Assembly: GCF_000039765.1 (NCBI RefSeq)
Contig: NC_004459.3
Span: forward strand, 2,421,127 to 2,453,126
Reading direction: 5' to 3'
DNA from: Vibrio vulnificus CMCP6
GTDB lineage: Bacteria; Pseudomonadota; Gammaproteobacteria; Enterobacterales; Vibrionaceae
Length of the DNA: 32,000 nt
Part shown: positions 1 to 32,000 of the stretch, one piece after another
How positions within the stretch are numbered: position 1 is the stretch's first letter
How the letters are laid out: every line of letters starts with the position of its first letter
Program-made: the position numbers and the translations under genes
Notes under the pieces: generated by a model
Databases searched by the model: none
Told to the model about the DNA's origin: nothing
The model's input: the letters and a program-made list of their open reading frames with translations, nothing else

Positions 1-1964
1 CCGCGCTGACCAGCAAACTCGATAGCATGCTAGAACACGGTGAAGCTGGCATTATTGGCTATCAAGTGTGTAACGACGTGGCTAGCTTGGGGCGTATCTA
101 CAACATGCGTAAGAAAGCGGTTGGCTTGCTTGGTGCTGCGAAAGGACGAGCCAAACCGGTCGCGTTTGCGGAAGATACCTGCGTGCCACCAGAAAATTTG
201 GCCGATTTTATCGCTGAGTTTCGTCAATTGCTGGACAGTAAAAATCTCGAGTACGGTATGTTTGGTCATGTGGACGCCGGGGTTTTGCATGTTCGTCCTG
301 CACTTGATCTATGCGACCCGACACAAGAACTGCTCATGCATGAGGTGTCTGATGACGTTGTCAAACTGGTTGCGAAATATGGCGGTTTGATGTGGGGTGA
401 GCATGGTAAGGGTTTTCGCTCAGAATACGGCCCTGACTTTTTTGGTCAAGAGCTGTTTACCGAGCTAAGACGCATTAAAGCGGCGTTCGATCCTCACAAT
501 AAAATGAACCCAGGTAAGATCTGTACACCACTTGGTAGCGATGCAGAACTCGTCAAAGTCTCTGATACCAAAAGGGGTTTTTACGATCGCCAAATCGACG
601 TAAAAGTGCGCGACAGCTTCAAACAGGCGATGGAATGTAATGGCAATGGCTTGTGTTTTAACTACGATACAAGCTCGCCAATGTGTCCCTCGATGAAAGT
701 GACGGCAGACAGACGCCATTCACCAAAAGGTCGTGCAGGTTTGGTTCGTGAATGGTTGCGCCAGTTGACTGAGCAGGGCATTGATATTTTGGATTTGGAA
801 GCTCAAACCCTACAGGGTTCTCCGACCATTAAGAACATGCTTGATCGAGTCCGTAATCGAATTAATCAGCGTCATGAGTACGACTTCTCTCATGAAGTGT
901 ATGAGGCTATGAATGGTTGTTTGGCGTGTAAAGCGTGTGCCAGCCAATGCCCAATTAAAGTGGATGTGCCGAGCTTCCGTTCGCGCTTTCTCAACATCTA
1001 CCACAGCCGTTATCAACGCCCGGCGAAGGATTATCTGGTTGCGAACATCGAAACCTTGTTACCTATCATGTCTAAAGCGCCACGCTTGATTAATGGTGTG
1101 ATTCGCCAGTCGTGGATGCAAAGCTTAACGGAGAAAACGGTCGGTTACGTGGACACACCTTTATTGTCGGTCCCAACCTTGAAGCAGCGACTGGCAACAC
1201 TTAAAGAGTTTGATTTACAACAGTTAAATGCGCTTTCAAGTGATGAAAAACGCGATCACGTCTTGATTGTGCAAGATCCCTTTACCAGCTATTACGATGC
1301 ACAGGTTGTTGAAGATTTTGCTGCGTTAGTCACAAGCTTAGGTAAGACGCCAATATTGTTGCCGTTCAAACCCAATGGTAAAGCGCAACACATCAAAGGC
1401 TTTTTAAAGCGTTTTGCGGCAACTGCGAGTGATACTGCGAAGTTCCTAGAGCTGGTGGCAGATTTAGCGATTCCTATGGTTGGTGTCGATCCTGCATTGG
1501 TGCTTTGCTATCGTGATGAATACCAAGAGATCTTAGGGGACAAACGAGGCGATTTTCAAGTGCTCACTGCGCACGAGTGGTTACTGCCTCGTCTAGCGGA
1601 GTTTGATGTAACCAAAGGCAGCGCGGAGCCGCCTTGGTATTTGCTGGCGCATTGTACAGAAAAGACGAAATTACCGAACGCGGAAAAAGAGTGGGGCACT
1701 ATTTTTGCTCATTTTGGCGCTCAGCTTAATACCGTCCCAGTTGGTTGCTGTGGTATGGCTGGCACGTTTGGCCACGAAAGTGACAAGCTACAAATGTCGA
1801 AAGATATCTACGCCTTGAGCTGGCAGCCAAGTTTGGAGACATTACCAAAAGAGCGTTGCTTGATCACTGGCTACTCATGCCGCTCTCAAGTGAAGCGCTT
1901 TGAAGGCGTTCAACCTCTCCATCCGGTGCAAGCACTGCTTTCCATCTGTCGCCAGAATGGATGA
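1..1964 (+). CDS. FAD-linked oxidase / Fe-S (CCG-domain) oxidoreductase, YdiJ-like, C-terminal part (5' end lies outside the window)
   Basis: The frame is open from base 3 with no upstream stop, so the gene starts before the window. The translation has a 4Fe-4S ferredoxin motif (CLACKACASQCP) and a C-terminal cysteine-rich CCG motif (GCCGMAGTFGHE). The FAD-oxidase C-terminal region includes FDPHNKMNPGK. Confidence 0.75.
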   Translation, partial: ALTSKLDSMLEHGEAGIIGYQVCNDVASLGRIYNMRKKAVGLLGAAKGRAKPVAFAEDTCVPPENLADFIAEFRQLLDSKNLEYGMFGHVDAGVLHVRPALDLCDPTQELLMHEVSDDVVKLVAKYGGLMWGEHGKGFRSEYGPDFFGQELFTELRRIKAAFDPHNKMNPGKICTPLGSDAELVKVSDTKRGFYDRQIDVKVRDSFKQAMECNGNGLCFNYDTSSPMCPSMKVTADRRHSPKGRAGLVREWLRQLTEQGIDILDLEAQTLQGSPTIKNMLDRVRNRINQRHEYDFSHEVYEAMNGCLACKACASQCPIKVDVPSFRSRFLNIYHSRYQRPAKDYLVANIETLLPIMSKAPRLINGVIRQSWMQSLTEKTVGYVDTPLLSVPTLKQRLATLKEFDLQQLNALSSDEKRDHVLIVQDPFTSYYDAQVVEDFAALVTSLGKTPILLPFKPNGKAQHIKGFLKRFAATASDTAKFLELVADLAIPMVGVDPALVLCYRDEYQEILGDKRGDFQVLTAHEWLLPRLAEFDVTKGSAEPPWYLLAHCTEKTKLPNAEKEWGTIFAHFGAQLNTVPVGCCGMAGTFGHESDKLQMSKDIYALSWQPSLETLPKERCLITGYSCRSQVKRFEGVQPLHPVQALLSICRQNG

Positions 1965-1969
1965 CCGTG

Positions 1970-1996
1970 AGCCCAGCGTTATGCTGGGCTTTTTTG
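1970..1996 (+). terminator. Rho-independent terminator after the ydiJ-like gene
   Basis: AGCCCAGC-gttat-GCTGGGCT stem-loop followed by TTTTTT, starting 6 nt after the stop codon. Confidence 0.8.
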
Positions 1997-2036
1997 TGAA
2001 AAGAACCAGCGACCGTAAAGGTCTCCGGAGTTGAGA

Positions 2037-2498
2037 ATGGACAAACTCGAGTTAAAAATCCCCCCTGTTGCCGTATTTCTTATCCTCATATTTTTTATGT
2101 ATTTGACGAGTGAGTTTTTCATCTCATGGTCATTTTCACTTAGTGGTCGATTATGGTTCGCTGGTGTGTTGTTTGGCTTGTCTGGTGTCATTGGTATTGC
2201 CGGCGTATTGGCGTTTCGTCAAGCGCAAACAACGGTGAATCCGGTCAAACCAGAAAGTGCTTCGACAGTGGTATCTAATGGCATTTTTGCGTATACCCGC
2301 AACCCCATGTACCTCGCTTTATTGCTACTGTTACTCGCTTATGCGATTTGGTTAGAGAATATGTTGGCCTTTGCTGGTTGCCCTTTATTTGTTGCCTATA
2401 TGAACCGCTTTCAAATTTATCCCGAAGAAAGAGCGTTAGAAGGATTGTTCGGTGAGCGTTATTTAGTTTACAAACAAAAAGTTAGACGCTGGATGTAA
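2037..2498 (+). CDS. Isoprenylcysteine carboxyl / phospholipid methyltransferase-family membrane protein
   Basis: Multi-TM 153-aa protein with the family-typical TRNPMY...L motif. ATG at 2037 is preferred over the TTG at 2031 because GGAG (2027-2030) sits 6 nt upstream of it. Confidence 0.65.
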   Translation: MDKLELKIPPVAVFLILIFFMYLTSEFFISWSFSLSGRLWFAGVLFGLSGVIGIAGVLAFRQAQTTVNPVKPESASTVVSNGIFAYTRNPMYLALLLLLLAYAIWLENMLAFAGCPLFVAYMNRFQIYPEERALEGLFGERYLVYKQKVRRWM

Positions 2499-2672
2499 TA
2501 TAAAAGAAAGCTGTTTCTAATGTAGTGATTGTGAATATTGAGAAGCGTGATATTGATCTGTGAAATGAATTCCATCTTGATGGTGTTTGCTCTTTATGAA
2601 TGGTGCGTTTGATATATGATTTATTGATTTTTAAGAACAATAATCATTAACGTCATGTTGTAAGGAAATATC

Positions 2673-4301
2673 ATGTATCGTCGGAAAATACTTTCTATCG
2701 CTATCATATCTACATTGGCTTTCGCGAATAGCCAGGCTTTAGCTCTCGATTCATTGAATAGCTCGGAAAGTTCTGTGGAACGCTCTAATCGAATTATTGG
2801 TGGGGCTACGGCACCTGCCGAAAAGTGGCCATTTATGGCGGCGGTTGTGAGTAAGGGTTACAACGGAGGTAAAGGCCAATTTTGTGGCGCCAGTTTCATT
2901 GGCTCTAGATATGTCCTGACGGCTGCGCACTGTTTGGATGCAACCTTGGGTGAAGACATTGAAGTGATCATCGGCCAGCAGAATCTGTCTGCAGCGACGA
3001 GTGAACAACGTCTTTCAGTGCGTAAAGTATATATTCATGAAGAGTATGCTGACGCTGCTCTGGGAAATGACATCGCCATCTTAGAGTTGAGTGAAGAGTT
3101 TGAAGGCGCTCCCGTTGCCTTAGTAGAAGCCAGTTTTAGGAATTCATTGGCTGCTGGGACTAACTTGACAGTGATGGGATGGGGAGATCAAGACCCAACA
3201 GATAACTTTCGTGGTGCAACTCAGTTACAGCAAGTTGACGTCAATCTGATTGCTCAGCAAACATGCCGCAATGTCGGAGGAGATTACGCTAAGATTTCCG
3301 ATACGGCATTTTGTGCGGGACTGGTTCAAGGCGGCAAAGACTCATGTCAAGGTGACAGTGGTGGCCCGATTGTTGTCAGTGATAATGGCCAATACAAACA
3401 GTTGGGTATTGTCAGTTGGGGTGATGGTTGCGCGGAGAAAGGCAAGTACGGTGTGTATGCCAATGTCAGTTATTACGCTGATTGGATTGCCAATAAAACA
3501 AAAGGCCTGAGTTACGATCAGCATGTTTATGAGGGCATCGTCTCACCAGGTATTCAGAGTGCGACGTTAACTTACCGAAATAATACCGAGAGTGAGTTAT
3601 TGCTATCCAACTTCTCCACGACGTCAAGTGCTCAAATTGTTCATAATACTTGCGAACAGCCTCTTGCAATCGGAACAGAGTGCCAAATTACTACAAGCTA
3701 CAGTCTTCTTGGCTCTGGTGATTTTTCTTATGATGTGACAATGGATAGCAACCAAGGTATAGGCCAAGTGAAATCGACGGTGCATTATCAATCTTACCCA
3801 TTGGCCGACCCGTTCATATCAGATTGGATCATGGGACAAATTCCTAAGCAACAACTGTCCGTATTTAGTCAGGGTATCGAGTGGGATTTTTCTGCGATAG
3901 GGATTATGTCCGGTAATTTAGAAAAGGATCAACATTCAGGTATTGCGATTTCAGGGATAGAAAAAGGACAACTGGCCTTGGACATGTCTGTCTCTTCGGA
4001 AGAAAAATTTGATGAATTAAAGATTTTCGTCAATGGCAGACTAGAGTTGTCGGTAAGTGGAGAGCAAAAAGGGACGGTCTCATTCGTGTTACCCCGCGAG
4101 AAAAACGTAATTGAATTGGTATATGTGAAAGATGAGTTAGGAAGTGAAGGGGCAGATCGCGGTTTCTTAAATGCCATTCGCTACAGTTCATCACTCATCT
4201 TACCATCGGCAGAAAGTTCAAGTTCGGGTTCAAGCAGTGGTGGTAGCTTAGGTTGGTTATCGTTATTTGCTTTGTTGGGTTTCTTAAGACGAAAATACTA
4301 A
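2673..4301 (+). CDS. Secreted trypsin-like serine protease with GlyGly-CTERM sorting signal (Vibrio Ves-type)
   Basis: Signal peptide, mature N-terminus IIGG, and catalytic triad contexts TAAHC, DIAIL and GDSGGP. The C-terminus SSGGSLGWLSLFALLGFLRRKY has a Gly-Gly motif, a TM helix and a basic tail, as in the GlyGly-CTERM/rhombosortase signal. Confidence 0.85.
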   Translation: MYRRKILSIAIISTLAFANSQALALDSLNSSESSVERSNRIIGGATAPAEKWPFMAAVVSKGYNGGKGQFCGASFIGSRYVLTAAHCLDATLGEDIEVIIGQQNLSAATSEQRLSVRKVYIHEEYADAALGNDIAILELSEEFEGAPVALVEASFRNSLAAGTNLTVMGWGDQDPTDNFRGATQLQQVDVNLIAQQTCRNVGGDYAKISDTAFCAGLVQGGKDSCQGDSGGPIVVSDNGQYKQLGIVSWGDGCAEKGKYGVYANVSYYADWIANKTKGLSYDQHVYEGIVSPGIQSATLTYRNNTESELLLSNFSTTSSAQIVHNTCEQPLAIGTECQITTSYSLLGSGDFSYDVTMDSNQGIGQVKSTVHYQSYPLADPFISDWIMGQIPKQQLSVFSQGIEWDFSAIGIMSGNLEKDQHSGIAISGIEKGQLALDMSVSSEEKFDELKIFVNGRLELSVSGEQKGTVSFVLPREKNVIELVYVKDELGSEGADRGFLNAIRYSSSLILPSAESSSSGSSSGGSLGWLSLFALLGFLRRKY

Positions 4302-4345
4302 CAGAATAGTAATGTGTACGTTTTGACCATCTCGTATTAAAGAGA

Positions 4346-4370
4346 AAGGGAGCTTTAAATAAGCTCCCTT
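4346..4370. terminator. Bidirectional terminator between convergent genes
   Basis: AAGGGAGCTT-taaat-AAGCTCCCTT perfect 10-bp stem. It is T-rich downstream on the + strand (TTGTTCTT) and A-rich upstream, giving a T-run on the - strand. Confidence 0.75.
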
Positions 4371-4407
4371 TTGTTCTTAGTATTGTTTGTTTACTTGGCT
4401 AAGTCAC

Positions 4408-5133
4408 TTATGCTGCTTGCGCAAACTGCTGCAAGAAGGCTTCTTTACGTTCGTTAAAGCGGTTAACCAAGTCATCAACAGCATCTTGGTCATAAGGCTT
4501 TAGGCCGCTGGCTACCATGCGTTTAATCCCTCGTCCAACTACTTCGCCATCTTCTTTAAACGCGAAGTTAAGGGTGACAACACCACGTTTACCATCGACA
4601 TCAAAGGTGGCGCCGGTAAATGCCACCTCTGGGTGAGAAAGATCCAGACGTTCAAATTCGACTTCCATGCTTTCGTAAATCACCAGAGGACGCTGGCAAT
4701 TGATCATCATCTGCTGCTCTTCCATTAGAGGCACCATGATGTGTGGGAAGTTCATGCCTGAGAATTGAACATAGTTGGTCACCACGTGCTCAATGAAAGC
4801 CGCATCGCGATTCACGTCGCCTTCGCGGCTCATGTGCAGATACTCTTTACCTGCAGCATCAAGTACGGCACTCTCTTTTGCACACTTATTTTCAATGTGA
4901 AGAGCCACACCATCGTTGACCATGCCAGAAAAGTCGAAACGCATTTTTTGGCTGACGCCTTCTTTGCTGAGCAGTACGGCAAACAAAAGATCGCCAGGTA
5001 CGCAGAAGCGCTTGCTGTCTTCATCATGGATTGGGTTATAGTCTCCCGCGACTTTTTTTGCAAAGTGGCTTGCTTGCTCGCGAGTGAACTGAAATTGATG
5101 GTTATTGCTTGAAAAATAAGGTGTTAGAAACAT
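4408..5133 (-). CDS. MaoC/hotdog-fold dehydratase-like protein
   Basis: 241-aa ORF containing GDYNPIHDED, which matches the MaoC hydratase G-D-x-N-P-[LIV]-H motif. No other domain was recognised. Confidence 0.55.
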   Translation of the reverse strand: MFLTPYFSSNNHQFQFTREQASHFAKKVAGDYNPIHDEDSKRFCVPGDLLFAVLLSKEGVSQKMRFDFSGMVNDGVALHIENKCAKESAVLDAAGKEYLHMSREGDVNRDAAFIEHVVTNYVQFSGMNFPHIMVPLMEEQQMMINCQRPLVIYESMEVEFERLDLSHPEVAFTGATFDVDGKRGVVTLNFAFKEDGEVVGRGIKRMVASGLKPYDQDAVDDLVNRFNERKEAFLQQFAQAA

Positions 5134-5270
5134 ATGTCGTATGATATAGCCAAAACTGTGGCTGATTATACGCTATGAGAATAGATTCAATGGTCCATCC
5201 AGTGTGAAAGTTCAATATTTGCTCACAGATTTGGGTGCAAAGTGAACGGTTTACATCTGGAAACAAGAAG

Positions 5271-5295
5271 CAAGAGGGCAAGTTATGCCCTCTTG
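5271..5295 (-). terminator. Terminator downstream of hutH
   Basis: CAAGAGGGC-7 nt-GCCCTCTTG stem. On the minus strand it is followed by CTTCTTGTTT, 25 nt after the hutH stop. Confidence 0.65.
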
Positions 5296-5319
5296 TGGTT
5301 ATGGTTTGCTTATCCGTGA

Positions 5320-6861
5320 TTAGAGAACACTCGGTAACAGCGCTTCTGGCATCAGCACGTTGTGCATGGCCAGCTTTAGCAGTGAGTTGGCCTTTTCAAT
5401 ATCCGGTGCAAAGTAACGGTCTTTATCATAGAAACTGACTTTCTCTCGTAGCATCTGCTTTGCTTGTTCTATGCGAGGTGAGGATTTATGTGGTGCACGG
5501 AAATCCAGTCCTTGCGCCGCTGAGAGATACTCTACCGCTAAGATGCCACGTGTGTTTTCACCCATTTCACGTAAACGACGGGCGGCAAAGGTGGCCATGG
5601 ACACATGATCTTCTTGGTTCGCTGACGTTGGTAAGCTATCCACGGATGCCGGGTGTGCAAGAGTTTTGTTTTCACTTGCCAACGCCGCTGAGGTCACTTG
5701 CGCAATCATAAAACCAGAGTTGACTCCGCCGTTATCGACCAAAAATGGTGGCAGCTTAGAGAGTGCGCTATCAATCAGCAATGCCATGCGGCGCTCTGAG
5801 AGGCTACCGATTTCTGCAATCGCGAGAGCAAGGTTGTCTGCTGCCATAGCAACAGGCTCCGCGTGGAAGTTACCACCAGAAATGATGTCGTCATCTTCAG
5901 CAAATACGAGGGGATTGTCGGAAACCGAGTTCGACTCAACCAACAAGATCTCAGCTGAGTTACGGATCTGCTGCAGACATGCGCCCATCACTTGCGGCTG
6001 GCAACGCAACGAATAAGGGTCTTGCACCTTTTCACAGTTGCTGTGTGACTGGCCAATTTCACTACTGGTGTCCAGTAGATGACGATAGGCCATCGCCGAA
6101 TCCATTTGGCTACGGTGTCCGCGCACGCGGTGAATACGCGGGTCAAAAGGACGGCGACTCCCTAACGCAGCTTCGACTGACATTGCGCCGCAGACGGTGG
6201 CGGATGCGAAGAGGTCTTCAGCGATAAACAGACCTTCCAACGCGAAAGCCGTCGAGGCCTGTGTGCCATTCAGTAGTGCCAGACCTTCTTTTGGTGCAAG
6301 CGTGATCGGTTCAAGGCCAGCAATTTTGAGTGCTTCTAGGCCTGAGATAATTTTGCCGTTGTGACGCGCTTGCCCTTCACCCAGTAACACTGTGCTCATA
6401 TGAGCCAGTGGGGCCAAGTCGCCCGATGCCCCAACCGAGCCTTTTTGTGGTACACAAGGATAAACTTGCGCGTTGACCAAATCGATCAGCATTTGAATGA
6501 CGTTGAGACGAATACCGGAATAACCACGGGATAGGCTATTGATTTTGAGCACCATCATCAGACGTACCGTTTCATCTGCCATGAACTCGCCGATACCCGC
6601 TGCGTGAGAAAGGACGATACTGCGTTGCAGTGTTTCAAGATCTTCTGGGGCGATGCGTGTATTGGCCAATAAGCCAAACCCAGTATTAATGCCGTAAACG
6701 GTGCGATCCTCGGCGATGACTCGTTCAACCACTTGAGTGCTCTCTTCAATGGCTGGAATCGCGGACGCATCAAGAGAAAGATTGATCGGGGAACGACTGA
6801 CTTGACGCAGTTGATTTAAGCTAAGACAACCGGGCTTTAGCGTGAGATTTAACATATCCAT
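5320..6861 (-). CDS. hutH: Histidine ammonia-lyase
   Basis: 513 aa with the MIO-forming Ala-Ser-Gly context [14 protein letters not shown]. Lies in a hut cluster. Confidence 0.95.
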
Positions 6862-6866
6862 ATTCC

Positions 6867-8564
6867 TTACTTCAACTTGCTCAATTCTTCGTTCAGCATC
6901 GGCAGGTCAAGACCTTGCTGCGCTGCGCACTGTTTGGCGATGTCGTAACCCGCATCGGCGTGGCGCATCACTCCCGTTGCAGGATCGTTATGCAGCACTC
7001 GGGCAATACGCGCTGACGCATCTTCTGTTCCGTCACAGCAAATTACCATTCCAGAGTGTTGCGAGAAGCCCATGCCTACACCACCACCATGATGGAGTGA
7101 TACCCAAGTCGCACCACCGGCGGTATTGAGGAGGGCATTGAGCAGTGGCCAGTCAGAAACCGCGTCTGAACCGTCCATCATGCCTTCCGTTTCACGGTTT
7201 GGGCTGGCGACGGAACCCGAATCTAGATGATCACGACCAATCACGATCGGCGCTTTTAGTTCGCCATTTTTCACCATTTCATTAAATGCCTGGCCTAGGC
7301 GTTCGCGATCTTTCAGACCCACCCAGCAAATACGTGCGGGTAAACCTTGGAATTGAATTCGCTCGCGTGCCATGTCTAACCAATTGTGCAGATGAGGATT
7401 GTCAGGAATCAGCTCTTTCACTTTTTGGTCTGTTTTGTAAATGTCCTCAGGATCGCCCGACAGCGCCGCCCAGCGGAAAGGGCCAATGCCTTCGCAGAAC
7501 AAAGGTCGAATATATGCTGGCACAAAGCCCGGGAAATCAAATGCATTCTCGACCCCTTCTTCTAGCGCCATTTGACGAATGTTGTTGCCGTAATCGAGCG
7601 TGGCGGCTCCACGACTTTGCAGTTCAAGCATGGCTTTGACTTGAACCGCCATGGACTGTTTTGCGGCTTTGACGACAGTGCTCTCGTCTTGCTGACGCAT
7701 TTCCGCTGCGTAGGCCATACTCCAGCCTTGCGGTAAGTAGCCATTCAACGGGTCATGTGCCGAGGTTTGATCGGTGACGACATCGGGCGTGATGTTGCGC
7801 TCCACCAATTCTGCGAACACATCGGCGGCGTTACCCAGTAAGCCAACAGAGACAGGCGTGTCGGATTCTTTGACGATGGCCAACGCTTCCTCTAGGGTGG
7901 TCGCTTTCTTATCGACATAACCCGTACGTAGGCGATAATCGATACGCGATTCATCACATTCAACGGCAATCATCGAGAAGCCAGCCATGGTTGCAGCAAG
8001 TGGCTGTGCGCCGCCCATGCCACCAAGACCACCAGTGAGTACCCAACGACCTTTTGCTTCACCGGCGAAGTGTTTTTTTGCAACAGCGACGAAGGTTTCG
8101 TAGGTACCCTGTACGATGCCTTGAGAGCCGATGTAGATCCAGCTGCCCGCGGTCATTTGGCCATACATCATCAAGCCTTGTTTATCGAGCTCATTGAAGT
8201 GTTCCCAGTTTGCCCAGTGTGGAACCAGGTTAGAGTTGGCGATCAGCACGCGTGGTGCATTTTTATGCGTAGGGAAGACACCCACAGGTTTACCTGATTG
8301 AACCAACAAAGTTTGGTCGTCTTCCAGACGCTCAAGCACTTCAACAATCTTGTCGAAGCATGCCCAATTGCGTGCAGCACGCCCAATGCCGCCATACACC
8401 ACTAAGGCGTGCGGATGCTCAGCCACATCAGGATCCAAATTATTCATCAGCATGCGCAATGGCGCTTCGGTCAACCATGACTTGGCTCTTAGCGTGGTGC
8501 CATGAGGGGCGCGAATGGTTCGGCTGGTGTCTAGGCGAGGATCTTGTCCTTGGCTCTGTGTCAT
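6867..8564 (-). CDS. hutU: Urocanate hydratase
   Basis: 565 aa with the NAD-binding [11 protein letters not shown] motif. Typical urocanase length, lying 5 nt upstream of hutH. Confidence 0.95.
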
Positions 8565-8626
8565 TGTAAGACTCCTTTAATTTCACGTAGCGGTGAACTC
8601 ATCGGTTCACCTGATTGTTGTTCTGT

Positions 8627-9637
8627 TTATTGATGTTCGAGTTTGTCGTTCATGGCGTTGGCAATGTCCCAGCACAATCTGGCCGCTAGCCGCGCTGTTT
8701 GGCTGTCGACGTCATAAGTCGGGTTGTATTCGGCAATGTCGGCCAACATTAATTTGTCTCGGTGCGCGAGGATACGATCAAGAAAGGGCGCTAAGTTGTC
8801 GTAACTGACCCCTCTTGCCGCAGGGGCGCTTACGCCTGGCGCGGTGGCCGCAGGGAAAACGTCCAAGTCAATGGTCAAATAGAGGTAGTCGCAGTCGTCG
8901 ATAAAATGCTGCAACTGGGTAAGATGGTAGTCGTGGTTGACCGAGCCAAGATCTTTGTCTTCAACAAACCACACGTTGAGTTGCTCGGCGCGCTCAAACA
9001 AGGCGCGTGTGTTGCTTGCCTTACTCACACCTAGGCAAGCGTAATGAAAATCCCAACCTTGTTGCTGGCAATAGTGCTGTATTTGATTGAAAGGCGTGCC
9101 CGAGCTTGGCTTGATATCGGCTTGTGAACTTGAAAAAGCGCGTAAGTCGAAATGCGCGTCGAAATTGATGATGCCAATTTTGGGTGCTTTTTCTGGATGA
9201 TGCTGTTCAAAATAACGCGCCAAACCAGAAAAGGACGCCCATGCCACTTCGTGGCCACCCCCTAGGGTAATGACAGGAACACTCGGAAGAACTTCGGCAA
9301 TCATTTTGGCGCAGTGCTGCTGGCTTGATTCCAGCAGGTCGTCATCGCACACAACGGTGCCCAAGTCGTAGAGCGGATGTGGTGAATGCCACGCTAAGTT
9401 AGCTAAAGCTCGGCGGATCAAGTCCGGTGATTTCTTTGCGCCAATGCGGCCTTTATTGCGCGCCACGCCCGCATCACAGGCGAAGCCAAGCAGTGCGACA
9501 CCATAAGGATTTTCACCGATATGGGTATAATCAATCTGCTGCACCACATGATGAACACGCGAACCCGCGGCACCGTCTTCCGCATCGTGGCGACCTTGCC
9601 AATGAAATTCATTATGAAGAAAAAAATGTTTACTCAT
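8627..9637 (-). CDS. hutG: Formimidoylglutamase (arginase-fold)
   Basis: Arginase-family metal-ligand motifs are present ([24 protein letters not shown]). The start is set at ATG 9637 (MSKHFF...), which overlaps the hutI stop. The 400-aa track ORF starting at 9829 would run 200 nt inside hutI. Confidence 0.85.
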
Positions 9638-10850
9638 CACAACACTCCTTGTGTTGCTCGAATTGACCATCAACGACTCTTGCAAAGAGACGCTGAGTTC
9701 CGACTTGATAACTGAGATCGGCGGGATGCTCGATCTGCCAGATGGCGAGATCCGCTTCATAACCTGTTTTGATTTGCCCTCGACTCTCCGCATAGCCCAA
9801 TGCTTGCGCCGCATTTTGAGTGACGCCACGTAAAGCTTCTTCTGGCGTTAAACGAAAGAGGGTACAAGCCATGTTCATCATTAAAGTTAAATCACAAAAT
9901 GGTGAGGTGCCGGGGTTAACATCGCTGGCAATGGCCATGGGCACACCAAACTGACGCAATAGTTCAATCGGCGGCAATTGAGTTTCACGCAGAAAATAGA
10001 ACGCCCCAGGCAATAGAGTCGCGACGGTCGATGAACGGGCAAGTGCTTCGACGCCTGCTGGATCAAGAAATTCAATATGGTCAGCAGAAAGCCCCTGATA
10101 ACGAGCAGTTAAAGCGGTTCCGCCCAAATTTGACAGTTGCTCTGTGTGCCCTTTGATACGCAGCCCGTGCTCGACAGCACACGCATAGACTCTTTCTGTT
10201 TGTGCCAAATCAAACCCAATTGACTCACAAAATACATCGACGCTGGTGGCTAACTGTTCTTCGGCCACCAGTGGGATGATCTCTTGGCAAATAAACTCGA
10301 TGTAGTCGTTCGCACGGCCAGTAAATTCAGGGGGGAGGGCATGGGCGGCCAACAGTGTTGGTGTGACCTTCACCAATCGATGCTGTGATAAGGACTTTGC
10401 CACTCGCAGCATTTTGATTTCATCAACCAGTGTCAATCCATAACCCGATTTGACTTCAACCGAAGTGACGCCACTGGCAAGCAAGCCATCAAGACGTGGT
10501 AGCGTTTGTTCGAGTAACTGCGCTTCACTGGCTTGGCGTGTCGCGTAAACGGTAGAAAGAATGCCCCCGCCTTGGCGAGCGATTTCTTGATAGGGAACGC
10601 CCTGCAATCGCATTTCAAATTCGTTGGACCGATTACCCGCGTAAACAAGATGTGTGTGGCAGTCGATAAGGCCGGGAGTAACCAGCTTACCTTTTAGATC
10701 AATTTGCTTAGTAGCAGCCAGTGCCGTGTCAATGCCTAGATAATGGATCTTCCCCGCCTTAATGCCAATCGACATCGGCGTGCTGGGTTGATAACCCATT
10801 TCCCCTGATTGCAAAGTGACAAGGCGTGCGTTGGTAAGCAACAGATCCAT
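9630..10850 (-). CDS. hutI: Imidazolonepropionase
   Basis: 406 aa amidohydrolase-fold protein with the LIDCHTHL metal motif. Position in the hut cluster supports the call. Confidence 0.9.
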
Positions 10851-10881
10851 GATTAAGGTTCCAATGATTTGTATTGACTAA

Positions 10882-10891
10882 ATGTATATAC
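10882..10891. promoter_or_regulatory. Candidate HutC operator (perfect palindrome TGTATATACA) upstream of hutI
   Basis: A 10-bp perfect palindrome in the hutC-hutI intergenic region. Its core GTaTAtAC fits the GT-n-TA-n-AC half-site logic of HutC/FarR-subfamily GntR repressors. Confidence 0.55.
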
Positions 10892-10970
10892 AAATAAATA
10901 GGAGAAAATAACCGTTGTGACAAGGTGAATGTTGCTGAAATGTGATCAAATCGAAGTGTGATACTCTAAA

Positions 10971-11678
10971 TTACAACAAAATCTTAGAGCTCAGCTTGTA
11001 GCGATTACCCGGATGATACAGCAGTGCGGTGCTGACGAGTTTGTCTTCACTCCAAGTACGACGGTTGAGCAGCAGACAAGGTTCATTGACTTTCATGTTG
11101 AGCTCTTGGCGAATACGGGTATCGGGCATGATGGCTTCAACCGTATGTTCCATCGCACTCAAAGGGCAGTTCTCAGAAAGATACTGATTGGGGGTCATTT
11201 GGGTGAAATCTTGTTGCAAATAGCGGGGTGCATAGAGGCTGTTAACCCAGCGCAACTCGAGCTGGATAGGCTCCTTATCCTCGTAGTGAATAATTTCACT
11301 GTAGAACACTTTGGTTCCTAGCATTACACCGAGTTTGGTTGCAATCGTATCATCCGCTTTGAGGACCAACTGTTGAATGACTTTGCTGTGATGCGTCTTG
11401 CCACGATTGACCACTTCTTCGGCAATGTTACGGACATCGAGCAGTGGAGATTCTGCCTTTTCTGGTTTATCACAGACAAACGTGCCTAAACGTGGTCGCC
11501 TTTGCAATTTCCCCTCATTGACCAAATCGCGAATGGCTTTATTGACGGTCATGCGGCTGACGCCAAATTGCTCGGTCAGCTCTAGCTCAGTTGCGATCTT
11601 AAAGCCGATGTGCCACTCGCCACTGTCGATTTTTGTTTCAATGAACTGTTTGATCTGAATATACAGCGGTGATGGCAT
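10971..11678 (-). CDS. hutC: Histidine utilisation repressor, GntR family (HutC subfamily)
   Basis: N-terminal winged-helix GntR signature (ELELTEQFGVSRMTVNKAIRDLVNEG) plus a UTRA-type C-terminal region. Adjacent to the hut genes. Confidence 0.85.
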   Translation of the reverse strand: MPSPLYIQIKQFIETKIDSGEWHIGFKIATELELTEQFGVSRMTVNKAIRDLVNEGKLQRRPRLGTFVCDKPEKAESPLLDVRNIAEEVVNRGKTHHSKVIQQLVLKADDTIATKLGVMLGTKVFYSEIIHYEDKEPIQLELRWVNSLYAPRYLQQDFTQMTPNQYLSENCPLSAMEHTVEAIMPDTRIRQELNMKVNEPCLLLNRRTWSEDKLVSTALLYHPGNRYKLSSKILL

Positions 11679-11692
11679 AATCTTTCCTCTAA

Positions 11693-11704
11693 TTGACTAT
11701 ACAA
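11693..11704. promoter_or_regulatory. Weaker HutC-box-like site just upstream of the hutC ribosome-binding site
   Basis: The minus strand reads TTGTATAGTCAA, with outer TTG...CAA symmetry and sequence related to the 10868-10891 region. It lies 15 nt upstream of the hutC ATG. Confidence 0.3.
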
Positions 11705-11871
11705 ATAGTGCGTAATTAACGTTGAAAAAGCAACTTCATCGCCGCATTTTGTGGTGAAACACATTGTTACGAGCGAGGTGAGCTAATTTGCTTGCAGGTT
11801 TGAGTGGGGTTGTGTAAACAGAATCAGATAACAAAAACGACTGAAATAATACAGAGATAGAAAGGAAAGGT

Positions 11872-12615
11872 ATGTTTAAGAAGTTAAAAGCGTCTTTGGG
11901 TATAGGGGCGGCGAAGGTCGATACAATTCTTGATGAAATGAGTGTGCAGCAAGGGCAAACTCTAAAAGGTCAGGTGCATATTCAAGGCGGTGATGTTGAG
12001 CAGAAAATCGACGCGATTACGGTCAAGCTCAACACGGAGGTCAAAGTTGAATCGGATAGCGGTGTGAGCTACCAAACCTTCACCATCGATAAAATTCAAG
12101 CCGTAGAGCCGTTTGTCATTCAAGCGGGCGAGCAAAAAAGCGTGGCGTTTGAATTAAAACTTCACGATGAAACGCCAGTCACTGCGGTGAACGCATTGAA
12201 AAACCAATGTCATGTTTGGCTGGAAACTTCATTAGACATTGAGTTTGCAATAGACCCGAGAGACCGAGACTTTATTGATGTTAAACCTTTGCCAGTGATA
12301 CAAAAAGTGATTGCCGCAATCACTAGCGCCGGTTTTAACATGGTGAAAGCGGATGTAGAGAAAGGTTTTCTTCGAGGGCAAAATTTTGCGTCGCGCTCTG
12401 GTTGTTATCAAGAGCTCGAGTTTCGTAGCAATGGCTTCCTAGGCAGCAAAGAGATTGAGTTATCTTTTATTCTGGAGGGTGGTGTGGTGCATTGCTTAGC
12501 GGAAATTGATCGTTCGCTCAGTTTAGCTGGGGATCAGTACCGCTCATTCACTCTGCCATTAAATGCAACGGACTCGCAAATCGCGCAAGCCATCGCGCCA
12601 GTATTAAGTGCCTAA
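11872..12615 (+). CDS. Spo0M-like (sporulation-control family) protein
   Basis: 247 aa. The N-terminus MFKKLKASLGIGAAKVDT and the beta-rich body resemble the SpoOM family as I remember it. GGAAAGG lies 2 nt upstream of the ATG, tight spacing for an SD. Confidence 0.5.
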   Translation: MFKKLKASLGIGAAKVDTILDEMSVQQGQTLKGQVHIQGGDVEQKIDAITVKLNTEVKVESDSGVSYQTFTIDKIQAVEPFVIQAGEQKSVAFELKLHDETPVTAVNALKNQCHVWLETSLDIEFAIDPRDRDFIDVKPLPVIQKVIAAITSAGFNMVKADVEKGFLRGQNFASRSGCYQELEFRSNGFLGSKEIELSFILEGGVVHCLAEIDRSLSLAGDQYRSFTLPLNATDSQIAQAIAPVLSA

Positions 12616-12632
12616 CCGTTCGTGATATGTAC

Positions 12633-13616
12633 TTAATCAGCGCGCGATTTGAAGAGATAGCGATATCCAAATGTAAACGCGATATCGGTACTGTTGTCCA
12701 TATTTCTGGCGTTTTCTATCATCAAAACTTCGAGCGCTGAACTGTCCATCACATAACGATAGCCCAACACAAACTCATTTGATGGGTCTGAAAAATCATC
12801 AGGCCCTTCAGTCGCCCCCTGATAGATATGGTATTCCGCGAGAATGTGATGCTGGCGAGTAAAGGCATAACGGTATCCGGTCGCAAAAGCGAGTGTGTCT
12901 TTACGGTAGGGGATGTCTGCAATTGAGACTTCTTTGTTGCGATGGGTCATACCAAACATTGCGTAAATTGCGTGTTGCTCCTTTTGGTAACCGTAATTGA
13001 GTTGTAAACCTTGTTCAAAACTACTGCCTTCGAAAGGCCCACTGTTTACATCGTTGTAATAGAGGCTCCCTCCCACAGATAAGGCGTGGTGTTGATCTTG
13101 ATAGAGTTGATATTGCACATAAGTGGATATGGCGCTGCTGAGCGTTTCCCCTTCAAATCCCTCTTCATGAACACCGTATTCCGGCATGGAGATATAAAAG
13201 CGGTGTTTATCGACGGTGTCTCTGCCATTTTGCCCGATACCAAAAAAATCATGGAACGCAATCGTAAGGTTATCTAAATGGTTGTCCGCAGCAAACGTCC
13301 AGCGATAGTTCAGCTCCCATTGCCACTGTTCGTTAACTTGCCATCTCGTGCCGATTTCCAATTGATTGTGATAGTAATCCAGCATGTAATCATTGGTTTC
13401 CGCCCAAACGCTTGCTGCAGTGAGAGAGGTGTAAGCTTCTATCGAGTCATCAGGCAATGAACGTGCATTTCTCAAAACATTGCTTAACGCGTTTGACTGC
13501 ATCGGTGATTGCGCGTAACTCCGCGTTGGTCCATATAAGTCATCGGCGTAGATATCACCGCTAATGGTAAGTAATATAGCTCCGCTCAATGATAAAGAAA
13601 GAATAGTCTTATTCAT
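12633..13616 (-). CDS. Putative outer-membrane beta-barrel protein
   Basis: Signal peptide (MNKTILSLSLSGAILLTISGDIYA) followed by alternating aromatic/hydrophilic beta-strand patterns (YRY, GYRY repeated). No enzymatic motif. Confidence 0.45.
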   Translation of the reverse strand: MNKTILSLSLSGAILLTISGDIYADDLYGPTRSYAQSPMQSNALSNVLRNARSLPDDSIEAYTSLTAASVWAETNDYMLDYYHNQLEIGTRWQVNEQWQWELNYRWTFAADNHLDNLTIAFHDFFGIGQNGRDTVDKHRFYISMPEYGVHEEGFEGETLSSAISTYVQYQLYQDQHHALSVGGSLYYNDVNSGPFEGSSFEQGLQLNYGYQKEQHAIYAMFGMTHRNKEVSIADIPYRKDTLAFATGYRYAFTRQHHILAEYHIYQGATEGPDDFSDPSNEFVLGYRYVMDSSALEVLMIENARNMDNSTDIAFTFGYRYLFKSRAD

Positions 13617-13914
13617 ATCTATATGATCTTACTGAAATAATCTCATTGTTTTTTATTAGATTACTGCGCGAATTGAGTTGTGCAAGAGGCAAGGGGGCTT
13701 CCTCCTTGGGAGGAAAAAACAATTCTGCTTACAAATCGTGTAGTTGCTGACAAGAAAAATTTTTTAATCATTGTGATTTAGGTCTAATCGTTTACAATGT
13801 GTCGCTTCAGAGGCTGGTACATCCGTATTTGTACCAAAATCTGTACCAAATTATCCAAATTCACTTATGTTTGATTATTAATACATTGATTTTCAAAGCA
13901 TAATTACTGAACAC

Positions 13915-13935
13915 GTGTTGCTTGGTGTGCAACAC
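13915..13935 (+). promoter_or_regulatory. thrS leader stem-loop resembling a tRNA-Thr anticodon arm (candidate translational operator)
   Basis: 7-bp stem GTGTTGC/GCAACAC with a 7-nt loop TTGGTGT. The loop carries GGT (Thr anticodon GGU) at the positions corresponding to 34-36. It ends 7 nt before the SD AAGGAA and 18 nt before the ATG. Confidence 0.5.
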
Positions 13936-13953
13936 CACTGTAAAGGAATCAAA

Positions 13954-15882
13954 ATGCCTATTATTACTCTTCCTGACGGCAGTCAACGTCAATTTGATAA
14001 CCCTGTATCAACGATGGATGTTGCGCTATCTATCGGCCCTGGTCTTGCGAAAGCAACCATTGCTGGTCGTGTGAATGGCCAACGTGTTGATGCATGCGAT
14101 TTAATCGAAGAAGATGCAAGTTTAGAGATCATCACTACGAAAGATGAAGTTGATGGTCTAGAAATTGTTCGCCACTCTTGTGCTCACCTACTTGGTCACG
14201 CACTGAAGCAACTTTATCCAAATGCCAAAATGGCTATCGGCCCAACCATTGATAATGGTTTTTACTACGATATCGATTTGGAAGAGTCATTGACGCAAGA
14301 AGATCTGGAAAAGATTGAAGCGCGCATGAAAGCTCTAGCGAAAACCAAATATCAGGTTATCAAGAAAAAAGTAAGCTGGCAGGAAGCGCGTGACGCATTT
14401 GAAGCTCGTGGTGAAACATACAAGATGGAAATCTTGGATGAAAACGTATCACGTGACGATCGCCCAGGTCTTTACCATCACGAAGAATACATCGACATGT
14501 GTCGTGGCCCACACGTGCCTAACATGAGCTTCTGTCAGCACTTTACTTTGTTGAACGTGGCTGGCGCGTACTGGCGTGGTAATAGTGACAACAAGATGCT
14601 TCAACGTATCTATGGTACCGCTTTCCACGATAAGAAAGCGCTGAAAGATCATCTGACTCGTCTAGAAGAAGCAGCAAAACGTGACCATCGTAAAATCGGT
14701 AAACAGCTCGATTTGTTCCATATGCAGCAAGAAGCACCTGGTATGGTGTTCTGGCATCACAATGGTTGGTCTGTATTCCGCGATCTTGAAGTCTTTATTC
14801 GTGAGAAGCTCACGGAATATGGCTATCAAGAAGTAAAAGGCCCATTAATGATGGACCGTGTACTTTGGGAACGCTCTGGCCACTGGGATAAATACGCAGA
14901 TGCGATGTTCACCACTTCTTCAGAGAACCGTGAATACGCTATCAAGCCAATGAACTGTCCTGGTCACGTGCAGATCTTTAACCAAGGTCTAAAATCGTAC
15001 CGCGATCTACCGCTACGTATGGCTGAGTTTGGCTCTTGTCACCGTAACGAGCCATCTGGTGCGCTACACGGTATCATGCGTGTTCGCGGCTTTACTCAGG
15101 ATGATGCACACATCTTCTGTACAGAAAGCCAAATCCAAGATGAAGTGACCAACTGTATCAAGATGGTTTACGACACGTACCAAACATTTGGTTTTGATAA
15201 CATCGCGGTGAAACTGTCTACACGTCCTGAACAGCGTGTAGGTAGCGATGAAATTTGGGATCAATCTGAGGAAGCGCTAAAGCAGGCCCTAGAATCTATG
15301 GATATCGCATACGAGATCCAAGAAGGCGAGGGCGCATTCTACGGTCCTAAGATTGAATTTACACTATTCGACTGCCTAGGTCGTGCGTGGCAGTGTGGTA
15401 CCGTTCAGCTCGACTTCAACCTACCAAATCGCTTAGGTGCGACTTATGTTGGTGAAAACAATGAGCGTTTAGTGCCAGTGATGATTCACCGTGCCATTTT
15501 GGGTTCTCTTGAGCGTTTCATCGGTATTCTAATTGAAGAATATGCTGGTTTCTTCCCAACTTGGTTGGCACCAGAGCAGGCTGTTATCATGAACATCACT
15601 GACAAACAGGCTGATTATGTTCAGGAAATCGCCCAGAAACTACAAAAATGTGGAATTAGAGCGAAAGCGGACTTGAGAAATGAGAAGATTGGCTTTAAAA
15701 TCCGCGAACACACTTTGAAGCGTGTGCCGTTTATGTTGGTTTGTGGCGACCAAGAGATGGAAGCCGGAGAAATCGCAGTACGTACACGTAAAGGTAACGA
15801 TTTGGGTAAATTTAAAGTGGATGACTTTGTTTCTTACATCCAAGATCAAATCGCTAGCCGTAAGCTCAATCTGGAGGAATAA
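13954..15882 (+). CDS. thrS: Threonine--tRNA ligase
   Basis: 642 aa starting [14 protein letters not shown] (TGS domain). Class II motifs are present and thrS-infC-rpmI-rplT synteny holds. ATG 13954 is preferred over the track start 13915 because of the SD AAGGAA at 13943-13948. Confidence 0.95.
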
Positions 15883-15885
15883 ACT

Positions 15886-16437
15886 ATTAAAGGCGGAAGA
15901 CGTGGCCAAGTTCCGGTCAAACAAAACCAGCACCGTTTAAACGGTGAAATTCGTGGCGTTCGTGAAGTTCGTTTAACAGGCGCTGACGGTGAATCTGTAG
16001 GTATCGTTTCGATCCAAGAAGCACTTGCTGCAGCAGAAGAAGCTGGTATGGATCTCGTAGAGATCAGCCCTAACGCCGAGCCACCAGTTTGTCGTGTGAT
16101 GGACTATGGCAAGTTCCTCTTCGAGAAGAGCAAAGCTACGAAAGAGCAGAAGAAAAAGCAAAAACAGATTCAGATCAAGGAACTAAAATTCCGACCTGGA
16201 ACTGATATCGGAGACTATCAGGTAAAACTACGCAACCTGATCCGTTTCCTTGAAGAAGGCAACAAAGTGAAGGTAACAATTCGCTTCCGTGGCCGTGAGA
16301 TGGCTCACCAAGAGATCGGTGTCGACGTTCTTGAACGTTTGAAAGTGGATACAGTGGAACATGCCGTTGTTGAATCTTTCCCAACGAAGATTGAAGGTCG
16401 TCAGATGATCATGGTGTTGGCCCCTAAAAAGAAGTAA
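15886..16437 (+). CDS. infC: Translation initiation factor IF-3, with a non-canonical ATT start
   Basis: The frame from ATT at 15886 reads [32 protein letters not shown]..., co-linear with IF-3 N-termini. It is in frame with the track ORF (16048..16437). There is no in-frame ATG/GTG upstream, and the start lies 3 nt after the thrS stop. Confidence 0.9.
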
Positions 16438-16457
16438 TTAACGGCTTACAAGTAATT

Positions 16458-16487
16458 AAACCCAGCCGTTGAAAGGCGGCTGGGTTT
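16458..16487 (+). terminator. Stem-loop (partial terminator/attenuator) between infC and rpmI
   Basis: AAACCCAGCCG-ttgaaagg-CGGCTGGGTTT followed by AATT. Located 21 nt after the infC stop. Confidence 0.55.
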
Positions 16488-16540
16488 AATTCGCCCTAAT
16501 TACGTTGTTATTAAACTACTACAATGCGGAGTTATTCATC

Positions 16541-16735
16541 ATGCCTAAGATGAAAAACAACAAAGGTGCTGCTAAGCGTTTCAAGAAAACTGCTGGTGGT
16601 ATTAAGTACAAGCACGCTACTAAACGTCACATTCTGACTAAGCGTACTACTAAGAACAAGCGTCAGCTACGTCCAAACTCTCTACTTCCAAGATGTGAAG
16701 TAGCAGCAGTTGCTCGTATGCTTCCATACGCTTAA
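16541..16735 (+). CDS. rpmI: 50S ribosomal protein L35
   Basis: 64 aa, [20 protein letters not shown]...LPYA. The start is set at the conserved MPK rather than the upstream track start. Confidence 0.95.
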
Positions 16736-16776
16736 TTCTTTTTAGTTTCATAATCGTTTAGTTTAGGAGAGACATA

Positions 16777-17130
16777 ATGCCTCGCGTAAAACGTGGTGTA
16801 CAAGCTCGTGCACGTCATAAGAAAGTTTTAAAACAAGCTAAAGGTTACTACGGTGCACGTTCACGTGTTTACCGCGTAGCTTTCCAAGCAGTTACTAAAG
16901 CTGGTCAATACGCTTACCGTGACCGTCGCGCTAAGAAACGTCAATTCCGTCAACTGTGGATTGCACGTATCAACGCGGCATCTCGTCAAAATGGTCTATC
17001 TTACAGCCGTTTCATCAACGGTCTTAAGAAAGCATCTATCGAGATCGATCGTAAGATCCTTGCGGATATCGCTGTATTCGACAAAGCTGCATTTGCAGTT
17101 CTAGTTGAAAAAGCGAAAGCAGCTCTTTAA
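16777..17130 (+). CDS. rplT: 50S ribosomal protein L20
   Basis: 117 aa, [30 protein letters not shown]... GGAGAG SD upstream. Confidence 0.97.
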
Positions 17131-17150
17131 TTAGAGTTTAGGTTAAGAGA

Positions 17151-17176
17151 AAGGAGAGCTTAGGCTCTCCTTTTTT
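17151..17176. terminator. Terminator shared by convergent rplT and intI
   Basis: AAGGAGAGC-ttag-GCTCTCCTT stem followed by TTTTTT on the + strand. On the minus strand the same stem is followed by TCTCTT. Confidence 0.8.
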
Positions 17177-17187
17177 GTATTCTGAAA

Positions 17188-18150
17188 CTAAAGCTTAGAT
17201 AGAGGGCTTAGGACTCCGCCCGCACCTCTTTCTAATACATGAGTGTATATCTGGGTGGTTTTAACGTCAGAATGGCCTAGCTGTTCTTGTACGGTTCTAA
17301 TATCGGCGCCGGACTCAAGTAAGTGTGTTGCAAAGCTATGTCTCAGCGTGTGGCAACTTATGGACTTGGTAATTCCAGCATCTTTTGCCGCTCTCTTTAC
17401 GGCCCTTTGAAGAGCTTGCTCGTTGATGTGATGTCTTCTGAGTAAATCGGACTCTGGATCTCTTGATAACCTATCGGATGGGAATAAATAGTGCCAGTTG
17501 AAATCCATTTCGGCTCCTTGGTATTTTCTTTGCAGAGAAGACGATAACCAAACGCCGGCGTAACCCGCAGTAATTCTGTCTTTTTGATAATAACGTAGTG
17601 CTAATGCCTCTTGCTCTTTCAAGAGGGGATATAACTCCTTAGCGAGTGTAACAGTGCGGTTTTTCCCTCCCTTGCCTTGCCAAACTCTTAGTGCTCCATA
17701 ATGGTAATCAACATCCTGGATTCTAAGACGAACGCACTCCATAACTCTTAATCCAGAGCCATATAACAGCATAATATGAAGTTTATATCTTGGATCTATA
17801 TGTTGAATAAATGCACGAAGCTCTGGCTTGGTCAACACAACTGGCAATTTTCTATCGAGTAGAGACTTCTGAAACTTAATTTCATTATTAAGCGGTGTTC
17901 TGAAATATTCCCGATAGAGAAATAGAACGGAGTTTAATGCAAGTGCTTGTGTCTTTGCGGCAACTTTTTGTTCAACAGCGAGGTGGGTTAAAAATTCTTC
18001 AACATGTTTCTCATTCAATGTAGACGGATGTGCCATCCTATGGAAATAGATGTACTGTTTAATCCAACTGATGTAAGCCTGAATCGTTTTTGTGGCATAG
18101 TGTCGAGTTCGCATATGATCTTGAACACTTAAAATAAACTGATTTTTCAT
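17188..18150 (-). CDS. intIA: Integron integrase (IntIA/IntI4-like tyrosine recombinase)
   Basis: 320 aa with catalytic contexts LLYGSGLRVMECVRLR, HTLRHSFATHLL and TQIYTHV. It carries the integron-specific insertion (WLSSSLQRKYQGAEMDFNWHYLFPS). It is divergent from an attC-bounded cassette array and sits next to rplT, as in Vibrio superintegrons. Confidence 0.95.
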   Translation of the reverse strand: MKNQFILSVQDHMRTRHYATKTIQAYISWIKQYIYFHRMAHPSTLNEKHVEEFLTHLAVEQKVAAKTQALALNSVLFLYREYFRTPLNNEIKFQKSLLDRKLPVVLTKPELRAFIQHIDPRYKLHIMLLYGSGLRVMECVRLRIQDVDYHYGALRVWQGKGGKNRTVTLAKELYPLLKEQEALALRYYQKDRITAGYAGVWLSSSLQRKYQGAEMDFNWHYLFPSDRLSRDPESDLLRRHHINEQALQRAVKRAAKDAGITKSISCHTLRHSFATHLLESGADIRTVQEQLGHSDVKTTQIYTHVLERGAGGVLSPLSKL

Positions 18151-18171
18151 TCCTAACCTTTGTGTTTTTAT

Positions 18172-18187
18172 ATGTGTATATATACAG
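18172..18187 (-). promoter_or_regulatory. LexA-box-like palindrome upstream of intIA
   Basis: The minus strand reads CTGTATATATACACAT (CTGT-N8-ACAT), against the SOS-box consensus CTGT-N8-ACAG. It lies 22-37 nt upstream of the intIA ATG. Confidence 0.55.
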
Positions 18188-18374
18188 CCTTTTAAAGTTA
18201 GGCTAGTTGTAAAATTAAGCTACATCTAAATGCCTAATTGAGACTATTAGCACGCACTTTCATTCAAAATTGATATTTGTTTCATATGGTTGTGTGATAG
18301 CATTCTTGAAGTCTTTGACATAAAGATTGGCGGTAGCGTGCACGATTAGTACAACATGTTGGTGTATAGAGAGC

Positions 18375-18381
18375 GTTATGT
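18375..18381 (+). other. attI core site (GTTATGT), junction with cassette 1
   Basis: GTTATGTGA at 18375-18383 is the reverse complement of TCACATAAC, which ends the body of cassette 1 at its attC (18705-18713). All 19 other cassettes obey the same rule. The alternative GTTAGCG at 18460 matches only 4 nt. Confidence 0.6.
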
Positions 18382-18467
18382 GACTTCCCAATAGTGACAC
18401 AACTCAGAATACAATAATTAAAATAAGTATATGCTTATATTTTGCAACAAAGACAGGTGGTTAGCGT

Positions 18468-18692
18468 ATGGGAAATGTTATTTCAACACTTTTTAGTTGG
18501 GTCATTATGAGTATGTGGCTTCTATTGCCACTAGGTTGGGTCTATTGGCTTTGGGTTGCAGTAAAAATTGGCGGTTTTGCAATGTTTGCATTGGCGTTGT
18601 TCCCGATTACTTCACCAATAGCAGCTATTTTGGGCGGTTGGTCATTTTTATTCGGACTGCCTGATTGGGTGGTTAGTGTCTTCATATCATAG
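18468..18692 (+). CDS. Small hydrophobic membrane protein (cassette 1)
   Basis: 74 aa, almost entirely TM-like segments rich in W/L/F/G. AGGTGG SD-like sequence 7 nt upstream. Confidence 0.5.
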   Translation: MGNVISTLFSWVIMSMWLLLPLGWVYWLWVAVKIGGFAMFALALFPITSPIAAILGGWSFLFGLPDWVVSVFIS

Positions 18693-18709
18693 TCTCGAAC
18701 AGCATCACA

Positions 18710-18830
18710 TAACAAACGCTTCAAGAGGGACAGCCAACGCGTGGCATTTTTACTATGCGTTGGTTTTTGTGGTTACGGTGTTATGCAGAAAGTTGGTAGT
18801 AGCGTTGGCTGCCCCTTAAGCGGGCGTTAG
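18710..18830 (+). repeat. attC 1 (121 bp)
   Basis: TAACAAACGCTTCAAGAGGG ... GCCCCTTAAGCGGGCGTTAG, giving imperfect R''-L''/L'-R' inverted ends. Confidence 0.9.
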
Positions 18831-19319
18831 TTTGCAAGAGGAAAAACGCAACCATATCGCAAGATCTAGTGTAAAGGCTCAAAGTTGAAATTGTCGTATT
18901 GGCGTTCAATTTCAGTGTTAATTAGCGTGGTAAAAATCCAAAATTGGCATCGTTTCAAGAGTAAATTTGTTCTTTGGTGTTGTGAGTTTTGGGGCCATTG
19001 AGTCGAACTTTTTTGCTTGAAACTCTGCTCTGTGAGTTTGTTGGTGCAAAAGCAGATTTACTCGCTGAAATGACGTTTTCTCTGGTGTGGCAAGTTCACG
19101 TGGTTTCAGTGGCTTTGTTGAAAGTCCGCATTGTGAGATTGGTTTTCCAAAAGCGCTTTTTGGTGTTGTGAGTTCGTTTTCTGCGGCGTTGTTTGTTCCA
19201 CGTGGTTTCATTGAGTAGCCGCTTTGAGACTACGCCTGACTTGAGTGCGTCAAGGTGCGTATGGTTTGTTGTTTGCAAAGTTTAAAATAACGTAAAATCA
19301 ACACTTTGGGTTTGCAAAC
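18831..19319 (+). other. ORF-less cassette, family A copy 1
   Basis: About 490 bp, repeated at 20717-21203 and 28331-28817 with substitutions and 1-nt indels that break every reading frame. Confidence 0.8.
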
Positions 19320-19440
19320 TAACAAACTGTTCAAGAGGGATTCGCAACGCGTGGCATTTTCACTATGCGTTGGTTTTAGTGGTTAAGGTAGCATGCAGCG
19401 GCTTTTGTATTGCGTTGCTCACCCCTTAACAGGGCGTTAG
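19320..19440 (+). repeat. attC 2 (121 bp)
   Basis: TAACAAACTGTTCAAGAGGGATTCGCAACGCGTGGC ... CACCCCTTAACAGGGCGTTAG. Confidence 0.9.
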
Positions 19441-19456
19441 GTTAATCAATGAGGAT

Positions 19457-20110
19457 ATGATGAAAACTGATAAGGTTACGGTCCGGACATTTCAGAATCG
19501 ATACAATACTTACTTAAAACTTTTGCTGGCTCTTCGTAGTGATATGGGTTGGTTTTTTGATGATTCTCATAAAGCAAATATCCTAACAGTCCCATTTATT
19601 CTGACATTGGCAGCAGCACTAGAATGCTCCTTGAATGATCATTTAATTGAGCACTTTGATGATGAGTTTGGTGATAACTCGAAGCAGATGCTTCCGGGGC
19701 TAATGTCAATGAACTTTAAAGGAAAACTCATCAATATAGTGCCAATCTTGACGAAATATAAATTCAAGCTAAATGCCGAGCACAAAGTATATGCACTATT
19801 AGTCGAGTTAATTAAGCTACGTAATAGCCTTGTACATAATAAGAGCGACTATGACTCTCACGAATTCTCGCTACTGAAAGATGATGAAGGGAACGTGCAA
19901 GGGCTACAGTATGATGACTTAGAGTCCTTAATGGGGAAAGAGGTCGATTATACGTTTGGCATAAAAGCAGATGTTGGTGCTATTCATGACGCAGTAGAAA
20001 GGTTCCATGAGTTGTTTTTAGAACATTATCGAGAATCAGACTTCAGTGGTAACGAACTTGTTATTCCGTTAGAAGAGAACAATCGAATCAAAATCGTCGT
20101 AACAGATTAA
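19457..20110 (+). CDS. HEPN-motif protein (candidate RNase toxin / abortive-infection effector), cassette 3
   Basis: 217 aa, predicted all-helical. It contains ELIKLRNSLVHN, matching the HEPN R-x4-H (RNxxxH) signature. GAGGA SD upstream; an alternative ATG lies at 19460. Confidence 0.5.
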   Translation: MMKTDKVTVRTFQNRYNTYLKLLLALRSDMGWFFDDSHKANILTVPFILTLAAALECSLNDHLIEHFDDEFGDNSKQMLPGLMSMNFKGKLINIVPILTKYKFKLNAEHKVYALLVELIKLRNSLVHNKSDYDSHEFSLLKDDEGNVQGLQYDDLESLMGKEVDYTFGIKADVGAIHDAVERFHELFLEHYRESDFSGNELVIPLEENNRIKIVVTD

Positions 20111-20112
20111 CC

Positions 20113-20234
20113 TAACAAGGCGTTCAAGAGGGATTCATGCCGCGTGGCATTTTTGGCATGCGGTCAGTTTTGGTAGTGAAAGTGGCTTGCGGAAGGTTGG
20201 TTTATGCGGCACTCACCCCTTAACGCAGCGTTAT
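20113..20234 (+). repeat. attC 3 (122 bp)
   Basis: TAACAAGGCGTTCAAGAGGGATTCATGCCGCGTGGC ... CACCCCTTAACGCAGCGTTAT. Confidence 0.9.
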
Positions 20235-20362
20235 GCAAATACTCAAATCAGCTGATTTTCCAGTGCTTAGGTCTAGGCTATTGGCGAAAATAAATTGGCT
20301 AACTGCCTACAGCATTCTGGTAAACTGCGACCAAACTAAGCGGTATTATTAGGATCCAAGCG

Positions 20363-20584
20363 ATGAGCCAAGAGCAACCAAACAACCCTTTACATGGATT
20401 AACCTTAGAGAAAATCCTTGTTCGTTTACAAGAGCACTATGGTTGGGAAGGGTTAGACAGAGAAATTCAAATTAACTGTTTTTACAGCAATCCATCAATC
20501 AAATCTTCTCTTAAGTTTTTGTGTCGCACACAGTGGGCGAGAGACAAGGTTGAGGCTTTGTATATAGATACGTTTTGCCGTTAG
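20363..20584 (+). CDS. VF530/DUF2132-like small DNA-binding-fold protein, cassette 4
   Basis: 73 aa. NPLHGLTLEKILVRLQEHYGWEGL...NPSIKSSLKFLCRTQWARDKVEALY resembles the VF530 family as I remember it. Confidence 0.6.
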   Translation: MSQEQPNNPLHGLTLEKILVRLQEHYGWEGLDREIQINCFYSNPSIKSSLKFLCRTQWARDKVEALYIDTFCR

Positions 20585-20594
20585 AACATTTGCA

Positions 20595-20716
20595 TAACAA
20601 GGCGTTCAAGTGGGATTCATGCCGCGTGGCATTTTTGGTATGCAGTGAATTTTGGTGGTGAAAGTGGTTTGCAGAAAGTTGGTTTAGGCGGCATTCACCC
20701 CTTAACGCGGCGTTAG
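20595..20716 (+). repeat. attC 4 (122 bp)
   Basis: TAACAAGGCGTTCAAGTGGGATTCATGCCGCGTGGC ... CACCCCTTAACGCGGCGTTAG. Confidence 0.9.
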
Positions 20717-21203
20717 TTTGCAAGCGGAAAAACGCAGCCATATCTCAATATCTAGTGGTAAAAGCTCAAAGTTGAAGTTGTCGTATCGGCGTTCAATTTC
20801 AGTGTTAATTAGCGTGGTAAAAATCCAAAATTGGCATCGCATCAACGGTTGATTTGTTCTTTGGTGCGGCGACTTTGGGGTTAATTGAGTCGAACTTTTT
20901 TGCTGAAACTCTGCTCGTTGAGTTTGTTGGTACAAAAGCCGATTTATTCGCTGAAATGGCGTTTTCTCTGGTGTGGTAAGTTCACTTGGTTTCAGTGACT
21001 TTGTTGAAAGTCCGCATTATGAGGTTGGTTTTCCAAAAGCGCTTTTTGGTGTTGTGAGTTCGTTTTCTGCGTCGTTGTTTGTTCCACGTGGTTTCATTGA
21101 CTAGCCGCTTTTAGACTACGCCTGACTTAAGTGCGTCAAAGCACATAAAGTTTTGCTCGCAAAGTTTAAAATAACGTAAAATCAACCTTTTGGGTCTGCA
21201 AAC
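20717..21203 (+). other. ORF-less cassette, family A copy 2
   Basis: Co-linear with 18831-19319. The frames of track ORFs on either strand are not conserved between copies. Confidence 0.8.
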
Positions 21204-21324
21204 TAACAAACTGCTCAAGAGGGATTCACAACGCGTGGCATTTTTACTATGCGTTGATTTTAGTGATTAAGGTGGTATGCAGCGGCTTCGGTATTGCGTT
21301 GTTCACCCCTTAGCAGGGCGTTAA
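21204..21324 (+). repeat. attC 5 (121 bp)
   Basis: TAACAAACTGCTCAAGAGGGATTCACAACGCGTGGC ... CACCCCTTAGCAGGGCGTTAA. Confidence 0.9.
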
Positions 21325-21339
21325 ATGCACGAGGAAGTT

Positions 21340-21795
21340 ATGGATAAACCGTTTCAGAGAATAGGCTCAAAATCTAATGCTCATGTAGGTCGTGAGTTCG
21401 AATCTGCAGCATCAAAATTTTTTCTGAGCCAAGGCATAGAACTTGTTCCCAATCTGAAAGTTGAAGTCGGCATTTCAAACTTGAAGAAACAACATGCGTT
21501 CGATCTCGGTTGTATTGATCAAAAGATCATTGTCGAGTGTAAGGCTCATAAATGGACAACAGGTGGTAATGTTCCTAGTGCGAAATTGACTGTTTGGAAT
21601 GAAGCAATGTATTACTTTTATACAGCTCCAGTCGGTTTCAGAAAAATTATGTTTGTCCTTCGTGATTTCAGTACAAAGAGGAACGAGACTTTAGCTCAAT
21701 ATTATGTCCGTACTTATAAGCACTTAATCCCAAATGATGTCGAGCTTTGGGAGTACGATGAGAACACTGAAAGTGCATCGAAACTGTGCATTTAA
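21340..21795 (+). CDS. PD-(D/E)xK-motif protein (candidate restriction-endonuclease-fold nuclease), cassette 6
   Basis: The ordered motif E (GREFESAA) ... D (HAFDLG) ... ExK (IIVECKAHKW) is typical of the PD-(D/E)xK fold. ATG 21340 follows GAGGAA; an in-frame ATG at 21325 abuts the attC. Confidence 0.5.
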   Translation: MDKPFQRIGSKSNAHVGREFESAASKFFLSQGIELVPNLKVEVGISNLKKQHAFDLGCIDQKIIVECKAHKWTTGGNVPSAKLTVWNEAMYYFYTAPVGFRKIMFVLRDFSTKRNETLAQYYVRTYKHLIPNDVELWEYDENTESASKLCI

Positions 21796-21914
21796 CAAAG
21801 CGTTTAAGACGGATTCCCAACGCTTGGCATTTTCGGTTTGCTTTGAATTTAGTGATTACGGCACAATGGTTTAGGTAGGGTGGTAGCGTTGCTCACCACT
21901 TAACGCGGCGTTAT
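21793..21914 (+). repeat. attC 6 (122 bp)
   Basis: TAACAAAGCGTTTAAGACGGATTCCCAACGCTTGGC ... CACCACTTAACGCGGCGTTAT. The stop codon of the upstream ORF is the TAA of the R'' box. Confidence 0.9.
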
Positions 21915-21950
21915 GCGATTCATGAGTGCAGCGATAAGGATAAAAATATT

Positions 21951-22589
21951 ATGTATAAAGTCGGCATTGTTTTGTTTGATGATTTTACAGATGTAGACTT
22001 CTTTCTTATGTATGACTTGCTTGGTCGAACAACTGATAGTTGGACGGTTAGCGTGCTGGGAACTAAATCTGAACACACTTCCCACCTAGGTATGAAAGTC
22101 AAAACGGACGGACCTGTTTCAGAGGTGACGAATCAAGATGTCATTCTCATTACCAGTGGTAAACGTGGTATTCCAGCGGCAATAAACGATACTAAATTTA
22201 TGTCAGCGTTGAATCTTGACCCAAATAAACAGCTAATTGGTTCAATTTGTGCGGGGTCATTCATCCTTCATGAACTCGGTTTACTTAAAGGCAAGCCATT
22301 GACGACAAATCCAGATGCTAAGGCTGTTCTACAAAGCATGGGAGGGGACGTTCAGGACCAACCTCTTGTTGTAGAGGGAAACATAGCTACTGCCGGAGGC
22401 TGTCTTTCACTGATGTATCTAATAGGTTGGTTAGCCGAGCGGCTGTTTGACTCAAATAAACGAAAAAGCATTCAAAATCAGTTGATCCCAGCTGGACAGT
22501 TAGAGCTATTCGAAGAGCTTATTTCTACAACTATCCAATCAGCTGAGTTGGCAAGCTCGCATAACAAAGCGTTTAAGAGTGACTCGTAA
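21951..22589 (+). CDS. DJ-1/PfpI-family (class I glutamine-amidotransferase-like) protein, cassette 7
   Basis: 212 aa with the nucleophile-elbow context LIGSICAGSFIL and an N-terminal KVGIVLFDDFTDVD strand. The last 9 codons read into the attC. Confidence 0.7.
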   Translation: MYKVGIVLFDDFTDVDFFLMYDLLGRTTDSWTVSVLGTKSEHTSHLGMKVKTDGPVSEVTNQDVILITSGKRGIPAAINDTKFMSALNLDPNKQLIGSICAGSFILHELGLLKGKPLTTNPDAKAVLQSMGGDVQDQPLVVEGNIATAGGCLSLMYLIGWLAERLFDSNKRKSIQNQLIPAGQLELFEELISTTIQSAELASSHNKAFKSDS

Positions 22590-22682
22590 CGCGTGGCATT
22601 TATACTGTGCGTTAGTTTTAGTGTTTAAGGCGCAATGCAGAGGCTCCGGCATGGCGTTACTCACACCTTAACGCGGCGTTAT
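22562..22682 (+). repeat. attC 7 (121 bp)
   Basis: TAACAAAGCGTTTAAGAGTGACTCGTAACGCGTGGC ... CACACCTTAACGCGGCGTTAT. Confidence 0.9.
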
Positions 22683-23029
22683 GCTTAATCAATTAAAATC
22701 AGTGGGTTATGGTTTTTCTTTGTTCCCTCAGCTTTTTGGTTTTGTGCTCGTCGGCAAGTTGGCTTAAGTGGGCGCTATTTTCGGACAGTTATTCTTTGGC
22801 GCTGAAAATTCAGAGAATTGCCTCAATCAATTTTTAGGTAAGCGCGAGGTTAGGGTGGCAGGCTCAATCAGCAATTTAATCTTAGGTTTTTGAGTATTAG
22901 CGGCCAAATTTCAATGTCTGATTTTCAAAATCATGAGTCATTTCCGTTTTTAGGTTTTGGCTTTTGTTTGTGAATCAAAGTCGAGTTAATCTTGGTTTTA
23001 TCAAAACGTAAGCCATTGAAGCTTAAGCA
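22683..23029 (+). other. ORF-less cassette, family B copy 1
   Basis: About 350 bp, repeated at 23044-23376, 26451-26798 and 28939-29293. The ATG-initiated frame stops at different points in each copy. Confidence 0.8.
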
Positions 23030-23043
23030 TAACAAAGCGTTTA
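23030..23043 (+). repeat. attC remnant (first 14 nt only, TAACAAAGCGTTTA)
   Basis: An R''/L'' start identical to attC 16, joined directly to nt ~22 of a second family B copy. The rest of the attC is missing. Confidence 0.75.
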
Positions 23044-23376
23044 TCAGTGGTTTATGGTTTTTCTTTGTTCCCTCGGCTTTTCAGTTTTGTGTTTGTCGGC
23101 AAGTTGGTTTCAGTGGGCGCTGTTTTCTGGACACTTATTCTTTGGCGCTGGAAATTCAGAGAATTGCCTCAATCAGTTTTCGCGTAAGCGCGAGGTTAGG
23201 GCAGTTGGCTCAATCAGAAATTTGAACTTGGCTTTTTGAGTTTTAGTCGCCAAATTTCAAAGTCCGATTTTTAAAACTATGAGTCATTTCGGTTTTCTAC
23301 GTTTTGTCTTTTGTTTGTAAATCAAGGTCGAGTTAATCTTGGTTCTATTAAAACGTAACCCATTGAAGCTTAAGCA
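23044..23376 (+). other. ORF-less cassette, family B copy 2 (5'-truncated, fused to copy 1)
   Basis: Begins at TCAGTGGTTTATGG, which is internal in the other copies. Otherwise co-linear with them. Confidence 0.8.
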
Positions 23377-23498
23377 TAACAAGGCGTTCAAGTGGGATTC
23401 ATGCCGCGTGGCATTTTTGGTATGCGGTGGTTTTTGGTGGTGAAAGTGGTTTGCAGAAAGCTGGTTTAAGCGGCATTCACCCCTTAACGCAGCGTTAT
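23377..23498 (+). repeat. attC 8 (122 bp)
   Basis: TAACAAGGCGTTCAAGTGGGATTCATGCCGCGTGGC ... CACCCCTTAACGCAGCGTTAT. Confidence 0.9.
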
Positions 23499-23603
23499 GC
23501 GCTATTCAAATCTTTATTAACTTGGTCGAAAATACTCAAAGTATTCATGATTGTGCTCAGACCAAAAGTTACCATGTTCTTTTTATAAATTGGGGTACGA
23601 TGC

Positions 23604-23861
23604 ATGAGTATAGATCAACAAGAACGATGGGCTAAAAATAGGGAGAAAGGATTTGCTAGATACGTCGCTAGTAACACTATCTCGTTCCTACTGATCGTTT
23701 CCTTAGTTCGTGCAGTGTTTTACTTCGCTACTCAAGACAATGCTTCGATTGAAGGCTTTATCTCCGAGCAGTCCATGACCATAGTTTTTATAGCAATAGT
23801 TCTACCATTTGTATTTTGGTTTACTTGGTTGTACCAAGAGTCAAAATATAAAAAGGATTAG
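23604..23861 (+). CDS. Small two-TM membrane protein, cassette 9
   Basis: 85 aa with two hydrophobic helices (ISFLLIVSLVRAVFYF and IVFIAIVLPFVFWFTWL). The cassette has a 105-nt leader. Confidence 0.45.
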   Translation: MSIDQQERWAKNREKGFARYVASNTISFLLIVSLVRAVFYFATQDNASIEGFISEQSMTIVFIAIVLPFVFWFTWLYQESKYKKD

Positions 23862-23875
23862 TAAAGCTGCGCGCA

Positions 23876-23997
23876 TAACAAAGCGTTTAAGAGGGATTTG
23901 GCACGCGTGGCATTTTCAGTTTGCGTTGAGTTCGGTGGTTACGGCACTGTGCGGTAGCTTTTGTATTGCGTGCCTGCACCCCTTAACGCGGCGTTAT
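23876..23997 (+). repeat. attC 9 (122 bp)
   Basis: TAACAAAGCGTTTAAGAGGGATTTGGCACGCGTGGC ... TGCACCCCTTAACGCGGCGTTAT. Confidence 0.9.
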
Positions 23998-24022
23998 GTT
24001 ACTGCACTTTACGAGTAATTGA

Positions 24023-24310
24023 ATGAATAAAAAGTTGTTAGTTGGCGGTTGTTTACTCGGTGTAACCGCTCTATTTTTTGTCGGTAAACGAGGTGGTGAG
24101 GAGTTATCGCTCCCCATGTGTGATTCCGTCCCTAAAATTGATACGCCAGTGCATTTTTTCACAGATGACTCCATTAGTGAGGCACGAATTGAAGAGTTTA
24201 TTGACTATTCAAACCTTGTTCTAGAGAACTCTTGCATTCCAATTAGAAGGACCCTTTCAGGAATCACCAAACTTGATTTGACCAGTTTTAAAAAGTCAAG
24301 ACAGTGGTAA
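24023..24310 (+). CDS. N-terminal fragment (signal/anchor region) of a split metalloprotease, cassette 10
   Basis: 95 aa beginning MNKKLLVGGCLLGVTALFFVG (signal peptide or lipobox-like). It ends near an A/T homopolymer tract (24286-24295: TTTT then AAAAA). Confidence 0.4.
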   Translation: MNKKLLVGGCLLGVTALFFVGKRGGEELSLPMCDSVPKIDTPVHFFTDDSISEARIEEFIDYSNLVLENSCIPIRRTLSGITKLDLTSFKKSRQW

Positions 24311-24359
24311 GTTACATCAACAGTTACTCCTAAATGTTGGTAGCTCGGTTCTTGAGCCA

Positions 24360-24776
24360 ATGCAAAAAGTTGGAAGTTATTATGTTCTAGTTCTTCCTAA
24401 AGACTTTCCTTTTGCAAAAGACAGTGCAGGAACTGCTCATGTAAATTTTAGTCGCAGTTTTTTGGTTCTATCTTCTGATGCAGAACTTCATGTACTTGAG
24501 CATGAGTTGGGGCATCTGGCTTGGGCATGGCACGACAACACAGCAATACATTGGTTAAAAGGGCAGCTTCTAAAAGAGCATCACAAGCAAATTAAGCCAT
24601 ATGCATTTGGGGCATTGTGTCATGAAGCGGGGACGGTAATGACTTATGCAGAGAAGCAGTTGCCAGCCTATTCATCACCGGATATCAAATATTATGGACA
24701 GGCTTGTGGCAATGCCGAAACTGCTGATAATGCACGTCATATGCGAGAGTTTGCGCTATCACTAGTAGCTCCGTAA
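24360..24776 (+). CDS. HExxH zinc-metalloprotease domain fragment, cassette 10
   Basis: 138 aa with HVLEHELGHLAWAWHD (HExxH plus a downstream H/D). This frame is open back to 24282, so it overlaps the end of the upstream fragment. Confidence 0.5.
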   Translation: MQKVGSYYVLVLPKDFPFAKDSAGTAHVNFSRSFLVLSSDAELHVLEHELGHLAWAWHDNTAIHWLKGQLLKEHHKQIKPYAFGALCHEAGTVMTYAEKQLPAYSSPDIKYYGQACGNAETADNARHMREFALSLVAP

Positions 24777-24778
24777 CA

Positions 24779-24900
24779 TAACAAGGCGTTCAAGCGGGAT
24801 TCATGCCGCGTGGCATTTTTGGTATACGGTGAGTTTGGGTGATGAAAGTGGTCTGCGGGAAGTTGGTTTATGCGGCATTCACCCCTTAACGCAGCGTTAT
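24779..24900 (+). repeat. attC 10 (122 bp)
   Basis: TAACAAGGCGTTCAAGCGGGATTCATGCCGCGTGGC ... CACCCCTTAACGCAGCGTTAT. Confidence 0.9.
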
Positions 24901-24930
24901 GCGTCCTTAAAACTTGAGTAAGGTGTACAA

Positions 24931-25356
24931 GTGGAAAGTAGAGTTGTTAAAGCTTCAAAATTCTTAGGTTTGGGCATTGTGTTGTACCCGATCGCCTATT
25001 CGTCACTTAACTTTGTTCTACCCATTCTGATTGGCGTGCTAGGTAATGAAAATCACTTCCTGGTTACAGGTTTAGAGATCATCACCTGGTTTGTGCTCCC
25101 AATTTTTTCAGTGTTCTATTTACTAGCATTTCACCAATTAGCTGGGGCGCTTAGAAAATGGCAAAAATTCGTAGGGTATATGATGGTATCAACGGCAGTT
25201 ATTGCTGAAGTATTGTTACCCTTTATCGACAGAGGTTTAGTGAGTAGATCTATTTCGTTTTTGGCTCATATGGCTGAGCTTGTCATTTTGTCCGGTTGCT
25301 TGTTGGCAATTGGTAGTCAAATGAAGCAAAGTGTCGATGTTAGCTGCAACGCATAA
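24931..25356 (+). CDS. Four-TM membrane protein, cassette 11 (GTG start)
   Basis: 141 aa with four hydrophobic segments. The only start in frame is GTG 24931, preceded by AAGG. The stop lies in the TAAC of the attC. Confidence 0.45.
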   Translation: MESRVVKASKFLGLGIVLYPIAYSSLNFVLPILIGVLGNENHFLVTGLEIITWFVLPIFSVFYLLAFHQLAGALRKWQKFVGYMMVSTAVIAEVLLPFIDRGLVSRSISFLAHMAELVILSGCLLAIGSQMKQSVDVSCNA

Positions 25357-25475
25357 CAAAGCGTTTAAGAGGGACTTGGCACGCGTGGCATTTTTAATTT
25401 GCGGTAAGTTTAGTGATTAAGGTGTAATGCGGTCACTTTTGTATTGCGTGCCTGCGCCCCTTAACGCGGCGTTAG
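25354..25475 (+). repeat. attC 11 (122 bp)
   Basis: TAACAAAGCGTTTAAGAGGGACTTGGCACGCGTGGC ... TGCGCCCCTTAACGCGGCGTTAG. Confidence 0.9.
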
Positions 25476-25498
25476 AAGAATAAGGAACAATTCCAATT

Positions 25499-26323
25499 AT
25501 GAGTAATGAAAGTAGTAACGAGAGCAATATTGAAGGAACTATCAATGCCGTAACTGGATTAGCTAAAGCTATTCCAGTTTATGAAGACGCATTACAACCT
25601 GCTGCGAAGGAAATAGGAAAGGCCTTAGGCACAGTAGCAAAAACTGTCAATGTAGCATTGGCTCCTGTCTCTGCGTTAGTTTGGGGTTATGACAAAATTA
25701 AAGATTTTGTTGATACAAAAGTGTCCGAGAAGTTATCTAATGTAAAAGATGAAGACATCGTTTCTCCTCCGCCAAATGTAGCAGGCCCTGCGCTCGAATC
25801 ACTCAAGTACACAGGTAGCATAGAAGAATTGAAAGAGCTTTATGCTAACTTGATCGCTTCAAGTATGGATAAAAATACAACTCATAAAGCTCATCCATCT
25901 TTTGTAGAAATAATTAAGCAGTTGTCATCAGACGAGGCTAAATTGCTTGTTTACTTTGCTTCATCAGGTTCTGCTCCTATTGTAGACATAAAAAATAATC
26001 GTAAAGACAAATCGGGTGGTAGATATGAGTATAGGTATTTCACCAATATTGGTGAGAAACTTAAATTGGAGAATTTGGGATTAAACTCTTCGTATTGGAG
26101 TAATTTAATTCGTTTAGGGCTTGTTGATATCCCAGATAATTTTCAACTCATTGAAGAAGGTATCTACGACGATATTATTTCTCATACGGCGGTCAAAAGT
26201 ATAGTTAGTAATATCAACAAACAAGAGGGTAGAGTTGCCGAAATAATAAAAACGGCTGTTCTTGTAACCGATTTGGGTCGTCAATTTATTGATGTTTGTG
26301 TAGTAGATCATCGAACACAATAA
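25499..26323 (+). CDS. Abi-alpha / DUF4393-like protein (candidate abortive-infection protein), cassette 12
   Basis: 274 aa. The N-terminal helix LQPAAKEIGKALGTVAKTV, central ELYANLIASSM and IIKQLSSDEAKLL match my recollection of the Abi-alpha family signature. No search was run. Confidence 0.5.
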   Translation: MSNESSNESNIEGTINAVTGLAKAIPVYEDALQPAAKEIGKALGTVAKTVNVALAPVSALVWGYDKIKDFVDTKVSEKLSNVKDEDIVSPPPNVAGPALESLKYTGSIEELKELYANLIASSMDKNTTHKAHPSFVEIIKQLSSDEAKLLVYFASSGSAPIVDIKNNRKDKSGGRYEYRYFTNIGEKLKLENLGLNSSYWSNLIRLGLVDIPDNFQLIEEGIYDDIISHTAVKSIVSNINKQEGRVAEIIKTAVLVTDLGRQFIDVCVVDHRTQ

Positions 26324-26329
26324 TTCTTC

Positions 26330-26450
26330 TAACAAACTGTTCAAGAGTGATTCGCAACGCGTAGCATTTTTACTATGCGTTGCGTTTGGTGATTAAGGTG
26401 GTATGCGGCGGCATCGGTATTGCGTTGCTCACACCTTAACAGGGCGTTAT
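26330..26450 (+). repeat. attC 12 (121 bp)
   Basis: TAACAAACTGTTCAAGAGTGATTCGCAACGCGTAGC ... CACACCTTAACAGGGCGTTAT. Confidence 0.9.
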
Positions 26451-26798
26451 GCTTAATCACGTAAAATCAGTGGTTTATGGTTTTTCTTTGTTCCCTTGGC
26501 TGATTGGTTTTGTGCTTGTCGGCAAGTCGGTTTCATTGGGCGCTGCTTTTCGGACATTTATTCTTTGGCGCTGAAAATTCAGAGAGTTGCCTCAATCAAT
26601 TTTCAGGTAAGCGCGAGGTTAGGGTAGCTGGCTCAATCAGCAATTTGATCTTAGGTTTTGAGTTTTAGCAGCCGAATTTCAAAGCCCGATTTTCAAAACT
26701 ATGAGTCCTTTCGGTTTTCTACGTTTTGGCTTTTGTTTGTAAATCAAAGTCGAGTTAATCTTGGTTCTAGTAAAACGTAAGCCGTTGAAGCTTAAGCA
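26451..26798 (+). other. ORF-less cassette, family B copy 3
   Basis: Co-linear with 22683-23029 and 28939-29293. Confidence 0.8.
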
Positions 26799-26920
26799 TA
26801 ACAAGGCGTTCAAGAGGGATTCATGCCGCGTGGCATTTTTGGTATGCGGTGAGTTTTGGTGGTGAAAGTGGTCTGCGGAAGGTAGGTTTGAGCGGCATTC
26901 ACCCCTTAACGCAGCGTTAT
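26799..26920 (+). repeat. attC 13 (122 bp)
   Basis: TAACAAGGCGTTCAAGAGGGATTCATGCCGCGTGGC ... CACCCCTTAACGCAGCGTTAT. Confidence 0.9.
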
Positions 26921-26936
26921 ATTTTTCGAGGATCCA

Positions 26937-28241
26937 ATGAGATTATCAATTGAACATCAAGCGACAAGGGTATGTGAAAGTAGTGAATACCTTTTCGGTC
27001 GTGAAGCTTTTGCAAAGAGCTTATTGAATATTTTTTCTAATTCAGAAAGTGGTTTTGTTCTAGCGATTGATGCTACTTGGGGAGCAGGTAAAACAGCTTT
27101 TATTCATCAGTTAATCCACGATCTAAAAGCAACAGAAAAAATTATTCCGATTTACTATGATGCATTTTCCAACGATTTTTCTAATGATACGTTTTTATCT
27201 ATTGGTGCGACTATATTCCATGAAGTCGAAGGCTATTTTGAGTCAACAGGTAAAAGCGTAAAGGTTAAAAAGCAGTTAGAACATCTCAAAGACTTAACAA
27301 AAAAAACCGCAGGAGAGCTGATAAAGTTATCGAGCAATTTAGCCCTTAAATCTTTGACTGCTGGAATGATTGATAACTCAGAATTAGAGAAAATAGCTAT
27401 AAAAACCTTTAATTCGGCGACTTTCGGTACACTAGAACTAGAGTTAAATGAGAAATTCAAAGCATACGAAAATGCTAAATCAAACATCCAATCGTATGTA
27501 GATGCTTTAGAATCAGTTAGCCAAAATGGTGAAAAAGTCATATTTTTCATTGATGAGTTAGATCGATGTCGCCCAGACTTTGCTGTTGAAGTTCTTGAAA
27601 AGGTAAAGCACTTATTTGCTGCTAAGAATGTGATTTTTGTTATTTCTTACAACAAGTCTCAATTGTCAAAGATAATATCTCACGTTTACGGTGTTGAAAA
27701 TAAAGATGCATTGAAGTATCTAGAGAAGTTTATTCATATAGAGGCTAATTTACCAGTTGTTGATGAGAAGTCATCAACAAGCTCTTATGAACAGTTGTTT
27801 GATAGTTTTGTTCGGGAGTTTAATATTGAATTACCAAATCAACAGCAAAGAATTACGTCGCTAAAGAATATGTTTACTTTACTGTGTCAGCCAAAGCACT
27901 TAAATATGAATAGTCGCGAGATCGAAAGGGCGTTTAGTTACGTTAGTTTCTGCTTTGCAGCTCTTCCTAAAGAAAAAGGGTCTTCGCTTTTTGAGTTCTT
28001 TCTACCGGCTGCAATGATGAAAGTAAAAAATAGTGAAATCTTCAATCAGGTATCGGAAGGGCGGTTTTTCTCGACAAGCGCAAACTATAAATGGCTTCAT
28101 GATTTCTTTAAAGAGCACTACAAAAGTTCATTGACTCCCCAAGCGTCGAACGTATTTTATGTAAAGCAGTTTGAAGAAGCGTGTGGCATAGTCTCAATGT
28201 TTAAAATGCCTACTGATGACATCATTGAAGACAAAATATAA
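26937..28241 (+). CDS. KAP-family P-loop NTPase, cassette 14
   Basis: 434 aa with Walker A AIDATWGAGKTAF and the KAP-typical Walker B context VIFFIDELDRCRPDFAVEVLEKVKHLF, then VIFVISYN and YLEKFIHIEANLP. I see no TM insertion between Walker A and B. Confidence 0.75.
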   Translation: MRLSIEHQATRVCESSEYLFGREAFAKSLLNIFSNSESGFVLAIDATWGAGKTAFIHQLIHDLKATEKIIPIYYDAFSNDFSNDTFLSIGATIFHEVEGYFESTGKSVKVKKQLEHLKDLTKKTAGELIKLSSNLALKSLTAGMIDNSELEKIAIKTFNSATFGTLELELNEKFKAYENAKSNIQSYVDALESVSQNGEKVIFFIDELDRCRPDFAVEVLEKVKHLFAAKNVIFVISYNKSQLSKIISHVYGVENKDALKYLEKFIHIEANLPVVDEKSSTSSYEQLFDSFVREFNIELPNQQQRITSLKNMFTLLCQPKHLNMNSREIERAFSYVSFCFAALPKEKGSSLFEFFLPAAMMKVKNSEIFNQVSEGRFFSTSANYKWLHDFFKEHYKSSLTPQASNVFYVKQFEEACGIVSMFKMPTDDIIEDKI

Positions 28242-28330
28242 CAAAGCATTTAAGAGTGATTCGCAACGCTTGGCAGTTTCGCTTCGCTCAAGTATAGCCA
28301 AGCGTCGCTCACACCTTAATGCGGCGTTAG
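28239..28330 (+). repeat. attC 14, short class (92 bp)
   Basis: TAACAAAGCATTTAAGAGTGATTCGCAACGCTTGGC-agtttcgcttcgctcaagtata-GCCAAGCGTCGCTCACACCTTAATGCGGCGTTAG. The ends match the other attCs, but the central region is about 30 bp shorter. Confidence 0.85.
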
Positions 28331-28817
28331 TTTGCAAGAGGAAAAATGCAGCTATATCGCAAGATCTAGTGTAAAGGCTCAAAGTTGAAATTGTCGTATT
28401 GGCGTTCAATTTCAGTGTTAATTAGCGTGGTAAAAATCCAAAATTGGCATCGTTTCAAGGGTAAATTTGTTCTTTGGTGTTGTGAGTTTGGGGTCATTGA
28501 GTCGAACTTTTTTGCTGAAACTCTGCTCTGTGAGTTTGTTGGTACAAAAGCCGATTTACTTGCTGAAAGGATGCTTTCTCAGGTGTGGCAAGTTCACGTG
28601 GTTTCAGTGACTTTGTTGAAAGTCCGCATTGTGAGATTGGTTTTCTAAAAGCGCTTTTTGGTGTTGTGAGTTCGTTTTCTGCGGCGTTGTTTGTTCCACG
28701 TGGTTTCATTGACTAGCCGCTTTGAGACGAAGCCTGACTTAGGTGCATCAAAGCACATAAAGTTTATTGTTCGCAAAGTTTAAAACAACGTAAAATCAAC
28801 CTTTTGGGTCTGCAAAC
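28331..28817 (+). other. ORF-less cassette, family A copy 3
   Basis: Co-linear with 18831-19319 and 20717-21203. Confidence 0.8.
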
Positions 28818-28938
28818 TAACAAACTGCTCAAGAGGGATTCACAACGCGTGGCATTTTTACTATGCGTTGATTTTAGTGATTAAGGTGGTATGCGGCGGC
28901 TTTGGTATTGCGTTGCTCACCCCTTAGCAGGGCGTTAT
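28818..28938 (+). repeat. attC 15 (121 bp)
   Basis: TAACAAACTGCTCAAGAGGGATTCACAACGCGTGGC ... CACCCCTTAGCAGGGCGTTAT. Confidence 0.9.
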
Positions 28939-29293
28939 GCTTAATCACCTAAAATCAGTGGTTTATGGTTTTTCTTTGTTCCCTCGGCTTGTTAGTTTCG
29001 AGTTTGTCGGCAAGTTGGCTTTTTTGAACGCTGCTTTTCGGACACTTATTCTGTGGCGCTGGAAATTCAGAGAATTGCCTCATTCAATTCTCGGGCAAGC
29101 GCGAGGTTGGGGCGGTGGCTCAATCAGAAATCCATTTCTAGGCTTTCAAACTTCAAACTAGATTTGCCAAAATTCCTAACCTGAATATCAAAACTATGAT
29201 TCATTTCAGTTTTCTAAGTTTTGGCTTTTGTTTCTGAATCAAAGTCGAGTTAATCTTGTTCCCAGAAAAACGTAACCCATTGAAGCTTAAGCA
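28939..29293 (+). other. ORF-less cassette, family B copy 4
   Basis: Co-linear with the other B copies but more diverged in its central third. Confidence 0.75.
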
Positions 29294-29415
29294 TAACAAA
29301 GCGTTTAAGTGGGATTTGGCACGCGTGGCATTTTCGGTTTGCGTTGGGTTCGGTGATTAAGTCGCTGTGCGGTAGCTTTTGTATTGCGTGCCTGCACCCC
29401 TTAACGCGGCGTTAG
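29294..29415 (+). repeat. attC 16 (122 bp)
   Basis: TAACAAAGCGTTTAAGTGGGATTTGGCACGCGTGGC ... TGCACCCCTTAACGCGGCGTTAG. Confidence 0.9.
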
Positions 29416-29427
29416 CCGTCATGGAGC

Positions 29428-29462
29428 TTGCTATACTCAAAGTGATAGAATAGTATCACTTT
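29428..29462 (+). promoter_or_regulatory. Cassette-internal sigma70-like promoter with overlapping operator palindrome (TA module)
   Basis: TTGCTA (29428-29433), 17-nt spacer, TAGTAT (29451-29456). The inverted repeat AAAGTGATA (29439-29447) / TATCACTTT (29454-29462) spans the -10 element. Confidence 0.65.
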
Positions 29463-29485
29463 AGTATTTCTTTGGAGCAGCTCTC

Positions 29486-29743
29486 ATGAAAGTAGAACTA
29501 GTTACATCACTCAAACGCCAAGCAACAAAGATCCTTGCCGATCTCCACGACACTAAAGAACCAGTGTTAATTACCGAACATGGTAAGCCATCGGCATATC
29601 TGGTTGATGTTGATGATTACGAGTTTATGCAAAATCGTTTAGCGATTCTTGAGGGGATTGCACGAGGTGAACGTGCATTAGCTGACGGTAAAGTGGTGAG
29701 TCACGATGAAGCCAAGGACAAAATGTCAAAATGGCTGAAATAA
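29486..29743 (+). CDS. Phd/YefM-family antitoxin, cassette 17
   Basis: 85 aa. MKVELVTSLKRQATKILADLHDTKEPVLITEHGKPSAYLVDVDDYE is a typical YefM/Phd N-terminal fold sequence. GGAG SD; overlaps the toxin gene by 13 nt. Confidence 0.85.
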   Translation: MKVELVTSLKRQATKILADLHDTKEPVLITEHGKPSAYLVDVDDYEFMQNRLAILEGIARGERALADGKVVSHDEAKDKMSKWLK

Positions 29744-30033
29744 TCTGGACTGAGCCAGCGCTATCCGACCTCAATGATATCGCTGAATACATCGCACTTG
29801 AAAATATCGTAGCTGCAAAACAATTGGTTCAAGCGATCTTTTCTAAAGTCGAGCGCTTAGAGGCTTTCCCTGAATCGGGTCGCATTCCGCCTGAACTAGA
29901 ACATCTAAGTTATCGTGAAGTTGTAGTTAATCCGTGCCGTATTTTCTATAAACAAGACGGCGACAAAGTATTTATTTTGTTTGTTATGCGTGCTGAGAGA
30001 GACTTGCGTAAGTTCCTATTGAGCAAGCAATAA
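29731..30033 (+). CDS. ParE/RelE-superfamily toxin, cassette 17
   Basis: 100 aa. IIWTEPALSDLNDIAEYIA...FPESGRIPPEL...YREVVVNPCRIFYK...VFILFVMRAERD is typical of ParE-type plasmid-stabilisation toxins. Confidence 0.8.
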   Translation: MAEIIWTEPALSDLNDIAEYIALENIVAAKQLVQAIFSKVERLEAFPESGRIPPELEHLSYREVVVNPCRIFYKQDGDKVFILFVMRAERDLRKFLLSKQ

Positions 30034-30051
30034 CCTTTGGGAATGAACGGC

Positions 30052-30174
30052 TAACAAACTGTTTAAGAGTGATTCGCAACGCGTGGCATTTTTACTATGC
30101 GTTAGGTTTAGTGTTTAAGGTGTGACATGCGGTGGCTTCGGTATTGCGTTGCTCACACCTTAACAGGGCGTTAG
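30052..30174 (+). repeat. attC 17 (123 bp)
   Basis: TAACAAACTGTTTAAGAGTGATTCGCAACGCGTGGC ... CACACCTTAACAGGGCGTTAG. Confidence 0.9.
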
Positions 30175-30601
30175 GCAAAAGGCAGAAAAGTTCTTTGTTC
30201 TAATTTTTTGTTCCCTCTGGCAGTTCGCTTTTCTTAGTCGGCAATCCCGTATTGTCGGCTCTAATTCTTAAATCTCTTCAACCGTAAAACATGCCAAAGT
30301 TCGTGGGTTGCCTCATTGGGTTTCAGTGTTGGTTGGTGTTGAGCTTCACTGGCTCAAAGTGTGGAAAGGGCAAGTTAGTCGAAGCTTTCATTATTGCTGT
30401 CATTTCGCAGCTTTGAATTTCTCAGGTTCAAAAGCTGCTTTGTCGCGGATAAGTCGCATTTCGTGGTTGTTATAAGTGAGGCTGTAACATAGTGACTTCA
30501 GTAGTTCTTGAATCACAAAAAGTCAGTGGGAGATTGGTTGCTTATCGTGTTTAAGGTATTCTGCTTTCAAAGCAAGTTAGTGAGTAAATTAGAAATTTGC
30601 C
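30175..30601 (+). other. ORF-less cassette 18 (distant relative of family B)
   Basis: No ORF of 60 aa or more on either strand. The 5' part shares TTTGTTCCCTC...GTCGGCAA blocks with family B. An internal hairpin lies at 30407-30438. Confidence 0.6.
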
Positions 30602-30693
30602 TAACAAAGCATTTAAGAGTGATTCGCAACGCTTGGCAGTTTCGCTTCGCTCAAGTATAGCCAAGCGCCGCTCACACCTTAATGCGGCGTTAT
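30602..30693 (+). repeat. attC 18, short class (92 bp)
   Basis: Differs from attC 14 at only 2 of 92 positions by eye (GCGTCGC vs GCGCCGC, and the terminal base). Confidence 0.85.
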
Positions 30694-30728
30694 ATTAATC
30701 AAAAAATTCGAGCACAAAAGGAGTTTCT

Positions 30729-31100
30729 ATGAACTATGATGTTATCGCTTTGGCATGTGAACAATTAGATTATCGCGATAAGTTACGCCTTGCACAGTTG
30801 TTAATTCAGACCGCTCGAAAGGAAGAAGAAACAGTTAACCCTCAAGAGCGAATAATAGAATCAAAACCTTCTATTCCTGAAGCTATTGTAGAGGAGAAAG
30901 AAATTGACACTATTTCCTACGTATATGAACGTTTGCTTAAATTAAGACCAGCGAAAGCAAAATCGCTAACGAACTCCATTAAAGCAATGTTTCAGTTTCA
31001 AGGTGGTATTTCTGAAGCAGAAGTTTCCGATATTGTCAGTGAACTCCAACATAGAAAGTTAGTTAAGCTGACTAACAATAAAGTCGATTACAAAGATTAA
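30729..31100 (+). CDS. Hypothetical protein, cassette 19
   Basis: 123-aa ORF with an AAGGAG SD 6 nt upstream. Helical and charged; no motif recognised. Confidence 0.5.
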   Translation: MNYDVIALACEQLDYRDKLRLAQLLIQTARKEEETVNPQERIIESKPSIPEAIVEEKEIDTISYVYERLLKLRPAKAKSLTNSIKAMFQFQGGISEAEVSDIVSELQHRKLVKLTNNKVDYKD

Positions 31101-31102
31101 TA

Positions 31103-31226
31103 TAACAAGCAATTTAAGAGGGATTCACAACGCTTGGCATTTTTGCTTCTACTTCAATTTTAGTGTTTATGGCACAATGATTTAGGTTTGGGTGGAGGCG
31201 TTGTTCACCCCTTAATTGGGCGTTAT
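31103..31226 (+). repeat. attC 19 (124 bp)
   Basis: TAACAAGCAATTTAAGAGGGATTCACAACGCTTGGC ... CACCCCTTAATTGGGCGTTAT. Confidence 0.85.
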
Positions 31227-31241
31227 GTTTTAAGGATAAAA

Positions 31242-31577
31242 ATGAAACATTCAGTTTTTATGAGTTTAGTATTTTTGACTGGGTGTGCTGCTAGTCAGGC
31301 AGCACCAATAGAAGTTCTCAGTTATGAAGCTGATGATAACAATTACACCTTGATAGCTATTAGTGAAAAAAAGCTAACAAGTTCAAATGGTGAAATCGAT
31401 AGTGTTTTCGAGGAAAAAATTAAAGAGCTTTGCCCGTATGGTTATTTAGTTTCGGAACCAACAGAAGATAATGGCCCCGATGGTACATGGCTAAAAAGGC
31501 ACATGGAGTACTATATAATGGCGAACAATGTCAAAAGTGCTCATTCTTACTCTAAAAATGTAAGTTGCACGCTTTGA
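31242..31577 (+). CDS. Small lipoprotein, cassette 20
   Basis: MKHSVFMSLVFLTGCAAS gives a signal peptide plus lipobox L-T-G-C. AAGGA SD 5 nt upstream. The track start at 31188 would lie inside the attC. Confidence 0.6.
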   Translation: MKHSVFMSLVFLTGCAASQAAPIEVLSYEADDNNYTLIAISEKKLTSSNGEIDSVFEEKIKELCPYGYLVSEPTEDNGPDGTWLKRHMEYYIMANNVKSAHSYSKNVSCTL

Positions 31578-31586
31578 TTACAAACA

Positions 31587-31708
31587 TAACAAAGCGTTTA
31601 AGAGGGATTTGGCACGCGTGGCATTTTCGGTTTGCGTTGGGTTCAGTGATTAAGTCGCTGTGCGGTAGCTATTGTAGTGCGTGCCTGCACCCCTTAACGC
31701 GGCGTTAG
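31587..31708 (+). repeat. attC 20 (122 bp)
   Basis: TAACAAAGCGTTTAAGAGGGATTTGGCACGCGTGGC ... TGCACCCCTTAACGCGGCGTTAG. Confidence 0.9.
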
Positions 31709-32000
31709 TACGGGTTTGACATCAAAGGTCATAAGTTCTGGTGTTTATCTGTTTTGGCGCTCGTATTTACACCTTTCAGTTAGTGCCTTTCACGATCTTT
31801 CCGGTGGCACTATATGCGGAGTGCTCGCTTTGATTTCACCGTCTACGGCTTCTAACTCTTAGCCTATTTCTTTGGCGCTTCTTCATTTTCGTGGTGTTTT
31901 TTGAGAGAGCCTTGATTACTTTTGGTGTGGCTGTTGAAGTACGAGGAAAGAATCCTTTTTTAATTTAAAGCCAGTGAAAGTAGGGCAGTTCAGTGCATTT
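31709..32000 (+). other. Cassette 21, partial, no ORF so far
   Basis: 292 nt with no ORF of 60 aa or more. Contains a TTCTTTGGCGCT block also present in family B. Truncated by the window edge. Confidence 0.5.

Follow-up and report, generated by a model that had tools for sequence, protein, structure and literature searches.

Family A, a recurrent non-coding cassette of the Vibrio vulnificus chromosomal integron

Non-coding cassettes were reported to make up 6–49% of Vibrio integron arrays by Boucher et al. (2006; PMC1382264), who found them to be restricted to vibrios and paralogous, with full-length identities of more than 80% from one species to another, and who proposed that they are either selfish elements or carriers of promoter or RNA functions. 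In a later reporter study of 30 gene-less Vibrio cassettes, most were active on the sense strand, namely 8 of 10 from V. cholerae, 3 of 4 from V. parahaemolyticus, 11 of 13 from V. vulnificus and 3 of 3 from V. fischeri (Blanco et al., 2024; PMC11014356). Two further systems lie outside the vibrios. ORF-less cassettes of Treponema, recovered from an oral metagenome, were promoter-active (Tansirichaiya et al., 2019; PMC6557892), and sRNA-Xcc1 of Xanthomonas campestris is described, in a paper that cites the original work (PMC8876359), as a trans-acting sRNA encoded by an integron cassette. At stake for integron biology is whether non-coding cassettes ride along as selfish passengers or regulate how the array is expressed. 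Here we describe one such family, called family A, and how it compares with these systems.

The integron and its family A cassettes

The 32,000-nt stretch of DNA analysed (the window) is the chromosomal integron, or superintegron, of V. vulnificus. Its platform is defined by the integron integrase gene intI on the minus strand (17188–18150; Pfam Phage_integrase 2.4e-42, Phage_int_SAM_4 2.8e-28). The attI end (GGTGGTTAGCG, ~18459–18465) was read from the sequence, and from 18709 onward an attC HMM found 20 sites in the window, which are VCR-type, approximately 120 nt long and all located on the plus strand (20/20). Two short attC sites of approximately 91 nt (28238–28329 and 30602–30692), 99% identical to each other, stand out in an array that is otherwise of the ~120-nt type. 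A LexA-box-like CTGT-N8-ACAG is situated between intI and attI (~18174–18189), as is likewise the case at a Grimontia indica locus (L036, 1969–1984); judged by its motif, the site would fit an integrase under SOS control. A VF530 DNA-binding protein (Pfam 7.5e-33) and two cassettes of two genes each, toxin-antitoxin candidates by appearance, are among the coding cassettes of the array (20363–20584, 23997–24777 and 29415–30051). Another non-coding cassette family, with one instance being a fused double, is found at 22679–23386, 26447–26808 and 28935–29303 and is 80–87% identical to the active V1 cassette of Blanco et al. (2024; PMC11014356).

The family A body occurs three times on the plus strand: as the second cassette of the array (copy 1, 18831–19319, 489 bp), as the fifth (copy 2, 20717–21203, 487 bp, followed by the attC at 21204–21323) and at 28331–28817 (copy 3, 487 bp, followed by the attC at 28818–28937). 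An earlier note on this DNA, made from the letters alone, had placed three copies here and judged them by eye to be about nine-tenths identical. The alignment agrees, at 90–93%, with copy 3 being 93.0% and copy 2 being 89.6% identical to copy 1. The single-nucleotide indels and the premature stop of copy 2 quoted in that note were likewise borne out by the alignment and ORF check, and one more 1-nt indel and one 2-nt indel were found between the copies. The sense strand is GT-rich (copy 1: T 35.6, G 25.6, A 23.3 and C 15.5%).

With its attC, the whole cassette measures 608–610 bp, copy 1 extending from 18827 to 19436 (610 bp). The 5′ cassette end of copy 1 (18826–18837, plus strand) comprises the R′ core site GTTAGTT, with crossover after G18826, and a 5-bp extension TGCAA, and is a 12-nt perfect complement of 19312–19323. 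The attC of copy 1 was matched by the HMM at 19317–19439 on the plus strand, with R″ (AACTAAC) at 19317–19323 and the G of R′ at 19436. Family A is bounded by attC sites with R′ GTTAGTT and R″ AACTAAC in an array that begins beside intI, and the outermost ~12 nt of each body end are the extended R′/R″ arms of its own attC. These ends covary between subfamilies (GTTAGTTTGCAA, GTTAGTTGCCAA, GTTAGTCGC, GTTATACGC), and the attC hairpin has a consensus fold of −30.2 (top strand) and −27.0 kcal/mol (bottom strand) over 33 copies. Extended end-to-end pairing was rejected as a speciality of family A, with pairing of 9–12 nt also seen in unrelated Vibrio cassettes.

Two minor features of the copies were also recorded. 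In copy 1, six clustered changes at 19248–19263, mostly A to G (GTCAAGGTGCGTATGG vs the family's ATCAAAGCACATAAAG), abolish the ATG of a 54-codon minus-strand frame and form a sigma-54-like TGG-N9-TTGCA by chance. T-tracts show a periodicity of ~11.25 bp in all three copies, slightly above the 95th percentile of shuffles, and this phasing was dropped as a feature given so marginal an excess.

Further loci were collected with an exact 20-mer in one genome per species, which gave 37 loci in a sample biased to conserved copies. These yielded 38 distinct full-length family A copies of 486–492 nt, 86–93% identical, in keeping with the full-length retention asserted for the window. Hosts include V. 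rotiferianus, V. pacinii, V. mimicus, V. tubiashii, V. diabolicus, V. proteolyticus, V. hepatarius, V. jasicida, V. harveyi, further Vibrio and Grimontia indica. The position within the array varies: family A is the second and fifth cassette in the window, the third in V. mimicus and the fifth in V. tubiashii, and in G. indica, with an IntI only 51% identical to that of the window, it comes first at attI. Copies proximal to attI are those of G. indica (L036, 2170–2662), L005 (468–957) and L010 (4117–4606), or 3 of the ~16 evaluable copies, a count which is only suggestive of enrichment near attI, that is, of recently inserted copies; these positions fit recent integrase-mediated insertion. The recurrence of one cassette at differing positions, in differing arrays and hosts and at attI itself indicates, on sequence comparison, that it moves as a unit. 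Family A or its relatives were also found in the arrays of nine Vibrio PLSDB records that are entered as plasmids and range in size from 37 kb to 2 Mb, and none was found in the phages searched.

Sequence comparison further revealed a core (19115–19246, plus strand) common to related non-coding subfamilies of ~350, ~485 and ~500 nt. These share the core and part of the 3′ tail at 72–89% identity, nearly gap-free and always in the sense orientation (102 of 102 core matches), and in all subfamilies sharing the core GTGGTTTCA is placed 115–118 nt upstream of attC. This superfamily accounts for 56 of the 275 cassettes in the sampled loci. Clustering of its members within arrays was considered and rejected (9 adjacent pairs observed vs 8.8 expected), and an occurrence of the core motif in one coding cassette (L008) was attributed to chance.

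Family A is bounded by attC sites, has a single orientation, is distributed as a mobile unit and, as set out below, has no conserved protein or RNA fold. Excision and re-insertion by the integrase through attC are established integron biology. For family A, the integrase would excise the cassette as a circle via the attC bottom-strand hairpin and re-insert it at attI, and such mobility would account for several copies per array, a single orientation and a range of many species and a second genus. Our preferred reading, held with even confidence, is that family A is a gene-less mobile cassette of Vibrionaceae chromosomal integrons, whose only parts with demonstrable function would be attC and the two cassette ends (the extended R″/R′ stem).

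Coding potential and RNA structure

The earlier note had called the cassette ORF-less, with no frame preserved on either strand. Taken literally the first statement fails, as copy 1 contains a 97-codon ORF (MKPRGTNN...) on the minus strand (18918–19211), yet the cassette is effectively non-coding and this ORF was judged spurious. From the same ATG the frame is 97 aa long in copy 1; a stop cuts it to 26 aa in copy 2, and a frameshift leaves it 71 aa long in copy 3. Copy 2 has ORFs of 76 and 77 codons and copy 3 has ORFs of 87 and 71 codons, and a 43-codon plus-strand ORF (19087–19218) is open in all three copies. The 97-aa translation from copy 1 has an identical counterpart in NCBI, a V. vulnificus hypothetical protein (P0001). 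When used as a query the 97-aa sequence retrieved 558 protein clusters from Vibrio or uncharacterised metagenome sources, 'hypothetical' throughout and mostly 97, 119, 131 or 71 aa in length.

A small minus-strand protein gene, encoding either the 97/119-aa MKPRGT... product or a 54-aa product and present in many copies as a pseudogene, would make sense of several observations. Many of the 558 clusters are of exactly 97 or 119 aa, the ATG and the N-terminal 37 residues are conserved, and a basic 54-codon minus-strand ORF (MCFDALKSG...RRRKR...) overlapping the main one is open in approximately two thirds of copies, with a dN/dS of 0.42. A 128-aa homologue of cassette P3 was moreover reported by Blanco et al. 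(2024; PMC11014356). The substitution pattern, however, speaks against such a gene. When steps were counted by parsimony on a tree of all 38 copies (733 steps), codons 1–37, the best-conserved part of the minus-strand ORF, gave 39, 43 and 30 steps at codon positions 1, 2 and 3, the third being the least variable, and the same region over the diverged subfamilies gave 78, 86 and 77 (p = 0.8), so that a third-position excess is absent. NG86 dN/dS was 0.85 for the minus-strand ATG frame and reached 1.23 in the 43-codon ORF of the plus strand; these ratios are noisy on so skewed a composition, an arbitrary control frame also giving 0.42 and arbitrary frames spanning 0.4–1.2, a range within which the 54-aa frame falls.

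The length and register of the ORF are no better preserved. From the conserved ATG it runs for 13 to 127 codons among copies, and in 4 of the 38 a stop interrupts codons 1–37. Alignment of the homologous proteins shows stretches in an alternative frame that return to register, and the 119-aa form stays in the other frame. In the sister subfamilies the main ORF has CTG in place of its ATG, and the 54-codon frame is lost to a 1-nt indel that fuses the two frames. Period-3 signals are local to some 50-nt windows and shift phase between them without matching any single open frame, and the 54-aa ORF, the 43-codon plus-strand ORF and a period-3 signal at 18961–19112 were rejected as genes on account of inconsistency between adjacent windows. 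For the 97-codon ORF no Shine-Dalgarno sequence was found, nor any match in Pfam, NCBIfam or PADLOC. Composition by itself makes the minus strand poor in stops: since the sense strand is rich in T and G, its complement is A/C-rich, stops are rare on it and chance ORFs are long.

No in-frame, length-conserved ORF with a concentration of synonymous changes was therefore found in any frame of either strand, and none emerged when the alignment was enlarged to the 38 copies and the diverged subfamilies, which upholds the statement that no frame is preserved. The 97-aa minus-strand gene was rejected on codon-phase counts, dN/dS, variable length and alternative frames together, and we regard a protein gene of either form as very unlikely. 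Several hundred 'hypothetical proteins' of 71–131 aa from Vibrio integrons are probably artefacts of the stop-poor A/C-rich strand; one family A locus (L038, NZ_CP133902.1, 19331–19819) is without a gene over the cassette in a RefSeq-derived table. P3 was read by Blanco et al. (2024; PMC11014356) as a degenerated or decayed 128-aa gene. Contrary to that reading, the substitution analysis argues that the P3 'gene' is itself spurious, and the view of P3 as a decayed gene may need revisiting.

The earlier note had put forward a structured RNA as one of two candidate roles, and covariation was accordingly sought with RNAalifold on the 38 copies and the subfamilies. It proved negligible on either strand. 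Over the 38 copies the plus strand folded at −54.05 kcal/mol, of which covariation contributed −1.45, and 3 of 118 predicted pairs had a compensatory change; the minus strand folded at −29.52 kcal/mol, −0.53 of it from covariation, and 0 of 48 pairs had such a change; the power of this analysis is limited within the family (~10% divergence) and better across subfamilies (20–28%). There, a 215-nt core in 33 sequences (72–93% identity) gave consensus energies of only −4.07 (plus) and 0.0 kcal/mol (minus). Windows of 120 nt along the body ranged from −3.5 to −16.8 (plus) and from 0 to −8.6 kcal/mol (minus), far below the attC control at −30.2/−27.0 kcal/mol.

The 8-bp inverted repeat that had been singled out (TGAAATTG/CAATTTCA, 18886–18914, plus strand) is present, as is its A-to-G change in copy 2. 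It shows no compensatory change in 38 copies, pairs no better than shuffled partners and has two basal pairs broken in 16 and 12 of 37 copies. Several of its one-sided changes are G-U compatible on the plus strand, and the minus strand has an MFE z-score of −2.2; these are the two points in favour of a structured non-coding RNA. They are outweighed by the plus-strand z-score of −1.0, by the lack of any Rfam 15 match at E≤1 over 17000–32000, and by the failure to find a fold with compensatory support on the plus or the minus strand, whether family A alone or the wider set of subfamilies was aligned. The structured-RNA reading is close to refuted, and we give it hardly any weight.

Internal repeats and sequence constraint

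Duplicated blocks (TTTGGTGTTGTGAGTT and CACGTGGTTTCA) within each copy, which the earlier note had listed, are indeed present, and they lie in a larger repetition. Two plus-strand units were defined, U1 (19013–19112) and U2 (19113–19214), whose local alignment scored z = 16.9 against shuffles. With the core HMM, U1 appears as a second match in every member of at least ~480 nt (E 1e-8 to 1e-13), and a weaker echo was found at 18915–19012. Members of the ~350-nt subfamily have one unit and longer members two. The duplicated blocks and the TGTGAG repeats are by-products of this old ~100-nt tandem duplication. TRF made no tandem-repeat call on family A because the units are only ~60% alike. U1 and U2 were also tried as degenerate attC sites and rejected (z≤2.7; no nhmmer match even at E = 100).

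The hexamer TGTGAG was correctly placed at 18981, 19031, 19132 and 19167 in copy 1, but the claim of four strict TGTGAG(T/A)TT motifs per copy does not hold, there being three in copy 1, three in copy 3 and none in copy 2 (a window total of 6 vs 0.7 expected by chance). An array of protein-binding sites, the other role suggested for these repeats, found no backing. TGTGAG is kept at the four sites in only 2, 5, 29 and 28 of 38 copies, its positions rank with the core's most variable ones, and its instances are not conserved among members. In copies 1 and 3, 18974–18989 and 28474–28489 read TTGGTGTTGTGAGTTT, from which 36 of 38 members differ, the commonest sequence being TTGGTGCGGCGACTTT. The TTGGTGTTGTGAGTTT variant equals the U2 block at 19161–19176, which suggests conversion between internal repeat units, and the first TGTGAG of copies 1 and 3 seems to have been gained by conversion from U2.

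Substitution rates were obtained as parsimony counts on NJ trees of 33 cassettes, with recombination among paralogues ignored, and came to 1.33 steps per site for the body, 0.90 for U2 and 1.91 for 18918–19012, compared with 1.61 for the attC variable region and 0.44 for the attC stems of the same cassettes. In its rate of change the body thus lags only slightly behind the least constrained part of attC. The slowest-evolving part of the body is U2, which ends in GTTCCA[C/A]GTGGTTTCA[T/G]TGA (19195–19214). For the preferred reading of a gene-less passenger, the slow rate of U2 relative to the rest of the body is an awkward point, as are the gap-free core at 72–80% identity across subfamilies that are otherwise unalignable, and the few and short indels of family A. 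The slow U2 and the gap-free core hint at some sequence-level constraint.

One way to account for this is to take the U2 core as a sequence-specific but unstructured element, acting by base-pairing (as a regulatory RNA or sponge) or by docking a host or integron protein on DNA or RNA; a direction-dependent Rho insulator and a recombination accessory site are examples. The core is kept in at least four subfamilies at 115–118 nt from attC and in one orientation, the 20-nt block at 19195–19214 is nearly invariant except for two hot positions, site rates are overdispersed (index of dispersion 2.6), and the antisense strand is C-rich, G-poor and unstructured. Nevertheless, the clustering of conserved sites is not significant (best 20-nt window 19195–19214, P = 0.052), and common descent without indels would be enough to explain the constant distance to attC. 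Comparison of the conserved blocks with the intI/attI region and the rest of the window gave chance matches only, so that no complementary target was found within the window, and bicyclomycin was without effect in published reporter assays. Block-wise conservation was rejected as proof of selection, as within family A the sole significant window is the 20-mer search pattern used for sampling and nothing significant is left once it is excluded. We consider such an element unlikely.

A bolder form of this idea, which we rate as somewhat less probable still, is that a ~130–200-nt U2 core is an unstructured sequence-specific cis element that tunes the integron itself in at least four subfamilies. 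If so, the U2 core may let untranslated sense transcripts escape Rho and antisense ones be terminated, or it may alternatively dock a host factor that helps attC to fold and recombine. On this view non-coding cassettes would form a functional 'punctuation' of superintegrons and not be passengers.

Transcription and comparison with described cassettes

The nearest tested relatives of family A are two cassettes of V. parahaemolyticus VPD14. P3, of the ~500-nt sister subfamily, is 87% identical to family A positions 180–454 (over 278 nt), and P2, of the ~350-nt one, is 76% identical to positions 286–471 (over 186 nt). Both have the U2 core, orientation and attC type in common with family A. In reporter assays P2 had sense promoter activity and P3 was inactive on either strand (PMC11014356).

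A dedicated promoter or regulatory cassette, kept by selection for a sense-strand (or regulated) promoter that drives downstream cassettes, is a possibility raised by these assays. Most of the 30 gene-less cassettes tested were sense-active, P2 of the sister subfamily and the window's other non-coding family among them, and an 8–28-fold range was reported for P1, P2 and P4. In the window, sense-oriented coding cassettes follow copies 1 and 2, and two TAAAAT hexamers occur at 19283–19298 in the 3′ tail specific to family A. On the other hand, copy 3 is followed by another non-coding cassette. No sigma-70-like site in family A passed a consensus scan, nothing convincing was seen by eye, and a consensus promoter was dropped after both. 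In silico calling of such promoters is impossible according to the authors of the reporter study themselves (PMC11014356). Since P3, the closest tested relative, is inactive on both strands, an effect on transcription is unproven for family A. We hold the promoter reading to be tentative and on balance improbable, although it heads the alternatives, being followed in likelihood by the unstructured U2 element, the small protein and lastly the structured RNA.

Under the preferred reading of a gene-less mobile cassette, family A would persist mainly through being cheap and mobile. Its 490-bp body encodes no conserved protein and no folded RNA, stems from an old ~100-nt tandem duplication and changes nearly as fast as the least constrained stretch of the attC that accompanies it. 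If family A affects the host at all, it would probably do so in cis, through the array transcript, in which it would be a GU-rich spacer that is not translated and that may have weak internal promoter activity like that measured for some sister cassettes. Family A offers a defined test case for the role of non-coding cassettes. It is abundant across species and adjacent to attI in several arrays, and its anatomy of attC arms, duplicated units and core has been mapped; the opposite reporter results of the sister cassettes P2 and P3 provide a natural contrast for experiments.

Among the systems outside the vibrios, sRNA-Xcc1, as far as the citing paper describes it, resembles family A in being a cassette without a protein gene and with a possible RNA product; family A differs in having no Rfam match, no promoter-plus-terminator signature and no conserved structure. 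The Treponema cassettes are likewise attC-bounded and gene-free, and were proposed to modulate the expression of neighbouring cassettes (PMC6557892). Their sequence and host are unrelated to family A, and promoter activity was demonstrated for them and not for family A. With regard to the cassettes of Blanco et al., family A does not fall under their definition of gene-less (no annotated gene and no ORF >210 bp), and it is absent from their test set because its ORFs exceed the 70-aa filter.

The closest likeness is to the class of Boucher et al. (2006; PMC1382264). Non-coding was defined there as having no ORF >150 bp, whereas family A has chance ORFs of up to 97–131 codons and for that reason tends to be annotated as a gene. 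Like that class, family A is repeated within arrays and lacks a synonymous-site pattern, and, matched by described features and not cassette by cassette, it fits every point of the description. Family A is real but, as one of the conserved non-coding cassettes that have been on record in Vibrio since 2006, largely ordinary.

Follow-up and report, generated by a model that had tools for sequence, protein, structure and literature searches.

A solo HEPN-type gene cassette in the chromosomal integron of Vibrio vulnificus: a divergent relative of the RiboL-PSP-HEPN family and a predicted stand-alone RNase

The third cassette of a sedentary chromosomal integron in Vibrio vulnificus CMCP6 encodes a single 217-aa protein, which very likely belongs to the HEPN superfamily. 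The protein is here read as a divergent branch of the RiboL-PSP-HEPN family (PF18735), and it is moderately likely that it acts as a stand-alone RNase which, after a trigger such as phage infection, leads to growth arrest or abortive infection. The window, i.e., the whole stretch of 32,000 nt that was analysed, lies on a Vibrio chromosome, and the integron spans part of it. A sequence-only reading had described the gene as a solo HEPN-motif cassette and, by type, as a toxin or abortive-infection effector. The family and the solo cassette stand; the function is treated below as a prediction.

An intact Rx4-6H motif marks HEPN domains as metal-independent RNases, which serve as toxins in toxin-antitoxin (TA), abortive-infection, CRISPR, and restriction-linked systems (Anantharaman et al. 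2013; PMC3710099).

The cassette and its integron array

The cassette array begins at the integrase gene intI, which adjoins rpmI and rplT. On an identical copy of intI in another locus (L011), the Pfam models Phage_int_SAM_4 and Phage_integrase are matched. From position 18709 onward, a VCR-like attC repeat of ~127 nt occurs in 15-18 copies, spaced 470-2300 nt apart. The HEPN gene occupies the third cassette (Table 1), after a first one with a 74-aa ORF and a second one (18833-19441) that is a repeated sequence, referred to as the family A element. Its position directly downstream of the family A element, a cassette of ~608 nt present in three copies in the window, agrees with what had been noted before.

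The R' core GTTAGGT at 19436-19442 forms the 5' boundary of the cassette, with a distance of 21 nt to the ATG at 19457. At the other end, the ACCTAAC of the cassette's own attC overlaps the TAA stop codon at 20110, and GTTATGC lies at 20230-20236. The ends of this attC pair in a single-strand fold, the energy of which is unremarkable. A promoterless ORF in array orientation, the R' core, the own attC, and the nearby intI characterize the unit as an integron gene cassette. The limits of 19441-20234 given by the earlier reading were essentially right, the R' cores placing them a few nucleotides upstream. As for the 16-nt leader, this length is correct when counted from that start, and it becomes 19 nt when counted from the crossover point between G and TT. 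The identical protein with the same neighbours is also found on GenBank CP037931.1, a 3.34-Mb replicon.

Table 1 Features of the HEPN cassette and of selected cassettes of the same array (positions in the window)
Feature	Position	Strand	Basis or remark
intI, integron integrase, 320 aa	17188..18150	-	ORF; the cassette array starts from here
attC of the preceding cassette, VCR-like, ~127 nt	19315..19442	+	Repeat families D1, D2, D8
HEPN cassette, 794 nt, third from intI	19437..20230	+	R' core boundaries; leader, one ORF, and own attC
Shine-Dalgarno-like GAGGA	19451..19455	+	Read from the sequence; 1 nt before ATG 19457, 4 nt before ATG 19460
ORF, 217 aa, divergent RiboL-PSP-type HEPN-superfamily protein, predicted metal-independent RNase	19457..20110	+
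Codon of invariant E56, in the AALECSLND segment of long helix 38-83	19622..19624	+	Alignment of 139 sequences and model
Codons of the Rx4H (RNxxxH) motif, R122-N123-S-L-V-H127	19820..19837	+	C-terminal end of helix 110-126
Cassette's own attC, R'' ACCTAAC to R' GTTATGC, 127 nt	20110..20236	+	Repeat families D1, D2, D8, D9
Abi_alpha cassette, 274 aa	25499-26323		Pfam E 3e-53; PADLOC candidate single-gene defence system PDC-S47, E 1e-63
KAP-family P-loop NTPase cassette, 434 aa	26937-28241		PADLOC PDC-S20, E 1e-72; weaker PifA, QatA
Two-gene TA cassette, overlapping genes	29486-30033		Phd/YefM antitoxin, 85 aa, and ParE toxin, 100 aa

Several other elements of the window were recorded. The three copies of the family A element (18833-19441, 20719-21325, and 28333-28939) have a mean column identity of 95%, with most columns invariant, and contain internal sub-repeats. 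Single-base indels between the copies would disrupt any long ORF. The longest ORF, 97 aa on the minus strand, has no Pfam match, and the element has no Rfam match, but a 43-aa plus-strand ORF is conserved (19087-19218, with its counterpart in the second copy at 20973-21104). Possibly, it is a cassette that is non-coding or specifies a small peptide. In the array, which is VCR-like otherwise, a second, shorter attC type of 91 nt occurs at 28239-28329 and 30602-30692 (99% identical), with a 62%-identical relative at 21793-21883. Paralogous small cassettes at 22561-23500, 26329-26920, and 28817-29415 share the repeat families D3, D5, and D10 at 60-92% identity and carry ORFs of about 74-87 aa without a Pfam match. 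Upstream of the integron, the Vibrio sRNA V_IGR5 gives a full-length Rfam match at 13802-13912 (119 bits against a gathering score of 75).

A single constrained gene

The ORF, whose translation includes ...LVELIKLRNSLVHNKS..., is a real gene under purifying selection, with a dN/dS of 0.09-0.16 against the three closest DNA copies. Its start may be the ATG at 19460 rather than at 19457, as judged from the better spacing to the GAGGA motif; the homologue P0004 starts with a single M. The remaining ORFs of the cassette measure 21-48 aa and are either antisense to the main ORF or lie within or overlap the attC region. None of the ORFs within 19437-20230 represents a plausible second gene, which confirms that neither an MNT nor any other antitoxin partner is encoded in the cassette.

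Family assignment and conservation

The motif LIKLRNSLVHN, on which the first HEPN assignment was founded, is indeed present in the RNxxxH form. On its own, it is weak evidence: such motifs also turn up in shuffles of the same protein, Rx4-6H in 59% and RNxxxH in about 2% of them. It gains its meaning from being invariant in the alignment of 139 homologues. Among 5.8 billion proteins, 33 homologues at 35-93% identity were recovered, and an exhaustive profile search defined a family of 213 clusters at 50% identity, nearly all of about 190-250 aa. No further members came from searching the 5.8-billion-protein set with a profile. Among 139 full-length members, which share 18-93% identity, only E56, R122, N123, and H127 are invariant columns. 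N60 is conserved in 99%, K90 is near-invariant, K129 is conserved in 80%, and RNxxxH occurs in essentially every full-length member. Moreover, segment 84-127 is basic in 96-99% of the members and the insert following the motif is acidic in 79%. Speculatively, this pattern could reflect a face for RNA binding and a lid that is possibly autoinhibitory.

Members of the family occur nearly exclusively in the cassette arrays of bacteria from marine and other environmental sources. A scan of genome representatives revealed only three loci, and the plasmid collection contained one weak match from Pseudoalteromonas. No phage-encoded relatives were found in phage records or viral contigs.

The link to curated HEPN families exists at the level of the family and not for the window protein alone. 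The 217-aa protein has no match in Pfam, NCBIfam, or PADLOC at E<=10 (0 families in PADLOC-DB v2 at this threshold), PHROGs gave noise only (E 0.04 or weaker), and profile searches of PDB sequences from two family alignments returned no relatives at E<=10. Among the 139 members, in contrast, 42 match PF18735 (HEPN_RiboL-PSP) weakly, with a best E of 5.4e-7. Other HEPN models are matched by fewer members: HEPN_MAE_28990 by 13, HEPN_Swt1 by eight, HepT by two, and the Cthe_2314 HEPN model and HEPN_Apea (E 0.018) by one each. The alignments are not confined to the motif, as that of member P0108 spans residues 49-179. The distant member P0099 reaches 27.7 bits over residues 7-140, just under the PF18735 gathering cut-off of 28.4 bits, a score that the window protein, without any match at E<=10, does not reach. 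The 33 closest relatives attain a best E of 0.0014, and relatives with >=40% identity stay below the cut-off.

Three members (P0099, P0182, and P0185) carry a precomputed PF18735 annotation, and a truncated homologue (P0028) is named 'RiboL-PSP-HEPN domain-containing protein' by one source. An hhalign comparison of the close family with the P0099 subgroup, in which three of six members have PF18735, gave 99.6% probability and an E of 2.7e-24 over 198 columns. By these profile comparisons, the window protein is a relative outside the reach of the PF18735 model, not a scored member of it.

Predicted structure

The AlphaFold2 model built from the 139-sequence alignment is confident (pLDDT 90.8, pTM 0.82). 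The protein is predicted to be mostly helical, with helices 15-30, 38-83 (containing E56 and N60), 87-98, 110-126, and 173-188, and the motif lies at 56% of the length, past the midpoint as the sequence-only reading had it. R122 and N123 end helix 110-126, H127 follows just after, and a 45-residue insert (128-172) comes next. This puts the Rx4-6H motif of the model where core helix 3 ends and the next loop begins. The invariant E56 and the 99%-conserved N60 are both predicted on the long helix preceding the motif helix. In HEPN domains, helix 2 bears a conserved acidic residue, helix 4 is often distorted, and inserts that separate helices 2 and 3 are common (PMC3710099). The model fits this published description.

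When compared with the PDB by Foldseek, HEPN toxins were the top matches (7ae6, 7ae8, 8xeh, 7bxo, 4nqf, and 1ylm), but these matches were not significant. The HEPN fold proposed earlier would agree with the confident model and with the placement of the motif and E56; the Foldseek scores lend it no significant support.

Genomic contexts

Eight contexts were compared: the window, Vibrio contigs with a 71%-identical homologue, two read-assembled contigs (93% and 91%), a seawater metagenome contig, a contig of GCA_040961665.1, and a Saccharospirillum MAG. The gene is a solo cassette in all eight. In every context, the ATG is preceded at a distance of 13-29 nt by a GTTAG(G/A)(C/T) core, and the stop has a YCTAAC core within 0-4 nt. 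The surroundings of a 31%-identical member are small unannotated genes that all point the same way, as is typical of cassette arrays. No neighbour or partner gene recurs across the contexts, and no MNT nucleotidyltransferase gene is adjacent, either here or in the seven others. In several related contigs, the gene before the 71%-identical Vibrio homologue encodes a predicted membrane protein of 278 aa. It was rejected as a partner because an attC R' core separates the two genes, it has no Pfam match, and no homologue exists in the window.

Several neighbours of the close homologues are of defence type. Close homologues are flanked, for instance, by an Mrr_cat nuclease and a Shedu-like SduA_C protein, and further neighbours are an OLD-like ATPase-TOPRIM protein and a RES-domain protein. 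The 71%-identical homologue (L001-L005, Vibrio contigs, e.g., GCA_033344415.1) lies just downstream of a type II CBASS operon with a ThiF-like E1, a JAB, and a 2TM-SAVED effector gene and of the gene for the 278-aa predicted membrane protein, which belongs to no family (L001, genes at 1-2659 and 2890-3726). The array of the window itself contains the Abi_alpha and KAP cassettes (Table 1), interleaved with non-defence cassettes (VF530, DJ-1/PfpI). Such neighbours are a circumstantial pointer to phage defence; adjacency in an array is weak evidence.

Some of the related loci show peculiarities of their own. The name 'phosphatidylinositol kinase', given to the 71%-identical homologue by NCBI and UniRef, seems to be a misannotation. 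The only L-PSP gene seen near a homologue encodes a Ribonuc_L-PSP fragment of 75 aa, two genes upstream of it in L005. The 91%-identical gene copies are followed by unrelated sequence after the common ACCTAAC core (L013 2361-2520 compared with window 20110-20236), VCR-like in the window and not in L013, a difference which points to replacement or decay of the attC between hosts. In Desulfobacterium sp. N47 (L008 4001-4890), the homologue appears disrupted: its frame stops after about 145-195 aa, and a remnant coding for the C-terminus (…GNELIVSINDGDAKYDVNLIIKD, then a stop) lies about 200 nt downstream, beside a CCTAAC core. It is probably a pseudogenised cassette.

Proposed function and alternative explanations

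Based on these data, the cassette would encode a single stand-alone HEPN protein, of a branch that no curated model captures. It would have no promoter of its own, and transcription is presumed to come from the integron Pc because the cassette is the third from intI. In this reading, the protein would be a metal-independent endoribonuclease with R122, N123, and H127, at the end of core helix 3, as its predicted active site, and E56 and N60 on helix 2, K90, and K129 as putative further active-site residues. That it is a catalytic RNase is likely. By analogy with solved HEPN nucleases, it is probably a homodimer with a composite catalytic cleft. A gene that is kept under purifying selection near Pc without an encoded antitoxin must yield a protein that is harmless at rest. 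This silence could result from weak expression or from autoinhibition by the segments outside the core: the N-terminus, the insert 128-172 (acidic in most members), and the C-terminal tail. After the trigger, cellular RNA (tRNA, rRNA, or mRNA) would be cleaved. Phage infection seems the likeliest trigger, and growth arrest or abortive infection would follow. RNase activity, toxicity, dimerisation, autoinhibition, the trigger, and the defence phenotype are all inferred, and an anti-phage role as such is plausible, though held with some reserve. A bolder and more tentative proposal is that the window protein is the first example of a clade of RiboL-PSP-type HEPN proteins confined to integron cassettes, and that this clade forms a new one-gene anti-phage system that is not in PADLOC. 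In it, one polypeptide of ~215 aa might both sense infection and cleave RNA, the acidic insert and the C-terminal tail acting as a lid in place of an antitoxin.

A toxin need not serve defence. HEPN proteins are frequent as TA toxins, the top Foldseek matches are HepT toxins, and TA cassettes, including the Phd/YefM-ParE cassette of this array, occur in integrons. The cassette could hence be an addiction module that stabilises the array and has no anti-phage function, its antidote being an RNA from the cassette (antisense or structured; type I or III), an antitoxin encoded elsewhere, or intrinsic instability. We regard this as unlikely. The genuine TA cassette of the array has the classical form of two overlapping genes, whereas the HEPN cassette lacks a second ORF, an MNT, or any other partner in each of its eight contexts. 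With 217 aa and extra segments, the protein is closer to stand-alone HEPN proteins of the Abi type than to HepT of 110-150 aa, whose model is matched by just two of the 139 members. Weak antisense promoter-like sites do lie inside the ORF (20052-20025 and 19762-19733), but the cassette contains five promoter-like sites against 5.9 expected from shuffles, hence no excess. A search for an RNA antitoxin gave no Rfam match, and on both grounds the antisense or RNA antitoxin was rejected.

A role in stress response or RNA processing would likewise dispense with phages. The nuclease might, for instance, bring about dormancy in harsh conditions, as was proposed for integron-borne HEPN domains (Anantharaman et al. 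2013; PMC3710099), or have specific host or cassette transcripts as its targets. The near confinement of the family to arrays of marine and environmental bacteria and the lack of relatives in phage records and viral contigs are in line with such a role. It is nonetheless rather improbable: neither a regulatory nor a stress-sensing domain can be detected, anti-phage phenotypes were obtained with the solo HEPN cassettes tested to date, and close homologues lie among nuclease and CBASS defence cassettes. The protein might even not be an active HEPN nuclease, either because the motif is kept for binding a nucleotide or RNA ligand or because the fold is not HEPN and the role is another. Non-catalytic binders are known among HEPN domains (discussed in PMC3710099), no Foldseek HEPN match is significant, and the protein itself misses all curated HEPN models. 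Non-catalytic HEPN domains, however, typically lack the R/H motif, while R, N, H, and the helix-2 glutamate are invariant here down to about 20% identity. Together with the full-length homology to PF18735-annotated proteins, this makes an inactive protein very unlikely. The triggered RNase remains the preferred reading.

Comparison with known systems

The closest curated family is PF18735, with which the window branch shares full-length homology, RNxxxH, and the conserved helix-2 glutamate; it differs in being cassette-borne and solo and in scoring below the Pfam cut-off. HepT of the HepT/MNT systems (DUF86, type VII TA; 7ae8, 7bxo, and 8xeh) provides the best, though weak, structural matches and a near-identical motif (RNxLVH). 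The window cassette differs from these systems in the missing MNT, the greater length of its protein (217 aa, compared with about 130-150 aa), and the weak contact with the HepT model. With the Abi-type HEPN proteins (AbiD/F, AbiJ/Taranis, AbiU2, AbiV, and ApeA), the protein would by analogy share the mode of action, in which one polypeptide carries a HEPN RNase effector and stays silent until the cell is infected. It differs from them by having no recognizable N-terminal sensor domain, and apart from the one member on HEPN_Apea mentioned above, Abi_2, Abi_C, AbiU2, and ApeA in Pfam and PADLOC gave no matches.

Solo HEPN cassettes are not new to integrons. An 'Integron cassette HEPN' family, represented by a Vibrio cassette protein (PDB 3jrt), was described by Anantharaman et al. 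2013 (PMC3710099). Like the window protein, it is a lone HEPN domain that has the Rx4-6H motif and is borne on integron cassettes of gammaproteobacteria. At E<=10, 3jrt was not returned when PDB sequences were searched with profiles, and it was not among the top 50 Foldseek PDB matches. Because neither sequence nor fold search recovered it, the window protein is not assigned to the 3jrt family. More recently, anti-phage activity was measured for the solo HEPN cassettes Esos and Taranis (10.1101/2024.07.02.601686). Esos, from the chromosomal integron of Vibrio cholerae N16961, is a cassette with one anti-phage gene (Darracq et al., 10.1101/2024.07.02.601686). It was missed by a standard defence finder, and growth arrest or cell death on infection was suggested as its mode of action (10.1101/2024.07.02.601686). 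The window protein is likened to Esos by description, no V. cholerae protein being among the named homologues. Furthermore, an AbiU2-HEPN cassette of V. mimicus protects against T4 and T7 (2026 preprint, 10.64898/2026.03.17.712381).

Significance

Solo HEPN integron cassettes were thus predicted in 2013 and shown to be anti-phage in 2024-2026, and the concept is unchanged by the present case. The window protein is not a HepT/MNT protein, is not covered by PADLOC, and is unannotated. Pfam cut-offs, NCBIfam, and PADLOC miss a family of at least 213 sequence clusters which travels as cassettes in marine bacteria. If the prediction holds, the growing list of integron-borne defence cassettes would gain a further compact single-gene RNase. 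The uncharacterised RiboL-PSP-HEPN family would likewise obtain, with 217 aa and four invariant residues, its first testable model.

Follow-up and report, generated by a model that had tools for sequence, protein, structure and literature searches.

The right half of the window analyzed here, a 32,000-nucleotide stretch of Vibrio vulnificus CMCP6, is a Vibrio sedentary chromosomal integron (SCI), and one of its cassettes consists of a single gene for a small KAP-family P-loop NTPase. The protein has the KAP domain with intact motifs and no transmembrane (TM) helices, and the cassette ends in a canonical attC site. We consider it probable that this promoterless, single-gene cassette encodes a minimal cytosolic KAP NTPase of the PDC-S20 family that serves as an autonomous anti-phage/anti-MGE defense; that a single protein would act on its own is suggested by the mobility of the cassette, and a role in defense by distant homologs, several of which are embedded in Type I R-M operons.

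The KAP family was defined in 2004, and its members have been tied to phage exclusion since PifA. The KAP mechanism is not established, and most of the studied members have membrane anchors, large extra domains, or partners. Soluble KAP defense proteins are already known, as are integron cassettes that act as defense stores. A KAP unit that is compact, soluble, partner-free, and naturally mobile is a practical test case, easy to clone, insert at attI, mutate, and purify. If the protein suffices for defense by itself, this naturally minimized, integrase-mobilizable unit would offer the least complicated system in which to study the KAP mechanism, and a P-loop class would join the defense cassettes stored in Vibrio integrons.

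Cassette Organization and Integron Setting

The array is anchored by an integron integrase gene, whose product scores 475 bits with NCBIfam TIGR02249 (cut-off 265, E 8.7e-143), and contains 20 attC sites after intI, between positions 18709 and 31707. These sites were mapped by a start-anchored search together with repeat families; a plain scan for GTTRRRY was uninformative (63 matches against 71 expected). Three small ORFs (16048–17130) lie upstream of intI, and a V. anguillarum record has infC, rpmI, and rplT at the matching position. The KAP cassette is the 14th in the array, about 8.7 kb from intI. The relevant features are as follows (arrows within motifs mark the crossover point).

17188–18150, minus strand: integron integrase gene intI, 320 aa, anchor of the array
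26798–26919, plus strand: attC of the preceding gene-less cassette, about 121 nt, VCR-like (repeat families D1/D2/D8, boundary table); its R' box GTTA is the 5' junction of the KAP cassette
26917–28326, plus strand: the whole KAP gene cassette, whose 1410 bp run from G↓TTATATT to GCGGCG↓TTA
26929–26933, plus strand: Shine-Dalgarno-like GAGGA, 4 nt 5' of the ATG (direct reading)
26937–28241, plus strand: KAP-family P-loop NTPase gene, 434 aa; the TAA stop overlaps the start of attC
28239–28329, plus strand: attC of the KAP cassette (TAAC...GTTA), 91–92 nt with the start at 28238 or 28239 (repeat family D12)

The cassette shows the features by which integron cassettes are recognized: G↓TTRRRY core sites, its own 3' attC, and a place in an array beside intI. 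Its boundaries come from comparison with three other Vibrio arrays (L081, L082, and L083), which contain the same leader, gene, and 91-nt attC; the sequence 5' of GCGTTA↓TATTTTT and 3' of GCGGCGTTA↓ differs in each of them, which places the junctions at 26916/26917 and 28326/28327. Since an identical cassette is found between different flanks, its boundaries are fixed, its movement is of the integrase type, and no neighboring gene travels with it. The KAP cassette is therefore mobile between arrays and has no conserved partner gene. The exact protein also occurs in other assemblies, with an identical entry (P0001) named from Vibrio diabolicus. In the initial annotation the cassette was placed at 26921–28330; the cassette itself stands, and its ends had each been set 4 nt too far to the right.

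The earlier description of the cassette as the largest in the window agrees with our mapping, in which it holds a single ORF and its 1410 bp rank first among the 19 complete cassettes of the array. It was also described as AT-rich, and its non-attC body has the lowest GC content of the 19 (0.348, against an array mean of 0.390, sd 0.023), yet it is no lone outlier, with the next-lowest cassettes at 0.349, 0.352, and 0.362.

Only 20 nt separate the start of the KAP ORF from the G↓TTA crossover in the attC before it, a leader too short to hold a promoter of its own. Directly upstream is a gene-less cassette (26447–26916). A consensus search of the plus strand from 26300 to 26936 found no sigma-70-like site, which counts against a defensive role in that the gene may be silent in this strain. 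Sense promoter activity has been found in most gene-less cassettes and is not predictable in silico (PMC11014356). SCIs have been described as defense biobanks, and in V. cholerae their distal defense cassettes act once they have been moved to attI (10.1101/2024.07.02.601686). The KAP cassette is probably weakly expressed until it is shuffled towards attI. It would thus be kept in store, and either integrase-mediated shuffling or transcription from the upstream gene-less cassette would switch the gene on.

The neighboring cassettes are unrelated to the KAP gene, and qatB, qatC, and qatD are absent from them. Likewise, the window holds no Type I R-M, BREX, or DISARM system in which the KAP gene is embedded or to which it is adjacent; here it is an isolated cassette. 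One of the neighboring cassettes in the array encodes an Abi_alpha protein, and Phd/RelE toxin-antitoxin cassette genes are found at 29486–30033.

The attC Site

The 18 other attC sites outside the short class are 120–123 nt long and VCR-like. The sole other short site in the window (30601–30692) is 99% identical to that of the KAP cassette and ends a gene-less cassette (30171–30689), in agreement with the initial count of two cassettes with short attC sites. The bottom strand of the KAP cassette's attC, taken as single-stranded DNA, is predicted to form a hairpin with an energy of −18.3 kcal/mol and a z of −3.0, a stability that none of 200 shuffles reached. The R boxes pair over 5 bp; an internal loop and a bulged L stem come next, ahead of a terminal stem of 12 bp. 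This is a canonical attC fold of intermediate length.

The 91-nt site is common to at least four other cassettes across three Vibrio arrays, including unrelated cassettes in L081 and L082, and to a cassette in V. anguillarum that encodes another KAP protein, with just 30% identity to the one studied here. The same attC on two KAP lineages 30% identical hints at gene-independent acquisition or exchange of the site. Closer homologs in V. parahaemolyticus and V. fluvialis (67%) and in Vibrio sp. B1FIG11 (52%) have host-type attCs of about 120 nt, and a V. cholerae relative (32% identity) has an ordinary site of ~120 nt too. Since homologs at 52–67% identity have ordinary 120-nt attCs, the short site is a poor guide to the gene's origin. 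Of the earlier view of this attC as atypical, the minority length remains and the structural oddity does not; the suggestion that it marks an origin separate from that of the neighboring cassettes has to be given up. The short attC is a widespread minority class, neither an anomaly nor a marker of where the gene came from.

Protein Architecture

The protein scores 149.6 bits with Pfam KAP_NTPase (PF07693), for which the cut-off is 20 (E 1.5e-43); the match spans residues 22–333 and profile positions 1–283 of 293. Four regions of the gene are distinguished.

27078–27101, plus strand: Walker A, WGAGKTAF, residues 48–55
27189–27515, plus strand: polar helical insertion between Walker A and Walker B, residues 85–193, with a flexible tip at 134–168 (AF2 model and hydropathy)
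27543–27608, plus strand: Walker B with KAP signature, FFIDELDRCRPDFAVEVLEKVK, residues 203–224
27762–28238, plus strand: variable C-terminal helical half, residues 276–434, a candidate lid and sensor (conservation; AF2 helices at 277–419)

The family motifs are present as GAGKT at residues 49–53 and FFIDELDRCRP, with its DRC(R/K)P signature, at 203–213. In an alignment of 37 homologs, with identity down to 25%, W48, G49, G51, and K52 of Walker A and D206, E207, L208, D209, R210, C211, and P213 of Walker B are invariant, so the motifs that had been called clear from the letters alone are also conserved as such. The C-terminal half holds the invariant pair R327/E330 (REIER). Identity to distant homologs is 54% in the core and 16–17% in residues 276–434, the pattern that would be expected if the C-terminal half sets specificity.

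In membrane KAPs the TM helices sit between Walker A and Walker B, the same place as the insertion. The maximum of a 19-residue Kyte-Doolittle (KD) window is 0.80 between the Walker motifs and 1.05 in the whole protein, where a TM helix is expected to reach roughly 1.6, and no TM segment was found by this measure in any part of the 434 residues. The initial description of this region as charged and helical rather than hydrophobic, and of the protein as apparently soluble, is thus supported by hydropathy and by the helical insert of the AF2 model. The insert was also considered as an amphipathic, membrane-seeking helix; this idea was dropped, since the hydrophobic moment is at most 0.40 and hydrophobicity is low, giving no convincing amphipathic signal. 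In the 120 homologs examined, the insert is never the site of a TM hairpin; where a segment of a homolog reaches a KD of 1.6, it is in most cases one helix around residue 345, which aligns with AF2 helix 345–364 of the cassette protein. Although the lack of TM helices was correctly noted at the outset, it is not the departure that it was taken to be among KAPs of the defense type: PifA and QatA are also soluble, and the homologs examined share the hairpin-free insert.

In the AF2 model, built on the 37-sequence alignment (mean pLDDT 81.7, pTM 0.77), a long helical hairpin (85–193) is inserted in the P-loop core, and the C-terminal half that follows is predicted to be entirely helical. Helices of the insert are predicted at 85–104, 107–143, 150–161, and 164–193, with pLDDT below 50 for residues 134–168. 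In a Foldseek search against the PDB, RdrA, the heptameric ATPase of RADAR, ranked first (E 6e-7, TMq 0.49), ahead of ORC4/Cdc6, ClpX, and STAND proteins (resistosome and apoptosome NTPases); no sequence relative was found in the PDB. The protein has no recognizable effector domain (nuclease, pore, TIR, or Sir2), which counts against a role in defense.

Family and Genomic Contexts

The best PADLOC match is a PDC-S20 model (PDLC04959; E 1.1e-72, 244 bits, residues 20–380), and three other PDC-S20 models match with E values of 1e-50 to 3e-34; below these are PifA (3.2e-24, NTPase part only) and QatA (1.6e-12). The PDC families are 145 candidates defined by guilt-by-embedding, the gene lying inside or beside a Type I R-M, BREX, or DISARM locus (Payne et al.; bioRxiv 10.1101/2024.01.29.577857). 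They were excluded as unvalidated by the authors of DefensePredictor, a point that we count against the defense reading. The name "PDC-S20" had no match in a literature text search and is absent from the supplements of the PDC paper.

At E < 1e-30 an exhaustive HMMER search yielded 496 cluster representatives; with the limit relaxed to E < 1e-10 the number rose to 7143. Nearly all of the best 150 of these matches are 425–500 aa long, and the matching ORFs in 79 genomic loci among the matches listed are mostly of 404–497 aa. The protein thus comes from a large KAP family whose members, roughly 430–480 aa long, are minimal and lack TM helices. The cassette would allow a first test of this PADLOC candidate family and its hundreds of divergent members; an absence of phenotype would likewise be informative, in that case about the guilt-by-embedding approach.

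Relatives at 52–71% identity in Vibrio, Aliivibrio, Shewanella, and Psychromonas form one small branch of the family. Those in V. parahaemolyticus, Vibrio sp. B1FIG11, and V. fluvialis (there the second cassette from intI), at 52–67% identity, are cassette-borne, as is a lineage of 30–32% identity in V. cholerae and V. anguillarum. The Shewanella homolog lies in a cluster of small ORFs and the Psychromonas homolog at another locus; both keep the (G/A)TTATATTTT leader junction, and a search for an attC downstream of these two copies found none. A Pseudoalteromonas homolog lies within an FRG-domain operon, a 440-aa Salmonella homolog follows P4-alpha-like primase genes, and 99 plasmid records hold relatives.

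Some of the distant homologs (26–38% identity; the 79 loci among the matches listed) are embedded in Type I R-M operons. The order hsdM-hsdS-KAP-hsdR is found at L011, L012, L020, L027, and L078, with related layouts at L008 and L028; the slot of the KAP gene in this order is that of PrrC in the prr locus. The three largest clusters of neighbors at the distant loci listed are HsdM-, HsdS-, and HsdR-like, with one representative of each confirmed by Pfam. An hsdS gene adjoins the KAP gene in 8 of the 79 distant loci among the matches listed (8 of 147 immediate neighbors). The other 71 lack an adjacent hsdS or other R-M gene, and in three distant loci the KAP gene adjoins glnS, a housekeeping context; both observations count against the defense reading. 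The search for homologs and their neighborhoods that the initial annotation had proposed therefore led to cassettes in several Vibrio and to R-M operons at distant loci. The association of the KAP gene with defense that it had raised gains from these operons and from the PDC-S20 match, and is qualified by the housekeeping neighbors.

Proposed Mechanism and Alternative Roles

By analogy with RdrA and QatA, the NTPase core may assemble into a ring-like oligomer. The fast-evolving C-terminal half, the flexible tip of the insert, or both would recognize a phage component, and NTP binding or hydrolysis would then drive a conformational or oligomeric switch that stops the infection. To this end the protein could arrest growth, consume NTPs, or act on phage DNA or protein complexes; this output is the weakest step of the scheme, the protein having no effector domain. 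The oligomeric state, the ligand, and the output are all drawn from analogs at 10–16% identity. In its strictest form, the KAP protein alone (434 aa, with no effector, anchor, or partner) would suffice, with the NTPase ring as the effector, for example by exhausting NTPs or by clamping or remodeling phage DNA or protein assemblies, and with the C-terminal half providing specificity. This form is put forward tentatively, as a possibility suggested by the analogs.

The recurrence of the hsdM-hsdS-KAP-hsdR order, and the eight HsdS neighbors among the matches listed, could instead mean that the KAP protein assists or guards Type I R-M, as PrrC does with EcoprrI, and that a lone cassette is inert or dependent on an R-M system elsewhere. 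We think this unlikely: the cassette moves alone between arrays, 71 of the 79 distant loci listed have no adjacent hsdS, and the close homologs are in cassettes, CALIN-like clusters, or the FRG operon rather than in R-M loci; embedding of this kind is, moreover, typical of autonomous systems too. Little weight is also given to an accessory role that is not antiviral, in which the protein would exclude plasmids, ICEs, or satellites, or act as an NTPase chaperone or assembly factor, and its defense-like contexts would reflect residence in variable regions. [quoted passage not shown]

SCIs are rich in toxin-antitoxin cassettes, of which the Phd/RelE pair is the local example, and abortive-infection proteins are often toxic, so that the KAP gene might itself be a toxic or addictive element that stabilizes the array, with an NTPase harmful when deregulated. 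This appears very improbable, since the cassette has no antitoxin-like second ORF, an antisense ORF of 105 aa (27233–27550) is without support, and the cassette is found beside varied neighbors. That the protein is after all a canonical membrane-embedded KAP NTPase with overlooked TM helices is effectively refuted: the insertion does occupy the site of the TM helices in membrane KAPs, and a few distant homologs reach KD values of about 1.6–1.67 at residues 117–123, but the hydropathy maxima of the insert and of the whole protein are far lower, and lysines and other polar residues occur throughout the conserved insert, which gives no amphipathic membrane-helix signal. Autonomous defense by a soluble KAP NTPase is the reading that we prefer.

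Comparison with Known Systems

Like other PDC-S20 proteins, the protein is encoded by one gene, is about 450 aa long, and is built on a KAP NTPase core; distant relatives lie in Type I R-M operons. It differs from them in being carried by an integron cassette outside any R-M locus, in its length (434 aa, against mostly 440–480), in leaving the last 100 or so profile positions unaligned, and in a C-terminal half that is 16–17% identical to that of distant members.

PifA, the F-plasmid protein responsible for T7 exclusion and the founding KAP member, is also a single mobile-element protein with a KAP domain; it has no TM helices and is triggered by T7 proteins (PMC13001434). Profile positions 28–322 of 720 align, and the large C-terminal part of PifA is absent here; we do not assume that the membrane-leakage phenotype of PifA carries over to the cassette protein. 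Purification of QatA, another soluble KAP NTPase, gave hepta- or octamers that bind DNA (PMC13279940), and QatA is a plausible model for the core. The match to its NCBIfam model (NF041923) scores 51 bits against a cut-off of 600, qatBCD genes are absent here, and QatA, which has an extra C-terminal domain, is itself dispensable for part of Qat defense. RdrA forms heptameric rings (PMC9994260) and, as the best structural neighbor of the AF2 model, offers the likeness of a ring-forming defense ATPase; it is about 15% identical, is some 830 aa long, and has the deaminase RdrB as its partner, whereas the cassette has none.

EF_KAP with related KAP fusions, and Reve, are validated single-gene anti-phage proteins on mobile elements that share the KAP P-loop domain. 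The anti-phage defense of EF_KAP is Walker-B dependent (PMC13552941), and EF_KAP differs from the cassette protein in having two TM helices and a 322-aa C-terminal region. Reve, which is likened to the cassette protein here by its description, is a validated single-gene KAP anti-phage system from P4 hotspots (PMC13586616). In contrast to Tmn/YobI, the cassette protein lacks a TM hairpin directly after Walker A, and no Tmn model is among its PADLOC matches. The anti-phage cassettes of Vibrio SCIs resemble this one in being streamlined single genes far from Pc with a functional-looking attC; the account of those systems (Darracq et al. 2024) makes no mention of KAP or P-loop proteins. By its profile matches, the cassette protein is classed as a Pfam KAP_NTPase of the PADLOC PDC-S20 group, distinct from QatA, PifA, and Tmn.

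Cassettes Near the KAP Gene

Two cassettes upstream of the cassette for the KAP-family P-loop NTPase lies one encoding an Abi_alpha/DUF4393 protein. V. vulnificus CMCP6 has the identical protein, as do several further species of Vibrio. Their order in the array thus gives two candidate defence cassettes with one gene-less cassette between them.

Features of the window
25472-26446, Abi_alpha/DUF4393 cassette, ORF 25499-26323 (PF14337, E 3e-53; PADLOC candidate PDC-S47, E 1e-63)
18827-19436, 20713-21320 and 28327-28934, copies of a 608-610-bp cassette (81-93% identity)
26447-26916, second gene-less cassette family; related 20231-20712, 23495-23993 and 28935-29411 (common repeats of 170-300 nt)
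22561-23296, internal repeats tied to the second gene-less family
29486-30033, Phd/RelE-type toxin-antitoxin pair (TIGR01552, E 9e-11; TIGR02385, E 3.5e-7)
30601-30692, second 91-nt attC, ending a 519-bp cassette (30171-30689)

The gene-less cassette at 26447-26916 directly adjoins the KAP gene on its upstream side and could be a promoter source for it; most gene-less cassettes of this kind have sense promoter activity (PMC11014356). A consensus scan of the + strand (26300-26936) found no sigma-70-like promoter upstream of the KAP gene. Directly downstream, the KAP cassette is adjoined by a member (28327-28934) of the 608-610-bp family, whose three copies in the window hold no convincing ORF; this family is possibly a promoter or RNA cassette. 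The Phd/RelE-type pair fills one cassette, the usual form of array-stabilising toxin-antitoxin cassettes.

attC Classes

The 519-bp cassette that ends in the second 91-nt attC has no ORF of at least 60 aa. Over the stretch compared, this attC is matched, GCGCCGC variant included, by the one (L093, approximately 6320-6410) that closes a V. anguillarum cassette; the KAP protein of that cassette is only 30% identical to that of the window. Two distant KAP lineages carry the same attC class, perhaps through exchange of attC sites or because both cassettes were formed in the same host.

In the 120-nt attCs, a short GC hairpin precedes a run of T (ATGCCGCGTGGCAT TTTTGG), at 26823-26836 and at the corresponding place in other sites of the VCR type. 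This element has a terminator-like score on the sense strand, and it might attenuate read-through between cassettes.

Surroundings of KAP Homologues

Features of other records
L093, GenBank MK672802.1 25937-37000, named "Vibrio phage Va_90-11-286_p16"
L091 (V. fluvialis) 9731-13281, P2-like phage genes (S24 repressor, CP76, GPA replication protein)
L087 (V. parahaemolyticus) 148-2039, STM3845-family protein, then reverse transcriptase (RVT_1)
L097 5962-7284, Salmonella houtenae AGRM01000003.1 426354-427676, 440-aa KAP homologue (36% identity over residues 20-281)

Despite its name, MK672802.1 is, at least in this part, V. anguillarum chromosomal integron and not phage. It carries infC, rpmI and rplT, together with an integrase and a series of cassettes flanked by attC sites. 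In V. fluvialis, the KAP cassette near intI is followed by only three cassettes and then the P2-like genes, suggesting that a prophage or satellite has integrated within the array or beside it. The V. parahaemolyticus KAP homologue shares its array with a retron-like pair (STM3845-family and RVT_1), near which lie DUF2971 cassettes. The Salmonella region is a satellite-like island, with the KAP homologue directly 3′ of P4-alpha-like primase-helicase genes; the homologue or its island may be related to Reve, a recently named single-gene KAP system.
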